A stretch of 63,148 nt of DNA, the filler included, from Octopus bimaculoides (lineage: Eukaryota), in assembly GCF_001194135.2 (NCBI RefSeq). It is 4 parts of 4 records of this genome, joined end to end, with 100 filler letters (N's around TTAATTAATTAA, not from the genome) between each part and the next. Parts side by side here need not be neighbours in the genome. Positions count along the whole stretch, not along the records: positions 40,555 to 63,148 come from NC_068988.1; 3 more parts are not named here. One strand, 5' to 3'. The notes under the pieces were generated by a model. It was given only the letters and a program-made list of their open reading frames with translations. It was not told where the DNA came from and did no database searches. Within the stretch, counting starts at the first letter, position 1. The number at the start of each line of letters is the position of its first letter. The translations under genes were made by a program, and so were the position numbers. This document shows positions 1-63,148 of this stretch, piece after piece.

Positions 1-180
1 TATAATTTTATATATAATATATATAATATATATATATATACTTATATATATATAATTTTATATATAATATATATAATATATATATATATACTTATATATA
101 TATAATTTTATATATAATATATATAATATATATATCATTTTATATATAATATATATAATATATATATATATATATACTTA
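1..180. repeat. AT-rich minisatellite, 50-bp unit
   Basis: Unit tataattttatatataatatatataatatatatatatatacttatatata starts at 1, 51 and 101, then decays into (TA)n. Confidence 0.9.
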
Positions 181-863
181 GACACATATACAACAAGGAA
201 CAATTTTTGTTTGACATGAATCCACTGCATCACTGAATTTTAGTTTTATCATACGTTTATATAATGTCCCCATTGTTTAGTAAAGAGCTGAAATCCATCA
301 TCGACCTATCATAATCCTATCTTCAGGCCGAAGTGATGTTGGTGCATGCTGCTACCACTTTATACAGTATACCAATATGATCAGTACCGGAATTTAAACT
401 TTGACCATTAAATTTATCGATCACCAATCAAAAATTCATGTTTAAGCAAGTGTACCTTTTTTTCATGTTTGTTTTAACGTTAATCCGTTAATCTGTCTTA
501 TGTACATTGCTTTTATCATCAATCGTCTAATTCTTGTGTTGGATTCTATAGAACAAATAATTGGTGCCTGTTAGCTGTAGAACACCTGAGCACTGCTTAC
601 AAGGAGTTTAGTTTTATTTTAACCCTTTTTTACATTGTTTGTTAATTGTTGTCTTCTGCAGAATATCAGTGTTTTCAGAGCTTTATAATGATTGACCGAG
701 TTTTGTGTTTCCCTTTCAGGTATAATCTTATAGCTTATTCTTTTAGATAAACAATTAATGAAACGTATACTAGGCCATTCTTGATGTTAATATTGATGAT
801 CATCGTCAGTGTAATTTCAAGATATCTCTGATTGAACACGCTTATAGATATATATTCTTTTAT

Positions 864-1264
864 TCTTTTACTTGTTTCAGCCATACTGGAGCACCGCCTT
901 CAATTGAACGATTCCACCCCAGGACTTATTCTTTGTGAGCCTAGTACTTATTTTATCGGTGACTTTTGCTGAACCACTAAGTTACAGGGACATATACACA
1001 CCAACATCAGTTGTCAAGCTATGGTGAGGGGACAAACACACACACACACACATTATNNNNNNNNNNGCTTCTTTCAGTTTCCGTCTACCAAATTCACTCA
1101 CAAGGCTTTGGTTGACTCGAAGGTATAGTGGAAGACACTTGCCCAAGGTGACGCGCAGTGGGACTGAACCTGGAACCATGCGGCTGGGAAGTAAGCTTCT
1201 TACCACACAGCCACACCTGTATACACNNNNNNNNNNTAAGCTTCTTACCACACAGCCACACCTG

Positions 1265-1265
<1 letters not shown>
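864..1265 (-). mobile_element. tRNA-derived SINE with CORE-like segment (octopus OR-type)
   Basis: Minus strand reads gtggctgtgtggtaagaagctt...ggttccaggttcagtccc (A/B-box-like), then accttgggcaagtgtctt (CORE-like), an internal (TG)n and tail ggcggtgctccagtatggc...tgaaacaagtaaaaga. Related pieces at 2550-2605 and 26655-26715. Confidence 0.8.
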
Positions 1266-1306
<41 letters not shown>

Positions 1307-2165
1307 TATGATTTGTTATATATGTATATATAAGATCTGGCCAATGTGCAAATCACCATGGAGATTTCAAGACGCTGATGTTTATGTTGGATTTTATTAA
1401 TGTTCAAATTGTTAGTTTTATTAGAAGTTATAGTCTACTTGCTATTAACAGTCATCGTTGCAAGAACAGAAGATCCAAAAGGGGAAAGTATTCTTATGGT
1501 CCACATTCATGGTTCTAAACTTATGATTGTCCAACAAAAAGGGGAGGTGTTGGCGTTGCGTAAGTCTGCTACAAGGGATTACATTCCTAAAATGTGTTAG
1601 ATGTCTATTCTTACAGATCTTTAAAATTATCTTGTACCATTACCATCTGCAGGGTTATATCACCAATTATTTCGTTAAATTAGTGTAGGATAGCAAGGGT
1701 AGGAGACGGGTTGCAGAGTCAAGGAAGATGTAGTTCGAACGAGTACAGGTATCTGTTGTACAACGTCGAAAATATCGTCTACATCAACACTGAAAATGTA
1801 TGAAATACCGGGTGCATTGATTTTTATCTTGACAGTGTGTTAACTGTTGTAGATGTTAGCTATTAATGTCATAAACAAGCCCTTTGTGTAGCTTGAATAT
1901 CTGAAGTAGAACATAAAAGATAGAAGCAAATTTAAGAGTATTTTAATGACAGAACAGGTTTCATTGTGCGTTAAGTTGCACATTTCCATTTTATGATTCT
2001 ATTTACGTGAGGAAGGCTGGAAGATTTAGCAGAAGCTAAAGCAGGAGCCATAAGTGAACTTTGAAAATAGAATTGGTTTTTAACTCCATCTTAGAAGCTT
2101 TATTTTCGTCTTAGTGCTTCATTTCACGATGCATTATCACTTACATGATTGTTGTAACTGCTCTA

Positions 2166-2239
<74 letters not shown>

Positions 2240-3839
2240 CAAATGTATATATACTCGTAAACAAATACATTTACTTACACACACACATACATATGCATAT
2301 GTGTGTATGTACATACACACTCACACATAGATATAGATATACTATTTAATGAATACGTGAGCTACTTTCAGTTTCATGCTCAGATAGCGCAGTGATCGAA
2401 TTGGTTTTTCTAGTGTACCGTGCACAATCCAGCAATCATTCAAGCTCAAATGGCATAGCTACTCCTTGAGGTATGACCTGATATCTCTTTTGTGCCTCAA
2501 ATAAAGCTATCATGTGTATTCAGAGAGGTTAGTTGTTCTGCAGATGTGAACAGGCGGTGCCCCAGCATGGCCGCAGTCTAATAACTGAGACTGGTAAAAG
2601 ATAATGCTTTCCAAAATGAACTAAACGGGTATATCTATGGATAATGCTTCGATATGTCTGATTCCTCTACTGAAATAAATTTACATTCATACTAATAAAC
2701 TCTGGTGCCCTAAGTTGTGCTAATAAATGTCTAAGTCACAATCTGAAGAAGCTAGGATTTCCTAGCAAAGAAAAGAAACAAATACAACCTTTAAGTAGGA
2801 CGGTAAAAATATGATGATCACCAAAACTTAATGCAAGAAATTTGAATTCTTTTTCTCGTTGTACAAAAAGATTTTGTCTTTCGTGGGAAATCATTGAGAA
2901 ATTTTAATGTTTCCTTTTTTCTCTCCAAGTTATCAGTTATCAACGTGTATAAAGTCTATTGTGAATCGAAAATGCTTTGAAACTCGAGCTATTTTAGAAT
3001 GAACTTTTCAACTATGCCACCCAAGACAGATTTTGGTATACGTATTCCTTTTGTACTGGCTACTTCTATAATTTAGCGGAGAAAGAAAGGAAAAACATCA
3101 ATGATGACGACATCTCTCAAATGGCCGCCACAGATATGAAGTGTTTTTAAAAGATAGAAACTTCCGTTCATATTCTCGGAGCACTTGGTTCTAATTCACT
3201 GTAGTCTTCACCATACTTCGACACTCACCAATGATCTGGTATATCATTCATTACTTACCATTCTCTCTCCTCTTCAGCAACGTCCACTAGTTTTCTACCG
3301 TAACCTCTACCACTACTTCACTGAAACACCGGCTACTGTTCTATCACAACATCCACCACCATGACAATACTATAATTTCTACAACGACCCCCACCCACCG
3401 CTATTTTTACCACTGCCGTGCAACGCCTACCTCTACTATACAACAGCACACACCGCTGTAATTTCTACCTCTGCCCTAAATCGGCAGAATCTACTACTCA
3501 ACAGTGACATCCTCCACCATTCGCTAAAGTTCCTTACAATGCTTCCAGTTGTTCGACACGTGATAAATAAACATTAACAAAGGTCAACAAAAAGTTTATA
3601 AATGCAAAGAAAGACAAAACTTGAAGAGTTCATTTGTTGTTGAATTTATTATTTATGGAAGTGTTGAGGTCATGGTTTGTAATGTCCGTTTAGGGAGGAG
3701 AAATAATGAAATGTGTTGCAGATTAATAATAATGACAAAGTAAGAACAACAACAACAACAGCATCACCGCATTAATTATGTGGCTTACTAGTTTCACGTG
3801 ACTGCAATGGCTTATCCTTCTTCAATATATTGCAACAAC

Positions 3840-3872
<33 letters not shown>

Positions 3873-5017
3873 TCTACGACGTCTGTGAACTTATTGACCA
3901 GTTTTAGCACCGCACCGAACTCTATTAACTTTTACATTCATATAATACCGAAGGAATTCTTTCTGGACATTGCAAATTCTTCCAAGCTATAAATCACGAT
4001 GTAAAGTAATTATTATCGAGGCTTATTAACTATTTTATTATCTTTTGTCCATTCTTAGAATATGTTGAAAGCAACAACGTTTGATATTCTTCGACATCGA
4101 AACGAGATATATAGATTAATAAGTAAAATACATATTTTTTTTTTTTAAATTATCAAATTAACTCACTGGTTCCGATCGGCTTCGGCTCTTTATTTAGCTT
4201 TATCGGTTGAAAACGATAAATGATTGGTGATGCTTACAATATAATACATCAAACGGATTGGAAACTTTTCGCTAGAATTATTTAAAACAGTCTTGAAATA
4301 ACGTTAAAAGTGATTGGAAGTTCTATTAATTGGTATTAATGGAGAAGTAATAATGTAATGCAGTTTTTGACGCTAGACTAATTCAAGTCAAAAAGAATGT
4401 TGTTAGTCACTTGAAAATGTCAGATAGAAATTATCAATAAAGCTGCTATTAGTTCGAACTTTTAGTTTTTGTTCTACTCAAGAATATAATCGCCATTTTA
4501 GAAGTACACTTCTGGTTGAAAGGTCAACAACAAAAATATTGATTTCTGTAGCCTGAGTAAAAGATCCATTTTAAAGAGATCTAATCAATATAATCACTCT
4601 TATTGGTACTTTATCGATTTTAGTGGAATGAATATTTAACATCGGAAAAATTCAGCACTGGAATGGATTTTAAACGTAGTAGAATATCCATTTTGCTTTC
4701 CTCCTACCACTCTCATATTCCCCGAAGCCTTAAATGTTTGGCATTTTACAAAAAGAAATGGAAAGTTTTGGTGTTCATAACTTTGTGAGAACACCTATTG
4801 ATTCCAGTGGCCAAAGTCAAAGCTGGATCAAAGATTCGGCTAAAAGTTTAACATCACGGCACCTTACCATTCGAGGATTTCCTCTCATATGATAGAAAAA
4901 AAAAGAGTCGTTGCGGTGTTCATCCGTTTCCCAAGAGTATATTACGCAAGTAAAAGAACTTGAATCGAAAGATCAGAACCGTTTCACGGGTTCCGTGATT
5001 CGGTCATTTTTCGTGTT

Positions 5018-5064
<47 letters not shown>

Positions 5065-5099
5065 NNNNNNNNNNGTGTGTGTATATATATATACACTTT

Positions 5100-5360
5100 T
5101 TTTTATTGCTGATCGGCACAAGTTACAGATTTACTCAAGGAATGAGGGTTTCGGTCGTAGGCACAGGTGGGCAGCTGAACGTGTATTTTCGTTACTGGAT
5201 TTGCAAACTCCTTATCAACGATCCATTAATGTCCTCGTTCTCCTTTATTTTTCTAACTACATACATGTCCAGAGAATAATTTATATCCTAAACAGGACAT
5301 ATCTTTTCATTGTTGTTTCTGGTTTGCAAGATTCTTTATATGTATTCGTGTGTTGAAACA
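5100..5360 (-). mobile_element. Possible decayed LINE APE-endonuclease fragment
   Basis: Minus frame LGYKLFSG...WIVDKEFANPVTKI loosely resembles the RTE-type APE GVGxIVxKE motif; contains stops. Confidence 0.3.
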
Positions 5361-5367
5361 AATTTTG

Positions 5368-5548
5368 TTGTGTCTAAGGAGAGTCGTTATGCCAATATTA
5401 TTTACACATGCACTGGTTCAATTTTACTCCTCTGTTATTAGTTAGATTGGCTAATTGCTAGTTGGATATTTAACCAATTGACTAATTATAAAGGAGTGGA
5501 ACCAGTGCGTGTGTTAATAATTGGCATAATGACTCGCCTTAGACACAA
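5368..5548. mobile_element. MITE-like element with ~55-bp terminal inverted repeats
   Basis: ttgtgtctaaggagagtcgttatgccaatattatttacacatgcactggttc is the near reverse complement of ggaaccagtgcgtgtgttaataattggcataatgactcgccttagacacaa. Confidence 0.75.
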
Positions 5549-5549
5549 G

Positions 5550-7530
5550 GAAAAATCTTTTTCCTTGTGTTTCCACACAACAATCTCTGGCTGGTTGTGT
5601 TTTAAATTGATGCTGGTTTTAATTTTTCAATTCCAACAATATTCTTTTGACTAATCCGTCCCAATATAACCAATTTCGTCAATAATTGTTTTCTTTTTTG
5701 ATATCCTGTTCTAGACTGCTCTGATCACTGTCATGCCTCGTGGGAAGATAATATCTGGAAGACATTATCTCTGGCAACAACGTTGGTAATAATGTGGTTG
5801 AGGTCTTCAGTCTTGGTTTTTCATAGTGTACATTTGTTGTCTGTCAGTGTTTCCTGCTTTTATGCTTTAGGTACTTGGTAGGGATTTCGGATTACGTTAA
5901 GGTAGCCTTCGATGTGCGATGTTATAAACTTGGCACAGTACCAAGCTTTTGATATGATCATTTCCTTCCATGGTTTGTCTTTCGTGATAAATATTCATGC
6001 ATTATCATCTCAGTAAAATGGTCCAATTTTTGTTTGTTCTTTTGAATTTACTAATGCTCTTTGAGGAGAGATCACTATCAACTCTTATTTCATACTTCCC
6101 CTGATCTTCATTACTTATCTTATTTATGTGATTGATTTCGAGGTCACAAATTTATGCATTATAGTTTCTTGTCGCCTTCCTCTGTTGCAGGTGTTTCCGT
6201 GTTATTACGTGCTTCATATGATACGATATCAATTCAGATTTGAGGCCATGCCCACCATCCTTTCATGGGAAGTATAGCATGTATACTTCCCCGTTGATGT
6301 TGAAACTTCCTCTAACACAGAGCAGTTTGCGATTTCGAATATCGGCCTCACAGAGTTCTTCTAGTAACCAGTTCAGAAGGCCAAATGTAGGCGAGAAGAC
6401 AAGACACTGCAAAGATGTTGTGGGCAAGATGCTCGCTGTAAGCGAAGAATTCAGATGACCATCTATTTTTTACCCTCTTGAAGTACTCATTCCTTGTCTT
6501 TTCCATATTGATGGGGCCGTCATGGAGGACTTTTTCACCTGTCCAAGATATTTGTAACTTTTCTCAGAGAGTACAGGCTGTATGTCGAGGTTATTGTCTA
6601 GTATCTTGGATGATGGCACAAGTTTGCTAAATTATACCACTGAAAATGCACATTTTGACTTACCAAATTTAAATCTGATGCCTTTGGAGAAACGGGTTAT
6701 AAGAGCCAATTTGTTTTTCTTTGATGTGTTTATATTTTACCCATACAACTTCAGGTCATCAGTACAGAAAAGGCGAGAGATAATACGGGACCCATTCCAA
6801 TAGTTGCTGTGTTTTGGGATTAAGTATGACAAGGCGTTCAGTGAGAGTACAAAGAGTAGCGCTGATAAGCTATCACTGTAGGATGCCTCTTTTGGCATTG
6901 TATGGCGTCAGACTTGATGTCTTCATTGTCGACTCTAAGAAGTAAGGTATACCAGCTTTTGGTTAGGTGGTAGATGACAGCTACTTGTGGTGTTGGTGAT
7001 ACTTTGGCTAATTGCAATGTCTCGATAATCCATCCGTGGGGTGTACTATCAAAGAATTTTTGGTAGTCCAGCCATAGCATAGCCATAGTTTGGCGATTCT
7101 TTATTATTCTCTTGTATCATTTCATTAAGTAGTCGGTGTTCAATACCCGCCTCTTGTTCCTTTCACCCCTGTTTTTTCTGGTGTTACGATATTGTTAGTT
7201 GTACAATGACCCTGTAGACACAAAGTGAGGCAGCCGTATACAACGGCTATATGGTGTCTTTGACAGGCTGTTGGGAAGTCATTTCAAGCTTCAGTGGTTC
7301 GGCTGTTTTGTGAGGATGAGAAGGGGGATGACTTGACAACCACCTGGTAATGTTCAGTCTGCCCATAATGCGCTTCCAAAACAATTTTATTAAACCTCGT
7401 CGATAGAAGTTGAAACTTTCCAAGCAATATCCTGTAATATGGCCTCGACCTGGAAATTTCCTGCTTCAGATTTTTCCGAAGACTGTTTCAAGTATTGCAC
7501 CATCGATTCTGTAGGATTTTTGTTTAACAT
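5550..7530 (-). mobile_element. Decayed R4/Dong-like non-LTR retrotransposon (RT, CCHC remnant, restriction-like endonuclease)
   Basis: Minus-strand motifs WLDYQKFFDSTPHGWIIETL (RT), NWKFPGRGHITGY and HNQPEIVVWKHKEK (RLE); many stops and frameshifts. Confidence 0.8.
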
Positions 7531-8060
7531 GTTTGCAGTATCACTCTTCAAATTTATTTAATCGCTCAACATTTTCGTTGATGTATGCATGCATGTGTAT
7601 GCATACGTGTGTATGCGTGCGTGTGTGTTTATGCGTGTGTGTGTATACGTGTGTGCGTGTATGCGTGTGTGCACATGCATGTGTGAATGTATGTGCGTGT
7701 TTGCATGAATGCATGTGTGTGTATGCATGTATGTATGCGTGCATGTATGCATGCATGTATGCATGTGTGTGTATGTATGCCAAAACGTTGTGCACATAAT
7801 ATACCAGGGTAATAATAATGAGCTTAAACACGACCTAAAACTCGTCGCATCTTTTTGCTCTCTCCAGTAAATGGTGCCGCCACTTGTACAACAACAACAA
7901 CACATTCAAATGACGCACAGAAAGTTAATATCAAAGAACGGAGGAATTAATAATATGAGAGGGTTAAAAAAACATTCTTCAGATAATATAAGAATGCAAT
8001 GAAGTAAAATGAAGAATAGATATGTTTAAGTGCAAAATTCTATAACAATTTAGAGGAAGC

Positions 8061-8106
<46 letters not shown>

Positions 8107-8158
8107 NNNNNNNNNNNNNNNNNNNNNNNNNNNNNNNNNNNNACAATTTAGAGGAAGC

Positions 8159-8200
<42 letters not shown>

Positions 8201-8494
8201 AAAATTAGAGCAAAATGACAAGCAGGATGGAAGTAATAGTATTAGTTAAGTAAAAGATGGTTCCTCTATTAGAGAAATCCAATATATTCTAAGGAGAAAA
8301 AAATAAATTCATTCCAATCGCTGTCTTTAAAAAAAGAATTCTACACGTTGTAAAAACACAAATAATATATTAAAATCGATTGTATCTTTGAAAATAGCTT
8401 CGAGTTAATCGAGTCTGAAACAATTTTGATTCCATGTTCTAGCTCTTTGACTTTACCAATGCGAGTTAATGAGGGAGCGGCTAATAGGTGCAGC

Positions 8495-8915
8495 GACTCG
8501 TTAGAAATAGCAGCCAAATTATCCTCACGTCACATTTCTGTGTGAAATAAGAAATGTTAAACAGTATAGTTGCAGATATAAAAAGAAAGTGGATGTTCAC
8601 GACTGGAACGTCCTTGATCTTAGATATACATGGTCGAAACTGGAACATGTTTGATCATAGATCTGCTAGACTAGGGCTAATCTGGGTCTAAGCAACAACA
8701 ATACAAGTAATCTCTTTGGAAAGACATGTATTTCACAACTTCCTGTCCTTTATTCCACCATCTTGAATTAAATCAAACTAATTACCTATCATAAATAATT
8801 GTGATAATGTAAACCAACATGGTTGCTTGATTTACTAGAAAAAGCAGGCGAATCTCCCTCAAATCATTGAGTATTGTCCTACATGTACTTGATGGTCACG
8901 GTAGGAATAGTCGTG
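8495..8915 (+). repeat. Two decayed copies of an unclassified dispersed repeat
   Basis: Motif ctagaaa(t)agcagccaaat.tcc.tca recurs at ~8500, ~8835, ~13355 and inverted at ~14995. Confidence 0.55.
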
Positions 8916-9844
8916 CTTCATTTTTACTTTCATTAATTTCAAACAGATATTGGTCACAGCCTTATTATTTGAAAAACACCCTCAATGAATAAATACCTCG
9001 TTTACACAGGTTATTTTGAGGTTAACGTGTGTCTCTTACATAATTCACTTTTAGATATCTTAAGTTTTCTAACTTGATACCTTCTCTGCAATTATTTTCC
9101 CTTCCTTTATATGACACGATTCTGCCAGTTGCATATAAACGCACTGACTTCGTTCCTTTTGTACGTTTGTGTCACAAATCATTCGATCCCTGGTGACCGA
9201 TTGCTATTTATTGCAAGTTGCTGAAGAAACATCTAAATGTCCCGGAATATTTCCGTAAATAACGCAGACATAAATAGGTGTACTCCAGCGTCATTCCTTT
9301 TTTGCTTATATGACTGAAATGATTCCATAGCTAGGCCAATTTCTAACTGGTTGTGGAATATTCTCAGTGCGGAAAGGCATCTACTGGACGAATGAAGCTG
9401 TACCCTTTTGCCACCATATATATTTATACATACATATACTTAGATTTATATATATATAACAGAAATATGTTACAAAAATAAAATAAAAACTACACGTGGA
9501 AATGTAAGGGGAAAGTAAGAAAAATAAGCAAAAATGCACATTGGATTGGGAATTAAAAAAGTAAAGGCTTTTTATGAAAAGTAACGATAGATATATACAA
9601 TTAGATGAACTGAGGTAGGAATAAAATTAAGACAAGTCATTGTGAATTGTTAAAGAGATTCAAAAGCACACCGATTACTGAACGGTGTAAAGTCTACTAG
9701 TCCCTGAGTAAAAAGATTATGTGTAAGGGAAGTAAGTAGCTCTGGATTTGGTGCAATGAAGATCGATATAGAGCTGTAATGTGAATGGTGTATGGGATGT
9801 ATGGGGGTTAGTAATATTAATTGAAAGGATAGTAGTGTTCTGTA

Positions 9845-10158
9845 TTATGTGTTCATATTGAGTTGTGGAAGATATTTATTGATGAACGTTGCCTCTTTAT
9901 TCATTCTTTGTTGTTGTAAAGTGTGCTGTGAACATTGATAGAAGGAGACAATTAGGAAATTAGGATTAAGGTTCCTAGCACACCTTTCTATGTGTCCACT
10001 AACCTGTATCTGTCTGTATTGTGGGTGGCGGATTTGTTTTTTTTGAAGAGTGGTTCTTCGACGGAGTGATATTCCTGTTTGGCCAATATAATTATTACCA
10101 CACCCTGAGCATGTAATGGCATAGATTAGATTTTCCGAGGCACAGGTGAAATTTGATT

Positions 10159-10160
<2 letters not shown>
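9845..10160 (-). mobile_element. Penelope-like element, GIY-YIG endonuclease fragment
   Basis: NLIYAITCSGCGNNYIGQTGISLRRR...EATFINKYLPQLN: IY-x-CxxC-YIG layout typical of PLE endonuclease. Confidence 0.85.
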
Positions 10161-10191
<31 letters not shown>

Positions 10192-10306
10192 NNNNNNNNN
10201 NNNNNNNNNNNNNNNNNNNNNNNNNNNNNNNNNNNNNNNNNNNNNNNNNNNNNNNNNNNNNNNNNNNNNNNNNNNNNNNNNNNNNNNNNNNNNNNNNNNN
10301 NNNNNN

Positions 10307-11558
10307 AAAAAAAATGTATACACACTTTAGCAGCTGATAACTGATGTTTTTTCTTTCTAAATGAAACCCATTGGAATTAATGATGGCAGTCAGACTAAGC
10401 TTTGAACAAAGGAAATTCATTCTAAAATGCTACTGGAAGTGTGAAAGCGCAGTTTAAGTGCAAAGACAGTTCAGGAGGGAGTTTCAAACTGATCCACCAA
10501 CGCGACTTACCATCACTTGAATTAGAGATAAGTTTGAAGCCGATGGAACTGTTCAGAATGTCCACAAGAAACATTACAGAAGACCATGAACATCGACAAC
10601 TTCTACAAAGCAAGATGGAGTGCTGGAAACGTATCACAAAGTTGAAGAAAATCTGTGTGGCAAGCGAGTCATGAGGTAGGTATTCCAAAATCGTCTGTCC
10701 AATGCATTTTGAAGCGTGGTCAATGGAAAAGTTATGTTCCCAGATGAGTCCATGCTATTAATGACGATGATCCAGACCGAAGAGTGTAGTATTGCGAGTG
10801 GTACTTGGCACGATGAGTGGAAGATGCACACTTTCCAACAAAGATTGTGTGGAGTGATGAGGCCACATTCAAATTAAATGATTCAATTAATCGCCACGAC
10901 TGAACCTGCTGGGGACCTTAGAATCCACATGTTATGGTGGAACACCATGTTAATTTACCAGGCGTTACAGTGTGGTGTGGCTTATCATCAAGAAAATTAA
11001 TTGGACCATTCTTTCTTGACGCTTCTGTGACGAGTCCCGTTTACTTGAACTTGCTGCAACAGTCTGTCATGCCAAGCATTAGAGAAGACTTTGAAGATGA
11101 GGAGTTTTATTCTCAGCAATATGGGGCACCCTCACACTACCATCGCGATGTTAGACCCTTCCTTGATGAGATCTTGCCAAATAGTTGAATTGGACGAATG
11201 GGTTTTGTTGAATACCCTCCGCGTTCATCAGACCTCACACCACTAGAAATGTTTTATGAGGATACCTAAAAGACAAAGTCTACGCTATGAAACCGGCAAC
11301 AGTCGCTGATTTGAGAGCAGCCATTGAACGAGAATGCATACAAATACCAAACGAATTGTTTCGTGATGTTTGTAATTCCATTGCTTTGCATTGTCAGCAG
11401 TGCTCGAACCAGAACGGACGTCAGTTTGAAAACAGTTGTTGACAAAACAATAAAAGGACGTCTTTAAATTCTATTAAATTTTGAAAATGAAATGGATTTT
11501 AATAAACACCTACTTTCCAATTATTTAAAGTGTGTATACATTTTTTGGGGACACCCTG
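10307..11558 (+). mobile_element. Near full-length, inactive Tc1/mariner transposon, DD41D type
   Basis: Reading frame 10383-11442 with stops: MAVRLSFEQRKFILKCYW...WSDEATF...QQYGAPSH...PPRSSDLTPLE; 41 residues between 2nd and 3rd catalytic positions. TIR aaaaaatgtatacacacttta left (5' end in gap), taaagtgtgtatacattttttggggacaccctg right. Confidence 0.9.
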
Positions 11559-12200
11559 TGTGTGTGTGCGTGCGTGCGTGAGTGTGCGTGTGCGTGCGTG
11601 CGTGCGTGCGTGCGTGTGCGTGCGTGAGTGTGTCACAACTTGCTTGAAGATCTTGTGCATTGCATCTATAGATGAGACTCAAAATAGCAAGAAACCGATT
11701 TGGCAAAAATAAAATATATTAATATCTACTCTGGTACTATGTATTTTGTTTTCCGACATTCAACACTAAACGACTGTGCATGTGTGTTTGTATGTATGCG
11801 TGCGTGCGAAAGTGGCATTAATTTTCTTAAGGCGTTCAATTTGCTTCAATTAAGTAAACTTATCAGAAGTCTACTTATAATGACAACTGGAAACAACTGT
11901 AAGCCATATCTGCTCAAATAAAGAGAATTATACGTAATGACCATTATCTTTAACTTGTTTCTTGTATATCATTGTGTAAAAACCAGTTTGGAGTTCATCC
12001 ATGGACTTAGAATATAGAATTGGGATGAACCAAAGCTTGGCACCAAAAGAGTTCTTCATTATTCTGAGTAACATTGTTAGCCTTGTGTACCAACAGAGAG
12101 CTTATGAAATATTTTGCCCAGATTGATGATTCCTCACTATTTGTTTCTGATGCCTGTATCATCATCATCATTATTATTATTATTATTATTATTGATTTAA

Positions 12201-12400
12201 GGTAGCGAGCTGGCAGAATTGGCAAAATGTTTAGCGGTATTTCGCCCGTCGCTACGTTCTGAGTGCAAATTCCGCAAAGCAGACTTTGCCTTTCATCCTT
12301 TCGAGGTCGATAAATAAATACCAGTGAAACACCGAGGTCGATGTAATCGACTCATCCCCCCCCCAAAAACTGCTGTCCTTGTGGCAAAATTTGAAATCAT
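12201..12400 (+). mobile_element. tRNA-derived SINE (ggcggcgagctggcagaa family)
   Basis: Head gg.agcgagctggcagaa...gttctgagt.caaattcc, body gactttgcctttcatcctttcg.ggtcgataaa, (ATT)n flanks. Confidence 0.85.
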
Positions 12401-13630
12401 TATTATTAAGAGCTTTCCTGTAACTCGAGTTTTTTGTCATCGCGATTTCACTTGCAGATCGTAGTAATGTGAAANNNNNNNNNNNNNNNNNNNNNNNNNN
12501 NNNNNNNNNNNNNNNNNNNNNNNNNNNNNNNNNNNNNNNNNNNNNNNNNNNNNNNNNNNNNNNNNNNNNNNNNNNNNNNNNNNNNNNNNNNNNNNNNNNN
12601 NNNNNNNNNNNNNNNNNNNNNNNNNNNNNNNNNNNNNNNNNNNNNNNNNNNNNNNNNNNNNNNGCGTGCGTGCGTGCGTGCGTGCGTGTGTGTGTGTTTT
12701 ATTTCTGTCCAGCATGTAGATACTCAATATTTTAAATTTTCATCAACTTAATAATTTTTCCCAAAATGTCTGTGGCGTATCTGTAATAGCTTTTAATAGC
12801 GTCTTCCCCAACTCGTAGTGATGGCTTTTCAGTACAACCATTGTGAATCACTAAGTGCAAGCTGAAGATACAGCACTGATGACGACGGCAACAGCGACAG
12901 CAATAAAACGAAAGGTCGTCGTCGTTGCAGTGAATAGGCTGCAATAATTTCCTCGTTGGACTCGGCTGAAACTGAATTCGTCCCTAAATCGTTCGAAAAG
13001 AAACGATAAATGAAGCAGATGCTAGCTTTCTATTGATTTCATCTACTTAGTTTAAGATTGGAAATGGAGGTTTTCGACCGTAAATGGAATTGTGGGAATG
13101 TATTATAAACGAGTTTTTCGTCCGATGATATCAACAATAATAATTATGAATGTAAATTATGGATCAAGACAGGAATTGGTAATCTCAGAGATTTCCGGTT
13201 TAGAATTATTTTTCTATGGATATCAATAAAGGAAATGAAATATTTGCAGTAACATTATAATTCCTCCCACGATCTTCTAATTTGAACCACAATTCATTAT
13301 GGTCCACTACTTTCAAGTCATTAACATTAGCCTCATTGAGGCATCGCTTGATCTGCTAGAAACGGCAGCCAAAATTTCCATAAAAACCATAACACAGTGT
13401 TTAAAGTAGACAGGTTGAATAATGTAGTCTGAGGTAGATTGTGCTTTAAAATAGACGATATGTTTATAAATGAAATATATTTGATTAATAATTCTATTTT
13501 AAAGTCGACCTAAGAGTAACAACATCAATATAAAAAAATAACCTCCACAGCCAGGACAGAAACACTTAGCGAAGCCCCAAATTCAGTTCATCGCCACCAA
13601 CAGTTCGATGTTGATATCATGGTTTACTCA

Positions 13631-13845
13631 GGCGGTGAGCTGGCAGAAACGGTAGCAGGCCGGGCGAAGTGCTTAACAGTATTTCGTCTGTCTTTACGTT
13701 CTGAGTTCAAATTCCGCCGAGGTCGACTTTGCCTTTCATCCATTCGAGATCGATAAATTAAGTACCAGTTGCGTACTGGGGTTGATCTAATCGACTGGCC
13801 CACTCCCCCAAAATTTCGGGTCTTGTGCCTAGAGTAGAAAAGAAT
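13631..13845 (+). mobile_element. tRNA-derived SINE, same family
   Basis: Complete head-body-tail copy alignable with 12201-12400. Confidence 0.85.
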
Positions 13846-13863
13846 ATCCTGGTTTACTAACAA

Positions 13864-14082
13864 GGCGGCGACCTAGCAGAACCGTTAGCACATTGGGCAA
13901 AATGCTAAGCGGCGTTCCGTCCGCCGTTACGTTCTGAGTTCCAATGTCACTGAGGTCGACTGTCTTTCATCATTTCGGATTCGATGAAATAAATATCAGT
14001 TGAGCGCTGGTGTGGAGCTAAACGACTTACCTCCCTCCCGCTTTCCCGAAAATTACTGACCTTGTACCATCTTTGAAACTAA
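13864..14082 (+). mobile_element. tRNA-derived SINE, same family, more diverged
   Basis: Second copy 18 bp after the previous one. Confidence 0.75.
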
Positions 14083-15272
14083 TATGAAGGGTTACTACAA
14101 GCCCCTGGGTAAACAAAATTGTAAGTTACCAATATGGTGAGAAATGGTAAAAATTCAATCGCTGCTCGAAGCTAGCAACTATTTTACTTCCGCCGATCAC
14201 AGACAGACCTTAGAGATGGAAATGTCTTTCTTAGCAAGCTTTGGTATAAATGTAATGATATAATCTTGCAAAGTTTCTTTTCCCATGCATTAGACTCTCA
14301 GTCGGAGCTGAACCTGCCTTCGTGAGTCAGAGCTGACTCACGGAATTTTACAGAACTGCTATTCGTCGCTGGATTTAACAAATGTGAATATATCTGTCAT
14401 GCGGCCCAACTACAGATGTCGGAACCACTTTTATTCACTGGTACTTGAATTCTTTCAATTTCACCGACTTTGTAATTAATTGTGAATGGAACAGAATATA
14501 AATTGACACTGATATTTTTATAGACAATCCTGCCAAACTGTTTATTTATTTCAGTGGTGGCCATGATGTATGCTCAGTTTAAAGTCACTCGTTACATAAA
14601 TGCTATCACAAATGTGGATCAAAATGGAAACGCAACGCCAAGAGTTTCCAGCTTGACCTTTCATACTGGATCGTCTTCACATTGTCTTTTATTCATCTAA
14701 ACAACTTGAATTCGGCGTTGCATGTTAACAAAACATTCCTCAATTAGTTTCTATTGTTCATTCTTACAGCATTGGTTGATTGGGAGGTGAACGTCGATGT
14801 AAATCCTGTATACGTCTGATGGTCTGATGCGAAACATCCGACACTGGGACCAATTGTTGTTGTTGTTTTGTCCCAGGTCAACTCTGATCTCACAGGCCTA
14901 TGGTCAAAGACATTCCAGCTACCATACTGTGATCGTTGTTTTGACGTACTCTCCGATGTACTCCTTTATTAAGAGAGCATTATTTTAGTGAAATTTGTCT
15001 GCTATTTCTAGCTTGGCAAGCGGCCACATAGAACCTCCCCCCCCCACTCTCCTCAGACCAGTAATTCTGATGCGTTGTCCAGTAAACCAGTATCGACGCA
15101 ACGTCCGTTCCTAAGACTGGCATTAATACTAACGCTAATACTTCCGGTGTCCTGCAAATAAAGTTGACCTTTCACTGATTTCCTGTCAACAGAAATCTTA
15201 AACTGATTTAAATGAACCAACTAGAAACTACACAAAAGCGATATTAGTAAATACTCGCACACACGCACGCAT

Positions 15273-15305
<33 letters not shown>

Positions 15306-16059
15306 CATACATACACTCCTATATATGTATACGTACACACACATGTACATCTGTACATATCAAGGAAAACAATGCCAGTAACAAGAGCACAAACCAAACT
15401 TTGCCCAGCACAAGTTAAAAAAATACCACAAAATCTCTCCTCTTCCGCCACCTCACCCTTCTCTTCTATTGTTAAATCTTATTTTGTTGCTAGGCATTTC
15501 ACCAACAACAACAACAACAACAACATAACAATGATCGAACGTGACAATAGACGGGGTCAATATAATTAGCTGTAATTAATATACAATTCTTTTGATATCC
15601 AATCAAGACAGCCCGTCGCAAGAGTTGCTCATGTCTCAATATTAAAAGAATTTTGTCGTTTTATGGACGTCAAATATTTATTTATGAAACCTGTCAGTCA
15701 AGGAAACTGTTAAGTAGAGTTTTACAAGTAACAGAGAAAGTATGGCGGCTCTGTTAACGGTGGTGGTGGTTATCGTGGAGATGCTGCTGATGTATTTACT
15801 GATTGCGGTGGTGGAGATGGTGGTGGTGGAAGTTTCAATGTGACGCTATATTATTTTCTATAGGCCACTCAGTCGATGCTAAAAATATTCCAAGTAATTA
15901 TTTTACCAATAATATTAGACATAAGGCAAGATTTTACATTTACAGCCATTAAACTTTACACACAATGCCAAGTTGCCACAAATTTAATTTTTCTTTTTCT
16001 TCCTCCTTCTCCATCTCCTCCAACTACTACTACTCATTATTATTATTATTATCCTCATC

Positions 16060-16490
16060 ATTATTATTGAGTGAGAGCAGTGCATGCCATCAAAGTGACT
16101 CTGGGGTAAAATATACGAAGCCCGGCATACCCATCATGACTACCCGCCTGATAAGGGTACACCAGGCACATGCATCACAACCATATGTGCGCGACATGGT
16201 GATCTCATATCAAGACAAACAGCACATGACCATGCAGGTGGGGGCCCAGTTAGAATTTTCTTCAGGTCGAGTAGCCGATTGCACTCAAAAGGTTCCTGAA
16301 TAAGGTTTGTTTAAAGATGTTGAGCAAAACACCCATGTTTCCAAAGGTGAATTATTCAAACCCAAAGAACTCCTCTCAACACATGGCTATGATGCTCTCC
16401 CACTACTTCTACTCGTGATCAAAGATGCACATATCGTCTGCCACCAAGGGACATGCTCACTTGGTTAAGGTCGAACAACTGATATCATTA
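16060..16490 (-). repeat. Unclassified retroposon-like repeat with (AAT)n tail
   Basis: Higher-GC block ending on the minus strand in ctctctcactcaataataataat; no coding motif recognised. Confidence 0.45.
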
Positions 16491-16504
16491 TTATTATTGT
16501 TTCA

Positions 16505-17410
16505 CTTTCCAGAACACTCGGTCTTGTTCGCTCTGGTAGACACGAACGTGCTGTCAGACGGACTTTCCGAGGTGCACGGAGAGTGACGAAACCGTTTTGC
16601 ACGCCCTCATTCAGTGTCCGAGCACTGCTGACTTGTGGGGTTATGTTGAACAGCTGCTGTCACGTGTGGGAGGATCCGTCTGTCGGCCGAGTCTGTAGTG
16701 ATGATTGTCCTACCACCCTTCTTCAACCGGGAAGGCAAGGGCAGTTTCCCTTTGCCTGGTGGTTGTGGCGAAAGAGGTTGTTTGGCAGACAAGGCTGAAA
16801 GGCATGAGGACAGAAAACCTTCCACTTTGGTAGAGCTCTCATTGACTTCTTCATGTTTCACTTGAAAGGGAAATTGAGAGTGGAGAGGGAAGTACTGTCC
16901 CCGGGTGAGTTTATTGAAAGGTGGGTGAAAGTTGCAAAAATGCAAGAATGGATGGTACCTCTCTAAGTGTAGACCTGTAAGTCGGAGAGAAGGAATTGGA
17001 GAGGGCACTTGCTCATAGGGTTTCAGGGAAATCTCGGACAGTGGCGTCCCTCTATTATCCCTACAGGCGTTCCTGTATCAGGAGGGCCACATCTCTATCA
17101 TGCTCCACACTCATTTTTAACCTTTGTATGCCGTGCATATGTTCCTTCTTTTCCAATGTATACCGTGCATACTTTTCATTTTTTTTAATGATTTCATTAT
17201 TATATACAAACCCCCACACTTTATGTCTGTCTCTGTATTGTCCCCCTCAACTTTCGCCCTTCTGGCAAATAAATGAAATCATTGCTATTATTTACATTAT
17301 CATCTTTCAACTTCTTCCATTTCTTGCCGTGTCTTCCTGACACTTAGGGCAGAGAAACGCACTGTATACATTGGTAAGCCATTAAAATAAATATACCAAG
17401 TTGTTCATTT
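16505..17410 (+). mobile_element. Tx1/L1-clade retrotransposon 3' end
   Basis: PRCTESDETVLHALIQCPSTADLWGYV (CCHC remnant) and FFMFHLKGKLRVEREVLSPGEFIERW, then a 3'UTR-like stretch. Confidence 0.7.
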
Positions 17411-19182
17411 ACAAAGTCATGTGATAGAGAAAAAGGAAAAAATAAAAAAGTAAACAAATAAAATAAAAAGAAAAAAAAGGAAAGAATATTCCCAGCGACA
17501 ATGCTCTTCTCGGTACGTGTGACGTAGCAATCAAGACAATCTTTCGCACTTGCTGCATGGATGGTAAGCTAGGGATCATTCTTAAATAATTTTCAGTTCC
17601 CCACCTTTTTTTGGTCATTCCAAGTGCTCCTTATATTATTATTATTATTATCGTTATTATTGTTGTTATTATTATTAATCCTTATAAATCCCGACAACAC
17701 CAGCTTCGATTTCCACCCTCTTCAGGATCGATAAAATGAAGTACCTGTAAAGTACTTGGGTCTATATCATTGATTAGCCCCCCCCCCNNNNNNNNNNCCA
17801 AGCACAAAAGCATTATTATTTTAAGCAATGTAAACCTCAGTAGCTGCTCCACGAACTGAGGTTCAAAAGCATCGAGGTCACATTTCACGACTGTCGTACA
17901 TTGAAAGGCATCGTTGCTTCTCAATTAATAATAACCTGTAATAACACAGTCAGTCCGGTTCTGGAGCAGAGAAATACAATATTCTGATGTTGCGGGTCTA
18001 TGACGAGGACACAGAGGAGAACGGTGACGGTTACGAGTTTTAGTAACGGAATAGATTTGTATTTATGTTGATATAAGAAATATCCTGCTGTCCACTTGGT
18101 GACTTTTGATATCAAGTGTTGCACGTCACGTGCACAGATGAGCAAGTGATACACTGGTACAAGGATATCTTTCTTACTACTGTGGTAGCAACATAACTCG
18201 GAGTTTCAGTGCGCAGCACTTTGTGCACTCTTTGTAGTGTATAATTGTTGCACTAGCATGATCCGTGTACTGCAAGAAATTCACAGACATTTATGGCAGG
18301 AAACTCCAATTTCAGAAACTGCCTCAAACCCGATGTTTCCTTTAGACTAATTATGGCAGACAACTTTTCTTTACAAACCTGTTATATTGAAAACATGTCT
18401 TTCGTATTAATGTTTTTTTTCACATTTCCCTATTAGTTGTTTGTGTTTAGTTTGATCTAAACATCTTTAAAACACCGTCGATCCTTCAATACCTTCTGTT
18501 TACCCCCTGCACGTCGGGGGCGTTGCTATTAGCAATATTGTTATTATCGCCATTTTAAAGGGACAGCAACATAACATCATGGGAATAGCTTTGCAGAAAA
18601 CCATTTCTGTCTCTTTTTTACTTATAGAAATCAATAACCAATTATTGATTACTAAAAATATCTTGGAGTTAATGGTATACAAACATACTCACACATACTC
18701 AGAGAGACAGACAGAAGCACACACACACGCACGCACGCGCGCACACACACACACACACACAGTGTAAATTCAATGAACAAGAAAAGACAACAACACAACA
18801 TACTTTATTAGCTTTATGCTTCAAGAGAAAGAAAATTATTTAACTTTTCGGATATTAGTCTTTCCTCAGAAGAATCAAAAGGGCGTCGATAGAGTGACAC
18901 GTATATGACCGACCACATACACACATTGAGCCTGGACACTCACCCATAAATTTTTAGTCAAATTAGTGTATAGATATTTAACTTTTTAATATTTGTAAAC
19001 AAACCCGGAGTCTTGATGTATATGTATATATATATATATATATATCAAGTATGGGGGGTTTAGTTCACAGGTGATCTAAACGATTAAGTACGCTAGGTAA
19101 GTGGTGTAACGGATTACAGAGGCTCCAATGTTATAACCGAGACGATAGTTATGGAGCCATTGCAGATTTCCGATGCAGCGGA

Positions 19183-19512
19183 TATATTATTGTTAAACAG
19201 GACACCAAACATTAAGGCGAGGCAAACATCTCAACTCATAAACAATACTATTACAGGAATGAATTCAAAATCTTACAGCTGTTTCTGGGATATCCCCGAG
19301 TATGAGATACTTCGTCATCAGAGAAAAATTGGGGGGGGGGTATGGAAAATGAGATTAGTTCTCCCAATTTGTCTCTGATGATGGAGTATCCCATACTCAG
19401 GGATATTCCAGAAACAGCTGTAAGATTTTGAATATCTTCCTATAATAATATTGTATATGAGTTGAGATGTTTGCTTCGCCTTAATGTTTAACGACCTATT
19501 TAACAATTATAT
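19183..19512. mobile_element. Foldback/MITE-like element, ~150-bp inverted arms
   Basis: Arm 19183-19333 is the reverse complement of 19363-19512 with scattered mismatches; ~30-nt loop. Confidence 0.8.
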
Positions 19513-20006
19513 ATATATGTGTGTGTGTGTGTGTNNNNNNNNNNNNNNNNNNNNNNNNNNNNNNNNNNNNNNNNNNNNNNNNNNNNNNNNNNNNNNNNNN
19601 NNNNNNNNNNNNNNNNNNNNNNNNNNNNNNNNNNNNNNNNNNNNNNNNNNNNNNNNNNNNNNNNNNNNNNNNNNNNNNNNNNNNNNNNNNNNNNNNNNNN
19701 NNNNNNNNNNNNNNNNNNNNNNNNNNNNNNNNNNNNNNNNNNNNNNNNNNNNNNNNNNNNNNNNNNNNNNNNNNNNNNNNNNNNNNNNNNNNNNNNNNNN
19801 NNNNNNNNNNNNNNNNNNNNNNNNNNNNNNNNNNNNNNNNNNNNNNNNNNNNNNNNNNNNNNNNNNNNNNNNNNNNNNNNNNNNNNNNNNNNNNNNNNNN
19901 NNNNNNNNNNNNNNNNNNNNNNNNNNNNNNNNNNNNNNNNNNNNNNNNNNNNNNNNNNNNNNNNNNNNNNNNNNNNNNNNNNNNNNNNNNNNNNNNNNNN
20001 NNNNNN

Positions 20007-20062
<56 letters not shown>

Positions 20063-21012
20063 CATAATAATCATACAAAGTATGAAGAATTATACTGTTT
20101 CATAACTTTATTCCTTTACATATTTGAAATGGCTTGAGTAACTGTATCCGAATCATAGAATGGTTTGTTAGCAGAATAATAGTTCAATTGATTATTCAGT
20201 TAATCAATTAATTAGCGGAACAGTCATCCCTCAATCGTTCCCACTGGGAGCATCAAAGTAATTCCGTTCTTTTTCTTTCTTTGTTTTTTGAAAACTACCA
20301 AAAAGTTTGCGGAAGAGGGATTGTAGATAACGGACATATATCAAATGACGTTGTCTCGTCTATTATCTTCATGCCCAGTTCACAGTTCTGGGAGTTTAAG
20401 TCGCCATCAAATGTTACTTTAGGCTAGTGTAAGAAAAACAGTCAGGAAAAATAATTGCTATTCAATATCTCTCTACTTAATGGCGAGTCAGAGGCGGAGA
20501 AGAGCGCAGAGTGAAGTAGAGGAATCAGGAGAGAAAAGTCAACTAAGTGCGAAGTGACATTTTGTAGAGAAATATCAGGTTAACAACCGTTAAAGTGAAT
20601 TCAATTAAATAAATTTGATTAAATAAAGATTAAAACGAGTTACGTTTGATGTAATAATTAAGGAACCGGATTCAAATTTAAAAATTAGTTAGAAGAGTGC
20701 TTATTATATTGCAATATTACATTAATTTAGAAAGAAGAGGAAGAGTCATTAATATTGCAACTTAGATACAGAGTTTATCTATTCATACCCGAAGTAAAGT
20801 GAGATTTTCACGTGGAAATTTGAAGAATGTTTTGCTAAATAAATGAGAATAACGATTCAATAATTCATTAGGTTCGTTAATAAGATTCGAGTTACATTTG
20901 AGTAAATGCCTCCACAAGACATCTCTCGTGGCCCCCATTGTATGATAGAGTTCGACCTAGGATTGACCACGAACAAAGTTGTCTCACTTTCTCTCTCTCT
21001 CGCTACCTATAT

Positions 21013-21065
<53 letters not shown>

Positions 21066-22072
21066 GCTAAACTGGCAATATGACCATCCCCAAGTACAAC
21101 AACATCTGTTTCAACACACGATTTCACATCAAAAATCTTGCAAAACAAATATATGTGTGTGTGTGTGTGTGAATATATGTGGAGGTATTATATATGTTCT
21201 TTGTAGTTTAGACAGAAAGATTCAGCTCCCATTACTATAGCGGCACTTCCCATATGATAAGACTGTAGCAGTGAAACTTCAAGGCTTAAACCTACATCTT
21301 TGCAAATTGATGTACTACAGGAAAAGAGGAGAAAAAGGGAATTTCAGAAGGCTAAAGAAAAGCGGAGCGTCCGCCTTGATAGTGTTGCACATGCATTCAT
21401 GCATACATGCAGTAATACAAACTTGTTTATAATATTCTCTCACTCTTCCTCTCTGATTCGTGCTCTATATCTGCGCAACTTTTTCTCGGGCAGCTTGTAA
21501 CCGTGTTTCTTGCGAATCCAGAGTTTAAGGTAAATTAACCCTTATAAGCTAATATCAATTTTTTAAGCGAGCAGACGACAAATAATTACACTTCTGCATT
21601 AAGCGATGGTCGCTAGAAAAAAATAGTTCAATGAAAGAAAATACCTTTCACTATCAACACACCACCACCACCACCACTACTACCATCACCATTGCTATAT
21701 GCCTCTCCCTCTCTCTCAGTATAACTGCCTCCCCTGTCCATTTCTTTATCTCCCTTTCCCTTCAGCTAACTTTTAACCACGTAATCTTTGACCCAGCCAC
21801 GGTACATCGATGACACTTCACTCCCCCCTCTCTCCCTCTCTAACTAATATATTACGGGCGAATGACCACCCAGATTATTATGTAGATATCAGTATGTATA
21901 TATACCTTCGCACACAACTGAGAGCGAAATTTGTGGTGTTAAGACGTTCGTTAAATGATTACTCGTTTAACACATCCTCTGTCGCTAATGGACAACGTTC
22001 CAGGATTTCTTTAGTGTGTTACGTTTCCATATATCTATATATCTAAAAGTTTTTAGATATATACAAGTCTGC

Positions 22073-22125
<53 letters not shown>

Positions 22126-23214
22126 CACATATACATATACACATATATATACATATACACACACACAAATTCTACTGTCTTCCTTCCTTCTGAAATAACA
22201 TCTGATATCAAGCGTATTCTCTACTGGGAGCCTGCCTATGAAATCTTTACATTGCAGCCTGTATGATAATGGCAATCGTAAATTCACATTTCTGAAGCTG
22301 GCTGACACACACACACACACACACACACACAGGTAAATAGACAGATATAGCTATAAATGTAGACAGATAAATATAAAGATATATATATATAATGGTATTT
22401 ATGATGCATAGATAAGAATGAACTTTTTGTACAAGATAATAATTATACAAAATACGCTAAAAAAATGACTAATTTAGAAAGGACAAGGGTAAAATATTTG
22501 CCGTATGAATTGAAAGCATTTTAATTTTTCTCCGTGTATCTTTAAGATATAGCATCTAAGTAGACTGAAAAAAAATAAATATACATGTACAGCATTTTAA
22601 AGGTTGAAAAGGAAAGAGAAGAGAAAGGAATTCTAATACATAGTAATGAAAAACGAGAAAGTATAACCTCTTTCTCAGCAGAACGGAATATGAATAGGTA
22701 GAAGGCCTGTTAGTCAATATGGAAGTAAAATAACAATAGTTGGGAAGTTGAGAAGTGAAAGCATAAACAGAAGACGTCAGTGATCGGTTGCTAAAGAAAT
22801 AAAAATAATAAAGAAGGCAAATGGTTATGTCAGAATGTGCAGTAAATATCAGGAGACAATAGATCACATCAGTTCTGTCTATTTGTCTCTATTGTAGCAA
22901 AACTTGGATATATATATATATTCGCAATATATTCACAGGCAAGAAGCAGAAGGTAGGTGGGCAATGGTTCAACTGCTTGAAACCAGGACAGAAAATCAAT
23001 GCCATACATAAACACATCGCCGCAAAAATCTGTGAATGGAAATGGCAGCGCAATAAAACTCTGCGAAAAACCGGTTTGGAATGACAAATAAAGCAATGCT
23101 GGTCGCTGTAACCTTTGCACTTTAAGAAACATCTCGATCCATTCCAACCACAATTTCTCAATAACAATTCTTGATATTGAAATATAATGTGAATTAGTAA
23201 AAAAAAAAAAAAAA

Positions 23215-23318
23215 AAGTCGACCTCGGCAGAATTCGAACTCAGAACGTAAAGACGGGCGAAATACCGCTAAGCATTCCGTCCGGCACGCTGACGATTCTG
23301 CCACGCCAGCTCGACGCC

Positions 23319-23350
<32 letters not shown>

Positions 23351-23565
23351 CCTTTCTCCTATAGGCACAAGGACTGGAATTCTGGGGGAGGGGGCAAGTC
23401 GATTACATCGATCCCAGTGTTTCATTTGTACTTAATTGTTCGACCTCGAAAGGAAGAAAAACCAAATCGAGCTCGGCGGAATTTGAACTCAGAACGTAAA
23501 GACAGACAAAATCCCACTAAGCATTTCGCCCGCCGTGCTAACGATTCTGCCAGCTCACCACCTTA
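23215..23565 (-). mobile_element. Two tandem SINE copies (ggcggcgagctggcagaa family) separated by (AAT)n
   Basis: Partial 23215-23320 and full 23348-23565, reverse complements of the 13631 copy. Confidence 0.85.
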
Positions 23566-24103
23566 ATAAATGATAATAATAATAATAATAATAATAATAA
23601 AGACACTTCATCTAAATTGTATGGTGAGCAGAATTGAATTGTAAACCATTGAAAGTTGGTCGGTTCTGCTGTTTACCATAACAATAGACAATATCCTTTT
23701 ACACTCACATCTGCTTTCATTGCAATTTTTCAATCAATGCTAATATCTTTTTCAGTTTCTTCCAAAGAAAGACGAATATTCTCGCACATGTGACACTAAC
23801 AGCTACAATGAAGCATCTATTATAGTTACGACTTTCCTCAACTCTATAACACACACACGCGCAAACAAACGCGCGTGTGCACACACGAACACACACACGG
23901 AATTCGTGTATAGGTATATGATAGAAAAATGTGAGTTTACATATGCATATATGTACGAATATATATATATATATATATATAAGCACGTATATATATGTTT
24001 CTGTACCTATGAATTTATATACAGGCACACACGCATACACGTGATTGCACATACTATATAAGAGGTGTAAACTAATAAAGGTGAGGTTACATACTAAGAT
24101 ATA

Positions 24104-24136
<33 letters not shown>

Positions 24137-24138
<2 letters not shown>

Positions 24139-24969
24139 AATCCTCGTGTATAGTCCGCCCTTGAGTATAATACGCAGGGGATTTTTGGGGGCTGTACCTC
24201 TGAAAAATCTAAACTTTGTGTATAATACGCACCCCTTCTCTAACTCGAGTCAAGGAGGTCTATATAACGTCCTTGGTTTGTAAACATATATACGGTAACG
24301 TCCTTTATTATTATTGTATATATAACATAATGCAAACCTGTAGCTTTTTTGTGCACTTTGTTTGCAGAAAATAAAGAAATAACAGTAATAACATCNNNNN
24401 NNNNNNNNNNNNNNNNNNNNNNNNNNNNNNNNNNNNNNNNNNNNNNNNNNNNNNNNNNNNNNNNNNNNNNNNNNNNNNNNNNNNNNNNNNNNNNNNNNNN
24501 NNNNNNNNNNNNNNNNNNNNNNNNNNNNNNNNNNNNNNNNNNNNNNNNNNNNNNNNNNNNNNNNNNNNNNNNNNNNNNNNNNNNNNNNNNNNNNNNNNNN
24601 NNNNCCGCGCATGCGTAATACAATAATGGTGATGTTCTTAACTGTTATATGGGAGTGTAAATATGTCTTCAAATTGTTTTTTTTTTATATATTAATCTGT
24701 GTTCTGAATACTTTTATTTTAATAAATGTTGCTTACTGCAAGTTATGGATGATTCTTTTATGACTTCATTGCCTTCAGGCTTAGCTTAAGGTATTTTCGC
24801 GCCCGACATCACAAAATGCGTCTGAATAAACATTGCCGGACAGCAAATAGGGACTGGGACATTGCTTAGAAAATATTTTTCATTTTTAACCTCGTATATA
24901 GTACGCACTAGGAATTTTGACCTTTAAATTTGCGGAAAAAATGCGGATTATATTCGAGGATTTACGGTA
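24137..24969. mobile_element. Non-autonomous pogo/Tc2-like DNA transposon
   Basis: Left taaatcctcgtgtatagtccgc, right gcggattatattcgaggatttacggta, TA flanks, subterminal gtataatacgca repeats; internal gap. Confidence 0.7.
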
Positions 24970-25852
24970 TATATAAAGAAGCATTAGTTATAGAACATAC
25001 ATTAATTCTGGGTCAACGACTTTACATACAACACCACCCGTCAAACATTTAATCATATATAAAAATCACCATGGTCTACAAACACATAAAAAATAATACA
25101 TAAACATAAAATCACAGAATGTAAAAATATATCCTAATAAAATTCAAACGGAACGGTTTATCAAAAGTTACATGTAACGACAAAAAATTCAAAACTATGA
25201 AAAGCCTACTGGACAAATATAAAATAAAGATAAAATAAAATAAGTGTCCACCAACTAAAAAGATTTTATCTCACGATTAAAATTGATTTTTTTTAAATTT
25301 GGAAAATTTTTTTTTTTTAATATTTGAAAAAGTCTTTTACCTCTCTGACACAGGTACGTCCAAAGTTCCTAAGTAAACAGAGTTCCACAGGTCAAATTCA
25401 CATACATCTTGAAAAAAGTCCTTTACTCCCTTCACACAAGTACGTTCAAAGTTCACAATAAACAGATANNNNNNNNNNNNNNNNNNNNNNNNNNNNNNNN
25501 NNNNNNNNNNNNNNNNNNNNNNNNNNNNNNNNNNNNNNNNNNNNNNAAACATACGCAGAAAAAAGTTTTTTTGAAAACCTTACAACTTTTAATGAAAAGC
25601 TTATATAATTTAAGAAGAACCCATTAGCGGACCAGTCCAAATTTCCTATAGAAAAAACAAATTCCATTTGCTAAACACTCAGGTGGCTGTTAACAGAAAT
25701 TCAGCCTTGCCCGTTTCAAATCCCCGTAACGCTAAACAATTTTATTACATTTCTTTTTATTTCTATATACTTTCAAAAAGGCGGACGAAAACCTATAGTT
25801 GCAAAAAGGGATCACCTCAGTAAATCGATTTAAAGTTTTAGGCCCAAAAGAC

Positions 25853-26209
25853 TTAAGGATTGCAAAGGATTCCTTTACACACACACAACTTACACTTATT
25901 CATATTTACTCTGAAGTAAGGGTTTCTCGAAATAACGGACCATTCCAGAGAATAACTCTTATTCTTCTTCTTTAGATCGTGTAAATAAAATGCGAGTGCG
26001 GTAGAGCTGCAGTATTTTTCGTTTGCGAACGAGCTCATGTGGTCCCTATACCTAACCGTAAAATTTACTGTAATACCTATATAAAACTTATTTAAATTAT
26101 ACTTATCCTTAACAACGCATTTATATACATTGGTAATTAAAGAGAACCCATCAAGGGTTTCTACAAGTACATGATTCCCCAGGGCCATCCGTAACCTTAT
26201 TTCTACCAC
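25853..26209 (-). mobile_element. Penelope-like element, GIY-YIG fragment
   Basis: VYKCVV...FYIGITVNFTVRYRDHMSSFANEKY...LEWSVI...CKLC. Confidence 0.8.
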
Positions 26210-26451
26210 TAACAGTAGTTATATTCTGTGATTTTATGTATACGTATTATTTTTTATGTATTTGTATACTATGGTGTTTTTTTTTATATATATGATTTGA
26301 GCGTTGGTGTTGTATGTAAAGTCGTTGACCCAAACTTAATGTTTGTTCTATAGCCAATGCTTCCTTATCTGCGTCTCATTTATATTTGAGCACTTCTTTT
26401 GCAGTCTTATAAACCCTTTTGTTTTTATTAGAAGAGGCAAGTATTATTTCT

Positions 26452-26487
<36 letters not shown>

Positions 26488-27394
26488 CATACACATACAA
26501 AGTATGGGGGTTTAGTTCACAGGTGATCTAAACGATTAGGTACTAGTTAAGTGATGTAACAGATTAACGGGGCTCCACGTTTATAGCCGAGACGGTAGTG
26601 ATGGAGCCATTGCAGATGTATGTAAGTATGTATGTATATATGTATATATGTATGTATGTGGCTCTTGTAAGAAGCTTGCATCCCAGACACACGCTTCCGC
26701 GTTCAGTCCCACTGCGTAAAACGAGTAAAAGAAAAAGAATAAAAGAATATATATATNNNNNNNNNNNNNNNNNNNNNNNNNNNNNNNNNNNNNNNNNNNN
26801 NNNNNNNNNNNNNNNNNNNNNNNNNNNNNNNNNNNNNNNNNNNNNNNNNNNNNNNNNNNNNNNNNNNNNNNNNNNNNNNNNNNNNNNNNNNNNNNNNNNN
26901 NNNNNNNNNNNNNNNNNNNNNNNNNNNNNNNNNNNNNNNNNNNNNNNNNNNNNNNNNNNNNNNNNNNNNNNNNNNNNNNNNNNNNNNNNNNNNNNNNNNN
27001 NNNNNNNNNNNNNNNNNNNNNNNNNNNNNNNNNNNNNNNNNNNNNNNNNNNNNNNNNNNNNNNNNNNNNNNNNNNNNNNNNNNNNNNNNNNNNNNNNNNN
27101 NNNNNNNNNNNNNNNNNNNNNNNNNNNNNNNNNNNNNNNNNNNNNNNNNNNNNNNNNNNNNNNNNNNNNNNNNNNNNNNNNNNNNNNNNNNNNNNNNNNN
27201 NNNNNNNNNNNNNNNNNNNNNNNNNNNNNNNNNNNNNNNNNNNNNNNNNNNNNNNNNNNNNNNNNNNNNNNNNNNNNNNNNNNNNNNNNNNNNNNNNNNN
27301 NNNNNNNNNNNNNNNNNNNNNNNNNNNNNNNNNNNNNNNNNNNNNNNNNNNNNNNNNNNNNNNNNNNNNNNNNNNNNNNNNNNNNNNNNNNNNN

Positions 27395-27426
<32 letters not shown>

Positions 27427-27609
27427 CTTAAACAGGAATACTATTGACAGTCAGTTCGAAATATCGGACTGCTGACCGAAACTTCGAAGTTGCTATCAAT
27501 ACTATTCTTGTTAAAAAATAATAAATTTATACTTTACAAAAGTAAAGAGTAACTCATTAAAATGATATAAAATTGTTTTTATCATAACTGAACATAAAAA
27601 CAAACATTA

Positions 27610-27802
<193 letters not shown>

Positions 27803-29014
27803 CATATAAGCATACTGTTCATCACGGTTTATAATGTAATTACGGCAATATAATTAATTACCGTCCTGTTAAGTTACATTAAAGGAGAAAATAAAGATCT
27901 GAAACGATCTTAATTAAAATCCACAGATCATTATTGGCTGATTCCGCAATTATTTGTTCGATCTCTTTATGTTTGTGTCAAGAACGATGTTCATTTAATG
28001 GTGGCACACACGACGCTTCGTGGCGATGACAGCAGGAATGCGAGATCACGTACGGTCTCATCTTCTGACTAATGAGTCTTAAAGAATTGTTGGTGTGTTC
28101 TCAGGCGAATCCTGACGTTTAGTTAGAGCTTTACCTTTTAATTGTTTTATTTACGGAACTGCAGCCATGAAAAGAAGTTGTAGATCTCAAATGTTTTCAA
28201 CTTATACTCCGAAATCTTTACCGGGGAGGGGGGGGGAGGGTAAAGAGAGTGGAGTGGCTATTGGAGAAATGCATGTNNNNNNNNNNNNNNNNNNNNNNNN
28301 NNNNNNNNNNNNNNNNNNNNTTAATTAATTAANNNNNNNNNNNNNNNNNNNNNNNNNNNNNNNNNNNNNNNNNNNNTATATATATACATATACATATATA
28401 TATATATCTTTATACCTCTGTGTATGATGGGGTGTAGACGTATTTGTACATTAAGAGGGGAAAGCAAAAGGTTGGAGGGTGGGAAGTGAAAGGAAGCAAG
28501 GAAAGAAAAAACAAAAAAAAAAAGTGAATGCGCGACCACACAGAACATGCCTGAAGCCAAATGAGAACATCTCACATTTGATGCCAAATTTATCAGGTGG
28601 AACACCTGAAAGTTTGTGTTGCAATCACACTGGCAGATCGATGATGACCACTAAGCAGCCAGCCAAGCAGTTACTTTGCTAAACTGAAGCTGACACCTAC
28701 TGTGGCATCATTTTGGCAACCAGCTTTTCATAGCAGGCATAGATCTATCATGTCATGAGATTTAATCTCTTTGTATTGGTTTGTTTTGTTTTCTTTCCCC
28801 GTTTCCTATAATAATTATTGTCGTCGTCATCATCATCATCAACTTCAGTTTTAATATGTAAGATTTTATTTCCAGTTTTCGTTGTTTTGTTTTGTTTTGT
28901 ATTGCATTTATCTCATCACACAGCATTGATTGGATGTTTCTGCAGCTTTGTACATTAGCACTCCTTTTCAATCCTGTGAGGCATAGCATTCTCAGATCTA
29001 ACCTGAACACTTCT

Positions 29015-29046
<32 letters not shown>

Positions 29047-29777
29047 NNNNNNNNNNNNNNNNNNNNNNNNNNNNNNNNNNNNNNNNNNNNNNNNNNNNNN
29101 NNNNNNNNNNNNNNNNNNNNNNNNNNNNNNNNNNNNNNNNNNNNNNNNNNNNNNNNNNNNNNNNNNNNNNNNNNNNNNNNNNNNNNNNNNNNNNNNNNNN
29201 NNNNNNNNNNNNNNNNNNNNNNNNNNNNNNNNNNNNNNNNNNNNNNNNNNNNNNNNNNNNNNNNNNNNNNNNNNNNNNNNNNNNNNNNNNNNNNNNNNNN
29301 NNNNNNNNNNNNNNNNNNNNNNNNNNNNNNNNNNNNNNNNNNNNNNNNNNNNNNNNNNNNNNNNNNNNNNNNNNNNNNNNNNNNNNNNNNNNNNNNNNNN
29401 NNNNNNNNNNNNNNNNNNNNNNNNNNNNNTATACATGTATATTCACATACACTAACACATACATCACCATATAACAACCTTATACACACACATGTATGAT
29501 GGAAAACAGATATTAAATGATACAGAGACACATTATTATATGTATGTATGCATATGTGTATAAATATATATATGTGTGTGTGTGTGTATGTGTGTGTGTA
29601 TGTGTGTGTGTATGTGTGTGTGTATGTGTGTGTGTGTGTGTATGTGTGTGTGTGTATGTGTGTGTGTATGTGTGTGTGTGTGTATGTGTGTGTATGTGTG
29701 TGTATATATGTGTGTGTGTGTATGTATGTTTGCATATATGTATGCACAGACACGCATATATGTTTGTGTATCTGAGA

Positions 29778-30693
29778 GCACAGCTACTAGAATAAGAATA
29801 AGTTGGGCAAAGTTCAGAGATCTCCTACCTTTATTGGTAACAAAAGGCCCTCCCCATTAGAGTGAAATGCAGATTGTATGATGCCTGTGTGTGGACAGCC
29901 ATGCTACATGGCGGTGAAACATGGGCTGTGACTGCTGAGGACATGTGTAGATTTGAAAGAAACAAATCCAGTATGATTCGCTGGATGTGCAACATTAGTG
30001 TGTATGTTAGACAGAGTGTAAACGTCTTGAGAGAAAAGTTGGGCATAAGAGAGGCATCAGATGTGGTGAGTAAGAAGTATGACTGCATAGGTATGGACGT
30101 GTGATGTGTATGGAACATAGACAGCTGTATAGAGAAGAGCTGATCTCTACTAGTGGAAGGAAGCTGTAGAATTTGAAGACCTAGGAAGACATGGGATGAG
30201 GTGGTGATGCATGATCCTTGATAATTGGGTTTCACAGAAGCAATGACTAGTGACTGAGACCTTCGGCGATGTGCTGTGCTTGAGAAGACTGATCAAGCCA
30301 AGTGGAATCATAGTTGTGGCCGTTGTTGGTGTCATGTAACTGGTACTCATGCTAGTGGCATGTAAAAGGCACCTTTCAAATGCTGGGTCTTACGGAGGCA
30401 ATGACAAATGACCGAGACCTATGGTATTATGCTGTGCTTGAGAAGAAGAGCCATCAAGCTGAGTGAAATCATTGTTGTGGTAGATACTGGTATCATGCAA
30501 CCAGCACCCATGCCAGTGGCACATAAAAGCAGCCATTACACTCTTGGAGTGGTTGGCATTAGGGAAGGCATGCAACTGTAGAAACCATGCTAAGTCAGAC
30601 TGGAGTCTGGTACAGCCCCTCAGCTTAACAGCCCTGGTCAAACCGTCCAACCCATACCAGCAAGGACAACGGACGTTAAGTGATGATGATGAT
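29778..30693 (+). mobile_element. RTE-clade LINE 3' end with 3'UTR and (GAT)n tail
   Basis: RIRISWAKFRDLLPLL...RLYDACVWTAMLHGGETWAV...MIRWMCNIS; ends ggacgttaagtgatgatgatgat. Confidence 0.85.
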
Positions 30694-30704
30694 ATATATG
30701 TATG

Positions 30705-30845
30705 GGGCAGCGAGCTGGCAGAATTATTAGCTCACTGGGTGAAATACTTAGCGGTATTTTGTCTGCTGTTACGTTCTGAGTTCAAATTCTGCCAAGGTCA
30801 ACTTTGACTTTCATCCTTTTGGGGTCGATTAAATAAGTATCATGA
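30705..30845 (+). mobile_element. Truncated SINE (ggcggcgagctggcagaa family)
   Basis: Head and body match the 13631 copy. Confidence 0.8.
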
Positions 30846-30992
30846 GACTTAAACTCACATCTCTGTGATTATCAGTCAAGTGACACTAGCTTAAAAGCCA
30901 CACTCTGCATGGACTTTTAAGTTAACTCCTGCAGAAGGTGAATTGGGCCTGCAGCCCAAAACTAAAGAAAGGAATAATAATAAAGCATTTAT

Positions 30993-31053
30993 TGATACCC
31001 TACCAATATGGTATTACCCTACCAATATGGTATTACCCAACCAATATGGTATT
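30993..31053. repeat. 19-bp tandem repeat, 3 copies
   Basis: taccctaccaatatggtat x3. Confidence 0.85.
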
Positions 31054-31393
31054 ACTTTACATTCAGTTTAAATGAAAAACTAGTAAGTTCACAAATTTTT
31101 GGAATTCTTTAAAAATTTGGATTTTCAACTGTTAGCATTTAACAAATCTGCATCCAGACCTGATCCCAATGCTGAATGTTCAAGAGCCAAATGAAGGGCA
31201 GATTTTCAATCCTGGGATCATCTTGATTCCAAAAAAGGTATAATATGTCTTATGTAGAGCAAGTGTAGACTGAGATACAGGGGTCCCAGACAGACAGATG
31301 GAATTTCGCATTTATTATTATATGCGAAAACCCGACAAATAAAGTGAGTTCACGGCTGTATCCTACACCAGTTTCGCATAACCCATTCAAAAG

Positions 31394-31907
31394 TATCTTG
31401 GATCGTAGGACGACCTGCTGTGCTTATCTTGGATCGTAGGGCAACCTGCTGTGATTGAGAAGACCTATTGAGTCAAGTACATCAACATCAAAATAAAATT
31501 CAAATGGAAATTGTAGTTGTAATACCCATGCCGTTGGCACGTAAAAAGCACCAACTGAAAGTGGCCGATGCCAGTGATGCCTTGATTGGCTTCTGTGTTG
31601 GTGGCACGTAAAAAGCACCAAATGATTGTGGCCACTACCAGCCTCCTCTGGCCCCTGTGCCGGTGGCACATAAAAAGCACCAACCGATCGTGGCCGCTAC
31701 TAGCCACCTCTAGCCCTTGTGCCAATGGCACGTTAAAAGCACCCACTACACTCACAGAGTGGTTGGCGTTAGGAAGGGCGTCCAGATGTAGAAACACTGC
31801 CAGATCAGACTGGAGCCTGGTGCAGCCTCCTGGCTTCCCAGGCCCCGGTCGAACCGTCCAACCCATGCTAGCATGGAAAACAAACATTAAACGATGACGA
31901 TGATGAT
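31394..31907 (+). mobile_element. RTE-type 3'UTR copy with internal ~62-66-bp tandem units
   Basis: Same terminal segment as 30540-30693; four ggcac.t.aaaagcacc cores at 31536-31743. Confidence 0.75.
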
Positions 31908-33328
31908 ATATATAAAACTGATTCTTTGTTTTCCTACACTACTATAGGTGTGTCACACTTTCAGTATACTTTCAGCATACAATAGGTATATCATACTTTC
32001 AGAGAGATTGGATAGATTGGATAGATAGATAGAGATATTGGATATAGTTAGATATATTATACCTAACAAAAATGTGATGTTCATATTGTCACAGCTAGAT
32101 CGCATTTGACCATAGCTCTGCCTAATATTTAGCTGTTTCTAGGCTGATACTTTTGATCCTCCACTGCCTTCCCAGCTCATTTCTGTTCTTTCAACTTCTC
32201 ATATATATAAGTTAATGATGCATACCTAATAGATCATAGACAACTTATATTACATGTACCATTGCAGATCTCCATTATATGTCCATGTGACATTACTATG
32301 CTTATATGCATTTTATTCTGGCAGTTACACAGATGACAAAAAATTTTTTGCTGTTAGCTGAAATGATAACTTCCAGCTAAGTGGTCTGTTGAATAAGGTA
32401 CCGAACTACCAATTCTTGGAATGCATATTCAAATCTACTGTAAGAATTTAGCTCTTTCTGAGCAGGGGCACAAAATTTTATGTTCCAGTTCAGTTATAGG
32501 ATTTTGTTGGAAAATGTCAAATCTGTAGGACTGATCACTCTTATTAGTAGTGACTTGTGACAATGAAAAATCAGTCAACTTTATACAAGTAGATATTCAC
32601 ACACACACATACACACACATTTGTAGACACACATACACATTTATTGGCATACTAATGACATGTTCTTAATTAGTAATTAATTTCTAAAATTTACAAATAT
32701 TGCCTCAGAAAGGACCCAACATGTGATACAGAGTCAAAAATACATTTATTTAAAATGAAACAATTGACATTGAATTGGAAGTTTTGCTTCAAATGGGTTG
32801 TAAAGCAGTATTATGAGAAATGAAATGTGTATTAGAAAAAAGAGGCGACACTGGTAAAACGATAGCTATCTTGTGAACCTTATTAGCTGTTTCTCCTATA
32901 TGATGGAGTGAATTCATAATTCAGTGTCTGATCAGCATTCTATAGCACCAGCAGAGCCTCAAATATGAAGTGCATTTTATTTGGAAAAAATGGAATTACA
33001 TTTGTGCAATATAGAGAGAAGGCATAACCAGGGAGAAAGTCATACTCTTTTTCCTGTGTCATTTTTTTTTCTTGTTATGCTCTATACTCACTTACCTCTT
33101 CATTCTGAAACATACATATATTGAGTTCTACACTAGGTTATTAGTCTTCCAATGCCTGCCTATATACACACATCCATCCATACATACATACATATACACA
33201 CACACACACATGCATATATATATATATATATATATANNNNNNNNNNNNNNNNNNNNNNNNNNNNNNNNNNNNNNNNNNNNNNNNNNNNNNNNNNNNTTTA
33301 TATATATATATATGTATGTATGTATATA

Positions 33329-33372
<44 letters not shown>

Positions 33373-33720
33373 CGGTCATAGGATCACAGTTTCGATTCGC
33401 AGACCAGGCGTTGTGAGTGTTTATTGAACGAAAACACCTAAAGCTCCACGAGGCTCCAGCAGAGGATGGTGACGAACCCTGCTGTACTCTTTCATTACAA
33501 CTTTCTCTCACTCTTACTTCCTGTTTCTGTTGTGCCTGTAGTTCAAAGGGTCAGCCTTGTCACACTGTGTCACGCTGAAGATCCCCGAGAACTACGTTAA
33601 GGGTACACGTGTCTTGTGGAGTGCTCAGCCACTTGCACGTTAATTTCACGAGCAGGCTGTTCCGTTGATTGGATCAACTGGAACCCTCGACGTCGTAAGC
33701 GACGGAGTGCCAACAACAAA
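33373..33720 (+). mobile_element. tRNA-derived SINE, third family
   Basis: B-box-like gtttcgattc, (CAA)n end; near-identical to 40555-40903. Confidence 0.8.
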
Positions 33721-33825
33721 AACAAATGCATATATATACATATGCATAAATATACACATATATATAGACACATATATATATAGATATATGTATACATATA
33801 TACATGCATATATACACATATATAT

Positions 33826-34430
33826 ACAATTAAAAGGGTAAAGGTTTATCAATTTATTAATTTATTAATAAATTAACAATTAATAATTTTACCAAGCCCT
33901 TCGGTATGTAAACACCATTGTCGGTGGAGAACTTATTTAAAAGTTCTTATACATTTATAAACATAATTAAGGGATCAGCAAACAGTTGCTTCACCACATA
34001 CCGAAGTTCAGAAATAGCAGCTAAAAAGCTGAGACTCCAACAGATAGCATTACTTGTAACACACAAAGGCAAAACAAGAAGAAAAAACAATGAAAACTAA
34101 CCAGTCGAAGTTAATCATAGACGCGTTTCTGGATTAGGAGCGATAACACTCCATTTCCTTCATCGGTATGATATTTTAGTTGTAAATTCGACGGTGCTAG
34201 CAAATTGTGTATGCATGAACGAGTGAACATCATGTATCGGCACAACCTGAAACCACATCCGAACCTACATAGGCCAGCCAGTCCACTATTCCTCCTCAAG
34301 AAATTACCATGTGCTTCACAAGCAATACCGCAGAAAATTTGCGGTTTACTATCAGGGAGTGAATAATTATTACAATTAAAAGGGTAAAGGTTTATCAATT
34401 TATTAATAAATTAAAAATTAATAATTTTTA
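33826..34430 (-). mobile_element. Penelope pLTR-like segment with ~60-bp terminal direct repeat
   Basis: tacaattaaaagggtaaaggtttatcaatttatt at both ends; carries a hammerhead motif; a PLE endonuclease C-terminus lies just upstream on the same strand. Confidence 0.55.
34116..34170 (-). ncRNA. Type I hammerhead ribozyme-like motif (CCGAUGA core)
   Basis: CAUA-CCGAUGA-A-GGA.GGAGUG/CGCUCC.UCC-A-GAAAC-GC-GUC-UAUG; stem I CAUA/UAUG, palindromic stem III; A.A at stem II base is non-canonical. Confidence 0.5.
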
Positions 34431-34799
34431 CACATATATATAGATATATATGTATATATATATATACACATGCATACATACTTATATATATATATATGAA
34501 TATACATATGTACATATGGAGATATATATACATTTATGTATATATATATATATATATATATATGCATNNNNNNNNNNNNNNNNNNNNNNNNNNNNNNNNN
34601 NNNNNNNNNNNTTAATTAATTAANNNNNNNNNNNNNNNNNNNNNNNNNNNNNNNNNNNNNNNNNNNNACGATGATGGAGAAAGGAGAAGGTGGGTAGGAG
34701 TGAAGAGAACAGAGAAGGCGAGTAGGAGTGAAGAGAAGAAGTAGGAGTCGGAGTAAGACAGGAGAGGTAGCTGGGAGGAAGTAGGTGTGAGGGGGAGGA

Positions 34800-34945
34800 G
34801 GTAGATGAAGAGGGAAGGAGAGTTGAATCCATGTGGCGCAAAGGAGCGAAGGGAGAAGATTAATCCCTGTTCACGGCGCAGACAGGAGTCCGGATGGCCC
34901 CTGTACAAGTACAATCCGAACAGGGACAAGTGTTGCAAAGAGTGA
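34800..34945 (-). mobile_element. Penelope GIY-YIG C-terminus fragment
   Basis: GLYLYRGHPDSCLRREQGLIFSLRSFAPHGFN matches the PLE RxxxEQxxIFxLxxxxPxGxN end. Confidence 0.65.
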
Positions 34946-37789
34946 CCGGTAGAGCGGAAATGTCGCTCTACCGGTCATAATACCATGCTATTATAACTGG
35001 ATTCCTAAAAATAGTGCGGAAACATCTCAACGAATTTGTTCCTGGTAAGCCTCAACGTAATCGGTATGATTAAGCAATACAGAATTGATTACCTTCAGAC
35101 TGTGAAAGCTTACACGAATGTTTGAAAGGACCGCCATCCAAACTTCATCCTTACCTATGACATCATGAAAGATACGACCTATCTAAAGTATGCCATTTAA
35201 AAAAAAAACTCTTATGTTACCATGTTTCTTCTTAAACACACTGTCTTTGATTCAGTTAACTTTTAAAATAATGAAGAATTTGTTTAAATAACATTATCGT
35301 TGATGCAAACTTCTCGCGCAGCTTCCACGTGAAGGTAATATATGAGCCTTGCCCAATCAAATAGTACCTTAACTAATAGAGTTCTGAGCCACATTCCTAC
35401 TTTAAAAACAAACTTTTTATAACAACTAACAGTTATACCCAGTGTTGCTCGGGATTTAAATGCATAGTTTGTACATATGGTACAGTTAAGTGGAAACATG
35501 CCATACAGGGAAGTGCATCATTGACGACAAAACATTTGTGCAGTAAATGAAGGGCTAATTCTTCTACGTGACATGTCACGCGTGTGTTTGGAAGATTCCA
35601 GGCCCTAACCTTGTTATAGAAAAGTTGGTGGTGGGGTATGTGATTTTGAACGCATCAAAATTCTCTCAGTGTATATACTTACCTTTGCGGCTGTCGGCAT
35701 TGCCGCTACTACGTTGAATTGTTAACTGACAACTGACATAGGATATACATTTATGTGATAGATTAAGCCTGTGGATGCGCTCAACCGCACCCCATGAGAG
35801 AAATCTACATGAAAGAAATGTCGTAGTAAGGCGTGGAGATTGGTAAGGAAGCGCTTGAAAACAATACTGTCATGCGATATTTCGGTTTGGTATCATTAGT
35901 CGTGACTTAAACATGCACTCTTCCGCGTAAACAACTTAACTCCGAAACAGAAACAATTTTGCATGCAACGTCTGGGTACGAAAGGTCACATAAACAACAC
36001 GATCTCTAACTAACGTGGTTGGAAATTAGACACCATAAGTTAGCAGGTTAATGTAAATGCGATAGTTCGGTTTGAAATCAATAGCTGAAAGATATTTGTA
36101 TGGGCTTCGTCTATGCTTAGAAAGATGACTTTGATACTGAAGCTAAAAGAAAATAGCTGAATAGTTGCTCAGGAGTTAACGTATTTTATCATATTTTTCA
36201 TAATAAATATAGTGCGTTTTAAACGGTTTTTATTCCAACAAATTGCTACATACGATACTACGGGAACAGGATATTTTTGCTACCACTTAGACAATGCAGT
36301 CTGAAGTTTACATCGGCTCATCCACATTTAATACAGCCTATTTATATCATTTCAGTAGCTGTTTTTTCTAGTTCTAAGTGAAGCAACGCGTGGACCATGC
36401 GGACAGTCGTACGTACTCTATGAAGGGGTTTTCTGAAAAAAATTAGGAATCTAAAACTATCTCTGGAACATAAGTAATCTATGTTCCCAGGTTCGAGAAA
36501 ATCAGTTGCGCACCTCAGATGTTCTGCTGGTTTACACACACACACACACACACACGCTAACAAACGGACGCACACACACACACACACATACACACACACG
36601 CTAACAAACGGACGCACACACACACACACATACACACATGCACACACGCTAACAGAAGGACGCACACACACACATCCTCTACTTTATATATAAATATAGA
36701 TGGTCAGAGTATAAACAATCGAAAAAGACTTACACTCTACACATTTGAAGCTCTATCGTGAAACCGGTCAACATCCGGTATTCCCATACTTAAAATATAA
36801 TAAAATCCTAATTAATTCCAATTTATTNNNNNNNNNNNNNNNNNNNNNNNNNNNNNNNNNNNNNNNNNNNNNNNNNNNNNNNNNNNNNNNNNNNNNNNNN
36901 NNNNNNNNNNNNNNNNNNNNNNNNNNNNNNNNNNNNNNNNNNNNNNNNNNNNNNNNNNNNNNNNNNNNNNNNNNNNNNNNNNNNNNNNNNNNNNNNNNNN
37001 NNNNNNNNNNNNNNNNNNNNNNNNNNNNNNNNNNNNNNNNNNNNNNNNNNNNNNNNNNNNNNNNNNNNNNNNNNNNNNNNNNNNNNNNNNNNNNNNNNNN
37101 NNNNNNNNNNNNNNNNNNNNNNNNNNNNNNNNNNNNNNNNNNNNNNNNNNNNNNNNNNNNNNNNNNNNNNNNNNNNNNNNNNNNNNNNNNNNNNNNNNNN
37201 NNNNNNNNNNNNNNNNNNNNNNNNNNNNNNNNNNNNNNNNNNNNNNNNNNNNNNNNNNNNNNNNNNNNNNNNNNNNNNNNNNNNNNNNNNNNNNNNNNNN
37301 NNNNNNNNNNNNNNNNNNNNNNNNNNNNNNNNNNNNNNNNNNNNNNNNNNNNNNNNNNNNNNNNNNNNNNNNNNNNNNNNNNNNNNNNNNNNNNNNNNNN
37401 NNNNNNNNNNNNNNNNNNNNNNNNNNNNNNNNNNNNNNNNNNNNNNNNNNNNNNNNNNNNNNNNNNNNNNNNNNNNNNNNNNNNNNNNNNNNNNNNNNNN
37501 NNNNNNNNNNNNNNNNNNNNNNNNNNNNNNNNNNNNNNNNNNNNNNNNNNNNNNNNNNNNNNNNNNNNNNNNNNNNNNNNNNNNNNNNNNNNNNNNNNNN
37601 NNNNNNNNNNNNNNNNNNNNNNNNNNNNNNNNNNNNNNNNNNNNNNNNNNNNNNNNNNNNNNNNNNNNNNNNNNNNNNNNNNNNTATATATATATATATG
37701 GGAGAATATACAAAAAATAACAACAGACGAGGACAGGTGGTGTAAATAACAAAAGTATATATTAGTATGACGCTCGGGAATACGGAAAG

Positions 37790-37826
37790 TCTTTGACGTT
37801 TCGAGCTACGCTCTTCAACAGAAAGA
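37790..37826 (-). ncRNA. Minimal type I hammerhead-like motif (CUGUUGA core)
   Basis: UCUUU-CUGUUGA-A-GAGC-GUA-GCUC-GAAAC-GUC-AAAGA: perfect 5-bp stem I, 4-bp stem II, GUC site. Confidence 0.6.
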
Positions 37827-38149
37827 ATACGGAGACAAGGAGAAAAACACGGAGAAAAAAAATTGAATAGTGTTCAGTCAACGGTCAATCATATATATAT
37901 ATATCACACTCAGCAAAAGGATATCCAGAGGTGATGCAGTACGATCGTTTAAAGCGACTCCATTGAATTGAACAATGCAATCATTACACCAATTGAAATT
38001 CAGAGTTCTCCTCAGTTGCATAAATAAATAGAATTAATTTAATCAGTCGGGTACATTTGTATAATTTTGCATAATCCTCTAAGAGGGTAAGAAGACAGAC
38101 AAAGTCCATGCTGTATTTACTTCAACTTAGAAGCTACTAAGACATCAGG

Positions 38150-39200
38150 AAAAAACTTGTTAGAGATCTAGCTTGTCACTGATTTTGAGGTCGGTTTTAA
38201 TCTATAGTCTTGTTTATCAAATCTTTATATATCAATATCTAAGACCAAAGAGCATAGTCTATTAGGAAAGGCCTGAGGGAGTTGACAGAATCATAGTGGG
38301 TATAGTTATAAAGCTTGTCAAGATTAATTTGAAGTAGTATAAAGTAACTGTCTATAATGAGGTTTCGTAAAGGAAGATCTTAAATCAAGATGTTTGTGAC
38401 CAGTTAAAGGAGCAAGACTCTAATAACGCCAATGATGATAATATAGGGGAACTTTTCTCATGAGATACTATAGTTGAATGACTGAAACGATATTCTTATA
38501 TTTTATAAAAATAAAATTTAGGATTATCAAGAAAAATATTAAGAATATTATAACCAAAAGGATAAAATTTTAAATACTCTTGAGTATATACCAAAATCTA
38601 CAACAATAGGGGGAGAAAAAAATTTACATAGAATTAGTTTAATATTTATTCACATACTTAAATATTTACTTATTAGATGGTAACTATATATTAACTATAA
38701 TCTAAGAGGTATATTATAAGTTGTGAAACTACTGGTGCTGTTATGTATACGCTAATATAAATATCTAGGGGTACAAAAATTAGGTTTAATTTCATAAAGG
38801 CTATCCTAATAATGATATCATTAGGTAGGGTAGAACACCATAGCCATGATAAAGCATATATACCTTATTATCATCAATAGAAAAGGCATATAGAAATTGT
38901 TTAATAATTCAATCATTTACACCTAAATTTTTATTTATTAGGTGGTATCAATAAAGACTGATACTTGATACTAACTAGAGGAACACTGAGGCTATAGAAC
39001 ATATACCACATAGATTATAATTAATATATAGTCAGCATGTTCTATCGCCCCAGTACACCTTTATTAAATGCCAGTAAATGCCAGTGATCAATCTTCATAG
39101 ATATCACCTAATAAGTAAATATTTAGGTATATGAATAAATATAAGTACTTTGGGATAAACTGGCCAAATGATGGTATTCTAATTGGAACTTGAACAACAG
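38150..39200 (-). mobile_element. Possible very old LINE RT remnant
   Basis: Only loose matches (SVPLVS ~ GVPQGS; FSIDDNKVY ~ YADD); heavily decayed. Confidence 0.25.
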
Positions 39201-39506
39201 AATGATTACATTACAGAATTAATTCGCATCCGTCCTTAACCCCTTATCAAACACCACCGAGGCATATAGTCATTGTAGACGCATTACAGTTATGCTATCT
39301 GGCTCTTCTAAAGTTAGGGCTGCAGGCCCAATTAACTCTCAGCAGGAGGTAACCTAAAGGTCAGCACGTAGTGCGGCTTTTAAGCTAACACACACACATA
39401 CATATGTATATGTGTAAATGTACACTTTTATATATAATATATACATATTTATACATACATGTATATATCTATATGTACATATGTATATATATATATGTAT
39501 GTACAC

Positions 39507-39569
<63 letters not shown>

Positions 39570-39591
39570 NNNNNNNNNNNNNNNNNNNNNN

Positions 39592-39631
<40 letters not shown>

Positions 39632-40335
39632 TTAGGGAAAGGAACCAAGGTTCATGAACTCATCGATGAAAATCCACTGTCACATATAGAAAAATTAATA
39701 CGTAAAAGCACAATAAAAAAGTATAATATAATACAAAGTAAATATCATAAGATGAATATAATAAAACGACTACACGTGTTTCATAACCAATTTTCAAATA
39801 GAGAAAAAATTTAAATCGATTAAAATCGATTGAATCTATCGAAAATCAATTCTATTCAAACATATACCTAATCTTCAGGTCAAAATATAACAATAATAAT
39901 AATAAAAGAATGTATATATCAACCAACAATAAATAACAAGTGAATGTATATAAAATACGTATTATATTAAGATAGAAAGATATTATTAAAAATATCAAAA
40001 TAATAAACATTCCATAATCAACCCTACGTCCATTATCATATAAGCTAATATTCCTGTAAAGCAAATATCCGATGAAATAAACTACTGCCTGCAGGCCAAA
40101 TTTACCCAAAGCATTATACATGCAACACAGTACAAACACTAATGCAACAAGAGACATCGCCACAACTCATGGAAAAAGAAACTGACACACTACAATATAA
40201 GGATGGGTTTGCACGCTCTCAACAACTAAAAAGAAAAGGCAATGTTCCACACACCCCAGCAACACGGAGGTGTAGCAAGTGATGCAGTAGAAATTTGCCT
40301 GAAACTAACAAATGTTCAATAATAATAATAATAAC

Positions 40336-40392
<57 letters not shown>

Positions 40393-40438
40393 CCACCTCT
40401 GGCCATCGAAGGAGGCACGAAAATCCTAGTCTTCAATG

Positions 40439-40903
40439 TTGTGCGCGGCATAGTNNNNNNNNNNNNNNNNNNNNNNNNNNNNNNNNNNNNNNNNNNNNTT
40501 AATTAATTAANNNNNNNNNNNNNNNNNNNNNNNNNNNNNNNNNNNNNNNNNNNNGGCACCGGACTCGCGGTCACAGGATCGCTGTTTCGATTCCCAGACC
40601 GGGCGTTGTGTGTTTATTGAGCGAAAACACATAAAGCTCCACGAGGTTCTGGCAGGGGATGGTGGTGAACCCTGCTGTACTCTTCCACCACAACTTTCTC
40701 TCACTCTTACTTCCTGTTTCTCTTGTGCCTGTAATTCAAAGGGTCAGCCTTGTCACACTGTGTCATGCTAAATATCCCCGAGAACTACGTTAAGGCTACA
40801 CGTGTCTGTGGAGTGCTCAGTCACTTGCACGTTAATTTCACGAGCAGGCTGTTCCGTTGATCGGATCAACTGGAACCCTCGACGTCGTAAGCGACGGAGT
40901 GCC
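40439..40903 (+). mobile_element. tRNA-derived SINE, third family, split by an assembly gap
   Basis: Head tgtgcgcggcatagt before the gap, continues ggcaccggactcgcggtcacagg...gtttcgattccc; matches 33373-33720. Confidence 0.8.
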
Positions 40904-41283
40904 TTGAATATACACTCACATATATGTACATATACAAACATATTATATACTTTACAAAATTGTTGAATTTGTGTTGAACTTAGGAACGCGAAACAGCAGT
41001 TTCAAGGTTATGGTGGTGTGAAAGAATGCTTTGATTTCAATACATGTAAATCATCCAAAAGGAAGAACAAACAATATTTTATATCATTCATTATTTTTAT
41101 TCCTTATATTTTCTGCACAATGTTACTTTCAAAATTTAAGCAAATTATCTCTGATTAACGATAGGAAATTAACTAAAGTCTTACATGAAGAAAAGTGATT
41201 TACAACGTTTTATGTAATACGTTAAAAAGGGTTTCAAAATCGGCGTCAGCAGCATTATATACCCTACGTCAATAATAGCATCG

Positions 41284-41289
41284 TTTATT
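41284..41289 (-). other. Poly(A) signal AATAAA of gene B
   Basis: About 145 nt after the stop, at the position homologous to the gene A signal (agcatcgtttatta vs agcatcatttatta). Confidence 0.65.
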
Positions 41290-41432
41290 ATATTTTTTGA
41301 AATTAATAATCTATATAATGAATGTAATTATATTTATCATTGAATCATTGAGACAGGATCGAGCAAATTGTCATGTTACATTGTTAGATAATTCCATAAT
41401 CAGAATATACTTATATGTAGTTCGGATTTACT

Positions 41433-41641
41433 TCAGCATATGAAATTATGGAAAAAAGGCCAATGATGATGACAGCAATGTTCGTGGAAGGGGTGTGACG
41501 AGGTGTAAGGGATATATCCACAACAGGCATTATTAGACCAATGTCGTTTTGGAACGATATGACTGTTGCAACATATTTCCCAAAATTGGTTATGCGGTCC
41601 ACAATCAGGAGGTTGAGTCCAGCCATTGACAGAGGACATTG
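41433..41641 (-). CDS. Gene B exon 2: galaxin-like, His-rich mature peptide
   Basis: Acceptor ttttcctattttacag|, phase 1: (A)MSSVNGWTQPPDCGPHNQFWEICCNSHIVPKRHWSNNACCGYIPYTSSHPFHEHCCHHHWPFFHNFIC*; 8 Cys, three CC pairs, 10 His. Confidence 0.85.
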
Positions 41642-42883
41642 CTGTAAAATAGGAAAATAAATGTTATCAGTAAACCTTATAGCACATACGTTTGGAAAGT
41701 GGAAAACAAGAAAATGTCGCTTGGTCAAATATCCACACATCACATCTGTATAACTTCGTATTTCATATATTGTGAATATTCAAAGAAATTAAACATTTTC
41801 CCCAAAATCTGTATTTACAGATGCGCATACATACATAAACACATACATACATACATACATATATACACACACACATATATATATATACTTACATACATAC
41901 ATACATACATACGCACATACATACGTACGTTTGAATGCATGAAATGCATCCCTACATGCATATATATATATATATATATATATANNNNNNNNNNNNNNNN
42001 NNNNNNNNNNNNNNNNNNNNNNNNNNNNNNNNNNNNNNNNNNNNNNNNNNNNNNNNNNNNNNNNNNNNNNNNNNNNNNNNNNNNNNNNNNNNNNNNNNNN
42101 NNNNNNNNNNNNNNNNNNNNNNNNNNNNNNNNNNNNNNNNNNNNNNNNNNNNNNNNNNNNNNNNNNNNNNNNNNNNNNNNNNNNNNNNNNNNNNNNNNNN
42201 NNNNNNNNNNNNNNNNNNNNNNNNNNNNNNNNNNNNNNNNNNNNNNNNNNNNNNNNNNNNNNNNNNNNNNNNNNNNNNNNNNNNNNNNNNNNNNNNNNNN
42301 NNNNNNNNNNNNNNNNNNNNNNNNNNNNNNNNNNNNNNNNNNNNNNNNNNNNNNNNNNNNNNNNNNNNNNNNNNNNNNNNNNNNNNNNNNNNNNNNNNNN
42401 NNNNNNNNNNNNNNNNNNNNNNNNNNNNNNNNNNNNNNNNNNNNNNNNNNNNNNNNNNNNNNNNNNNNNNNNNNNNNNNNNNNNNNNNNNNNNNNNNNNN
42501 NNNNNNNNNNNNNNNNNNNNNNNNNNNNNNNNNNNNNNNNNNNNNNNNNNNNNNNNNNNNNNNNNNNNNNNNNNNNNNNNNNNNNNNNNNNNNNNNNNNN
42601 NNNNNNNNNNNNNNNNNNNNNNNCTTATAATTAATAATACTTGGAGGGAAAGTTCTTTTATGCATATTTAGTTTAGCTTAGGAGGTGTAGTGTATTATAT
42701 ATTTAATTATACTTAGAGAATGAGTATTTAGTAGCGTGAAGACAGATTAGACTAGATTGATATCTCCTGTTTAATAGGTCATTCTTAGCTGTTAGGATCT
42801 CAAGGCACTCGGTTAAACAGAGCTGACAGCGCCTGTTAGTTGGGTTATAGGAATTAGCTACTTTTAGAATGTGCCAATATATA

Positions 42884-42919
<36 letters not shown>

Positions 42920-43814
42920 TGTATGTATGTATGTATGTATGTATGTATGTGTATGTATGTATGTATGTATATATTTTTGTATATATGTCGCTTCTGTATA
43001 TAACAATTTAAATTCCTCTTCCAAGAAGGAGTTGGTTTCTAACAAAGATACAAAGCTCTATCTTTGGAATGTATATAACGAAAACATTTTACATTTTAAA
43101 CTTACGAAAAGTCTTGCTTAATTTTAGTGTTTCTCTCACAGTAAAAGCTTATCCTGACTGACAGTGAAGCGTTTACTTAGAAAACCAAGTCTTCTGATTA
43201 TTTTTGGTATAAATGTAAATTTGTTATCCGCATAGAGAAGCCAGAGGTTTCGAAGTAATTGTCCATAATTATCTTCTTTTTCTTCCAGAATTTTACATCA
43301 GCAGCATATCTGACCCCTATGACGGTACATACTTTTCTTCTCTGTCCCAAGCAAAAATATCCGGTCTGTTATGCTTATGTTTAACAGATGTTTTGATGGA
43401 AATGTTTCATCAGTATTCCTTGATCTGATATTTGTGTACGTATTCAATAAAATGGGAATTCTCTATATTTATTTCAGAATAATCTTTTTTTTCGTATGGC
43501 AGTGTATATTGTTTTTGCGACATACATACAAAATGGTGCCGTCAACATCAGACGTGCTGGTGAAGTTGGCCGTTTAAAAAATATTTTTGAACGTTCCCTT
43601 CTAAATTTATGCCGACTTCTCCAGCCTAAAACAGTAACTAGTTTAGTTTTCCTATTATAAATAAGAGAAACACTTTTTCAGTACAAACGTAGCATTAAAG
43701 CGGATTTCAAAAATATATCTTATAACACGTGGAATTTCGCTAACGCGATTATGCCTGAAAGTAACACCAACACAACCGACGGAAGCCGCTCTACAATACG
43801 AAGATGTAAGCATG

Positions 43815-43865
<51 letters not shown>

Positions 43866-43989
43866 AAGCGAGCGTGTGCATGTAAGCGTATTCGGCTTAA
43901 ATTTAACTGTTTGCATAAAAAAAAAGAAAATCTCTTAACCACAAATGAAAGTATTTAAAACAATAAAAGAAAGCAGCAGGTGGATTATG

Positions 43990-44330
43990 GCTGGGAGACA
44001 ACGGTCCACTAATGTAATCGTCCTCAGCTTCCACCACAACCTCAAAGCGGTTCCGGAACCGGGTACATGCATTCCTCATTATGTATCTGGAAACATCTTC
44101 AAACATCTCGATTTTCGAGCTCCTTGGACTTCACCACAAGAACAACGTGTCCTTCTAAACTGCGCTGGGATGACAATCCACTTAAGTCTTGAAAGCCAGA
44201 GTAAATGTTTGGGGCCTACTCTTTTGGGTCCATTCTCATGGAGTCCACTCTCTTAGGGTTCAGTCTCTTGGGTTTCACTCTGAGCGTTTTGCAGAAGAGA
44301 CTCGTGTGAAAATGGAAACCACGGTTCACC
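43990..44330 (-). mobile_element. Tc1/mariner (maT-like) transposase C-terminal remnant
   Basis: IMRNACTRFRNRFEVVVEAEDDYI resembles the ACxxFRxRLEAVVEAEGGYIE terminus. Confidence 0.55.
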
Positions 44331-45810
44331 TTTTCCCTTTGCAATATATTTCGCCACCATGTTCTATCGTGACATTCACAGCAAAAATAAATTTATCATA
44401 AAAAGTGTTTTTAATCAAGGAAGGAGCAAACTATTCACCTCACTTTTTAGGGATCTACTGTATGCTGACAAATTATGACCTTGTCAGTCATACAGAGCAT
44501 GGAGTGCAGACGTTGATTTCTGCATCTAATTCGTCATGTGATGTCTTTGGTTTAAAGAAAATTTTAGTTGTGTGTCATTCTGCGCCTGATTAACTTGTGC
44601 AGCAACTTAAAACGTATGTGAAAGATAATTTTCTTATGATTGTCGAGTCTTTCATATAATTTGGGTGCGTTGTAAATAAAACGGAACATTTGTATCAGAA
44701 ATATATCCAAGGATTCAAAAGGCAGCAAATTCTTGGAAATTTTGAATAAACAGTTAAATACAGGTAAATACAGGTAAATACAGTTACATAAAGGTAAATA
44801 TCAGGAGAAAATAAAAGACGGACATAAAAGGGAATACGGACTTGGTGGATGTTTTTTAGTTGTGATTTCGTGGTATAATATACCTGTCTGAATCGGATTA
44901 ATCTCACATACGAGCACACAATAATGCACTTTCTATTAATATTGGAACATACCCATAGTTTTAATCTTATCAATATCCCATATGTCACGGGATACGCAAA
45001 TCTCAATGATATTTGAAGGATCATTTCAAGGTTCATTAAGAGAATACCACAGGTAGTTCAAGCAACATCAAAACTAATGCACGGTTAATGTGGAGGTCTG
45101 TTTAAAAGTATGTCTGGTCTAAAAAGCCACATAAGGTCCCATGGCAGAATTGAACATCGTGTACACAGAGGTAGTCGATGCGGAACGTAAAAGCGAAATA
45201 AGGATTAAAAATGTTGACAAAAACTTAATGACGTTCTTGAAGGGAATCGGATAAGCTCCCTTATTCAAAATCCCCTTCTAATAACAATTGCTTCAGACAG
45301 AGCCATGACATAGAATATTCAGAAGCTGTTGGAAGCATTAGAAACTGACAAGAATGTGGATAGAATGTAAATTTGTTGTTGGCATCCTTTTTGTCTCGGG
45401 AGACAATGGAGTTGCGCATGAAATAATCTAGTCCGGTTTTTACATTTTATTCACTTTAATTTACTTTAAGGTATGGATGACTGAAGTATACTTTTAACTT
45501 CCCCGCTCTTCTAAATACCTAGTAAATAACGAACTCGCTTTGTTATCATGAGTGCACCAAACCACGCATGTGCTTAGGCTCACATTTTTGGTGATGCTTC
45601 TATGAGCGTGTGTACTCGTGCCATGCAGCTTGCCCGAGGGCTTTTATACATCCATATCTTTTAACGGTTATGTCCAATACTTTTCTCGCTGGATTATGTG
45701 TTCGTTTCTCTTTTATCTTCTGCAATATTATTTTTGATCTATACATATGAAGATCTTTCCTTCGTTTGGCTGTTTTTACATTGTGGAACAGTCATTTTAA
45801 CGAGTTGCTT

Positions 45811-45860
<50 letters not shown>

Positions 45861-45861
<1 letters not shown>

Positions 45862-45964
45862 TCACCCGATGAGATACATCTGCACCACCGGATGCTCCTG
45901 AACCAGTTGTGGAGTGTCCCACAAGAGGAATCGATGCTAGATGTGTCGAAACAATTGTCGTGAT
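45861..45964 (+). ncRNA. Type I hammerhead ribozyme with long stem II (CCGAUGA core)
   Basis: AUCAC-CCGAUGA-GAUACAUCUGCA...UGCUAGAUGUGUC-GAAAC-AAUU-GUC-GUGAU; 5-bp stem I, 12-bp stem II with one bulge, canonical G-C closing pair. Confidence 0.7.
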
Positions 45965-46046
45965 TAATAATATATTCTCGTATATTTCATCTTCTGTCAT
46001 TCATTTGTTATANNNNNNNNNNNNNNNNNNNNNNNNNNNNNNNNNN

Positions 46047-46121
<75 letters not shown>

Positions 46122-46756
46122 ATATATGTATGCGTGTATGTATAATATGAACATACGTAGGCTTTATAATTTGACTTTGGTCTCTTCAAATGTCATGCAA
46201 CTACAGCTTGAGTTTTCTGATATCGCCAAAGTCAGGTATTTTATGAAATACTATCGATGGCTGAATTTTCTGGAAGCATTCACATCGTCCATGAATACCA
46301 CATCTACCTCTGCATAGAGAAGTTGATGCAATGATTTCTATTAGTAATGTTTTAACAACTTGTAATTGATACTTTTCAGTAGGAATTTATTACCGACAAA
46401 ATTATACATGCAAACCTACCTTCACACACATGCATATGAATGTATGTATATATATATATACACATGCATGTGTATGCTTCCATATGTGTGTTATAGATTT
46501 GTGTAAGCGGCGATACATCTACGCAGTAGAGAAATCTGGGGAGAAGAGTTACCAACGACTTGTAAACGATGCTAAACTTCAAGTGATTATTTTGTCAGAC
46601 TTTTAAAAATCTTTTTCTAAAAGTGAATATCTACTTCATAAAAGAATTTCTACAAACAAAGGCAGATGAATAGAAATAACTTAATGATATTCCTACTTTT
46701 CTATAATCAATAAAATACATTTTTCAGGAAAGAATGGCCAACTGGAACAAATTTAC

Positions 46757-47470
46757 TACGAAGGTAGACTGAAAAGTTCATAGGCTGACTGTGAAAGAGA
46801 GCTGTGGAATCTTGCATGCATTAATTTTAACCCTTCTTCTTAATAACTGCATTGTTTCGTTCCAGGTATACTGATATCTGACTTTCAAACGTAACTAGTT
46901 GCAACAACAGACATGACAATACTAGTTTCCAGTGAAGTGGTTTTTACCTGGGTAACAGATGATAGTCAGATAGGGTCAAAACAAGGAGATTTGGGAGGTG
47001 ATCAAAGCCACAGTTACGCACGACAGCCATGGAAACAAAGGACTTGTGTGCTGGAGCATTGTTCTGATGAAACGATACCCCTTTCCTCAGATTTTCTGGG
47101 CGTTTAGTCTTAGTAGCGCTTCGTAACTTCTGCAGCAATTTCGCATACTATACTCCATTGACAGCGCGGCCCTTTCGAAGATAGTCAATAAACGCAGTAC
47201 CTTTTGATTCCAACAAAACCAAGGCATCTACCTTCTCTGCAAAGGAAACAATCTTAGCCTCGTTTGAAGCAGCTGAGTTAGGGTGTTTCCACTGCATATA
47301 TTGTCTCTTTGTTTCTGGCGCAAAGTGATGAAGCTAACACTGAACGTAGGTTAGGAAACGTTTACGGAAACCAGTTGGAACTGTCTAAATGTCGGGTTTT
47401 CTCGTGATATGACCAACCTGATGCTATTTAAATGAGCACGCCAAGTTCATTCTGTAGGATATTCTCAAAT
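46757..47470 (-). mobile_element. Mariner (DD34D) transposon 3' half
   Basis: HHFAPETKRQYMQWKHP...IDYLRKG...FHQNNAPAH...LSDYHL; TIR-like tacgaaggtagactgaaaagttc at 46757. Confidence 0.85.
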
Positions 47471-48437
47471 CACGCCCTGGATACGTTAAAAGGATTGGCT
47501 GTTTGATTTATATTCAGTTTCCTGTTACCCCTCATCGTGTGGCGCACACGATCCATGTTTCCTTCAGCGTGGTATATTTGGTTATATTCGAGACTCACCC
47601 TTCTCCTCTTAAATTCAGCTGCCCACTTTTGAAGCAACCATGCTACCATGAATGTCAGTGGGGGCTAAACCCTTCTTCTGCAGGTAATTCACGATGCAAA
47701 ATTTTGTCTATCTCCAAGAGAAATCGGTATTAATTACATTTGAAGTCTGCTTACCTTAAAAGTAATACGCAGGTATTAATAAGAAGATTTGAAATGAATG
47801 CATACAAGTTTCTACATCTCTAGTATCAACCCTCCACTGTCAGCCTGAGCCTTTTAGCTCAGCCTCGTATTTTGCTAGTTTTTAGAACAACAAGCGCAAA
47901 AACATTTAAAGTACAGTTTAATTAACTAAATGTCTCATGTAATCGTATTTTACGTTCCATTGACTCTGACAAGCTACTGATTGTTAATTTATTACACGGG
48001 TAGATACGGTGGTGCAAGGGTAAACTCGATCAATTCTATCGCAGTTCTTGATCTAAAATTAGCTTTATCTATCAGAAATTTAAGAAAACTAAGTTGATTG
48101 CAGCGAGAAGTGATCGCAAATGAGTGGACTGACTGTTGGTAGTCGTATTGTGAGACCATTACTGACTCAAACGAAATAATTATTTTATAACTTACGAACA
48201 GGATTTCATACTTTAAGGAAAGGTATAAGACTAGTATATCATCGACCCACTGATGAGTGAAAGTTAACATCGGCCCTGGCCCTTATCAAACGAGGAACAT
48301 AAAAGGTCTTAACTAAATACAACAACGGTATGAATATTCCTTCAATCCATCAAATCTTGGCTGCAAGACAATATAAATACATAAACGCGAAAGAAATGTG
48401 ATAAGAGGAAGGCAAATGTTTGTGTAGTTTTTCTTAC

Positions 48438-48486
48438 CTGTTACAAAGAGCAGGAAAGCGAAGATAATTAATGTTTTTTGCATCAT
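48438..48486 (-). CDS. Gene B exon 1: signal peptide
   Basis: MMQKTLIIFAFLLFVT+g then donor |gtaaga; 49 nt, phase 1, joins exon 2 in frame. Confidence 0.85.
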
Positions 48487-48517
48487 GATAGTGCTTTGGT
48501 CAACTGCCAGAACAAAA

Positions 48518-48552
48518 TCTGATACTGAAAGACTTTACCATCGATATTTATG
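48518..48552 (-). promoter_or_regulatory. Candidate core promoter of gene B
   Basis: cATAAATA followed ~27-33 nt later by TCAGT/ATCAGA Inr-like motifs; alignable with gene A. Confidence 0.55.
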
Positions 48553-48917
48553 CGTTTGGGGAACAATTGAAGGGGACTTCAAAACGCTTGTGATGAGAAT
48601 TTCTCACAAAACTAATTAAGAAAAGAAAATATGCAAATTAAGACTGGCAGATATCATCATGATTACAAATATGTAAAAGTTATTTTTAGTCATCTACTTT
48701 TGTTTGTAGCAAACTCAATTGTTTTCATTAAGGCAAACTGGATTGGTGGTGTTTGAAATTATCACGTTTTCTAACACCCGATAGCAATATTATTATAACT
48801 TGATTAAGTTTCATATACAGAGAATGAGTCACTAGAAGCAATCCTACTTAAGATATCAAATAGTTCAAGTTTGTGAATTTTAAAATCAAAATACAAATTT
48901 AAACATGTTTAAACGTT

Positions 48918-49590
48918 TACTATCCAGTGGATCAAATATTTCAAAATATGATGCTTCATGCACTTATTAGCGTCGTTAGAAAACAATCAAATAATGCTGC
49001 AACAGGATGTATTAGGCCACTTCTAGCATCTACTAAATGTCTGCGTTCTAAAAACAAATATTGAAAATAATAAAATGTAAGACTGCCTTGACCAGAGATT
49101 TTCAACCGGGGTCCAAATAAGCTTTTTAGGGGTTCACGGATGCAATATAGGAAATTGGGTGTCCAGTGTAAGTTTTCAGGTCAAAAGAAATTGTGCTTCA
49201 GACCAGTAATTTCCAATGTGGACTCCAGCTTCTCAATATTGCACTCCCAGTCTTAGAAACTCTCTAAAAAAAAAAAAAACAACAAAAAATGCCCTGAAAA
49301 ATGTTGCAAGAAATCTTGTCTTTCCTAATGTATTTATTTCGTTGCCTTTCGAAAGAAGGACTAAGAAAAGAGAATTCAAAAACTCAAAACATTTATCTGT
49401 GAAGCTGGTCATAAAATTCTCCAGGGAATTTCCGTGGAATGTGAAAGATATAATTCTGAGCAAAAACAGCGTTAACAACAATGATGTCGAGAACAGCAGC
49501 ATCAACAAAATTTTTTAAATATTTACTCCCGTGCACTCACAGACTTAGCGCTTACTATCTACTAGAACAAATATTTCAGTATGATATATT
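48918..49590. repeat. ~635-bp upstream unit plus start of a second copy, shared with gene A upstream region
   Basis: Marker tactatct/ccagt..a.caaatatttc at 48918 and 49553; homologous to 60601 and 61216. Confidence 0.7.
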
Positions 49591-50150
49591 CTAAGTTATT
49601 CTCGCTAAAAATATTCATTTCTGTTTTAGCTGGGTTAATTAGTCTACATTTAGGTATCCTACGAAAATTAGCTTTGTGGTCCTTAAGGGTAATAAAGGAT
49701 TGACGTGGGTGAATGTATTCTATCCTATCGTTAAATCTAAGATTGGTAGTGATCCTTCTTGCTTCCATATTTACATCTTTTTATTCACCTGTTTAAGTAA
49801 ATTACTGTATAGTCAAAGCTTAACAAACAGTAACAGAGCCTATAAGACTAGAACTAAGAAAGTTTTGTGATTTAATCCGACATTTAATATTGCCGTAAAA
49901 ACTAATATAGGTAGGGAATTCTCGAAGCTAATTTTTAAGAACATTCAAGCAGACCATAAGTACCATTGAAGTTTTGATAATAACATGCTGAAGGTTAGCT
50001 ATTTTTGTTGTTAGAACTTTCCGTCTTTAATTAACCAGCACAACGCAAAACTATTAGGAATAACTACAGTGTTGGAAAAAATCAGAAGAATTATAATTGT
50101 AAAGACCAAAATTGCTGTCCGTTGGGAGAAAACTAACTAGAGAAAGGAAT
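49562..50150 (-). mobile_element. Penelope-like RT N-terminal fragment
   Basis: QSFITLKDHKANFRRIPKCRLINPAKTEM. Confidence 0.8.
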
Positions 50151-50989
50151 AGTATGCAGAGGTAAGGTACAAATAGATGGCTCACAAACAGGACATATTC
50201 AAGGGGCACGGAAAATTCCTTCAAGGCAGGCCTATATTCTCATCGATATTCATGTCAATATCCTGAAAATAGGACAGCAATGAGTCTCGCTAAACATGTC
50301 TGACATTTGAAATAAAGTGATACTTTTCCTTTCAAATAATTCTGGACAATCTTGGAGAGAGCAGTACCATATGAATATCGAGCGTATAAAGGCTATCTGA
50401 GGTGCAATTTATGCCTGACTGAGAAAATATTACGTACTTTGTCGGGGTAAATACGCCCTGACTCAAAGGTTGGACCATTTAAATTTCTGTAGAGGCGCCA
50501 CGATTATAAAATATCGAGCGAAAAAATACCGTACGGGTAAGATTGATTTTATAACCAGTACCAATTTGTATAACATTCATTTTACATTTTTGGCTTTAAA
50601 GAAATCCTTTGACTGGATATAAACGATATGCTTCGTTTTAATTTTTATTTTCATTATTTTATTGCAACTTTTACTCTTAAATACACCTTTTATAAACTAT
50701 ATGGATATTTTTACATCACAATTTAGTCCATAAATCCTTACAACGTTGGTGTTTAATGCACACCTAAAAAGAGCATCTACCGCCGCCCAAAATGTACTTT
50801 AAAAACTATCGAATATCCGAATGGATATTATTATTACTTTTAGTTATCGTATTTTTCCTCATTACTAATTAATTATTTTAATATCATTGTATTTATTCAC
50901 CATTGATATTATTATTATTAACAAAGCAGCAACAATGGCATAACCTTAAGTAGCTAGAGAAAATGTCTAGCAATATTTTGTCAGCAGTT

Positions 50990-51780
50990 AAGTCTTGATT
51001 TAAATCCACTACAAACCAACTGATTCCTAACAATACTTTCTTCTATTCACCTCCAACCACACAAAGCACACGAAAAGAAACATTCCTTTTAATCTAGCGA
51101 AAAGAATTTGCAGAATTGTTTCAAATTAGGAAACGTGGGACAAAAGACCCCCAAGAATTAAAGGAAATTCTACTCAAAAGTCAGTACCCATCACCATTAA
51201 CTGATAATAGAATAGAACGGGCCAAGGCAATAAACATCCAAGATTCACGAAAACCGAAACACACCGAAGGTACGCTTTCATATCTCTCAACACACAATCC
51301 AAGAAATACAGAAGCTTACACCATTATACACAAGAACATCCCACTACTGTGCCAAGACCCGCGATTAAAAAAGTACTCGAAACCCATAAAATAATAAAAA
51401 GCAAGAGACAACTCAAATCCTTAAAAAATTACTCAGCAATGCAAAATTACCCACCACAAATCAAATATCAACCGTCAAAAAATGTAATCGCTCTAATTGC
51501 GGGACTTGCATTCGCCACATTGAGGGTACAATGTTAGGACACACTTTTGTTGTAAAAAATTTCACCTGCGCATCAAAAAATTAATTTATGTAATTAGATG
51601 TAAAGAGTGCCACAAAGATTACTCAGAGAAAACTAGACATAACATCAGAGACAGGATAACAGTCCACCTCCAACATTTACGGGGCCCCACCACATGAAAG
51701 ATGCCACGCAGTGGCCACTTAGCTCTCTGTGCAAAAGCAACTCTCCTAAATTCCAAGTTTTCTACTTTTATTGGAATTTT
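50990..51780 (+). mobile_element. Penelope-like RT thumb plus GIY-YIG fragment
   Basis: HYKPTDS..SNHTKHTKRNIPFNLAKRICRI...IYVIRCKECHKDY; frameshifted. Confidence 0.8.
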
Positions 51781-51989
51781 TAATTGTAATGATTTTGAAT
51801 TTTCTTTCGATTTTTTATTCGTTTTTTAACCAGTGTTATAGAAAATATGTATATTTATTTAATGAAAATATAATATACAAAATCAAGACCATACAATGAC
51901 TATTGTAAATACATCTGTAATTGTAAATATTTCTTTATGGTTGGAAGATGATAAATGATTTGGAAAGCAAGTGTAATATATTTGTGTTT

Positions 51990-53180
51990 GTATACTCATA
52001 TTTTTATTCTTCTCTTTTGCAGGATGGTACAGAGGGGAAAAGAGAGTCATGAAATTCGGAATCCCAGGAATTTGGAGAGNNNNNNNNNNNNNNNNNNNNN
52101 NNNNNNNNNNNNNNNNNNNNNNNNNNNNNNNNNNNNNNNNNNNNNNNNNNNNNNNNNNNNNNNNNNNNNNNNNNNNNNNNNNNNNNNNNNNNNNNNNNNN
52201 NNNNNNNNNNNNNNNNNNNNNNNNNNNNNNNNNNNNNNNNNNNNNNNNNNNNNNNNNNNNNNNNNNNNNNNNNNNNNNNNNNNNNNNNNNNNNNNNNNNN
52301 NNNNNNNNNNNNNNNNNNNNNNNNNNNNNNNNNNNNNNNNNNNNNNNNNNNNNNNNNNNNNNNNNNNNNNNNNNNNNNNNNNNNNNNNNNNNNNNNNNNN
52401 NNNNNNNNNNNNNNNNNNNNNNNNNNNNNNNNNNNNNNNNNNNNNNNNNNNNNNNNNNNNNNNNNNNNNNNNNNNNNNNNNNNNNNNNNNNNNNNNNNNN
52501 NNNNNNNNNNNNNNNNNNNNNNNNNNNNNNNNNNNNNNNNNNNNNNNNNNNNNNNNNNNNNNNNNNNNNNNNNNNNNNNNNNNNNNNNNNNNNNNNNNNN
52601 NNNNNNNNNNNNNNNNNNNNNNNNNNNNNNNNNNNNNNNNNNNNNNNNNNNNNNNNNNNNNNNNNNNNNNNNNNNNNNNNNNNNNNNNNNNNNNNNNNNN
52701 NNNNNNNNNNNCCTCAAAGCCGTGCTACTTGACGCTCATCATGATAAATTTAAGAACATGGGAGAGTATTCGGAGGATCAAAGAAAGCGATTCCACCAAG
52801 ATATAATGGACATTGAACGCCGTTACCAAGGATCGCGTAACGAAAGCATGAAGGGAGACTACATTTGGTCACTTATTCGTAAAAGTAATTTACAGTATAA
52901 GCGTAAATCGCGAAAAAGTACTCGCTTCTAAATATTTTGCGGTGTTTTTTCTACAATCCATGAATAAATACATGCCACTTTTGCATTATATGTCACTTTG
53001 TTCCTACCTTGTATGAATGAGAATGTTCACATTTGCCGGTTTTCTCAATGGTATTAGTTAAACTTAAGACACATCTTTATCCTGGCCACAAAAACAAAGT
53101 TTGAAGTAAATACTTTCTACATCTAACCAAATAGGAAATAGTTTTTGTTTCCTATAGACAAAAATTGTGTTATATAGCGA
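51990..53180 (+). mobile_element. Chapaev-like DNA transposon, middle hidden in gap
   Basis: Before gap WYRGEKRVMKFGIPGIWR; after gap LLDAHHDKF...EYSEDQRKRFHQDIMDIERRYQG...DYIWSLIR, matching the MxFAxPxIWREP and SDEHGERFHQDI motifs I associate with Chapaev3; family name from memory. Confidence 0.65.
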
Positions 53181-53789
53181 GTCAACGTGGTCCTGTCATT
53201 TATTATATTATCTATTTCAGTTCTTTATGCTGTTATTGATTCTATTTTATAGATTTATCTGATTAAAAAATGAAGTATTTTCCAATGATCTATATTTTTA
53301 ATGATGTTTTGAGTTGCCGATTTTGACGTATGGGGTATCAAAAACTTAGCAAGCTTTTGGCTACTAACTAAACTATATTTCCATTTTCATATTTGCATTA
53401 CAAAAATTTAACTTTATCCTTTTTCTTTTAGTCACCTATCATAAACGACATTTTAAATCACCACAACAACGACGATAACGTCACATATTCTATAGGAGTG
53501 TGTTCGTGCGTTCGTTACCTACGTTAGGCTGATGAGTGACAAGTATATTTGTGTGACGGTGTATGTGTCTGTCAGCATACATACATTTTTGGTGATAACT
53601 GGCACACACACGGAAAGAGGTAGGCTTCAAGTGTGCCTTAATGTATGTGTGTATGTCTTAGTTTATGTATGTAACTTGCTCCCGCCCGACAGTGAAACCC
53701 GCCGATATTGAAAGTTTATATGCGGTCTGGACTTTAAACGAACAACAAAGTTCACTTTCAAGTACTACTAATATGAGGATTTTACTAAT

Positions 53790-54350
53790 TTAACACCACT
53801 TACAATTCTTGCAAATATATCCGAAAAAAAATGTTATTGTGGTTATTATAACGAATTCGGGAACTTGGTGAAATGGAAAGCCTCAGCAGCTCTTGCAATA
53901 TATTTACAGAAATATTATTCCACTCCTTCTAAGCAATTTCAAGATAATTTTTAACAGTCTTCCTAAGCTTCTACATCACTTTGAGTATCATCGTTGCACA
54001 AACGTTTTACTGTGTTAGTATTTATTCTACAGCCTATAGCGTTACACCGTAAAAAATATGTAGTAATGTCCAATTAATTTATATCTTGCTACATACATCC
54101 TTCAGTAAATATTTCAAATTAACGTTCACAGCAACACCATCTTCCTTTCTATACACTTGGTTGAGCGTTCGTTTCAAAATTGTAAAATAAATTATTTTTG
54201 TATGAAAAATTGAATTATGCATTCTGAATTTTCTTGGACTTTCACTTTTTTCACCATGATATTCAATCGTAAATTTTATAACATTTAGTACATGTTCCAA
54301 ATAAATGTTGACTTTCTGTACTTTGTAACACTGGTGACGCATAGTTTCTT
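53790..54350 (-). mobile_element. Possible decayed Tc1 transposase C-terminus
   Basis: KEWNNISVNILQELL...SPSSR resembles the EEWxxIxxxxLQxLxxSMPxR terminus. Confidence 0.35.
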
Positions 54351-54489
54351 TTGCTAAATTGGTGACTTTCCATTATATTATAGCATAACTATGCTATAAA
54401 AAGTATGTTTTGCATCTATATTGACTACATTTCGTTTCGCTTGAACGTCGTATGTGTACATTTTGCTGTTTGTAGTATTATCAAGTGTA

Positions 54490-54538
<49 letters not shown>

Positions 54539-55768
54539 CTGAGTTCTTTACATCTATAGTAAACTATAGTAAAGAATATTTTATGCTGTTTTAATGAGCC
54601 CACATCTAATGAAGTAGCTATCCATATGGTCAGTGATCCCCATGAAAATCATGATATTCTCATTCGTGTTTAACAACCGTAAACATGTTTCACAGACTCA
54701 TCACTCTTATCATGCTCTCTAGTATATTGTGTGGAATGTACAGGATGGGTATCATTTCAATATTCCACGGTTTGAACCAGCAAACAGTATAGCCAATTAC
54801 ATACAAAAAGGTTCTGGGAAGCATATGTGAATTTGGTCTTAATTGAGAATTTAGCCTTAATTGGGAAGTTGGCCTTAATTGAGGACACAGTACGCTTCTG
54901 TTATATATCCGTCTGAAAATGGTGATTCCTGGGGCTAAATAGCAGTAGCATTCTTCTCTTTCCTGGGACTGCCACATTAAGTTGGTAACAAACCATCACT
55001 TTATCGTGATGCTACTGTATAAGTCTCTCAGAGATTTAGAAATGCAATATTTCTGATTTTATATAATTTTTATTGTTCCTTTTTATATTGAAAATTAGTG
55101 TTAATGCTGCTATTATTATTGTAAGGTTCCATGTTCCTATTGATATGGTCAATGGATAATTTATTATTTATATTTTTATGATTTTGGCCATAACATACTT
55201 TTGGTTTATAATGTTTGGGTTGTAATGCATGTATGTTTACCTTATTATCAATATTAGGATAAGCTTTAGTCTTAAGGTCTATCTTTGTCGTTTCCACTAC
55301 CTTATTTCTATGCTGGTTATTTTTGTTCAGTATATAGTTATTATATAATCTATTAAATGTTTTATCTTTATTTATTGTATTAATCATAGCTTTAGTGTAA
55401 AGTTTTTCGCACCAAGGTTATATTTTCTTTCTTGTAGATGTTTATGTTTGCCATGAATCGTATGTAAACCATGCTTAATGTATTTAATTTTCTGTTTGTA
55501 CCCTGATTTTGCCAATGCAATATTATACAATTCCTTGTTAGAAATATCTTCGTTGAGTGAGAGGCAGTTTATTATTTATTTTATGTTATTACAGACATTG
55601 AATGATTACTTTTTATATTAACATAAGTGATTTTGGAGTTAGGCTTATGGTATATATATATATATATCATAAATGTCTTATAACAGCCATACCAACAATC
55701 CAACACACCTCCATCATAAGCCGCTCCATGGATATCACTATGGTTTCGACACCTGGGCAGTACCATTC

Positions 55769-55856
<88 letters not shown>

Positions 55857-56302
55857 GCATGCATACATACATACATACATACATAGACACACACATGTAT
55901 ATGCGTATATATGCGTACATACAACCATGTTCTATACTTTACCAAGGTGACAAATTTGTGTTGAGTTTAGGAACGTGTAACACCAGTTTCAATGATATAG
56001 TGACGAGAAAGAATGTTTTGATTGCAATACATATAAATCATCTGAACTTGTATTCAATTAGACTTTGACTTTTATAATAAGAAAGAGAACACACACGATT
56101 TTATTTCAGCCTTGATATTCATTTATTAAAATTTTGGTGCGATGATGCTTTCTGAATTTAAACAAATTATCTATAACTTACGAAAGAAAGATAAAGTATT
56201 TTTATGAAGAAAAGTATTTTGCAAAGTTTTATGCTATACATTAAAAAGAGTTTCAATGTCGGCGTCAGCGGCATTATATAAAGTATATTAATTATAGCAT
56301 CA

Positions 56303-56308
56303 TTTATT
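56303..56308 (-). other. Poly(A) signal AATAAA of gene A
   Basis: About 140 nt after the stop; position conserved with gene B. Confidence 0.65.
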
Positions 56309-56447
56309 ACATGGGAAGACTAGTAATCTATATAATGAAAGTTATTATATAATTGATTGAATTATTGAGAGAGAATCGAGCAATTTATCATTTCATTCTT
56401 GGACGATTACAGAATTAGTATGAACTAATATCAAGCTGGGATTGACC

Positions 56448-56611
56448 TCAACATACGAGTACATAGATATACCACCAAGGCCAACAGAACCACCATCGGC
56501 GACAACAAAATCTACGCCACCAGGGGATTATTTGTGTTCCACAACAACTATGAGTATATGGATTATACAATTGACCACCACAGACATTCCATTGATGGCA
56601 AGACTGTACTG
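56448..56611 (-). CDS. Gene A exon 2: galaxin-like, Trp/Arg-rich mature peptide
   Basis: Acceptor ttttcttattttacag|, phase 1: (A)VQSCHQWNVCGGQLYNPYTHSCCGTQIIPWWRRFCCRRWWFCWPWWYIYVLVC*; 8 Cys, 8 Trp, 4 Arg, no acidic residue. Confidence 0.85.
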
Positions 56612-56929
56612 CTGTAAAATAAGAAAATAATCGAAATGAGAATTAAACAGTTCTTATTGCATTAAAAAGCTATATAAAATCTATTTAAATTATATGAAAA
56701 CTTGTTTTAGAAAAGCTAATTCAGAAAGACATGAATGTATGGAAATGTATGGTGATCTTTTTCTGTTTGGCTGCTGCTTTTCAATTTCATCTATTTTGTC
56801 CCAATTAATTTCAAGTTTGGTGTAGTTTTGCATTGACACAAAATTAATTCTCTGTTCTTAAAACAACAAAATATATTGCTTACACTTTTTACCGCACGAA
56901 ATGCATATCACTTGCGTAAACTATAAAAT

Positions 56930-57101
56930 ATATGCTCATTATTTACATTATTTACATTTGATGGATATTTGTCCTCATCTTGTTTCTTGTTAACACAACG
57001 TTTTGGCTGATACACCCTCCAGCCTTCTTCAGGTGTCTTGGGGAAATTTCGAACCTGGGTTCTCATTCCTAAGGTATTGTTCAATGTTGTTGTTGTTGTT
57101 G

Positions 57102-57175
<74 letters not shown>
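56930..57175 (-). mobile_element. Inverted copy of the 3' half of the Penelope terminal/SINE-like unit
   Basis: Reverse complement of 58050-58256; hammerhead GAAA mutated to AAAA. Confidence 0.8.
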
Positions 57176-57490
57176 GTTCAGTAGTTTTATTTTTATAACG
57201 TGCTTTCACTTCACTACCGAGCGCAGCTCTGTGCGCCTTGGGTATGTGCTGTGGATTGCTGTGGTGCTCCTATGTTTACTGTATTGAAAGTGTTTTGCGT
57301 AGAATGTGTGCAGTACCCAGTAGTGCAATTTTCTGTATGTTATATATATTTGTAAGTTCTGGTGTTTTTGTTATGTATTTGTCTGAATATTTTTTTAATT
57401 ATACCTAAGGCACCTACTATGATAGGAATTGTTTCTGTTTTTAGATTCCACATTCGAGTTATCTCTATTTCCAGGTCTCTCTGCTGGTAT
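57176..57490 (-). mobile_element. R4/Dong-like retrotransposon 3' end
   Basis: DLEIEITRMWNLKTETIPIIVGALG...IQKIALLGTAHILRKTLSIQ*, short UTR, ending in (TAA)n. Confidence 0.85.
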
Positions 57491-57930
57491 TGATACAAAA
57501 GATATGTGGCCCATATGACATCAGGACAGTATTCAAGAGTAGTACAACACTTAGCAAATATCTCCTTCGTGTAAAACCACCAATAGAAGAGAATATGACC
57601 AAAGACTGCGTGTACTCCATCCCATGCAGCTGTGGTAGGTTATACAAAGGCGAAACATGCCACTCCCTCAAAATAAGGGTAGACGAACATCGCAAAGCTG
57701 TGACACGAAGAGATATTGATAAATCGGGTATAGCTGATCATGTATAGAATAATAGAGACCACCTCCCTCTGTGGGATGAAGTTAAAATAATAGACAGAGA
57801 ACACCACTGGAAAATAAGGAAACTAAAAGAAGCAGCACATATGCTAGGACACAACAACCTCCTAAGCAGACCGAGTGCAGTTATGAGCAACATATGGGAA
57901 CTGGTGTTAAGGAAGGATAGAAAATATTAG
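57490..57930 (+). mobile_element. Penelope GIY-YIG endonuclease fragment
   Basis: DCVYSIPCSCGRLYKGET...RVDEH...SGIADHV*...KIRKLKEAAHM. Confidence 0.85.
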
Positions 57931-58256
57931 ATTTATAAGCCCCAAAATTCCCTCCATAATTGTCCATGGGCATATGGCGTAGTGGTTAAGAGCGCGGGCT
58001 ACTAACCTCAAGATTCCGAGTTCGATTCCAAGCAGTGACCTGAACAATGATAATAATAATAATAATAATAATAATGACAACATCGAAATATACCTTAGGA
58101 ATGAGAACCCAGGTTCGAAATTTCCCCAAGACACCTGAAGAAGGCTGGAGGGTATATCAGCCGAAACGTTGTGTTAACAGCAAACAAGATGAGGACAAAT
58201 ATCCATCGAATGTAAGTAATGTACATAATTCCTCATCTCTTAAATATAGAACTGAA
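57931..58256 (+). mobile_element. Penelope terminal region containing tRNA-like head, (AAT)n and hammerhead
   Basis: tggcgtagtggtt (A box) and gttcgattcc (B box) within 57975-58030, directly after the GIY-YIG stop. Confidence 0.7.
58130..58175 (+). ncRNA. Minimal type I hammerhead motif
   Basis: GACAC-CUGAAGA-A-GGCUG-loop-CAGCC-GAAAC-GUU-GUGUU; palindromic ACGU stem III. Confidence 0.65.
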
Positions 58257-58843
58257 GATATATGCTGGTTACTCGTTTTTTGATCATTTTGTTTTTGCTT
58301 ATTAAATGCTTACAGCACGTGTCATCGTACAATGTTGACGTTATCCTTTTGTAGTCTCACGATCTCAATCACGCACAAAATGATAGCTTCCAAATGCGGT
58401 TTTTTCGACTGGATTTAAATTATCACAATTGAAACGCCTATAACTTGTTAAAGATTCTTTTGTGGAACAAGTGATATAGGCCCTACTACGTAGCGTGAAA
58501 AGTGACATAAATACACAAAATTTGAATATTTTGACTGAAATTTTAAAATTTCAAAAATTGCAGTCAAACAGAAACGATCCACGTATGGAGGTCATATGTC
58601 AGCACTTTTTGCAGTTTTCAGCAGTTTCATTCGAACATGTTATCCTGTAAAACTTATAACACATGTGTTTGGAAAGTGGAAAAAAAAAAAGAAGGAAAAG
58701 TCGCTCGGTCAAATATTCATACCTGAAATTTGTATCATTTCGCATATTTATAGGGAAAAAAAGAATTAAATTTGGAATCTACTTTTTATATATTATGAAT
58801 ATATAAAGAAAAAAAAGATTTTTCTCAAATTTGTATCTACATA

Positions 58844-58878
<35 letters not shown>

Positions 58879-58890
58879 TTATTTATTTAT

Positions 58891-59934
58891 TTATTAAAAA
58901 TCTCAGAGTAGCAACAAAATTTAGAAATAATTTTTGTTACCAGTGGTCTAGCGAGAAGAAAAAAACTAGTCAATAGACTATACATTACTCATATAAATAC
59001 ATACACATAAGCGAGATGTCCATAATAGGACATCTGACCCGCTAGAAGAAGCAGTCAATCTCCAAACTCCAATTAGGGATAATTTCAAAAGAGAATGAAA
59101 AATAAAACATTTACCATCTGTTCCCTGAACCATGGTTCCAAGCTATTTTCAGCAAAATAAAATAATTTGCCAGGTCAGCTATCATCAGCAGGAAAGCCAA
59201 GATTAACATATAAACACGTGGCAATACATAGAACATGCCTCGTGCTTATATGTTATAATTTTTCATATCTACCCCGCATGTGCAGTTTTCTTATCGGCAG
59301 CAAATACAAAAAGTGCCGATTATCTTCCAGAAATTAGCCAAAAAATCATTATATCATTATTAATAAATCTCAGGGTAGCAAAAAAAATCTAGAAATTCTT
59401 TTTGCTTCCAGTGGTCTAGCTAGAAGAAAAGAACTAGCCAATAAACTATATATCATTCATATAAATTCATACACTGTACATTTAAACACATAAGATAAAT
59501 TTCCATAATAGTACATCTAACCCGCTAGAAGGAGCAGTCAAACTCCAAACTACAATTAGGGATAATTTCGAAAGGGAATGAAAAATAAAAACATTTACCA
59601 TCTTATTTCCTGAACCATGGTTTCAAGCTATTGTCAGCAAAATAAAATAATTTGCTAGGCCAGCTATCATCAGCAGGAAAGCCAAGATTAGTATATAAAC
59701 ACGATGCAATACATAGAACATGTCTCGTGCTTATATGTTATAATTTTTCATATCTACCGTGCATATGCGGTTTTCTTATCAGCAGCAAATACAAAAATGC
59801 TGATTTTCTTCCATAAATTAACCAAAAAATCATTTTCCCATTATTAATAAATCTCAGGGTAGCAAAAAAATTTAGAAATTCTTTTTGCTACCAGTGGTCT
59901 AGCAAGAAGAAAAAAAACTAGCCAATAGACTATA
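58891..59934. repeat. Tandem duplication, ~470-485-bp unit, ~2.2 copies, in gene A intron
   Basis: aatctcag.gtagc at 58899, 59366 and 59850; units align throughout. Confidence 0.9.
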
Positions 59935-60117
59935 AATGTACACTGTATGTGTTTATATGACTAATATATAGTCTATTGGTATTACTTCATCCCAATCATA
60001 TTTTTCTACAGCACAAAATGAATACAGCAGCACATAATGACTACAGCACAAAATGAATAAATAAATGCGAAAGTGAAGTAATGAGTAGGATGCAAATGTT
60101 TGTCTAGTTATTCTTAC

Positions 60118-60166
60118 CTGTTACAAGCAGCAGGAAAGCAACGAAGATAATTAATGCTTTTTGCAT
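60118..60166 (-). CDS. Gene A exon 1: signal peptide
   Basis: MQKALIIFVAFLLLVT+g then donor |gtaaga; 49 nt, phase 1; differs from gene B exon 1 by an in-frame 3-nt indel and substitutions. Confidence 0.85.
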
Positions 60167-60199
60167 TATGGTCGTCTTTTGGTCAACTGCCAGCACCAC

Positions 60200-60234
60200 A
60201 ACTGATCTTGGAAGGTTTACCATCGATACTTATG
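60200..60234 (-). promoter_or_regulatory. Candidate core promoter of gene A
   Basis: cATAAGTA about 31 nt upstream of ATCAGTT (TCAKTY Inr), 35-40 nt before the ATG. Confidence 0.6.
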
Positions 60235-60600
60235 CGTTTAGTGAACAATTGAAACGAACTTCAAAACGTGTGTGACAGGAATTTCTCACGAAAATAATTA
60301 AGAAAATAAAAAGATTCAAATTAAGACTAACAAATATCATTAGAAATATGAATATCTGCTGGTTATTTTTAATCTTCTGCTTTTGTTTGTGGAAACCTTA
60401 ATTGTTTTCATTAAAACAAGCTGTGTTGGTGGCATTTGAAATCATCACGTTTTGTAACAACTGATAGCAATACCATTATACCTTGATTAATTTTTCTACA
60501 GGGAATGAGTTACTAGAAGAAATCTTTCCTTTAAACTGTGAAACATATTAAGTTTATAAATTTTGAAATCAGAATATAAGCTTAAACATGTTTAAATGTT

Positions 60601-61675
60601 TACTATCTACTAGAAGAAATATTTCAGTATGATACTGCACGCAATTGTGCACAATAGAATCGTTAGAAAACAATTAAATTATATTGCAATATGTTGTTCT
60701 AGCTCACTTTTAGCATCTGTTAAAACTCCCCGTAGTATAAATAAACGTTGAAAATAAAATGTAAGTCTGTTTAGACCAAAGGTCCTCAACTGGGGTCAAT
60801 ATAAAATTTTTATTGGTCCACAGATACAATGTAGCACATTGGAAGTCCATGGTAGCTTTTCAGGGGTCATGAAAATATTGTGGTTTTCAATATGGACCCC
60901 TGTCTTCTTACTTTCCAATGGTGCACCCTCAGGCTTAGAAGTTTGTTAAAACATAAACGCCCAGAAAACTTTTACTAGAAATCCTCTCTTTACCAATTTA
61001 TTTACTACTTTACTTTTCGAAACAAGAACAAAGACAATAAGAAAAAAAACCCCAAACATTCATATATGAAGCTGGTCATAAAATCCCCTTGGAAATTCCA
61101 GAGAAATGTGACAGAAATAATACTAAGCAAAAGCAACGCCAACAAGAACGATGCCCAAAACAGCAGCAACAAAATTTTAAAAACTACATACACATACACA
61201 CACGTACTTGGCATTTATTATCTACTGGACCAAATATTTCTGTCCGATACTGCATGTATTTGCGAACAATAACGTCGTAAGAGAACAATCAAATAACCTT
61301 GCAATAGGATGGACTAGCTCACTTCTTTGCTTGACATAAGGCTCCGTTCTATAAGCAAACATTGCAAAATCTAAAATGTAAGACTAGTTAAACCAGCTGT
61401 TCTCAATCGAGGTCCGTATCAGTTTTTTAGGGATCGACGGATGCAATGTAGAAAATAGGTTGTTTACAGTAATTTTTAGCGTCATGTAAAAATTGTAAAT
61501 CACACCTATAATTTTCAATGTGGACCCATGTCTTCAAACTTTCCAGTGATGCACTCTCAGACATAGAAACTTGTTTAAAAAAACCCCTGAAAAATGTTGC
61601 TAGAAATTCAGTCTAAACTAATGTCACTCTTATGTAAACAAACATTGAAAATACTATGGTCAATGCTACTCATAC
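60601..61675. repeat. ~615-bp upstream unit, ~1.7 tandem copies
   Basis: Units start at 60601 and 61216; homologous to 48918-49590. Confidence 0.75.
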
Positions 61676-61739
61676 TATATATATATCTGTGTGAGCGTAC
61701 AAGCACACATATATGTATCAATATATAAGTGTGTATGTA

Positions 61740-61780
<41 letters not shown>

Positions 61781-62675
61781 NNNNNNNNNNNNNNNNNNNN
61801 NNNNNNNNNNNNNNNNNNNNNNNNNNNNNNNNNNNNNNNNNNNNNNNNNNNNNNNNNNNNNNNNNNNNNNNNNNNNNNNNNNNNNNNNNNNNNNNNNNNN
61901 NNNNNNNNNNNNNNNNNNNNNNNNNNNNNNNNNNNNNNNNNNNNNNNNNNNNNNNNNNNNNNNNNNNNNNNNNNNNNNNNNNNNNNNNNNNNNNNNNNNN
62001 NNNNNNNNNNNNNNNNNNNNNNNNNNNNNNNNNNNNNNNNNNNNNNNNNNNNNNNNNNNNNNNNNNNNNNNNNNNNNNNNNNNNNNNNNNNNNNNNNNNN
62101 NNNNNNNNNNNNNNNNNNNNNNNNNNNNNNNNNNNNNNNNNNNNNNNNNNNNNNNNNNNNNNNNNNNNNNNNNNNNNNNNNNNNNNNNNNNNNNNNNNNN
62201 NNNNNNNNNNNNNNNNNNNNNNNNNNNNNNNNNNNNNNNNNNNNNNNNNNNNNNNNNNNNNNNNNNNNNNNNNNNNNNNNNNNNNNNNNNNNNNNNNNNN
62301 NNNNNNNNNNNNNNNNNNNNNNNNNNNNNNNNNNNNNNNNNNNNNNNNNNNNNNNNNNNNNNNNNNNNNNNNNNNNNNNNNNNNNNNNNNNNNNNNNNNN
62401 NNNNNNNNNNNNNNNNNNNNNNNNNNNNNNNNNNNNNNNNNNNNNNNNNNNNNNNNNNNNNNNNNNNNNNNNNNNNNNNNNNNNNNNNNNNNNNNNNNNN
62501 NNNNNNNNNNNNNNNNNNNNNNNNNNNNNNNNNNNNNNNNNNNNNNNNNNNNNNNNNNNNNNNNNNNNNNNNNNNNNNNNNNNNNNNNNNNNNNNNNNNN
62601 NNNNNNNNNNNNNNNNNNNNNNNNNNNNNNNNNNNNNNNNNNNNNNNNNNNNNNNNNNNNNNNNNNNNNNNNNNN

Positions 62676-63148
62676 ATGCCTGTTGAGATACTCTGTAGGC
62701 GCAAGAAGACTGCACATAGAGACAACATGATCGATGGTCTCATTTTGTTGTTGGCATATACGACATAATGGGGAGCTGCCGTTCTTTAATATGTTGGCCT
62801 GGTAGTTATTTGTAGGTAGGCATTGATCTTGGGCTGCTATGATAAACCCCTCTGTTTCTGATTTCAAGCCAGAGGCCATTAGCCATTGATGGGTAAGGGC
62901 TTTGTCAATATCTGCATTATTCGCTCTCTTTGGGTATTTGCCATTAAGAGGTTTTCCATGCCATTTTTCCATGCCATAAGATGCTATCTTGCTTTCATGT
63001 TTTAAGACAAGTTTTAGCATCCAGTCCTCAGAGTTTTTCAGATAGGTGTCTAGGCCAATTGTGGCTACCTTCATTGATAATACCAGCTGTAGAAGTCCTC
63101 GGCCTCTCTCTTTTCTTGGCAGATAAAGACGTTCTATATCTGCCTTAG
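62676..63148 (-). mobile_element. R4/Dong-like retrotransposon fragment (post-RT and CCHC)
   Basis: WHGKPLNGKY...WLMASGLKSETEGFIIAAQDQ...CRICQQQNETIDHVVSMC; runs off the window and into a gap. Confidence 0.9.

Follow-up and report, generated by a model that had tools for sequence, protein, structure and literature searches.

The locus raises the question of whether two short cysteine-rich reading frames in the genome of Octopus bimaculoides belong to intact genes and, if so, what kind of secreted product they encode. In the window, i.e., the whole stretch of 63,148 nucleotides that was analyzed, A and B are head-to-tail two-exon genes on the minus strand. In each, 49 nt coding for the signal peptide run up to a GTAAGA donor, and a phase-1 intron separates them from a single Cys-rich exon:

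60201–60260, minus strand: core promoter of A, with an invariant TTCAATTGTTC block, TATA-like CATAAGTAT (60234–60226) and initiator-like ATCAGT (60206–60201)
60203, minus strand: putative +1 of A, the nucleotide A within the initiator-like ATCAGT
60118–60166, minus strand: exon 1 coding sequence of A, 49 nt, ATG at 60166; MQKALIIFVAFLLLVT plus the first base of an Ala codon
56612–60117, minus strand: intron of A, 3506 nt, phase 1, no assembly gap
56448–56611, minus strand: exon 2 of A, coding sequence 56611–56451 and TGA 56450–56448; (A)VQS-CHQWNVCGGQLYNPYTHSCCGTQIIPWWRRFCCRRWWFCWPWWYIYVLVC, then stop
56303–56447, minus strand: 3′UTR of A to AATAAA (56308–56303)
48518–48575, minus strand: core promoter of B, with TTCAATTGTTC, TATA-like CATAAATAT (48552–48544) and initiator-like ATCAGA (48523–48518)
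48438–48486, minus strand: exon 1 coding sequence of B, 49 nt, ATG at 48486; MMQKTLIIFAFLLFVT plus one base
41642–48437, minus strand: intron of B, about 6.8 kb, phase 1, with gaps at 41985–42623 and 46013–46046
41433–41641, minus strand: exon 2 of B, coding sequence 41641–41436 and TGA 41435–41433; (A)MSS-VNGWTQPPDCGPHNQFWEICCNSHIVPKRHWSNNACCGYIPYTSSHPFHEHCCHHHWPFFHNFIC, then stop
41284–41432, minus strand: 3′UTR of B to AATAAA (41289–41284)

After splicing, A and B read as proteins of 70 and 85 aa with 8 Cys each, and both joins are in phase 1. The GTAAGA donors begin at 60117 in A, where the coding part of exon 1 corresponds to the signal peptide, and at 48437 in B. In exon 2 of A, a Trp/Arg-rich tail comes after one galaxin repeat, and in exon 2 of B a His-rich tail comes after about 1.5 repeats. 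Mature A contains 8 Trp, 4 Arg, and zero acidic residues (pI 8.7); mature B contains 10 His in 65 residues and is near neutral in charge (pI 6.8). Exactly 2 copies each of the 21-nt acceptor motif and of the 27-nt donor motif are present in the window (0.01 and 0.00 expected by chance, respectively), and a search for further Cys-rich exons in the piece holding both genes found none beyond the two. The first-pass annotation had proposed two intact genes for secreted peptides in tandem, and this is supported. Both peptides read on the minus strand exactly as written there; the 49-nt signal exons, GTAAGA donors, near-identical acceptors, and 8 Cys were confirmed in each gene, and the TATA/Inr-like motifs and AATAAA signals were located in both.

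No exon of A or B touches an assembly gap. Besides the two gaps within the intron of B, a third lies between the genes (52080–52711), and every gap is in non-coding DNA. As the intron of B is collinear with the gapless orthologous intron of O. sinensis across both its gaps, order and orientation hold, while the length of this intron is only approximate. Both gaps in the intron of B are flanked by microsatellites. Within the intron of A, a segment of ~470 bp is duplicated in tandem, and a dispersed short repeat is present as an inverted pair.

The pair had also been called hidden, which did not hold, as spliced B is 100% identical to UniProt A0A0L8G8N6, an "Uncharacterized protein" of O. bimaculoides. 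The protein of gene A was absent from the protein collection holding the 2015 O. bimaculoides gene set, and only gene A itself was missing from that collection; neither A nor B was on record when looked up in assembly and transcript records. The gene annotation of O. vulgaris includes an orthologue of A (CAI9727409.1, 72 aa). Judged by sequence comparison, the splice joins are not a product of chance, since the join of B yields the deposited UniProt protein and that of A agrees with the O. vulgaris gene model. An O. sinensis record contains an A-type exon 2, but outside any called gene; 9.4 kb further on follows a 96-aa gene with an intron collinear to that of B. Its product, XP_036361356.1, is the positional orthologue of B and is named 'galaxin-like' by RefSeq, and the O. 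bimaculoides paralogue A0A0L8FU16 (94 aa) is named 'Galaxin-like repeats domain-containing protein'. With these names and the annotated O. vulgaris orthologue, the earlier suggestion of an unannotated family had to be dropped.

These three short Octopus proteins have the signal peptide MMQ[KR]TLIIF..LLFVTAVQS in common with A and B, as well as the 49-nt signal exon, the GTAAGA donor, the phase-1 intron, the promoter motifs, the C-terminal WP...[LI][VI]C tail, and the location in one chromosomal cluster. Compared with the 94–96-aa type, A has one full repeat fewer and B half a repeat fewer, and the mature sequences of A and B are only about 30–60% identical to those of the three proteins. The family has been named 'galaxin-like' automatically but has never been studied, and none of the papers found in a literature search mentions these short octopus proteins. 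Two features appear to be undescribed: a mature-peptide exon that diverges far faster than its flanks, and C-terminal tails rich in Trp/Arg, His, or Tyr.

With regard to galaxin homology, the search against galaxin-repeat profiles that had been proposed along with the two peptides gave scores of 22.2–22.6 bits for B and 16.3–18 bits for A, each below the curated cut-off of 28 bits for Pfam Galaxin_repeat (PF24748). Shuffled versions of A and B with Cys kept in place gave no match (0 of 8), and the cluster paralogues passed the cut-off with 50.1, 37.4, and 36.8 bits. A profile built from A and B retrieved 35 proteins among 1.84 billion, and 25 of the 26 long matches checked were Galaxin_repeat proteins. 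From these shuffle-controlled sub-threshold matches, the paralogues above the cut-off, and the profile retrieval, a derivation of A and B from galaxin repeats is supported, with A carrying 1 and B 1.5 repeats, within the 1–2 originally suggested.

Like A and B, the galaxins (coral Galaxea galaxin; Euprymna scolopes EsGal1 to EsGal10) are secreted and have regularly spaced di-cysteine motifs; the signature CG..YNP.T..CC / CC..[IV].P..CC is common to both groups, and the homology is significant both ways. However, galaxins consist of many tandem repeats (up to 7 reported for EsGal5) rather than 1 to 1.5, the long matches measure 180–970 aa, and A and B add a tail rich in Trp, His, and Tyr that lies outside the galaxin repeat. 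A 168-aa octopus paralogue has the same two-exon, phase-1 structure with GTAAGA donor and promoter as A and B. Counted in CC pairs, the series runs from about 10 in this paralogue through 4 in the 94–96-aa type and 3 in B to 2 in A, and aromatic plus His content is 24–38% in the short family versus 10.7% in the 168-aa protein.

The flanks of the genes are well conserved. The TATA-like box is situated 29–30 nt upstream of the ATCAG initiator-like motif in A and B, an arrangement that four related genes from other octopuses have kept, and the A-type core promoter is conserved across six family genes in three species. Between A and its O. vulgaris orthologue, identity reaches 90% over 200 nt of promoter, 93% over the last 100 nt of the intron, and 87% over the first 200 nt of the 3′UTR; the splice sites are conserved as well, and the O. 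vulgaris hexamer is GATAAA instead of AATAAA. Self-BLAST indicated that the genes were duplicated in tandem, the flanks being conserved and the mature exon impossible to align, with identities between A and B of 93.5% for the exon 1 coding sequence, 48% for that of exon 2, and about 75% for the 3′ flank/3′UTR.

A similar contrast was found between positional orthologues, where the mature-peptide exon is 50% identical versus 80% in the flanks. For B and O. sinensis P5, 101 of 202 coding positions differ versus 101 of 499 in the flanks (p=2.6e-14), and for A and its O. vulgaris orthologue 32 of 161 versus 52 of 489 (p=0.004), with 21 of 79 in the C-terminal half (p=4e-4). The mature exon diverges at 2–4 times the rate of its flanks. 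The dN/dS of A against its orthologue is about 0.95, and a value near 1 is also expected of neutrally drifting sequence. Yet the reading frame of A is open in three species, and the only indels in the orthologous exon 2 of O. vulgaris and O. sinensis, 3 nt and 9 nt, are in frame, whereas flanking indels are of any length. In neutral simulations at the observed divergence, exon 2 of A stayed open in only 4.7% of trials, and 7 or more of its 8 Cys were retained in 6.7%; the O. vulgaris orthologue has 7 Cys, Cys59 not being conserved.

Our preferred reading is that A and B lie side by side in a tandem cluster of genes for short galaxin-like peptides that is restricted to octopuses, and that a longer galaxin-like gene may have given rise to them through duplication and the loss of repeats in register. 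Each gene has a conserved TATA-plus-initiator promoter, a signal-peptide exon, a phase-1 intron, and one exon for the entire mature peptide, and signal cleavage after VTA or VQS/MSS would release 50–68-residue peptides with 8 cysteines. These comprise the repeat CG-x3-YNP-x-T-x2-CC ... I-[IV]-P ... CC (1 in A, 1.5 in B) and a family-specific aromatic tail that contains WP and has Cys as its last residue. The signal exon, promoter, intron ends, and 3′UTR are conserved while the mature coding sequence diverges much faster, a pattern that typifies secreted effectors evolving under diversifying selection. The secreted products would most likely serve in host defence or as antimicrobials, which would make them, in effect, single-repeat galaxins occurring in nature; bacteria are inhibited by single repeats of EsGal1 and EsGal2, two galaxins of Euprymna, made as synthetic peptides (PMC12773714). 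We regard gene and family identity as highly probable and the whole reading, including repeat loss, the fast mature exon, and host defence, as slightly favored, while the defence function itself is put forward tentatively, a little short of an even chance.

The C-terminal half of A, IIPWWRRFCCRRWWFCWPWW, has no acidic residues and, like Trp/Arg-rich antimicrobial peptides of the indolicidin, tritrpticin, and lactoferricin type, is cationic and Trp/Arg/Pro-rich. Those peptides, however, are short, linear or single-disulfide, and unrelated to A in sequence, and B and P5 differ from them in being His-rich or Tyr-rich and not cationic; near-neutral, His-rich B does not have a classical cationic AMP profile. 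As in conotoxin superfamilies, amphibian skin peptides, and some defensins, signal, UTRs, and Cys framework are conserved and the mature peptide outpaces neighboring non-coding DNA. On the generally known traits of those families, this likeness concerns the evolutionary mode only, as A and B have no sequence relationship to them, no propeptide, and a different Cys framework. Confidence in the AlphaFold models is low (pLDDT 67 and 61), and a search for structural relatives, including the PDB, found none.

The main rival to host defence is a structural role, with A and B as secreted matrix or cuticle parts, e.g., of sucker lining, beak, radula, stylet, or egg capsule, whose Cys framework and His/Tyr/Trp-rich tails would serve cross-linking, metal coordination, or chitin binding, as in coral-skeleton galaxins. 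The His/Tyr/aromatic-rich composition of the family, exemplified by the His content of B and by 12 Tyr in 76 residues of O. sinensis P5, resembles cephalopod hard-tissue proteins, and the invariant motif in all family promoters suggests one specialized cell type. Since the founding galaxins of corals are skeletal organic-matrix proteins, homology alone does not favor defence over structure, and mollusc galaxins have been discussed for shell formation (PMC12773714). Matrix proteins, however, are usually long, repetitive, and not hypervariable, unlike this fast mature exon, and products of just 50–76 residues without low-complexity Gly/Ala-rich repeats make the structural role unlikely. We consider it still less probable that the peptides belong to the saliva or venom or serve in signaling, i.e., as toxin-like ligands shaped, as conotoxins are, by an arms race with prey or receptors. 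They are short, disulfide-rich, and secreted, and conserved signal exon and UTRs around an unalignable mature exon are found in toxin gene families as well, but a propeptide and a dibasic processing site are missing and the Trp-rich hydrophobic tail is unusual among receptor-targeted toxins. Moreover, the homologues with tested activity are antibacterial galaxin repeats, and searches of the galaxin and octopus literature found no galaxin-like peptides reported from octopus saliva or venom.

Two further explanations question the genes themselves. That A and B are chance juxtapositions of open frames in AT-rich non-coding DNA has nothing but the shortness of the exons in its favor; it is refuted by the exact UniProt match of B, the orthologues and paralogues of the same structure in two other species, and the family-specific matches in the 1.84-billion-protein library, and we give it practically no weight. 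Gene A alone could be a duplicate without function, whether a recently formed pseudogene or a copy that was never expressed and is still open by chance, next to a functional B and functional longer paralogues. Its absence from the 2015 gene set, the dN/dS near 1, and the lack of conservation of Cys59 and AATAAA in O. vulgaris agree with this explanation, which we nevertheless hold to be about as improbable as a toxin role, given the low simulated probabilities of an open frame (about 0.05) and of Cys retention (about 0.07), the frame-preserving indels, and the conserved promoter, intron end, and splice sites. In addition, the coding sequence of A evolves faster than its flanks and not at an equal rate, and its orthologue has a gene model in O. 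vulgaris.

The piece at 40555-63148 (NC_068988.1) has a G+C content of 34% and four assembly gaps, and carries two two-exon genes, A and B, arranged head to tail on the minus strand, A being located upstream of B at a distance of 8.0 kb. The two short Cys-rich secreted peptides proposed in the first-pass annotation (70 and 85 aa) are encoded exactly as written there, as read from the sequence, and the exon-2 starts at 56611 (A) and 41641 (B) agree with its intron bounds. The donor motif and the acceptor motif each occur twice in the window, compared with approximately zero expected copies. A third Cys-rich exon was not found in the piece, and the remaining Cys-rich frames were dismissed as microsatellite artefacts.

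Features of genes A and B and neighbouring assembly gaps (positions along the window)
60166-60118, minus strand: coding exon 1 of gene A, 49 nt, ATG at 60166, donor GTAAGA from 60117
Between the exons of gene A, minus strand: phase-1 intron of 3506 nt, gap-free, acceptor ...TTATTTTCTTATTTTACAG
56611-56451, minus strand: exon-2 CDS of gene A; TGA at 56450-56448, AATAAA at 56308-56303
48486-48438, minus strand: coding exon 1 of gene B, ATG at 48486, donor identical to that of gene A
Between the exons of gene B, minus strand: intron of ~6.8 kb, acceptor ...TTATTTTCCTATTTTACAG
41641-41436, minus strand: exon-2 CDS of gene B; TGA at 41435-41433, AATAAA at 41289-41284
60241-60251 and 48561-48571, minus strand: promoter block TTCAATTGTTC, ~45 nt upstream of the TATA-like box
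41985-42623 and 46013-46046: assembly gaps within the intron of B
52080-52711: assembly gap, intergenic, between A and B

No exon is in contact with any gap, and thus neither reading frame is gap-dependent. The intron of B was collinear, on either side of each gap, with the gapless intron of its O. sinensis orthologue (window positions 46371, 44143, 43145 and 41982 correspond to 12184, 14247, 16548 and 18636 of L002, the O. sinensis locus from CM016866.1), which supports its order and orientation, with lengths being only approximate. Microsatellites flank every gap and probably caused the breaks in the assembly. With regard to the translation start, B and most of its relatives begin with ATGATG (MMQ...), whereas A has ATA in place of the first ATG, leaving the second ATG as the required start of translation (MQK...; window 60166-60172 vs 48481-48490). 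The second codon of the O. vulgaris counterpart of A is GTG (MVQ...).

A profile built from A and B was searched against 1.84 billion representative proteins and returned 35 matches at E<=1e-3, four of which have the signal peptide and the overall design of the short family in common.

Short-family matches of the A+B profile
P0003: O. bimaculoides A0A0L8FU16, 94 aa, named 'Galaxin-like repeats domain-containing protein'
P0004: O. vulgaris CAI9727409.1, 72 aa, 'hypothetical'
P0005 (P5): O. sinensis XP_036361356.1, 96 aa, named 'galaxin-like'
P0006: O. vulgaris CAI9727408.1, 350 aa

The identity between P0004 and A reached 90% in the promoter, 87% in the signal exon, 93% over the last 100 nt of the intron and 87% in the 3'UTR, P0004 being the orthologue of A. 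The O. sinensis locus has an A-type exon 2 at 9.4 kb upstream of exon 1 of P5, equivalent to the 8.0 kb from A to B in the window, and the intron of P5 is collinear with that of B. From this layout and the intron collinearity it can be concluded that the order A then B is ancestral and that P5 is the positional orthologue of B. The same neighbourhood and order were found in other Octopus species, and in O. vulgaris the A orthologue and a gene of the P0003 (P3) type are ~55 kb apart on OX597821.1. A and B both have the signal exon, the GTAAGA donor, the phase-1 intron, the single mature exon and the conserved promoter of the cluster. Two 168-aa 'galaxin-like' paralogues (P0036 and P0037, from O. 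vulgaris and O. sinensis) also emerged from the family-profile search, and they agree with the cluster genes in donor, promoter and a two-exon structure with a phase-1 intron; as cluster members they were rejected, being located on the same chromosome at a distance of ~80 Mb (O. vulgaris) and ~36 Mb (O. sinensis).

In six family genes, conservation extends to the splice sites and to a TATA-like box positioned 29-30 nt upstream of an ATCAG initiator. The block TTCAATTGTTC is invariant in all six family promoters, including that of the 168-aa paralogue, at a distance of tens of Mb, and occurs in the comparison loci of the other octopus species (L001-L004) as well, ~100 nt upstream of each ATG. 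It is a candidate for a shared transcription-factor site.

The first-pass annotation had described the pair as hidden and the family as possibly unannotated. For B this was incorrect, as its spliced product equals UniProt A0A0L8G8N6 ('Uncharacterized protein', Octopus bimaculoides) with 100% identity over 85 aa, and the claim was largely not borne out for the family either, as P0003 and P0005 carry galaxin-like names. For A alone, a word-indexed search of 5.8 billion protein clusters yielded no entry sharing three 5-residue words, and exon 2 of A is therefore part of no deposited model of that collection. Exact-sequence look-ups of B and P0003 in an assembly and transcript index gave no match, and no description of the short peptides was found in the literature on these accessions or on galaxin together with octopus or cephalopod. 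The A-type exon 2 of O. sinensis (L002:392-562, CM016866.1) is intact, differs from that of O. vulgaris by 1 nucleotide over the aligned coding part and falls within no gene called in that record, and the A-type gene therefore appears to lack an annotation in O. sinensis as well. CAI9727408.1 is a fused gene model spanning 96 kb (L003:10001-14516, OX597821.1 reversed), which departs from the family exon 2 after residue 56 and then continues into exons of an unrelated gene located downstream; when exon 2 was read through, a 95-aa P3-type galaxin-like peptide ending in ...CCVRHPWWNFEYLTC was obtained. New here are the model of A for O. bimaculoides, absent from both the protein set searched for this species and the O. 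sinensis record, a corrected P3-type model for O. vulgaris, and the description of the hypervariable mature exon and the aromatic tails of the cluster.

The relation to galaxins was assessed with the Pfam profile Galaxin_repeat (PF24748), which has a curated gathering cut-off of 28 bits. A (16.3-18 bits) and B (22.2-22.6 bits) both scored below this value, whereas the cluster paralogues P0003 (50.1 bits), P0005 (37.4 bits) and the re-spliced O. vulgaris P3-type peptide (36.8 bits) exceeded it. Both real mature peptides matched, while none of eight shuffles with fixed cysteines (a small sample) gave any Pfam match, indicating that residues other than cysteine contribute to the Galaxin_repeat match. 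In the reverse search with the A+B profile, 25 of the 26 long matches checked carried Galaxin_repeat at 47-415 bits, the remaining one being an HYR-domain protein. Taken together, the shuffles, the paralogue scores and the reverse search support the galaxin link made in the first-pass annotation, with A and B themselves staying below the cut-off. A reads C-GGQLYNPYTHS-CC-GTQIIPWWRRF-CC plus a tail, its two CC pairs making up one repeat. The number of CC pairs is three in B (~1.5 repeats), four in the 94-96-aa type and approximately ten in the 168-aa paralogue, and the series is one of in-register repeat losses. Neither A nor B contains the long tandem array of di-cysteine repeats of a galaxin. 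Given this and the sub-threshold curated scores, both are galaxin-derived mini-peptides and not typical galaxins. The tail Trp and the terminal Cys are invariant in all six aligned family sequences, and the tail WP after the last CC is found in five of them, the O. vulgaris P3-type having WW. An IGFL identity (Pfam PF14653, cut-off 25 bits; A 14.5-16 bits, B no match) was rejected, since true galaxin-repeat proteins match IGFL weakly too, and the weak IGFL matches are cross-talk of the di-cysteine (CC) motif.

A signal peptide is predicted for both, with a hydrophobic core of 13-14 residues after MQK and the -3/-1 rule satisfied after VTA17 (A and B), after VQS20 (A) and after S19 (B). In the AlphaFold prediction, residues 2-21 form a helix. 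From an alignment of seven family sequences, AlphaFold2 reached a low-confidence pLDDT of 67 (A) and 61 (B), with moderate confidence only for the signal helix and 2-4 short repeat strands and values below 50 in the tails. No meaningful fold relatives of model A were obtained with Foldseek against the PDB (best E-value 3.5), and a profile search of PDB sequences gave no match.

The comparison of the paralogues A and B revealed a strongly uneven divergence, with 93.5% identity in the exon 1 CDS, 78-79% upstream and 75% in the 3' flank, and an exon 2 CDS that is effectively unalignable at 48%. Likewise, B and P5 are 50% identical in the exon 2 CDS and ~80% in the flanks (101/202 differences in the CDS vs 101/499 in the flanks, Fisher p=2.6e-14). 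Between A and its O. vulgaris orthologue, 32/161 CDS positions differed vs 52/489 in the flanks (p=0.004), the excess being concentrated in the C-terminal half (21/79, p=4e-4), at a dN/dS of ~0.95. The frame of A is open in three species, and the coding indels in its exon 2 measure only 3 and 9 nt, whereas flanking indels are of arbitrary length. When neutral substitution was simulated at the observed divergence of 20%, exon 2 of A was still open in 4.7% of the trials, and at least seven of the eight cysteines were retained in 6.7%. A coding sequence that changes faster than the adjacent non-coding DNA while frame and cysteines are retained argues for diversifying selection rather than decay. 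The octopus cluster is a clear case of family evolution by repeat loss and a hypervariable mature exon.

Aromatic residues plus His make up an unusually high 24-38% of the mature peptides, compared with 10.7% in the 168-aa paralogue. Mature A contains 8 Trp, 4 Arg and no acidic residues (pI 8.7), and 10 Trp and 6 His are present in its O. vulgaris orthologue. Ten of the 65 residues of B are His (pI 6.8), and P5 contains 12 Tyr. Galaxins are widespread but poorly understood in invertebrates, and the roles under discussion include one in the matrix of corals and an antibacterial one in the bobtail squid; few gene-encoded antimicrobial peptide families are known from cephalopods. For A and B, a structural matrix or cuticle role seems unlikely, and a salivary or signalling role more improbable still. 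Among the genes of the two symbiotic organs of Euprymna scolopes, differential expression is strongest for ten galaxins, and bacteria are inhibited by 50-300 uM of synthetic peptides that each represent a single EsGal1 or EsGal2 repeat (PMC12773714). By analogy with the peptides EsGal1R3 and EsGal2R4 of that study (PMC12773714), A and B may be antibacterial. The activity of the EsGal repeats, the composition and the effector-like evolution, taken together, make secreted host-defence peptides the most likely reading of A and B, albeit a tentative one that falls somewhat short of probable.

It is possible, if rather doubtful, that the whole cluster represents a cephalopod-specific antimicrobial family, in which galaxins trimmed to single repeats would have acquired Trp/Arg-, His- or Tyr-rich tails under diversifying selection, as in vertebrate defensins or conotoxins. 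If true, the cluster would contain the natural equivalents of the synthetic peptides made from EsGal repeats, and the galaxin repeat would be indicated as an ancestral antimicrobial module. This compact and rapidly diversifying cluster of galaxins with one to three repeats each offers small, synthesisable natural units for testing galaxin-repeat function.

Several repeats were observed around the genes. The intron of gene A harbours an inverted pair of a ~187-bp element (56938-57124 and 58043-58229, 90% identical) as well as a tandem duplication of ~470 bp (58883-59937, 86% identity). The ~187-bp element adjoins a (TTA)n run, has at least three further copies in the O. vulgaris locus L003 (82-89% identity) and is a dispersed short repeat, SINE- or MITE-like. 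Upstream of gene A, a 133-aa open frame on the minus strand (62676-63074) runs into the gap at 61781-62675 and scored 24.2 bits against Pfam zf-RVT (reverse transcriptase zinc-binding C-terminal region; cut-off 27.5); the frame probably represents a non-LTR retrotransposon fragment. At the left edge of the piece, 40555-40905 matched L003:11567-11898 and L002:28227-28591 on the opposite strand, with 90.7% and 83% identity, respectively. Since this exceeds the similarity of orthologous non-coding DNA (75-80%), the segment probably represents a young dispersed repeat.

Follow-up and report, generated by a model that had tools for sequence, protein, structure and literature searches.

The stretch of Octopus bimaculoides DNA analysed here (the window, 63,148 nucleotides) carries two neighbouring genes on its minus strand, Gene A and its paralogue Gene B, the features of which are collected in Table 1. 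Gene A is a genuine gene with two exons, which join in phase to give a 70-aa precursor, MQKALIIFVAFLLLVT-A-VQSCHQWNVCGGQLYNPYTHSCCGTQIIPWWRRFCCRRWWFCWPWWYIYVLVC, followed directly by the stop codon. That both the gene and its assignment to the galaxin-like family are correct is held with high confidence.

Table 1. Coordinates of Gene A and Gene B features in the window
Feature	Position	Strand	Description
Gene A TATA-like element GCATAAGTATCGATGG	60220..60235	-	about 55-70 nt upstream of start codon; putative
Gene A exon 1, coding	60118..60166	-	MQKALIIFVAFLLLVT and first base of codon 17; signal peptide
Gene A intron	56612..60117	-	3.5 kb, phase 1
Gene A exon 2	56448..56611	-	last 2 bases of codon 17 (Ala), 53-aa Cys-rich galaxin-like peptide, TGA
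Gene A Trp/Arg-rich tail PWWRRFCCRRWWFCWPWWYIYVLVC	56451..56525	-	modified last galaxin half-repeat (CC…CC…C)
Gene A AATAAA polyadenylation signal	56303..56308	-	about 140 nt past stop codon, in conserved 3′UTR
Gene B exon 1	48438..48486	-	MMQKTLIIFAFLLFVT and 1 base; donor and phase as in Gene A
Gene B exon 2	41433..41641	-	His/aromatic-rich galaxin-like peptide ending in …EHCCHHHWPFFHNFIC and stop

Gene structure and the predicted mature peptide

The start codon of Gene A lies at 60166 and its first exon ends at the donor CAG/GTAAGA (60118/60117). Exon 2 opens at the acceptor ttttacag/CA (56612/56611) in phase 1, is translated as (A)VQSCHQWNVCGGQLYNPYTHSCCGTQIIPWWRRFCCRRWWFCWPWWYIYVLVC and closes with a TGA stop codon (56450..56448). 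The interval 56448-56611, to which the initial annotation had assigned the tail of this gene, corresponds to exactly one minus-strand exon, with fitting splice acceptor, phase and stop, and the string quoted there, PWWRRFCCRRWWFCWPWW, is present at 56525..56472 on the same strand. The exon 1 peptide, MQKALIIFVAFLLLVTA, has the n-region, 12-residue hydrophobic core and small residues at positions -1 and -3 of a putative secretion signal, and a signal of this type is present in all family members. The 16-mer TTGTAACAGGTAAGAA was found only in exon 1 of Gene A and in Gene B, with 0 chance matches expected. The intron holds a 1.29-kb inverted-repeat element (56938-58229) and a tandem repeat of about 483 bp (58889-59916).

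Upstream of the start codon, the TATA-like element sits within a conserved promoter block of about 250 bp and is kept in Gene B (48553..48538) and, by alignment, in the O. vulgaris orthologue; any role for this element is putative, being suggested only by position and conservation. Promoter block, TATA-like box and AATAAA signal are all conserved across Gene A, Gene B and O. vulgaris. An NF-kB-like promoter site, GAGAAATTCC at 60287, is also kept in O. vulgaris and was discarded as not significant, because sites with one mismatch occur 0.63 times per 400 bp in this sequence piece. A tRNA scan of the piece carrying Gene A returned no tRNA genes.

Cleavage of the signal peptide at two putative sites, after VQS or after VTA, would leave a mature peptide of 50 or 53 aa. 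The composition given in the initial annotation (8 Trp, 4 Arg and no Asp or Glu) is true of both forms, which also have 8 Cys, no Lys and a net charge of +4. In the predicted mature peptide, a single N-terminal Cys precedes one canonical galaxin unit (CGGQLYNPYTHSCCGTQIIP) and a last unit that is modified, with Trp and Arg occupying the loops that separate CC, CC and the terminal Cys. The resulting 25-residue tail contains five Cys, seven of the eight Trp and all four Arg. Its Trp density exceeds chance: no stop-free six-frame window in the piece surpasses its seven Trp per 23 residues, and in 100 composition-preserving shuffles the maximum was three in 82 cases, two in 11, four in six and five in one, with seven never reached.

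The AF2 model of the Gene A product has a mean pLDDT of 70.5 and places a helix at residues 2-20, and pLDDT drops below 50 at residues 57-70, where the model gives no confident structure for the tail. A Foldseek comparison of this model with the PDB produced no meaningful match (best E=3.6), and a PDB sequence profile search produced none. A reading of the hydrophobic C-terminus as a GPI-anchor or transmembrane signal was rejected by inspection, because Arg occupies the ω+2 positions after CC, the hydrophobic run is just 15 residues long and the orthologue has NRHWHWH in its place.

Exon 2 is coding, and not a random open reading frame, as shown by the in-phase signal exon, an intact orthologue in O. 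vulgaris and the conserved Trp and Cys residues. Two-exon structure and intact orthologue also bear out the earlier proposal that the tail belongs to a real gene for a secreted Cys-rich peptide. It is extremely improbable that the plus strand codes instead, via a Pro/Thr-rich frame (…IPPRPTEPPSATTKSTPPG…, 56442-56630) for which the Trp run would be the mere complement of CCA Pro codons. This antisense frame is open in both O. bimaculoides and O. vulgaris, but that is expected from composition, as TGG and TGT complement CCA and ACA; furthermore, the phase-matched signal exon, the conserved stop after the terminal Cys and the galaxin-like homology are all on the minus strand. The plus-strand frame was rejected, as it has no ATG start, splice partners, homologues or Pfam match. 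The spliced Gene A product has no exact match in the protein collections searched, and its absence from the O. bimaculoides protein sets among them means that the annotation of this species should be supplemented.

Orthologues and selective constraint

O. vulgaris and O. sinensis each have an orthologue of Gene A. The O. vulgaris orthologue is annotated as a 72-aa 'hypothetical protein' (CAI9727409.1, or A0AA36B4X6; P0004 in our searches), which has 10 Trp and matches Gene A with 68% identity (E=3e-27). Its locus, L001, has the same two-exon, phase-1 structure, with the counterpart of exon 2 at L001:18099-18268. A scan for further family genes around this locus, using the conserved exon and UTR pattern, matched only L001 itself. 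In O. sinensis, the orthologous exon lies at L004:389-559, upstream of a galaxin-like gene, and its product is apparently missing from the protein collection searched. The tail motif of Gene A, IPWW[KR]xxCC.R.W…WP/WW…LVC, recurs in the O. vulgaris protein, in the O. sinensis exon and in a second O. bimaculoides protein, A0A0L8FU16 (P0003). Conservation of the tail in two other octopus species makes it a reasonable candidate antimicrobial peptide.

Alignment of Gene A with O. vulgaris gives about 74-78% identity in the non-coding flanks and about 77% in the intron outside the 1.29-kb element. Within the coding sequence, constraint is unevenly distributed. The orthologue keeps seven of the eight Trp and seven of the eight Cys, so that 14/16 Cys and Trp codons are retained (dN 0.058), whereas the other codons have a dN of 0.38, a dS of 0.32 and an ω of 1.19. 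Cys and Trp are therefore under purifying selection, and the remaining residues are evolving neutrally or under positive selection. Gene A orthologues also retain the +4 charge without acidic residues.

These data bear on whether Gene A might be a decaying or silent duplicate with an intact but unexpressed or functionless reading frame, and a Trp tail that arose by drift and TGG/CAT-TGG slippage. Its overall ω of about 0.85 is compatible with weak constraint, and the absence of Gene A and of its O. sinensis orthologue from the protein collections could mean low or very restricted expression. The transposon-like insertion of 1.3 kb in the intron and the hexamer-repeat insert, by which the O. 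vulgaris tail differs in length, are further points in favour of decay. However, three species have retained, intact, the reading frame with its start, splice sites and stop position, as well as the TATA-like box and the poly(A) signal, at about 25% neutral divergence; the low dN at Cys and Trp codons compares with about 0.3 for neutral change, a degree of retention with a back-of-envelope binomial chance of about 0.002; and annotators of O. vulgaris have called the orthologue. A decaying or silent duplicate is thus very improbable.

An octopus subfamily of short galaxin-like peptides

The galaxin-like scaffold was implied in the initial annotation by its reference to the Euprymna galaxin EsGal1, and was upheld in two steps. 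Pfam Galaxin_repeat (PF24748) is the top match of Gene A, with 16.3-16.5 bits (E about 0.008-0.0095), which is weak and below the gathering threshold of 28 bits. This threshold is hard to reach for Gene A because the model has 131 positions and spans several repeats, whereas Gene A has two CC pairs only, or about 1.5 galaxin units; its orthologue in O. vulgaris scores 16.0 bits and Gene B 22.2 bits. Family membership therefore rests on significant homology to octopus proteins that do pass Galaxin_repeat, namely A0A0L8FU16 (50.1 bits; E=2e-16 against Gene A) and P0005 (37.4 bits). Within Gene A, VCGGQLYNPYTHSCCGTQIIPWWRRFCC fits the pattern C-G-x-x-x-Y-[ND]-P…CC-x-G-x-[IV]-x-P and aligns to profile positions 87-117. 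Besides Galaxin_repeat, Pfam gave only weak matching to IGFL.

Relatives of Gene A became apparent in an exhaustive HMMER search, in which a profile of Genes A and B was run against 1.84 billion representatives and returned 35 matches at E<1e-3. The best of these comprised the short octopus proteins P0003 (2e-13), P0004 (2.5e-11) and P0005 (3e-10) as well as multi-repeat galaxin-like proteins (P0002, 1e-15). P0003, P0005, P0036 and P0037 are named galaxin-like by UniRef and NCBI. A word-index protein search was insufficient for this purpose, as it found no match with the 53-aa Gene A peptide and returned Gene B alone with the alignment of Genes A and B. As judged from these sequence comparisons, Gene A belongs to the galaxin-like homology group.

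More specifically, Gene A is a member of a small, tandemly arranged and octopus-restricted subfamily of short galaxin-like peptides, in which signal peptide, promoter and UTRs are near-identical and mature regions diverge fast. Common to its members are a signal peptide of the form M(M)Q[KR]TLIIFxxLLFVTAVQS, two exons joined in phase 1, and a layout in which an N-terminal Cys is followed by CC repeats and, right before the stop, by a terminal Cys. The spliced product of Gene B is identical to UniRef A0A0L8G8N6_OCTBM (85 aa). Genes A and B are 71-74% identical in their flanks and 74% in the 3′UTR, but only 48% in the coding exon, and their mature exons cannot be aligned by blastn. Compared with A0A0L8FU16, a 'Galaxin-like repeats domain-containing protein' of 94 aa, Gene A has one repeat fewer; it also has an additional Cys pair (SC…FC) that was seen in none of its paralogues, and its tail end is the most hydrophobic, with YIYVLVC against NRHWHWHLVC in O. 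vulgaris. In our literature search, no paper was found that contains the accession numbers of family members, describes a function for octopus short galaxin-like proteins or mentions Trp-rich galaxin-like peptides of octopus.

The tails of this subfamily differ in charge. Among the paralogues, net charge ranges from -1 to +3 and the tails abound in His, Tyr or Phe, and across the family 23-36% of tail residues are Trp, Phe, Tyr or His. The family-wide property of the tail is thus its aromatic and His content, anchored by CC and the terminal Cys; the combination of Trp and Arg, a +4 net charge and a lack of acidic residues is confined to Gene A and its orthologues. It is therefore possible that Gene A has a role in structure, glycan binding or metal binding. 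According to this alternative, Gene A would encode a matrix galaxin that is secreted into the chitinous sucker lining, beak, radula, egg capsule or mucus, and its aromatic or His-rich tail would stack on chitin or glycans, coordinate metal or form cross-links. The original role of galaxins is in the skeletal organic matrices of corals and molluscs. Exposed aromatic residues are the usual determinants of chitin and carbohydrate binding, and His-rich proteins are known from cephalopod hard tissues. These precedents count in favour of a structural role, together with the galaxin-like homology, the inconsistently cationic nature of the tails and the conservation of Trp in the manner of a scaffold residue. 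Roles in calcification and shell formation have also been hypothesised for galaxins (PMC12773714). However, a peptide of about 50 aa with 1.5 repeats is far smaller than matrix galaxins, and the fast evolution of non-scaffold residues and of paralogue mature exons is seldom a feature of structural proteins, being typical instead of peptides for defence, attack by toxin or reproduction. The +4 charge kept among Gene A orthologues is likewise not in keeping with it. We consider a structural role unlikely, both for secretion into such matrices and for the modes of tail binding proposed.

The same pattern of evolution would suit a secreted peptide used in signalling or offence (a venom component, salivary toxin, pheromone or reproductive peptide), acting on an animal receptor or membrane and not on microbes. 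Tandem duplicates in which signal peptide and UTRs are conserved and the mature exon is hypervariable are what families of toxins and reproductive peptides classically show, and Gene A also has a small disulfide-rich scaffold. Nevertheless, no similarity to toxin or pheromone families emerged from the Pfam and PDB searches, and the Euprymna galaxins are epithelial and linked to symbiotic organs (PMC12773714), which makes an offensive or signalling peptide quite improbable here.

The Trp/Arg-rich tail and its possible function

Among known antimicrobial peptides, indolicidin and tritrpticin are Cys-free 13-mers that are cut from mammalian precursors with a cathelin domain. They share with the Gene A tail a Trp/Arg composition, short motifs (WPWW, RRF and PWW), a cationic nature and a strong predicted affinity for the membrane interface; on the Wimley-White interfacial scale, a free energy of -14.6 kcal/mol is predicted for the Gene A tail and one of -6.2 kcal/mol for indolicidin. 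In contrast to these linear peptides, the Trp/Arg motif of Gene A lies between five Cys, is galaxin-like and is encoded directly at the C-terminus. Pfam returned no cathelin match for Gene A, only the weak Galaxin_repeat and IGFL matches. Homology was rejected, as shuffled tails matched the Smith-Waterman scores of 40 for indolicidin and 33 for tritrpticin in 218 and 428 of 1000 trials, respectively. The likeness is thus compositional and, as anticipated in the initial annotation, convergent; the interface-seeking composition of the tail is a feature of working alike and no sign of family membership.

A parallel in design is provided by wheat puroindolines, lipid-binding and antimicrobial proteins of about 13 kDa that carry a Trp-rich loop, WRWWKWWK, on a scaffold of 10 Cys. 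Here too, a segment of Trp and basic residues is displayed on a disulfide-bonded secreted protein, but fold and family are unrelated and the Gene A peptide is smaller, at about 6 kDa. Gene A has no Pfam match to the plant LTP/amylase-inhibitor family, and puroindoline homology was dismissed because the alignment was no better than the shuffled control (equalled by 312 of 1000 shuffles). For the Cys-stabilised beta-hairpin antimicrobial peptides tachyplesin, polyphemusin and arenicin, local alignment scores did not exceed the mean of shuffled tails, 641-802 of 1000 shuffles being as good, and lactoferricin scored no better than shuffled controls; these candidates were also set aside.

Precedent from within the galaxin family comes from the squid Euprymna scolopes, in which galaxins are epithelial and specific to symbiotic organs (PMC12773714). 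Synthetic galaxin repeat peptides of this species, EsGal1R3 and EsGal2R4, have an inhibitory effect on bacteria at 50-300 uM (PMC12773714), in agreement with the activity that the initial annotation had attributed to an EsGal1-derived peptide, and a single galaxin repeat can therefore be an antimicrobial unit. The proteins EsGal1-10 resemble Gene A in being secreted and cationic, with di-cysteine tandem repeats and the same Pfam family, but are larger, with up to seven repeats and charges of +5 to +21.5 (PMC12773714). No Trp-rich tail is reported for them and the word 'tryptophan' is absent from that paper, EsGal proteins being compared here by their published description. A point against an antimicrobial reading of Gene A is that the Euprymna peptides are active only at these high concentrations.

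A host-defence role for Gene A can be envisaged as follows. The signal peptide would direct secretion of a disulfide-rich 'mini-galaxin' of 50-53 aa, the disulfide-locked core of which would present a cationic and highly interface-seeking tail, with a charge of +4 and no acidic residue. Membrane insertion is the mode of action of Trp/Arg-rich antimicrobial peptides in general, and the tail may likewise enter anionic microbial membranes at their interfacial region, with the peptide acting as a defence effector on an epithelial or mucosal surface. For the galaxin repeat peptides of Euprymna, a comparable defence role has been proposed (PMC12773714). By analogy with these systems, an antimicrobial, membrane-active function of Gene A is put forward tentatively, at clearly less than an even chance, and the whole statement, comprising a real gene of this family and a secreted membrane-active defence peptide, falls just short of one. 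A cationic tail is not a property of the family, and the His, Tyr or Phe of paralogue tails suggest aromatic stacking or metal binding no less than attack on membranes. It could also be that WWFCWPWWYIYVLVC, being extremely hydrophobic, causes the peptide to aggregate or to associate with a matrix instead.

A broader proposal, which we regard as rather unlikely, is that octopuses have lineage-specific 'mini-galaxins', fast-evolving, secreted tandem peptides of 50-80 aa in which the last repeat would have become a disulfide-held membrane- or metal-binding warhead, Trp-rich and cationic in the lineage of Gene A and rich in His and aromatics in that of Gene B. If true, these would form a structurally new class among the antimicrobial peptides of invertebrates, one that has converged with indolicidin and puroindoline, and octopuses would possess their own galaxin-based control of surface microbes. 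To our knowledge, cephalopods lack adaptive immunity, only a few antimicrobial effectors are known from them, galaxins have so far been tied to symbiotic organs of squid, and octopuses have neither a light organ nor an accessory nidamental gland. A galaxin-derived Trp/Arg peptide of octopus would thus extend galaxin-based defence to non-symbiotic cephalopods, and Gene A would offer a compact scaffold (about 6 kDa) that is stabilised by disulfides. If the peptide is structural or silent, Gene A would be an unremarkable, divergent addition to a known repeat family.

The locus itself is a clean small case of conserved signal, promoter and UTR sequences beside a hyper-divergent mature exon, as in toxin and defence peptide families. 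Gene B and its positional orthologue in O. sinensis (XP_036361356.1, 'galaxin-like', 96 aa) are 72-76% identical in introns and UTR, and their mature peptides agree at 25 of 66 residues.

Gene structure and the tryptophan-dense tail

The sequence singled out in the initial annotation is a real feature, namely the second exon of a two-exon minus-strand gene (Gene A) in an AT-rich eukaryotic piece of the window with microsatellites and assembly gaps (40555-63148, from Octopus bimaculoides). A polypyrimidine tract and the acceptor ttttacag/CA directly precede 56611, and the exon translates as (A)VQSCHQWNVCGGQLYNPYTHSCCGTQIIPWWRRFCCRRWWFCWPWWYIYVLVC up to its stop codon. Exon 1, located by a scan for signal-peptide-like starts, encodes MQKALIIFVAFLLLVT plus one base before the donor CAG/GTAAGA. 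This base and the opening CA of exon 2 form GCA (Ala), so the exons join in phase, giving a precursor of 70 aa. The tail string quoted earlier, PWWRRFCCRRWWFCWPWW, is found at 56525..56472 (-), and the composition given with it (8 Trp, 4 Arg, no Asp or Glu) is right; there are also no Lys and 8 Cys. No stop-free window in any of the six frames of the piece is denser in Trp than the tail, with its 7 in 23 residues. Across 100 shuffles that preserved composition, the top Trp count was mostly 3 and never above 5, and the observation is therefore no chance effect.

Two of the Cys (VQSC… and …WWFCW) lie outside the family pattern. The O. vulgaris orthologue keeps only the first of them, with an odd total of 7, which suggests either that a further disulfide is lineage-specific or that the O. 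vulgaris peptide dimerises or has a free thiol. A Pro/Thr-rich ORF on the plus strand was rejected, having no start codon, homologue or Pfam match; its frame is open because the complements of TGG and TGT produce it. About 50 nt upstream of the TATA-like box, and kept in O. vulgaris (L001:9883, in the orthologous locus), is the kB-like decamer GAGAAATTCC, which differs from GGGRNNYYCC at one position. It has no statistical weight, since the piece contains 0.63 near-matches of this kind per 400 bp.

Positions of features along the window
Feature	Position	Strand	Remark
kB-like decamer	60278-60287	-	
TATA-like box	60235..60220	-	upstream of Gene A
Gene A exon 1, ATG	60166	-	
Gene A exon 2	56448-56611	-	
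Extra Cys, first	56609-56598	-	
Extra Cys, second	56486-56478	-	
Gene A stop codon (TGA)	56450..56448	-	
AATAAA	56308..56303	-	about 140 nt past Gene A stop codon
Tandem copies	58889-59916		Gene A intron
Inverted-repeat element	56938-58229		1.29 kb, Gene A intron, 330 nt from exon 2 acceptor
ORF inside element	57490-57747	+	
ORF between Genes A and B	51524-51694	+	
Gene B exon 1	48486..48438	-	
Gene B exon 2	41641..41433	-	
Interspersed repeat (probable)	40555-40903		first ~350 bases of piece

Galaxin-like relatives

A collection of 15 billion proteins lacks the Gene A product, and word-indexed searches seeded with it did not return it either; the sources covered therefore do not contain it. 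Its paralogue in the window, Gene B, has the same design and strand and lies 11.7 kb downstream; the spliced Gene B product equals UniRef A0A0L8G8N6 (O. bimaculoides) in every residue, which validates the building of the gene models.

When a profile of both genes was run exhaustively with HMMER over 1.84 billion representatives, 35 matches had E<1e-3. The closest are short octopus proteins: CAI9727409 of O. vulgaris (72 aa, 'hypothetical protein'; E=3e-27 and 68% identity to Gene A), A0A0L8FU16 of O. bimaculoides (94 aa, 'Galaxin-like repeats domain-containing protein'; E=2e-16) and XP_036361356 of O. sinensis (96 aa, 'galaxin-like'). The sole large difference of A0A0L8FU16 is one internal CC…CC unit missing from Gene A. 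The other matches come from many animals and are galaxin-like proteins with several repeats; none of them has a Trp-rich tail.

Against the Pfam Galaxin_repeat gathering score of 28 bits, A0A0L8FU16 scores 50.1 and XP_036361356 37.4, with 22.2 for Gene B, 16.3-16.5 for Gene A and 16.0 for CAI9727409; Gene A alone is thus under the threshold. The match in A0A0L8FU16 (tail …LIPWWKSECCIRHWWWPHEHLVC) extends through the tail to the final residue, and because of this we read Gene A, from sequence, as belonging to the galaxin-like homology group in truncated and divergent form, itself below the Pfam threshold; its tail would be a terminal repeat that has been remodelled. Galaxins are a known family, and database entries for the orthologues and paralogues exist already, labelled only hypothetical or galaxin-like; no description of a Trp-rich tail on a 1.5-repeat galaxin was found in the searchable literature. 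The Trp-rich stretch forms the C-terminus of an undescribed, fast-evolving octopus mini-galaxin, absent from protein databases for O. bimaculoides.

Divergence and candidate functions

The O. vulgaris locus has two exons joined in phase 1, as in Gene A, with an 8 kb intron and flanks that align with the window at 74-78% identity. Its tail, …IIPWWRAHCCRGWLHGWPWWNRHWHWHLVC, has 10 Trp, lacks acidic residues and carries a net charge of +4. The O. sinensis locus (L004; CM016866.1, about 74.71 Mb) holds an intact exon 2 of the Gene A orthologue at L004:389-559 (+), 9.4 kb upstream of the XP_036361356 gene, with a tail (…IIPWWRAHCCRGWLHGWPWWNRHWHWYLVC) identical to that of O. vulgaris save one H→Y change; protein searches returned no O. 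sinensis protein matching this exon, whose product is thus apparently missing from the collection.

Between O. bimaculoides and O. vulgaris, the overall exon 2 values (dN 0.25, dS 0.30, ω 0.85) mask two codon classes. The 16 Cys/Trp codons have a dN of 0.058, with 14 of the 16 kept (Trp 7/8), and the remaining 37 give dN 0.38, dS 0.32 and ω 1.19. Trp thus behaves as Cys does, being constrained either as part of the scaffold or for function, and the other residues would be subject to drift or positive selection. A silent or decaying duplicate is accordingly disfavoured and improbable: Cys and Trp are under constraint, and in three species the reading frame, the splice sites and the regulatory signals have all stayed intact. 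In O. vulgaris, a (CATTGG) hexamer repeat (L001:18220-18260) codes HWHWH where O. bimaculoides has YIYV, and tail length and composition seem to shift through replication slippage.

Genes A and B share 71-78% identity in promoter, signal exon, intron ends and 3'UTR, versus 48% in the mature-peptide exon by forced alignment; blastn between them gave no match for that exon. The Gene B tail is His-rich (…EHCCHHHWPFFHNFIC). Gene B is colinear over about 10 kb with the XP_036361356 gene (L004:9048-19771), with introns and UTR at 72-76% identity. The signal peptides differ little (dN 0.08, dS 0.19), whereas the mature regions have no DNA-level alignment (25/66 aa identical, dN 0.57, dS 1.23). Both rates in the mature exon exceed the flanking divergence, which suggests that it may have undergone accelerated evolution or replacement by gene conversion. 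Tandem duplicates with conserved signal and UTR and a hyper-divergent mature exon are a pattern of defence, toxin and reproductive peptide families, and unusual among structural proteins. A toxin or signalling peptide is improbable here.

The initial annotation proposed a membrane-active defence or venom peptide; its observation is confirmed and its interpretation partly supported. An antimicrobial function of Gene A is a tentative candidate, somewhat short of an even chance. In its favour, the peptide is predicted to be secreted, its +4 net charge and lack of acidic residues are kept in Gene A and its orthologues, and the tail has a very large predicted interfacial partitioning energy (-14.6 kcal/mol, where the same scale gives -6.2 for indolicidin). 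The claim that galaxin-derived peptides inhibit bacteria holds: the synthetic single repeats EsGal1R3 and EsGal2R4 of Euprymna cut or abolished growth of several species at 50-300 uM, and among transcripts of the squid's symbiotic epithelia those of ten galaxins are the most organ-specific (PMC12773714). The resemblance to Trp/Arg-rich antimicrobial peptides was rightly called convergent, since the likeness of the tail to indolicidin, tritrpticin, the puroindoline Trp domain and beta-hairpin antimicrobial peptides is in composition only.

Against the defence role, or neutral to it, the gene is missing from protein collections in two of three species. Paralogues carry net charges between -1 and +3, and what the tails have in common across the family is 'aromatic plus His' (W/F/Y/H 23-36%), which would suit chitin or glycan stacking, or metal binding, equally well. 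A structural, matrix or glycan-binding galaxin is the less likely reading, though ahead of a toxin. AlphaFold2 gave a pLDDT of about 80 for the galaxin core and below 50 for residues 57-70; no structural or PDB sequence neighbours of Gene A were found.

Repeats and minor elements

The piece opens with a probable interspersed repeat common to octopus species, 83% identical, in reverse orientation, to L004:28591-28227. Its opening is tRNA-derived in look (…GTTTCGATTCCCAGACCGGGCG); ARAGORN found no tRNA there. Between the two genes, a short ORF matches GIY-YIG weakly, short of the threshold (E=0.027), and is probably a Penelope-like retroelement remnant. In the Gene A intron, a ~483-bp unit is present in about 2-3 tandem copies (87-92% identity), and there is an element resembling a foldback or MITE-like insertion specific to the lineage. 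The ORF inside this element is GIY-YIG-like by eye, with no Pfam match. The element ends in 187-nt inverted repeats, 90% complementary, whose arms carry an (ATT)n/(GTT)n run, and the orthologous interval is about 370 nt in O. vulgaris versus about 1500 nt in O. bimaculoides.
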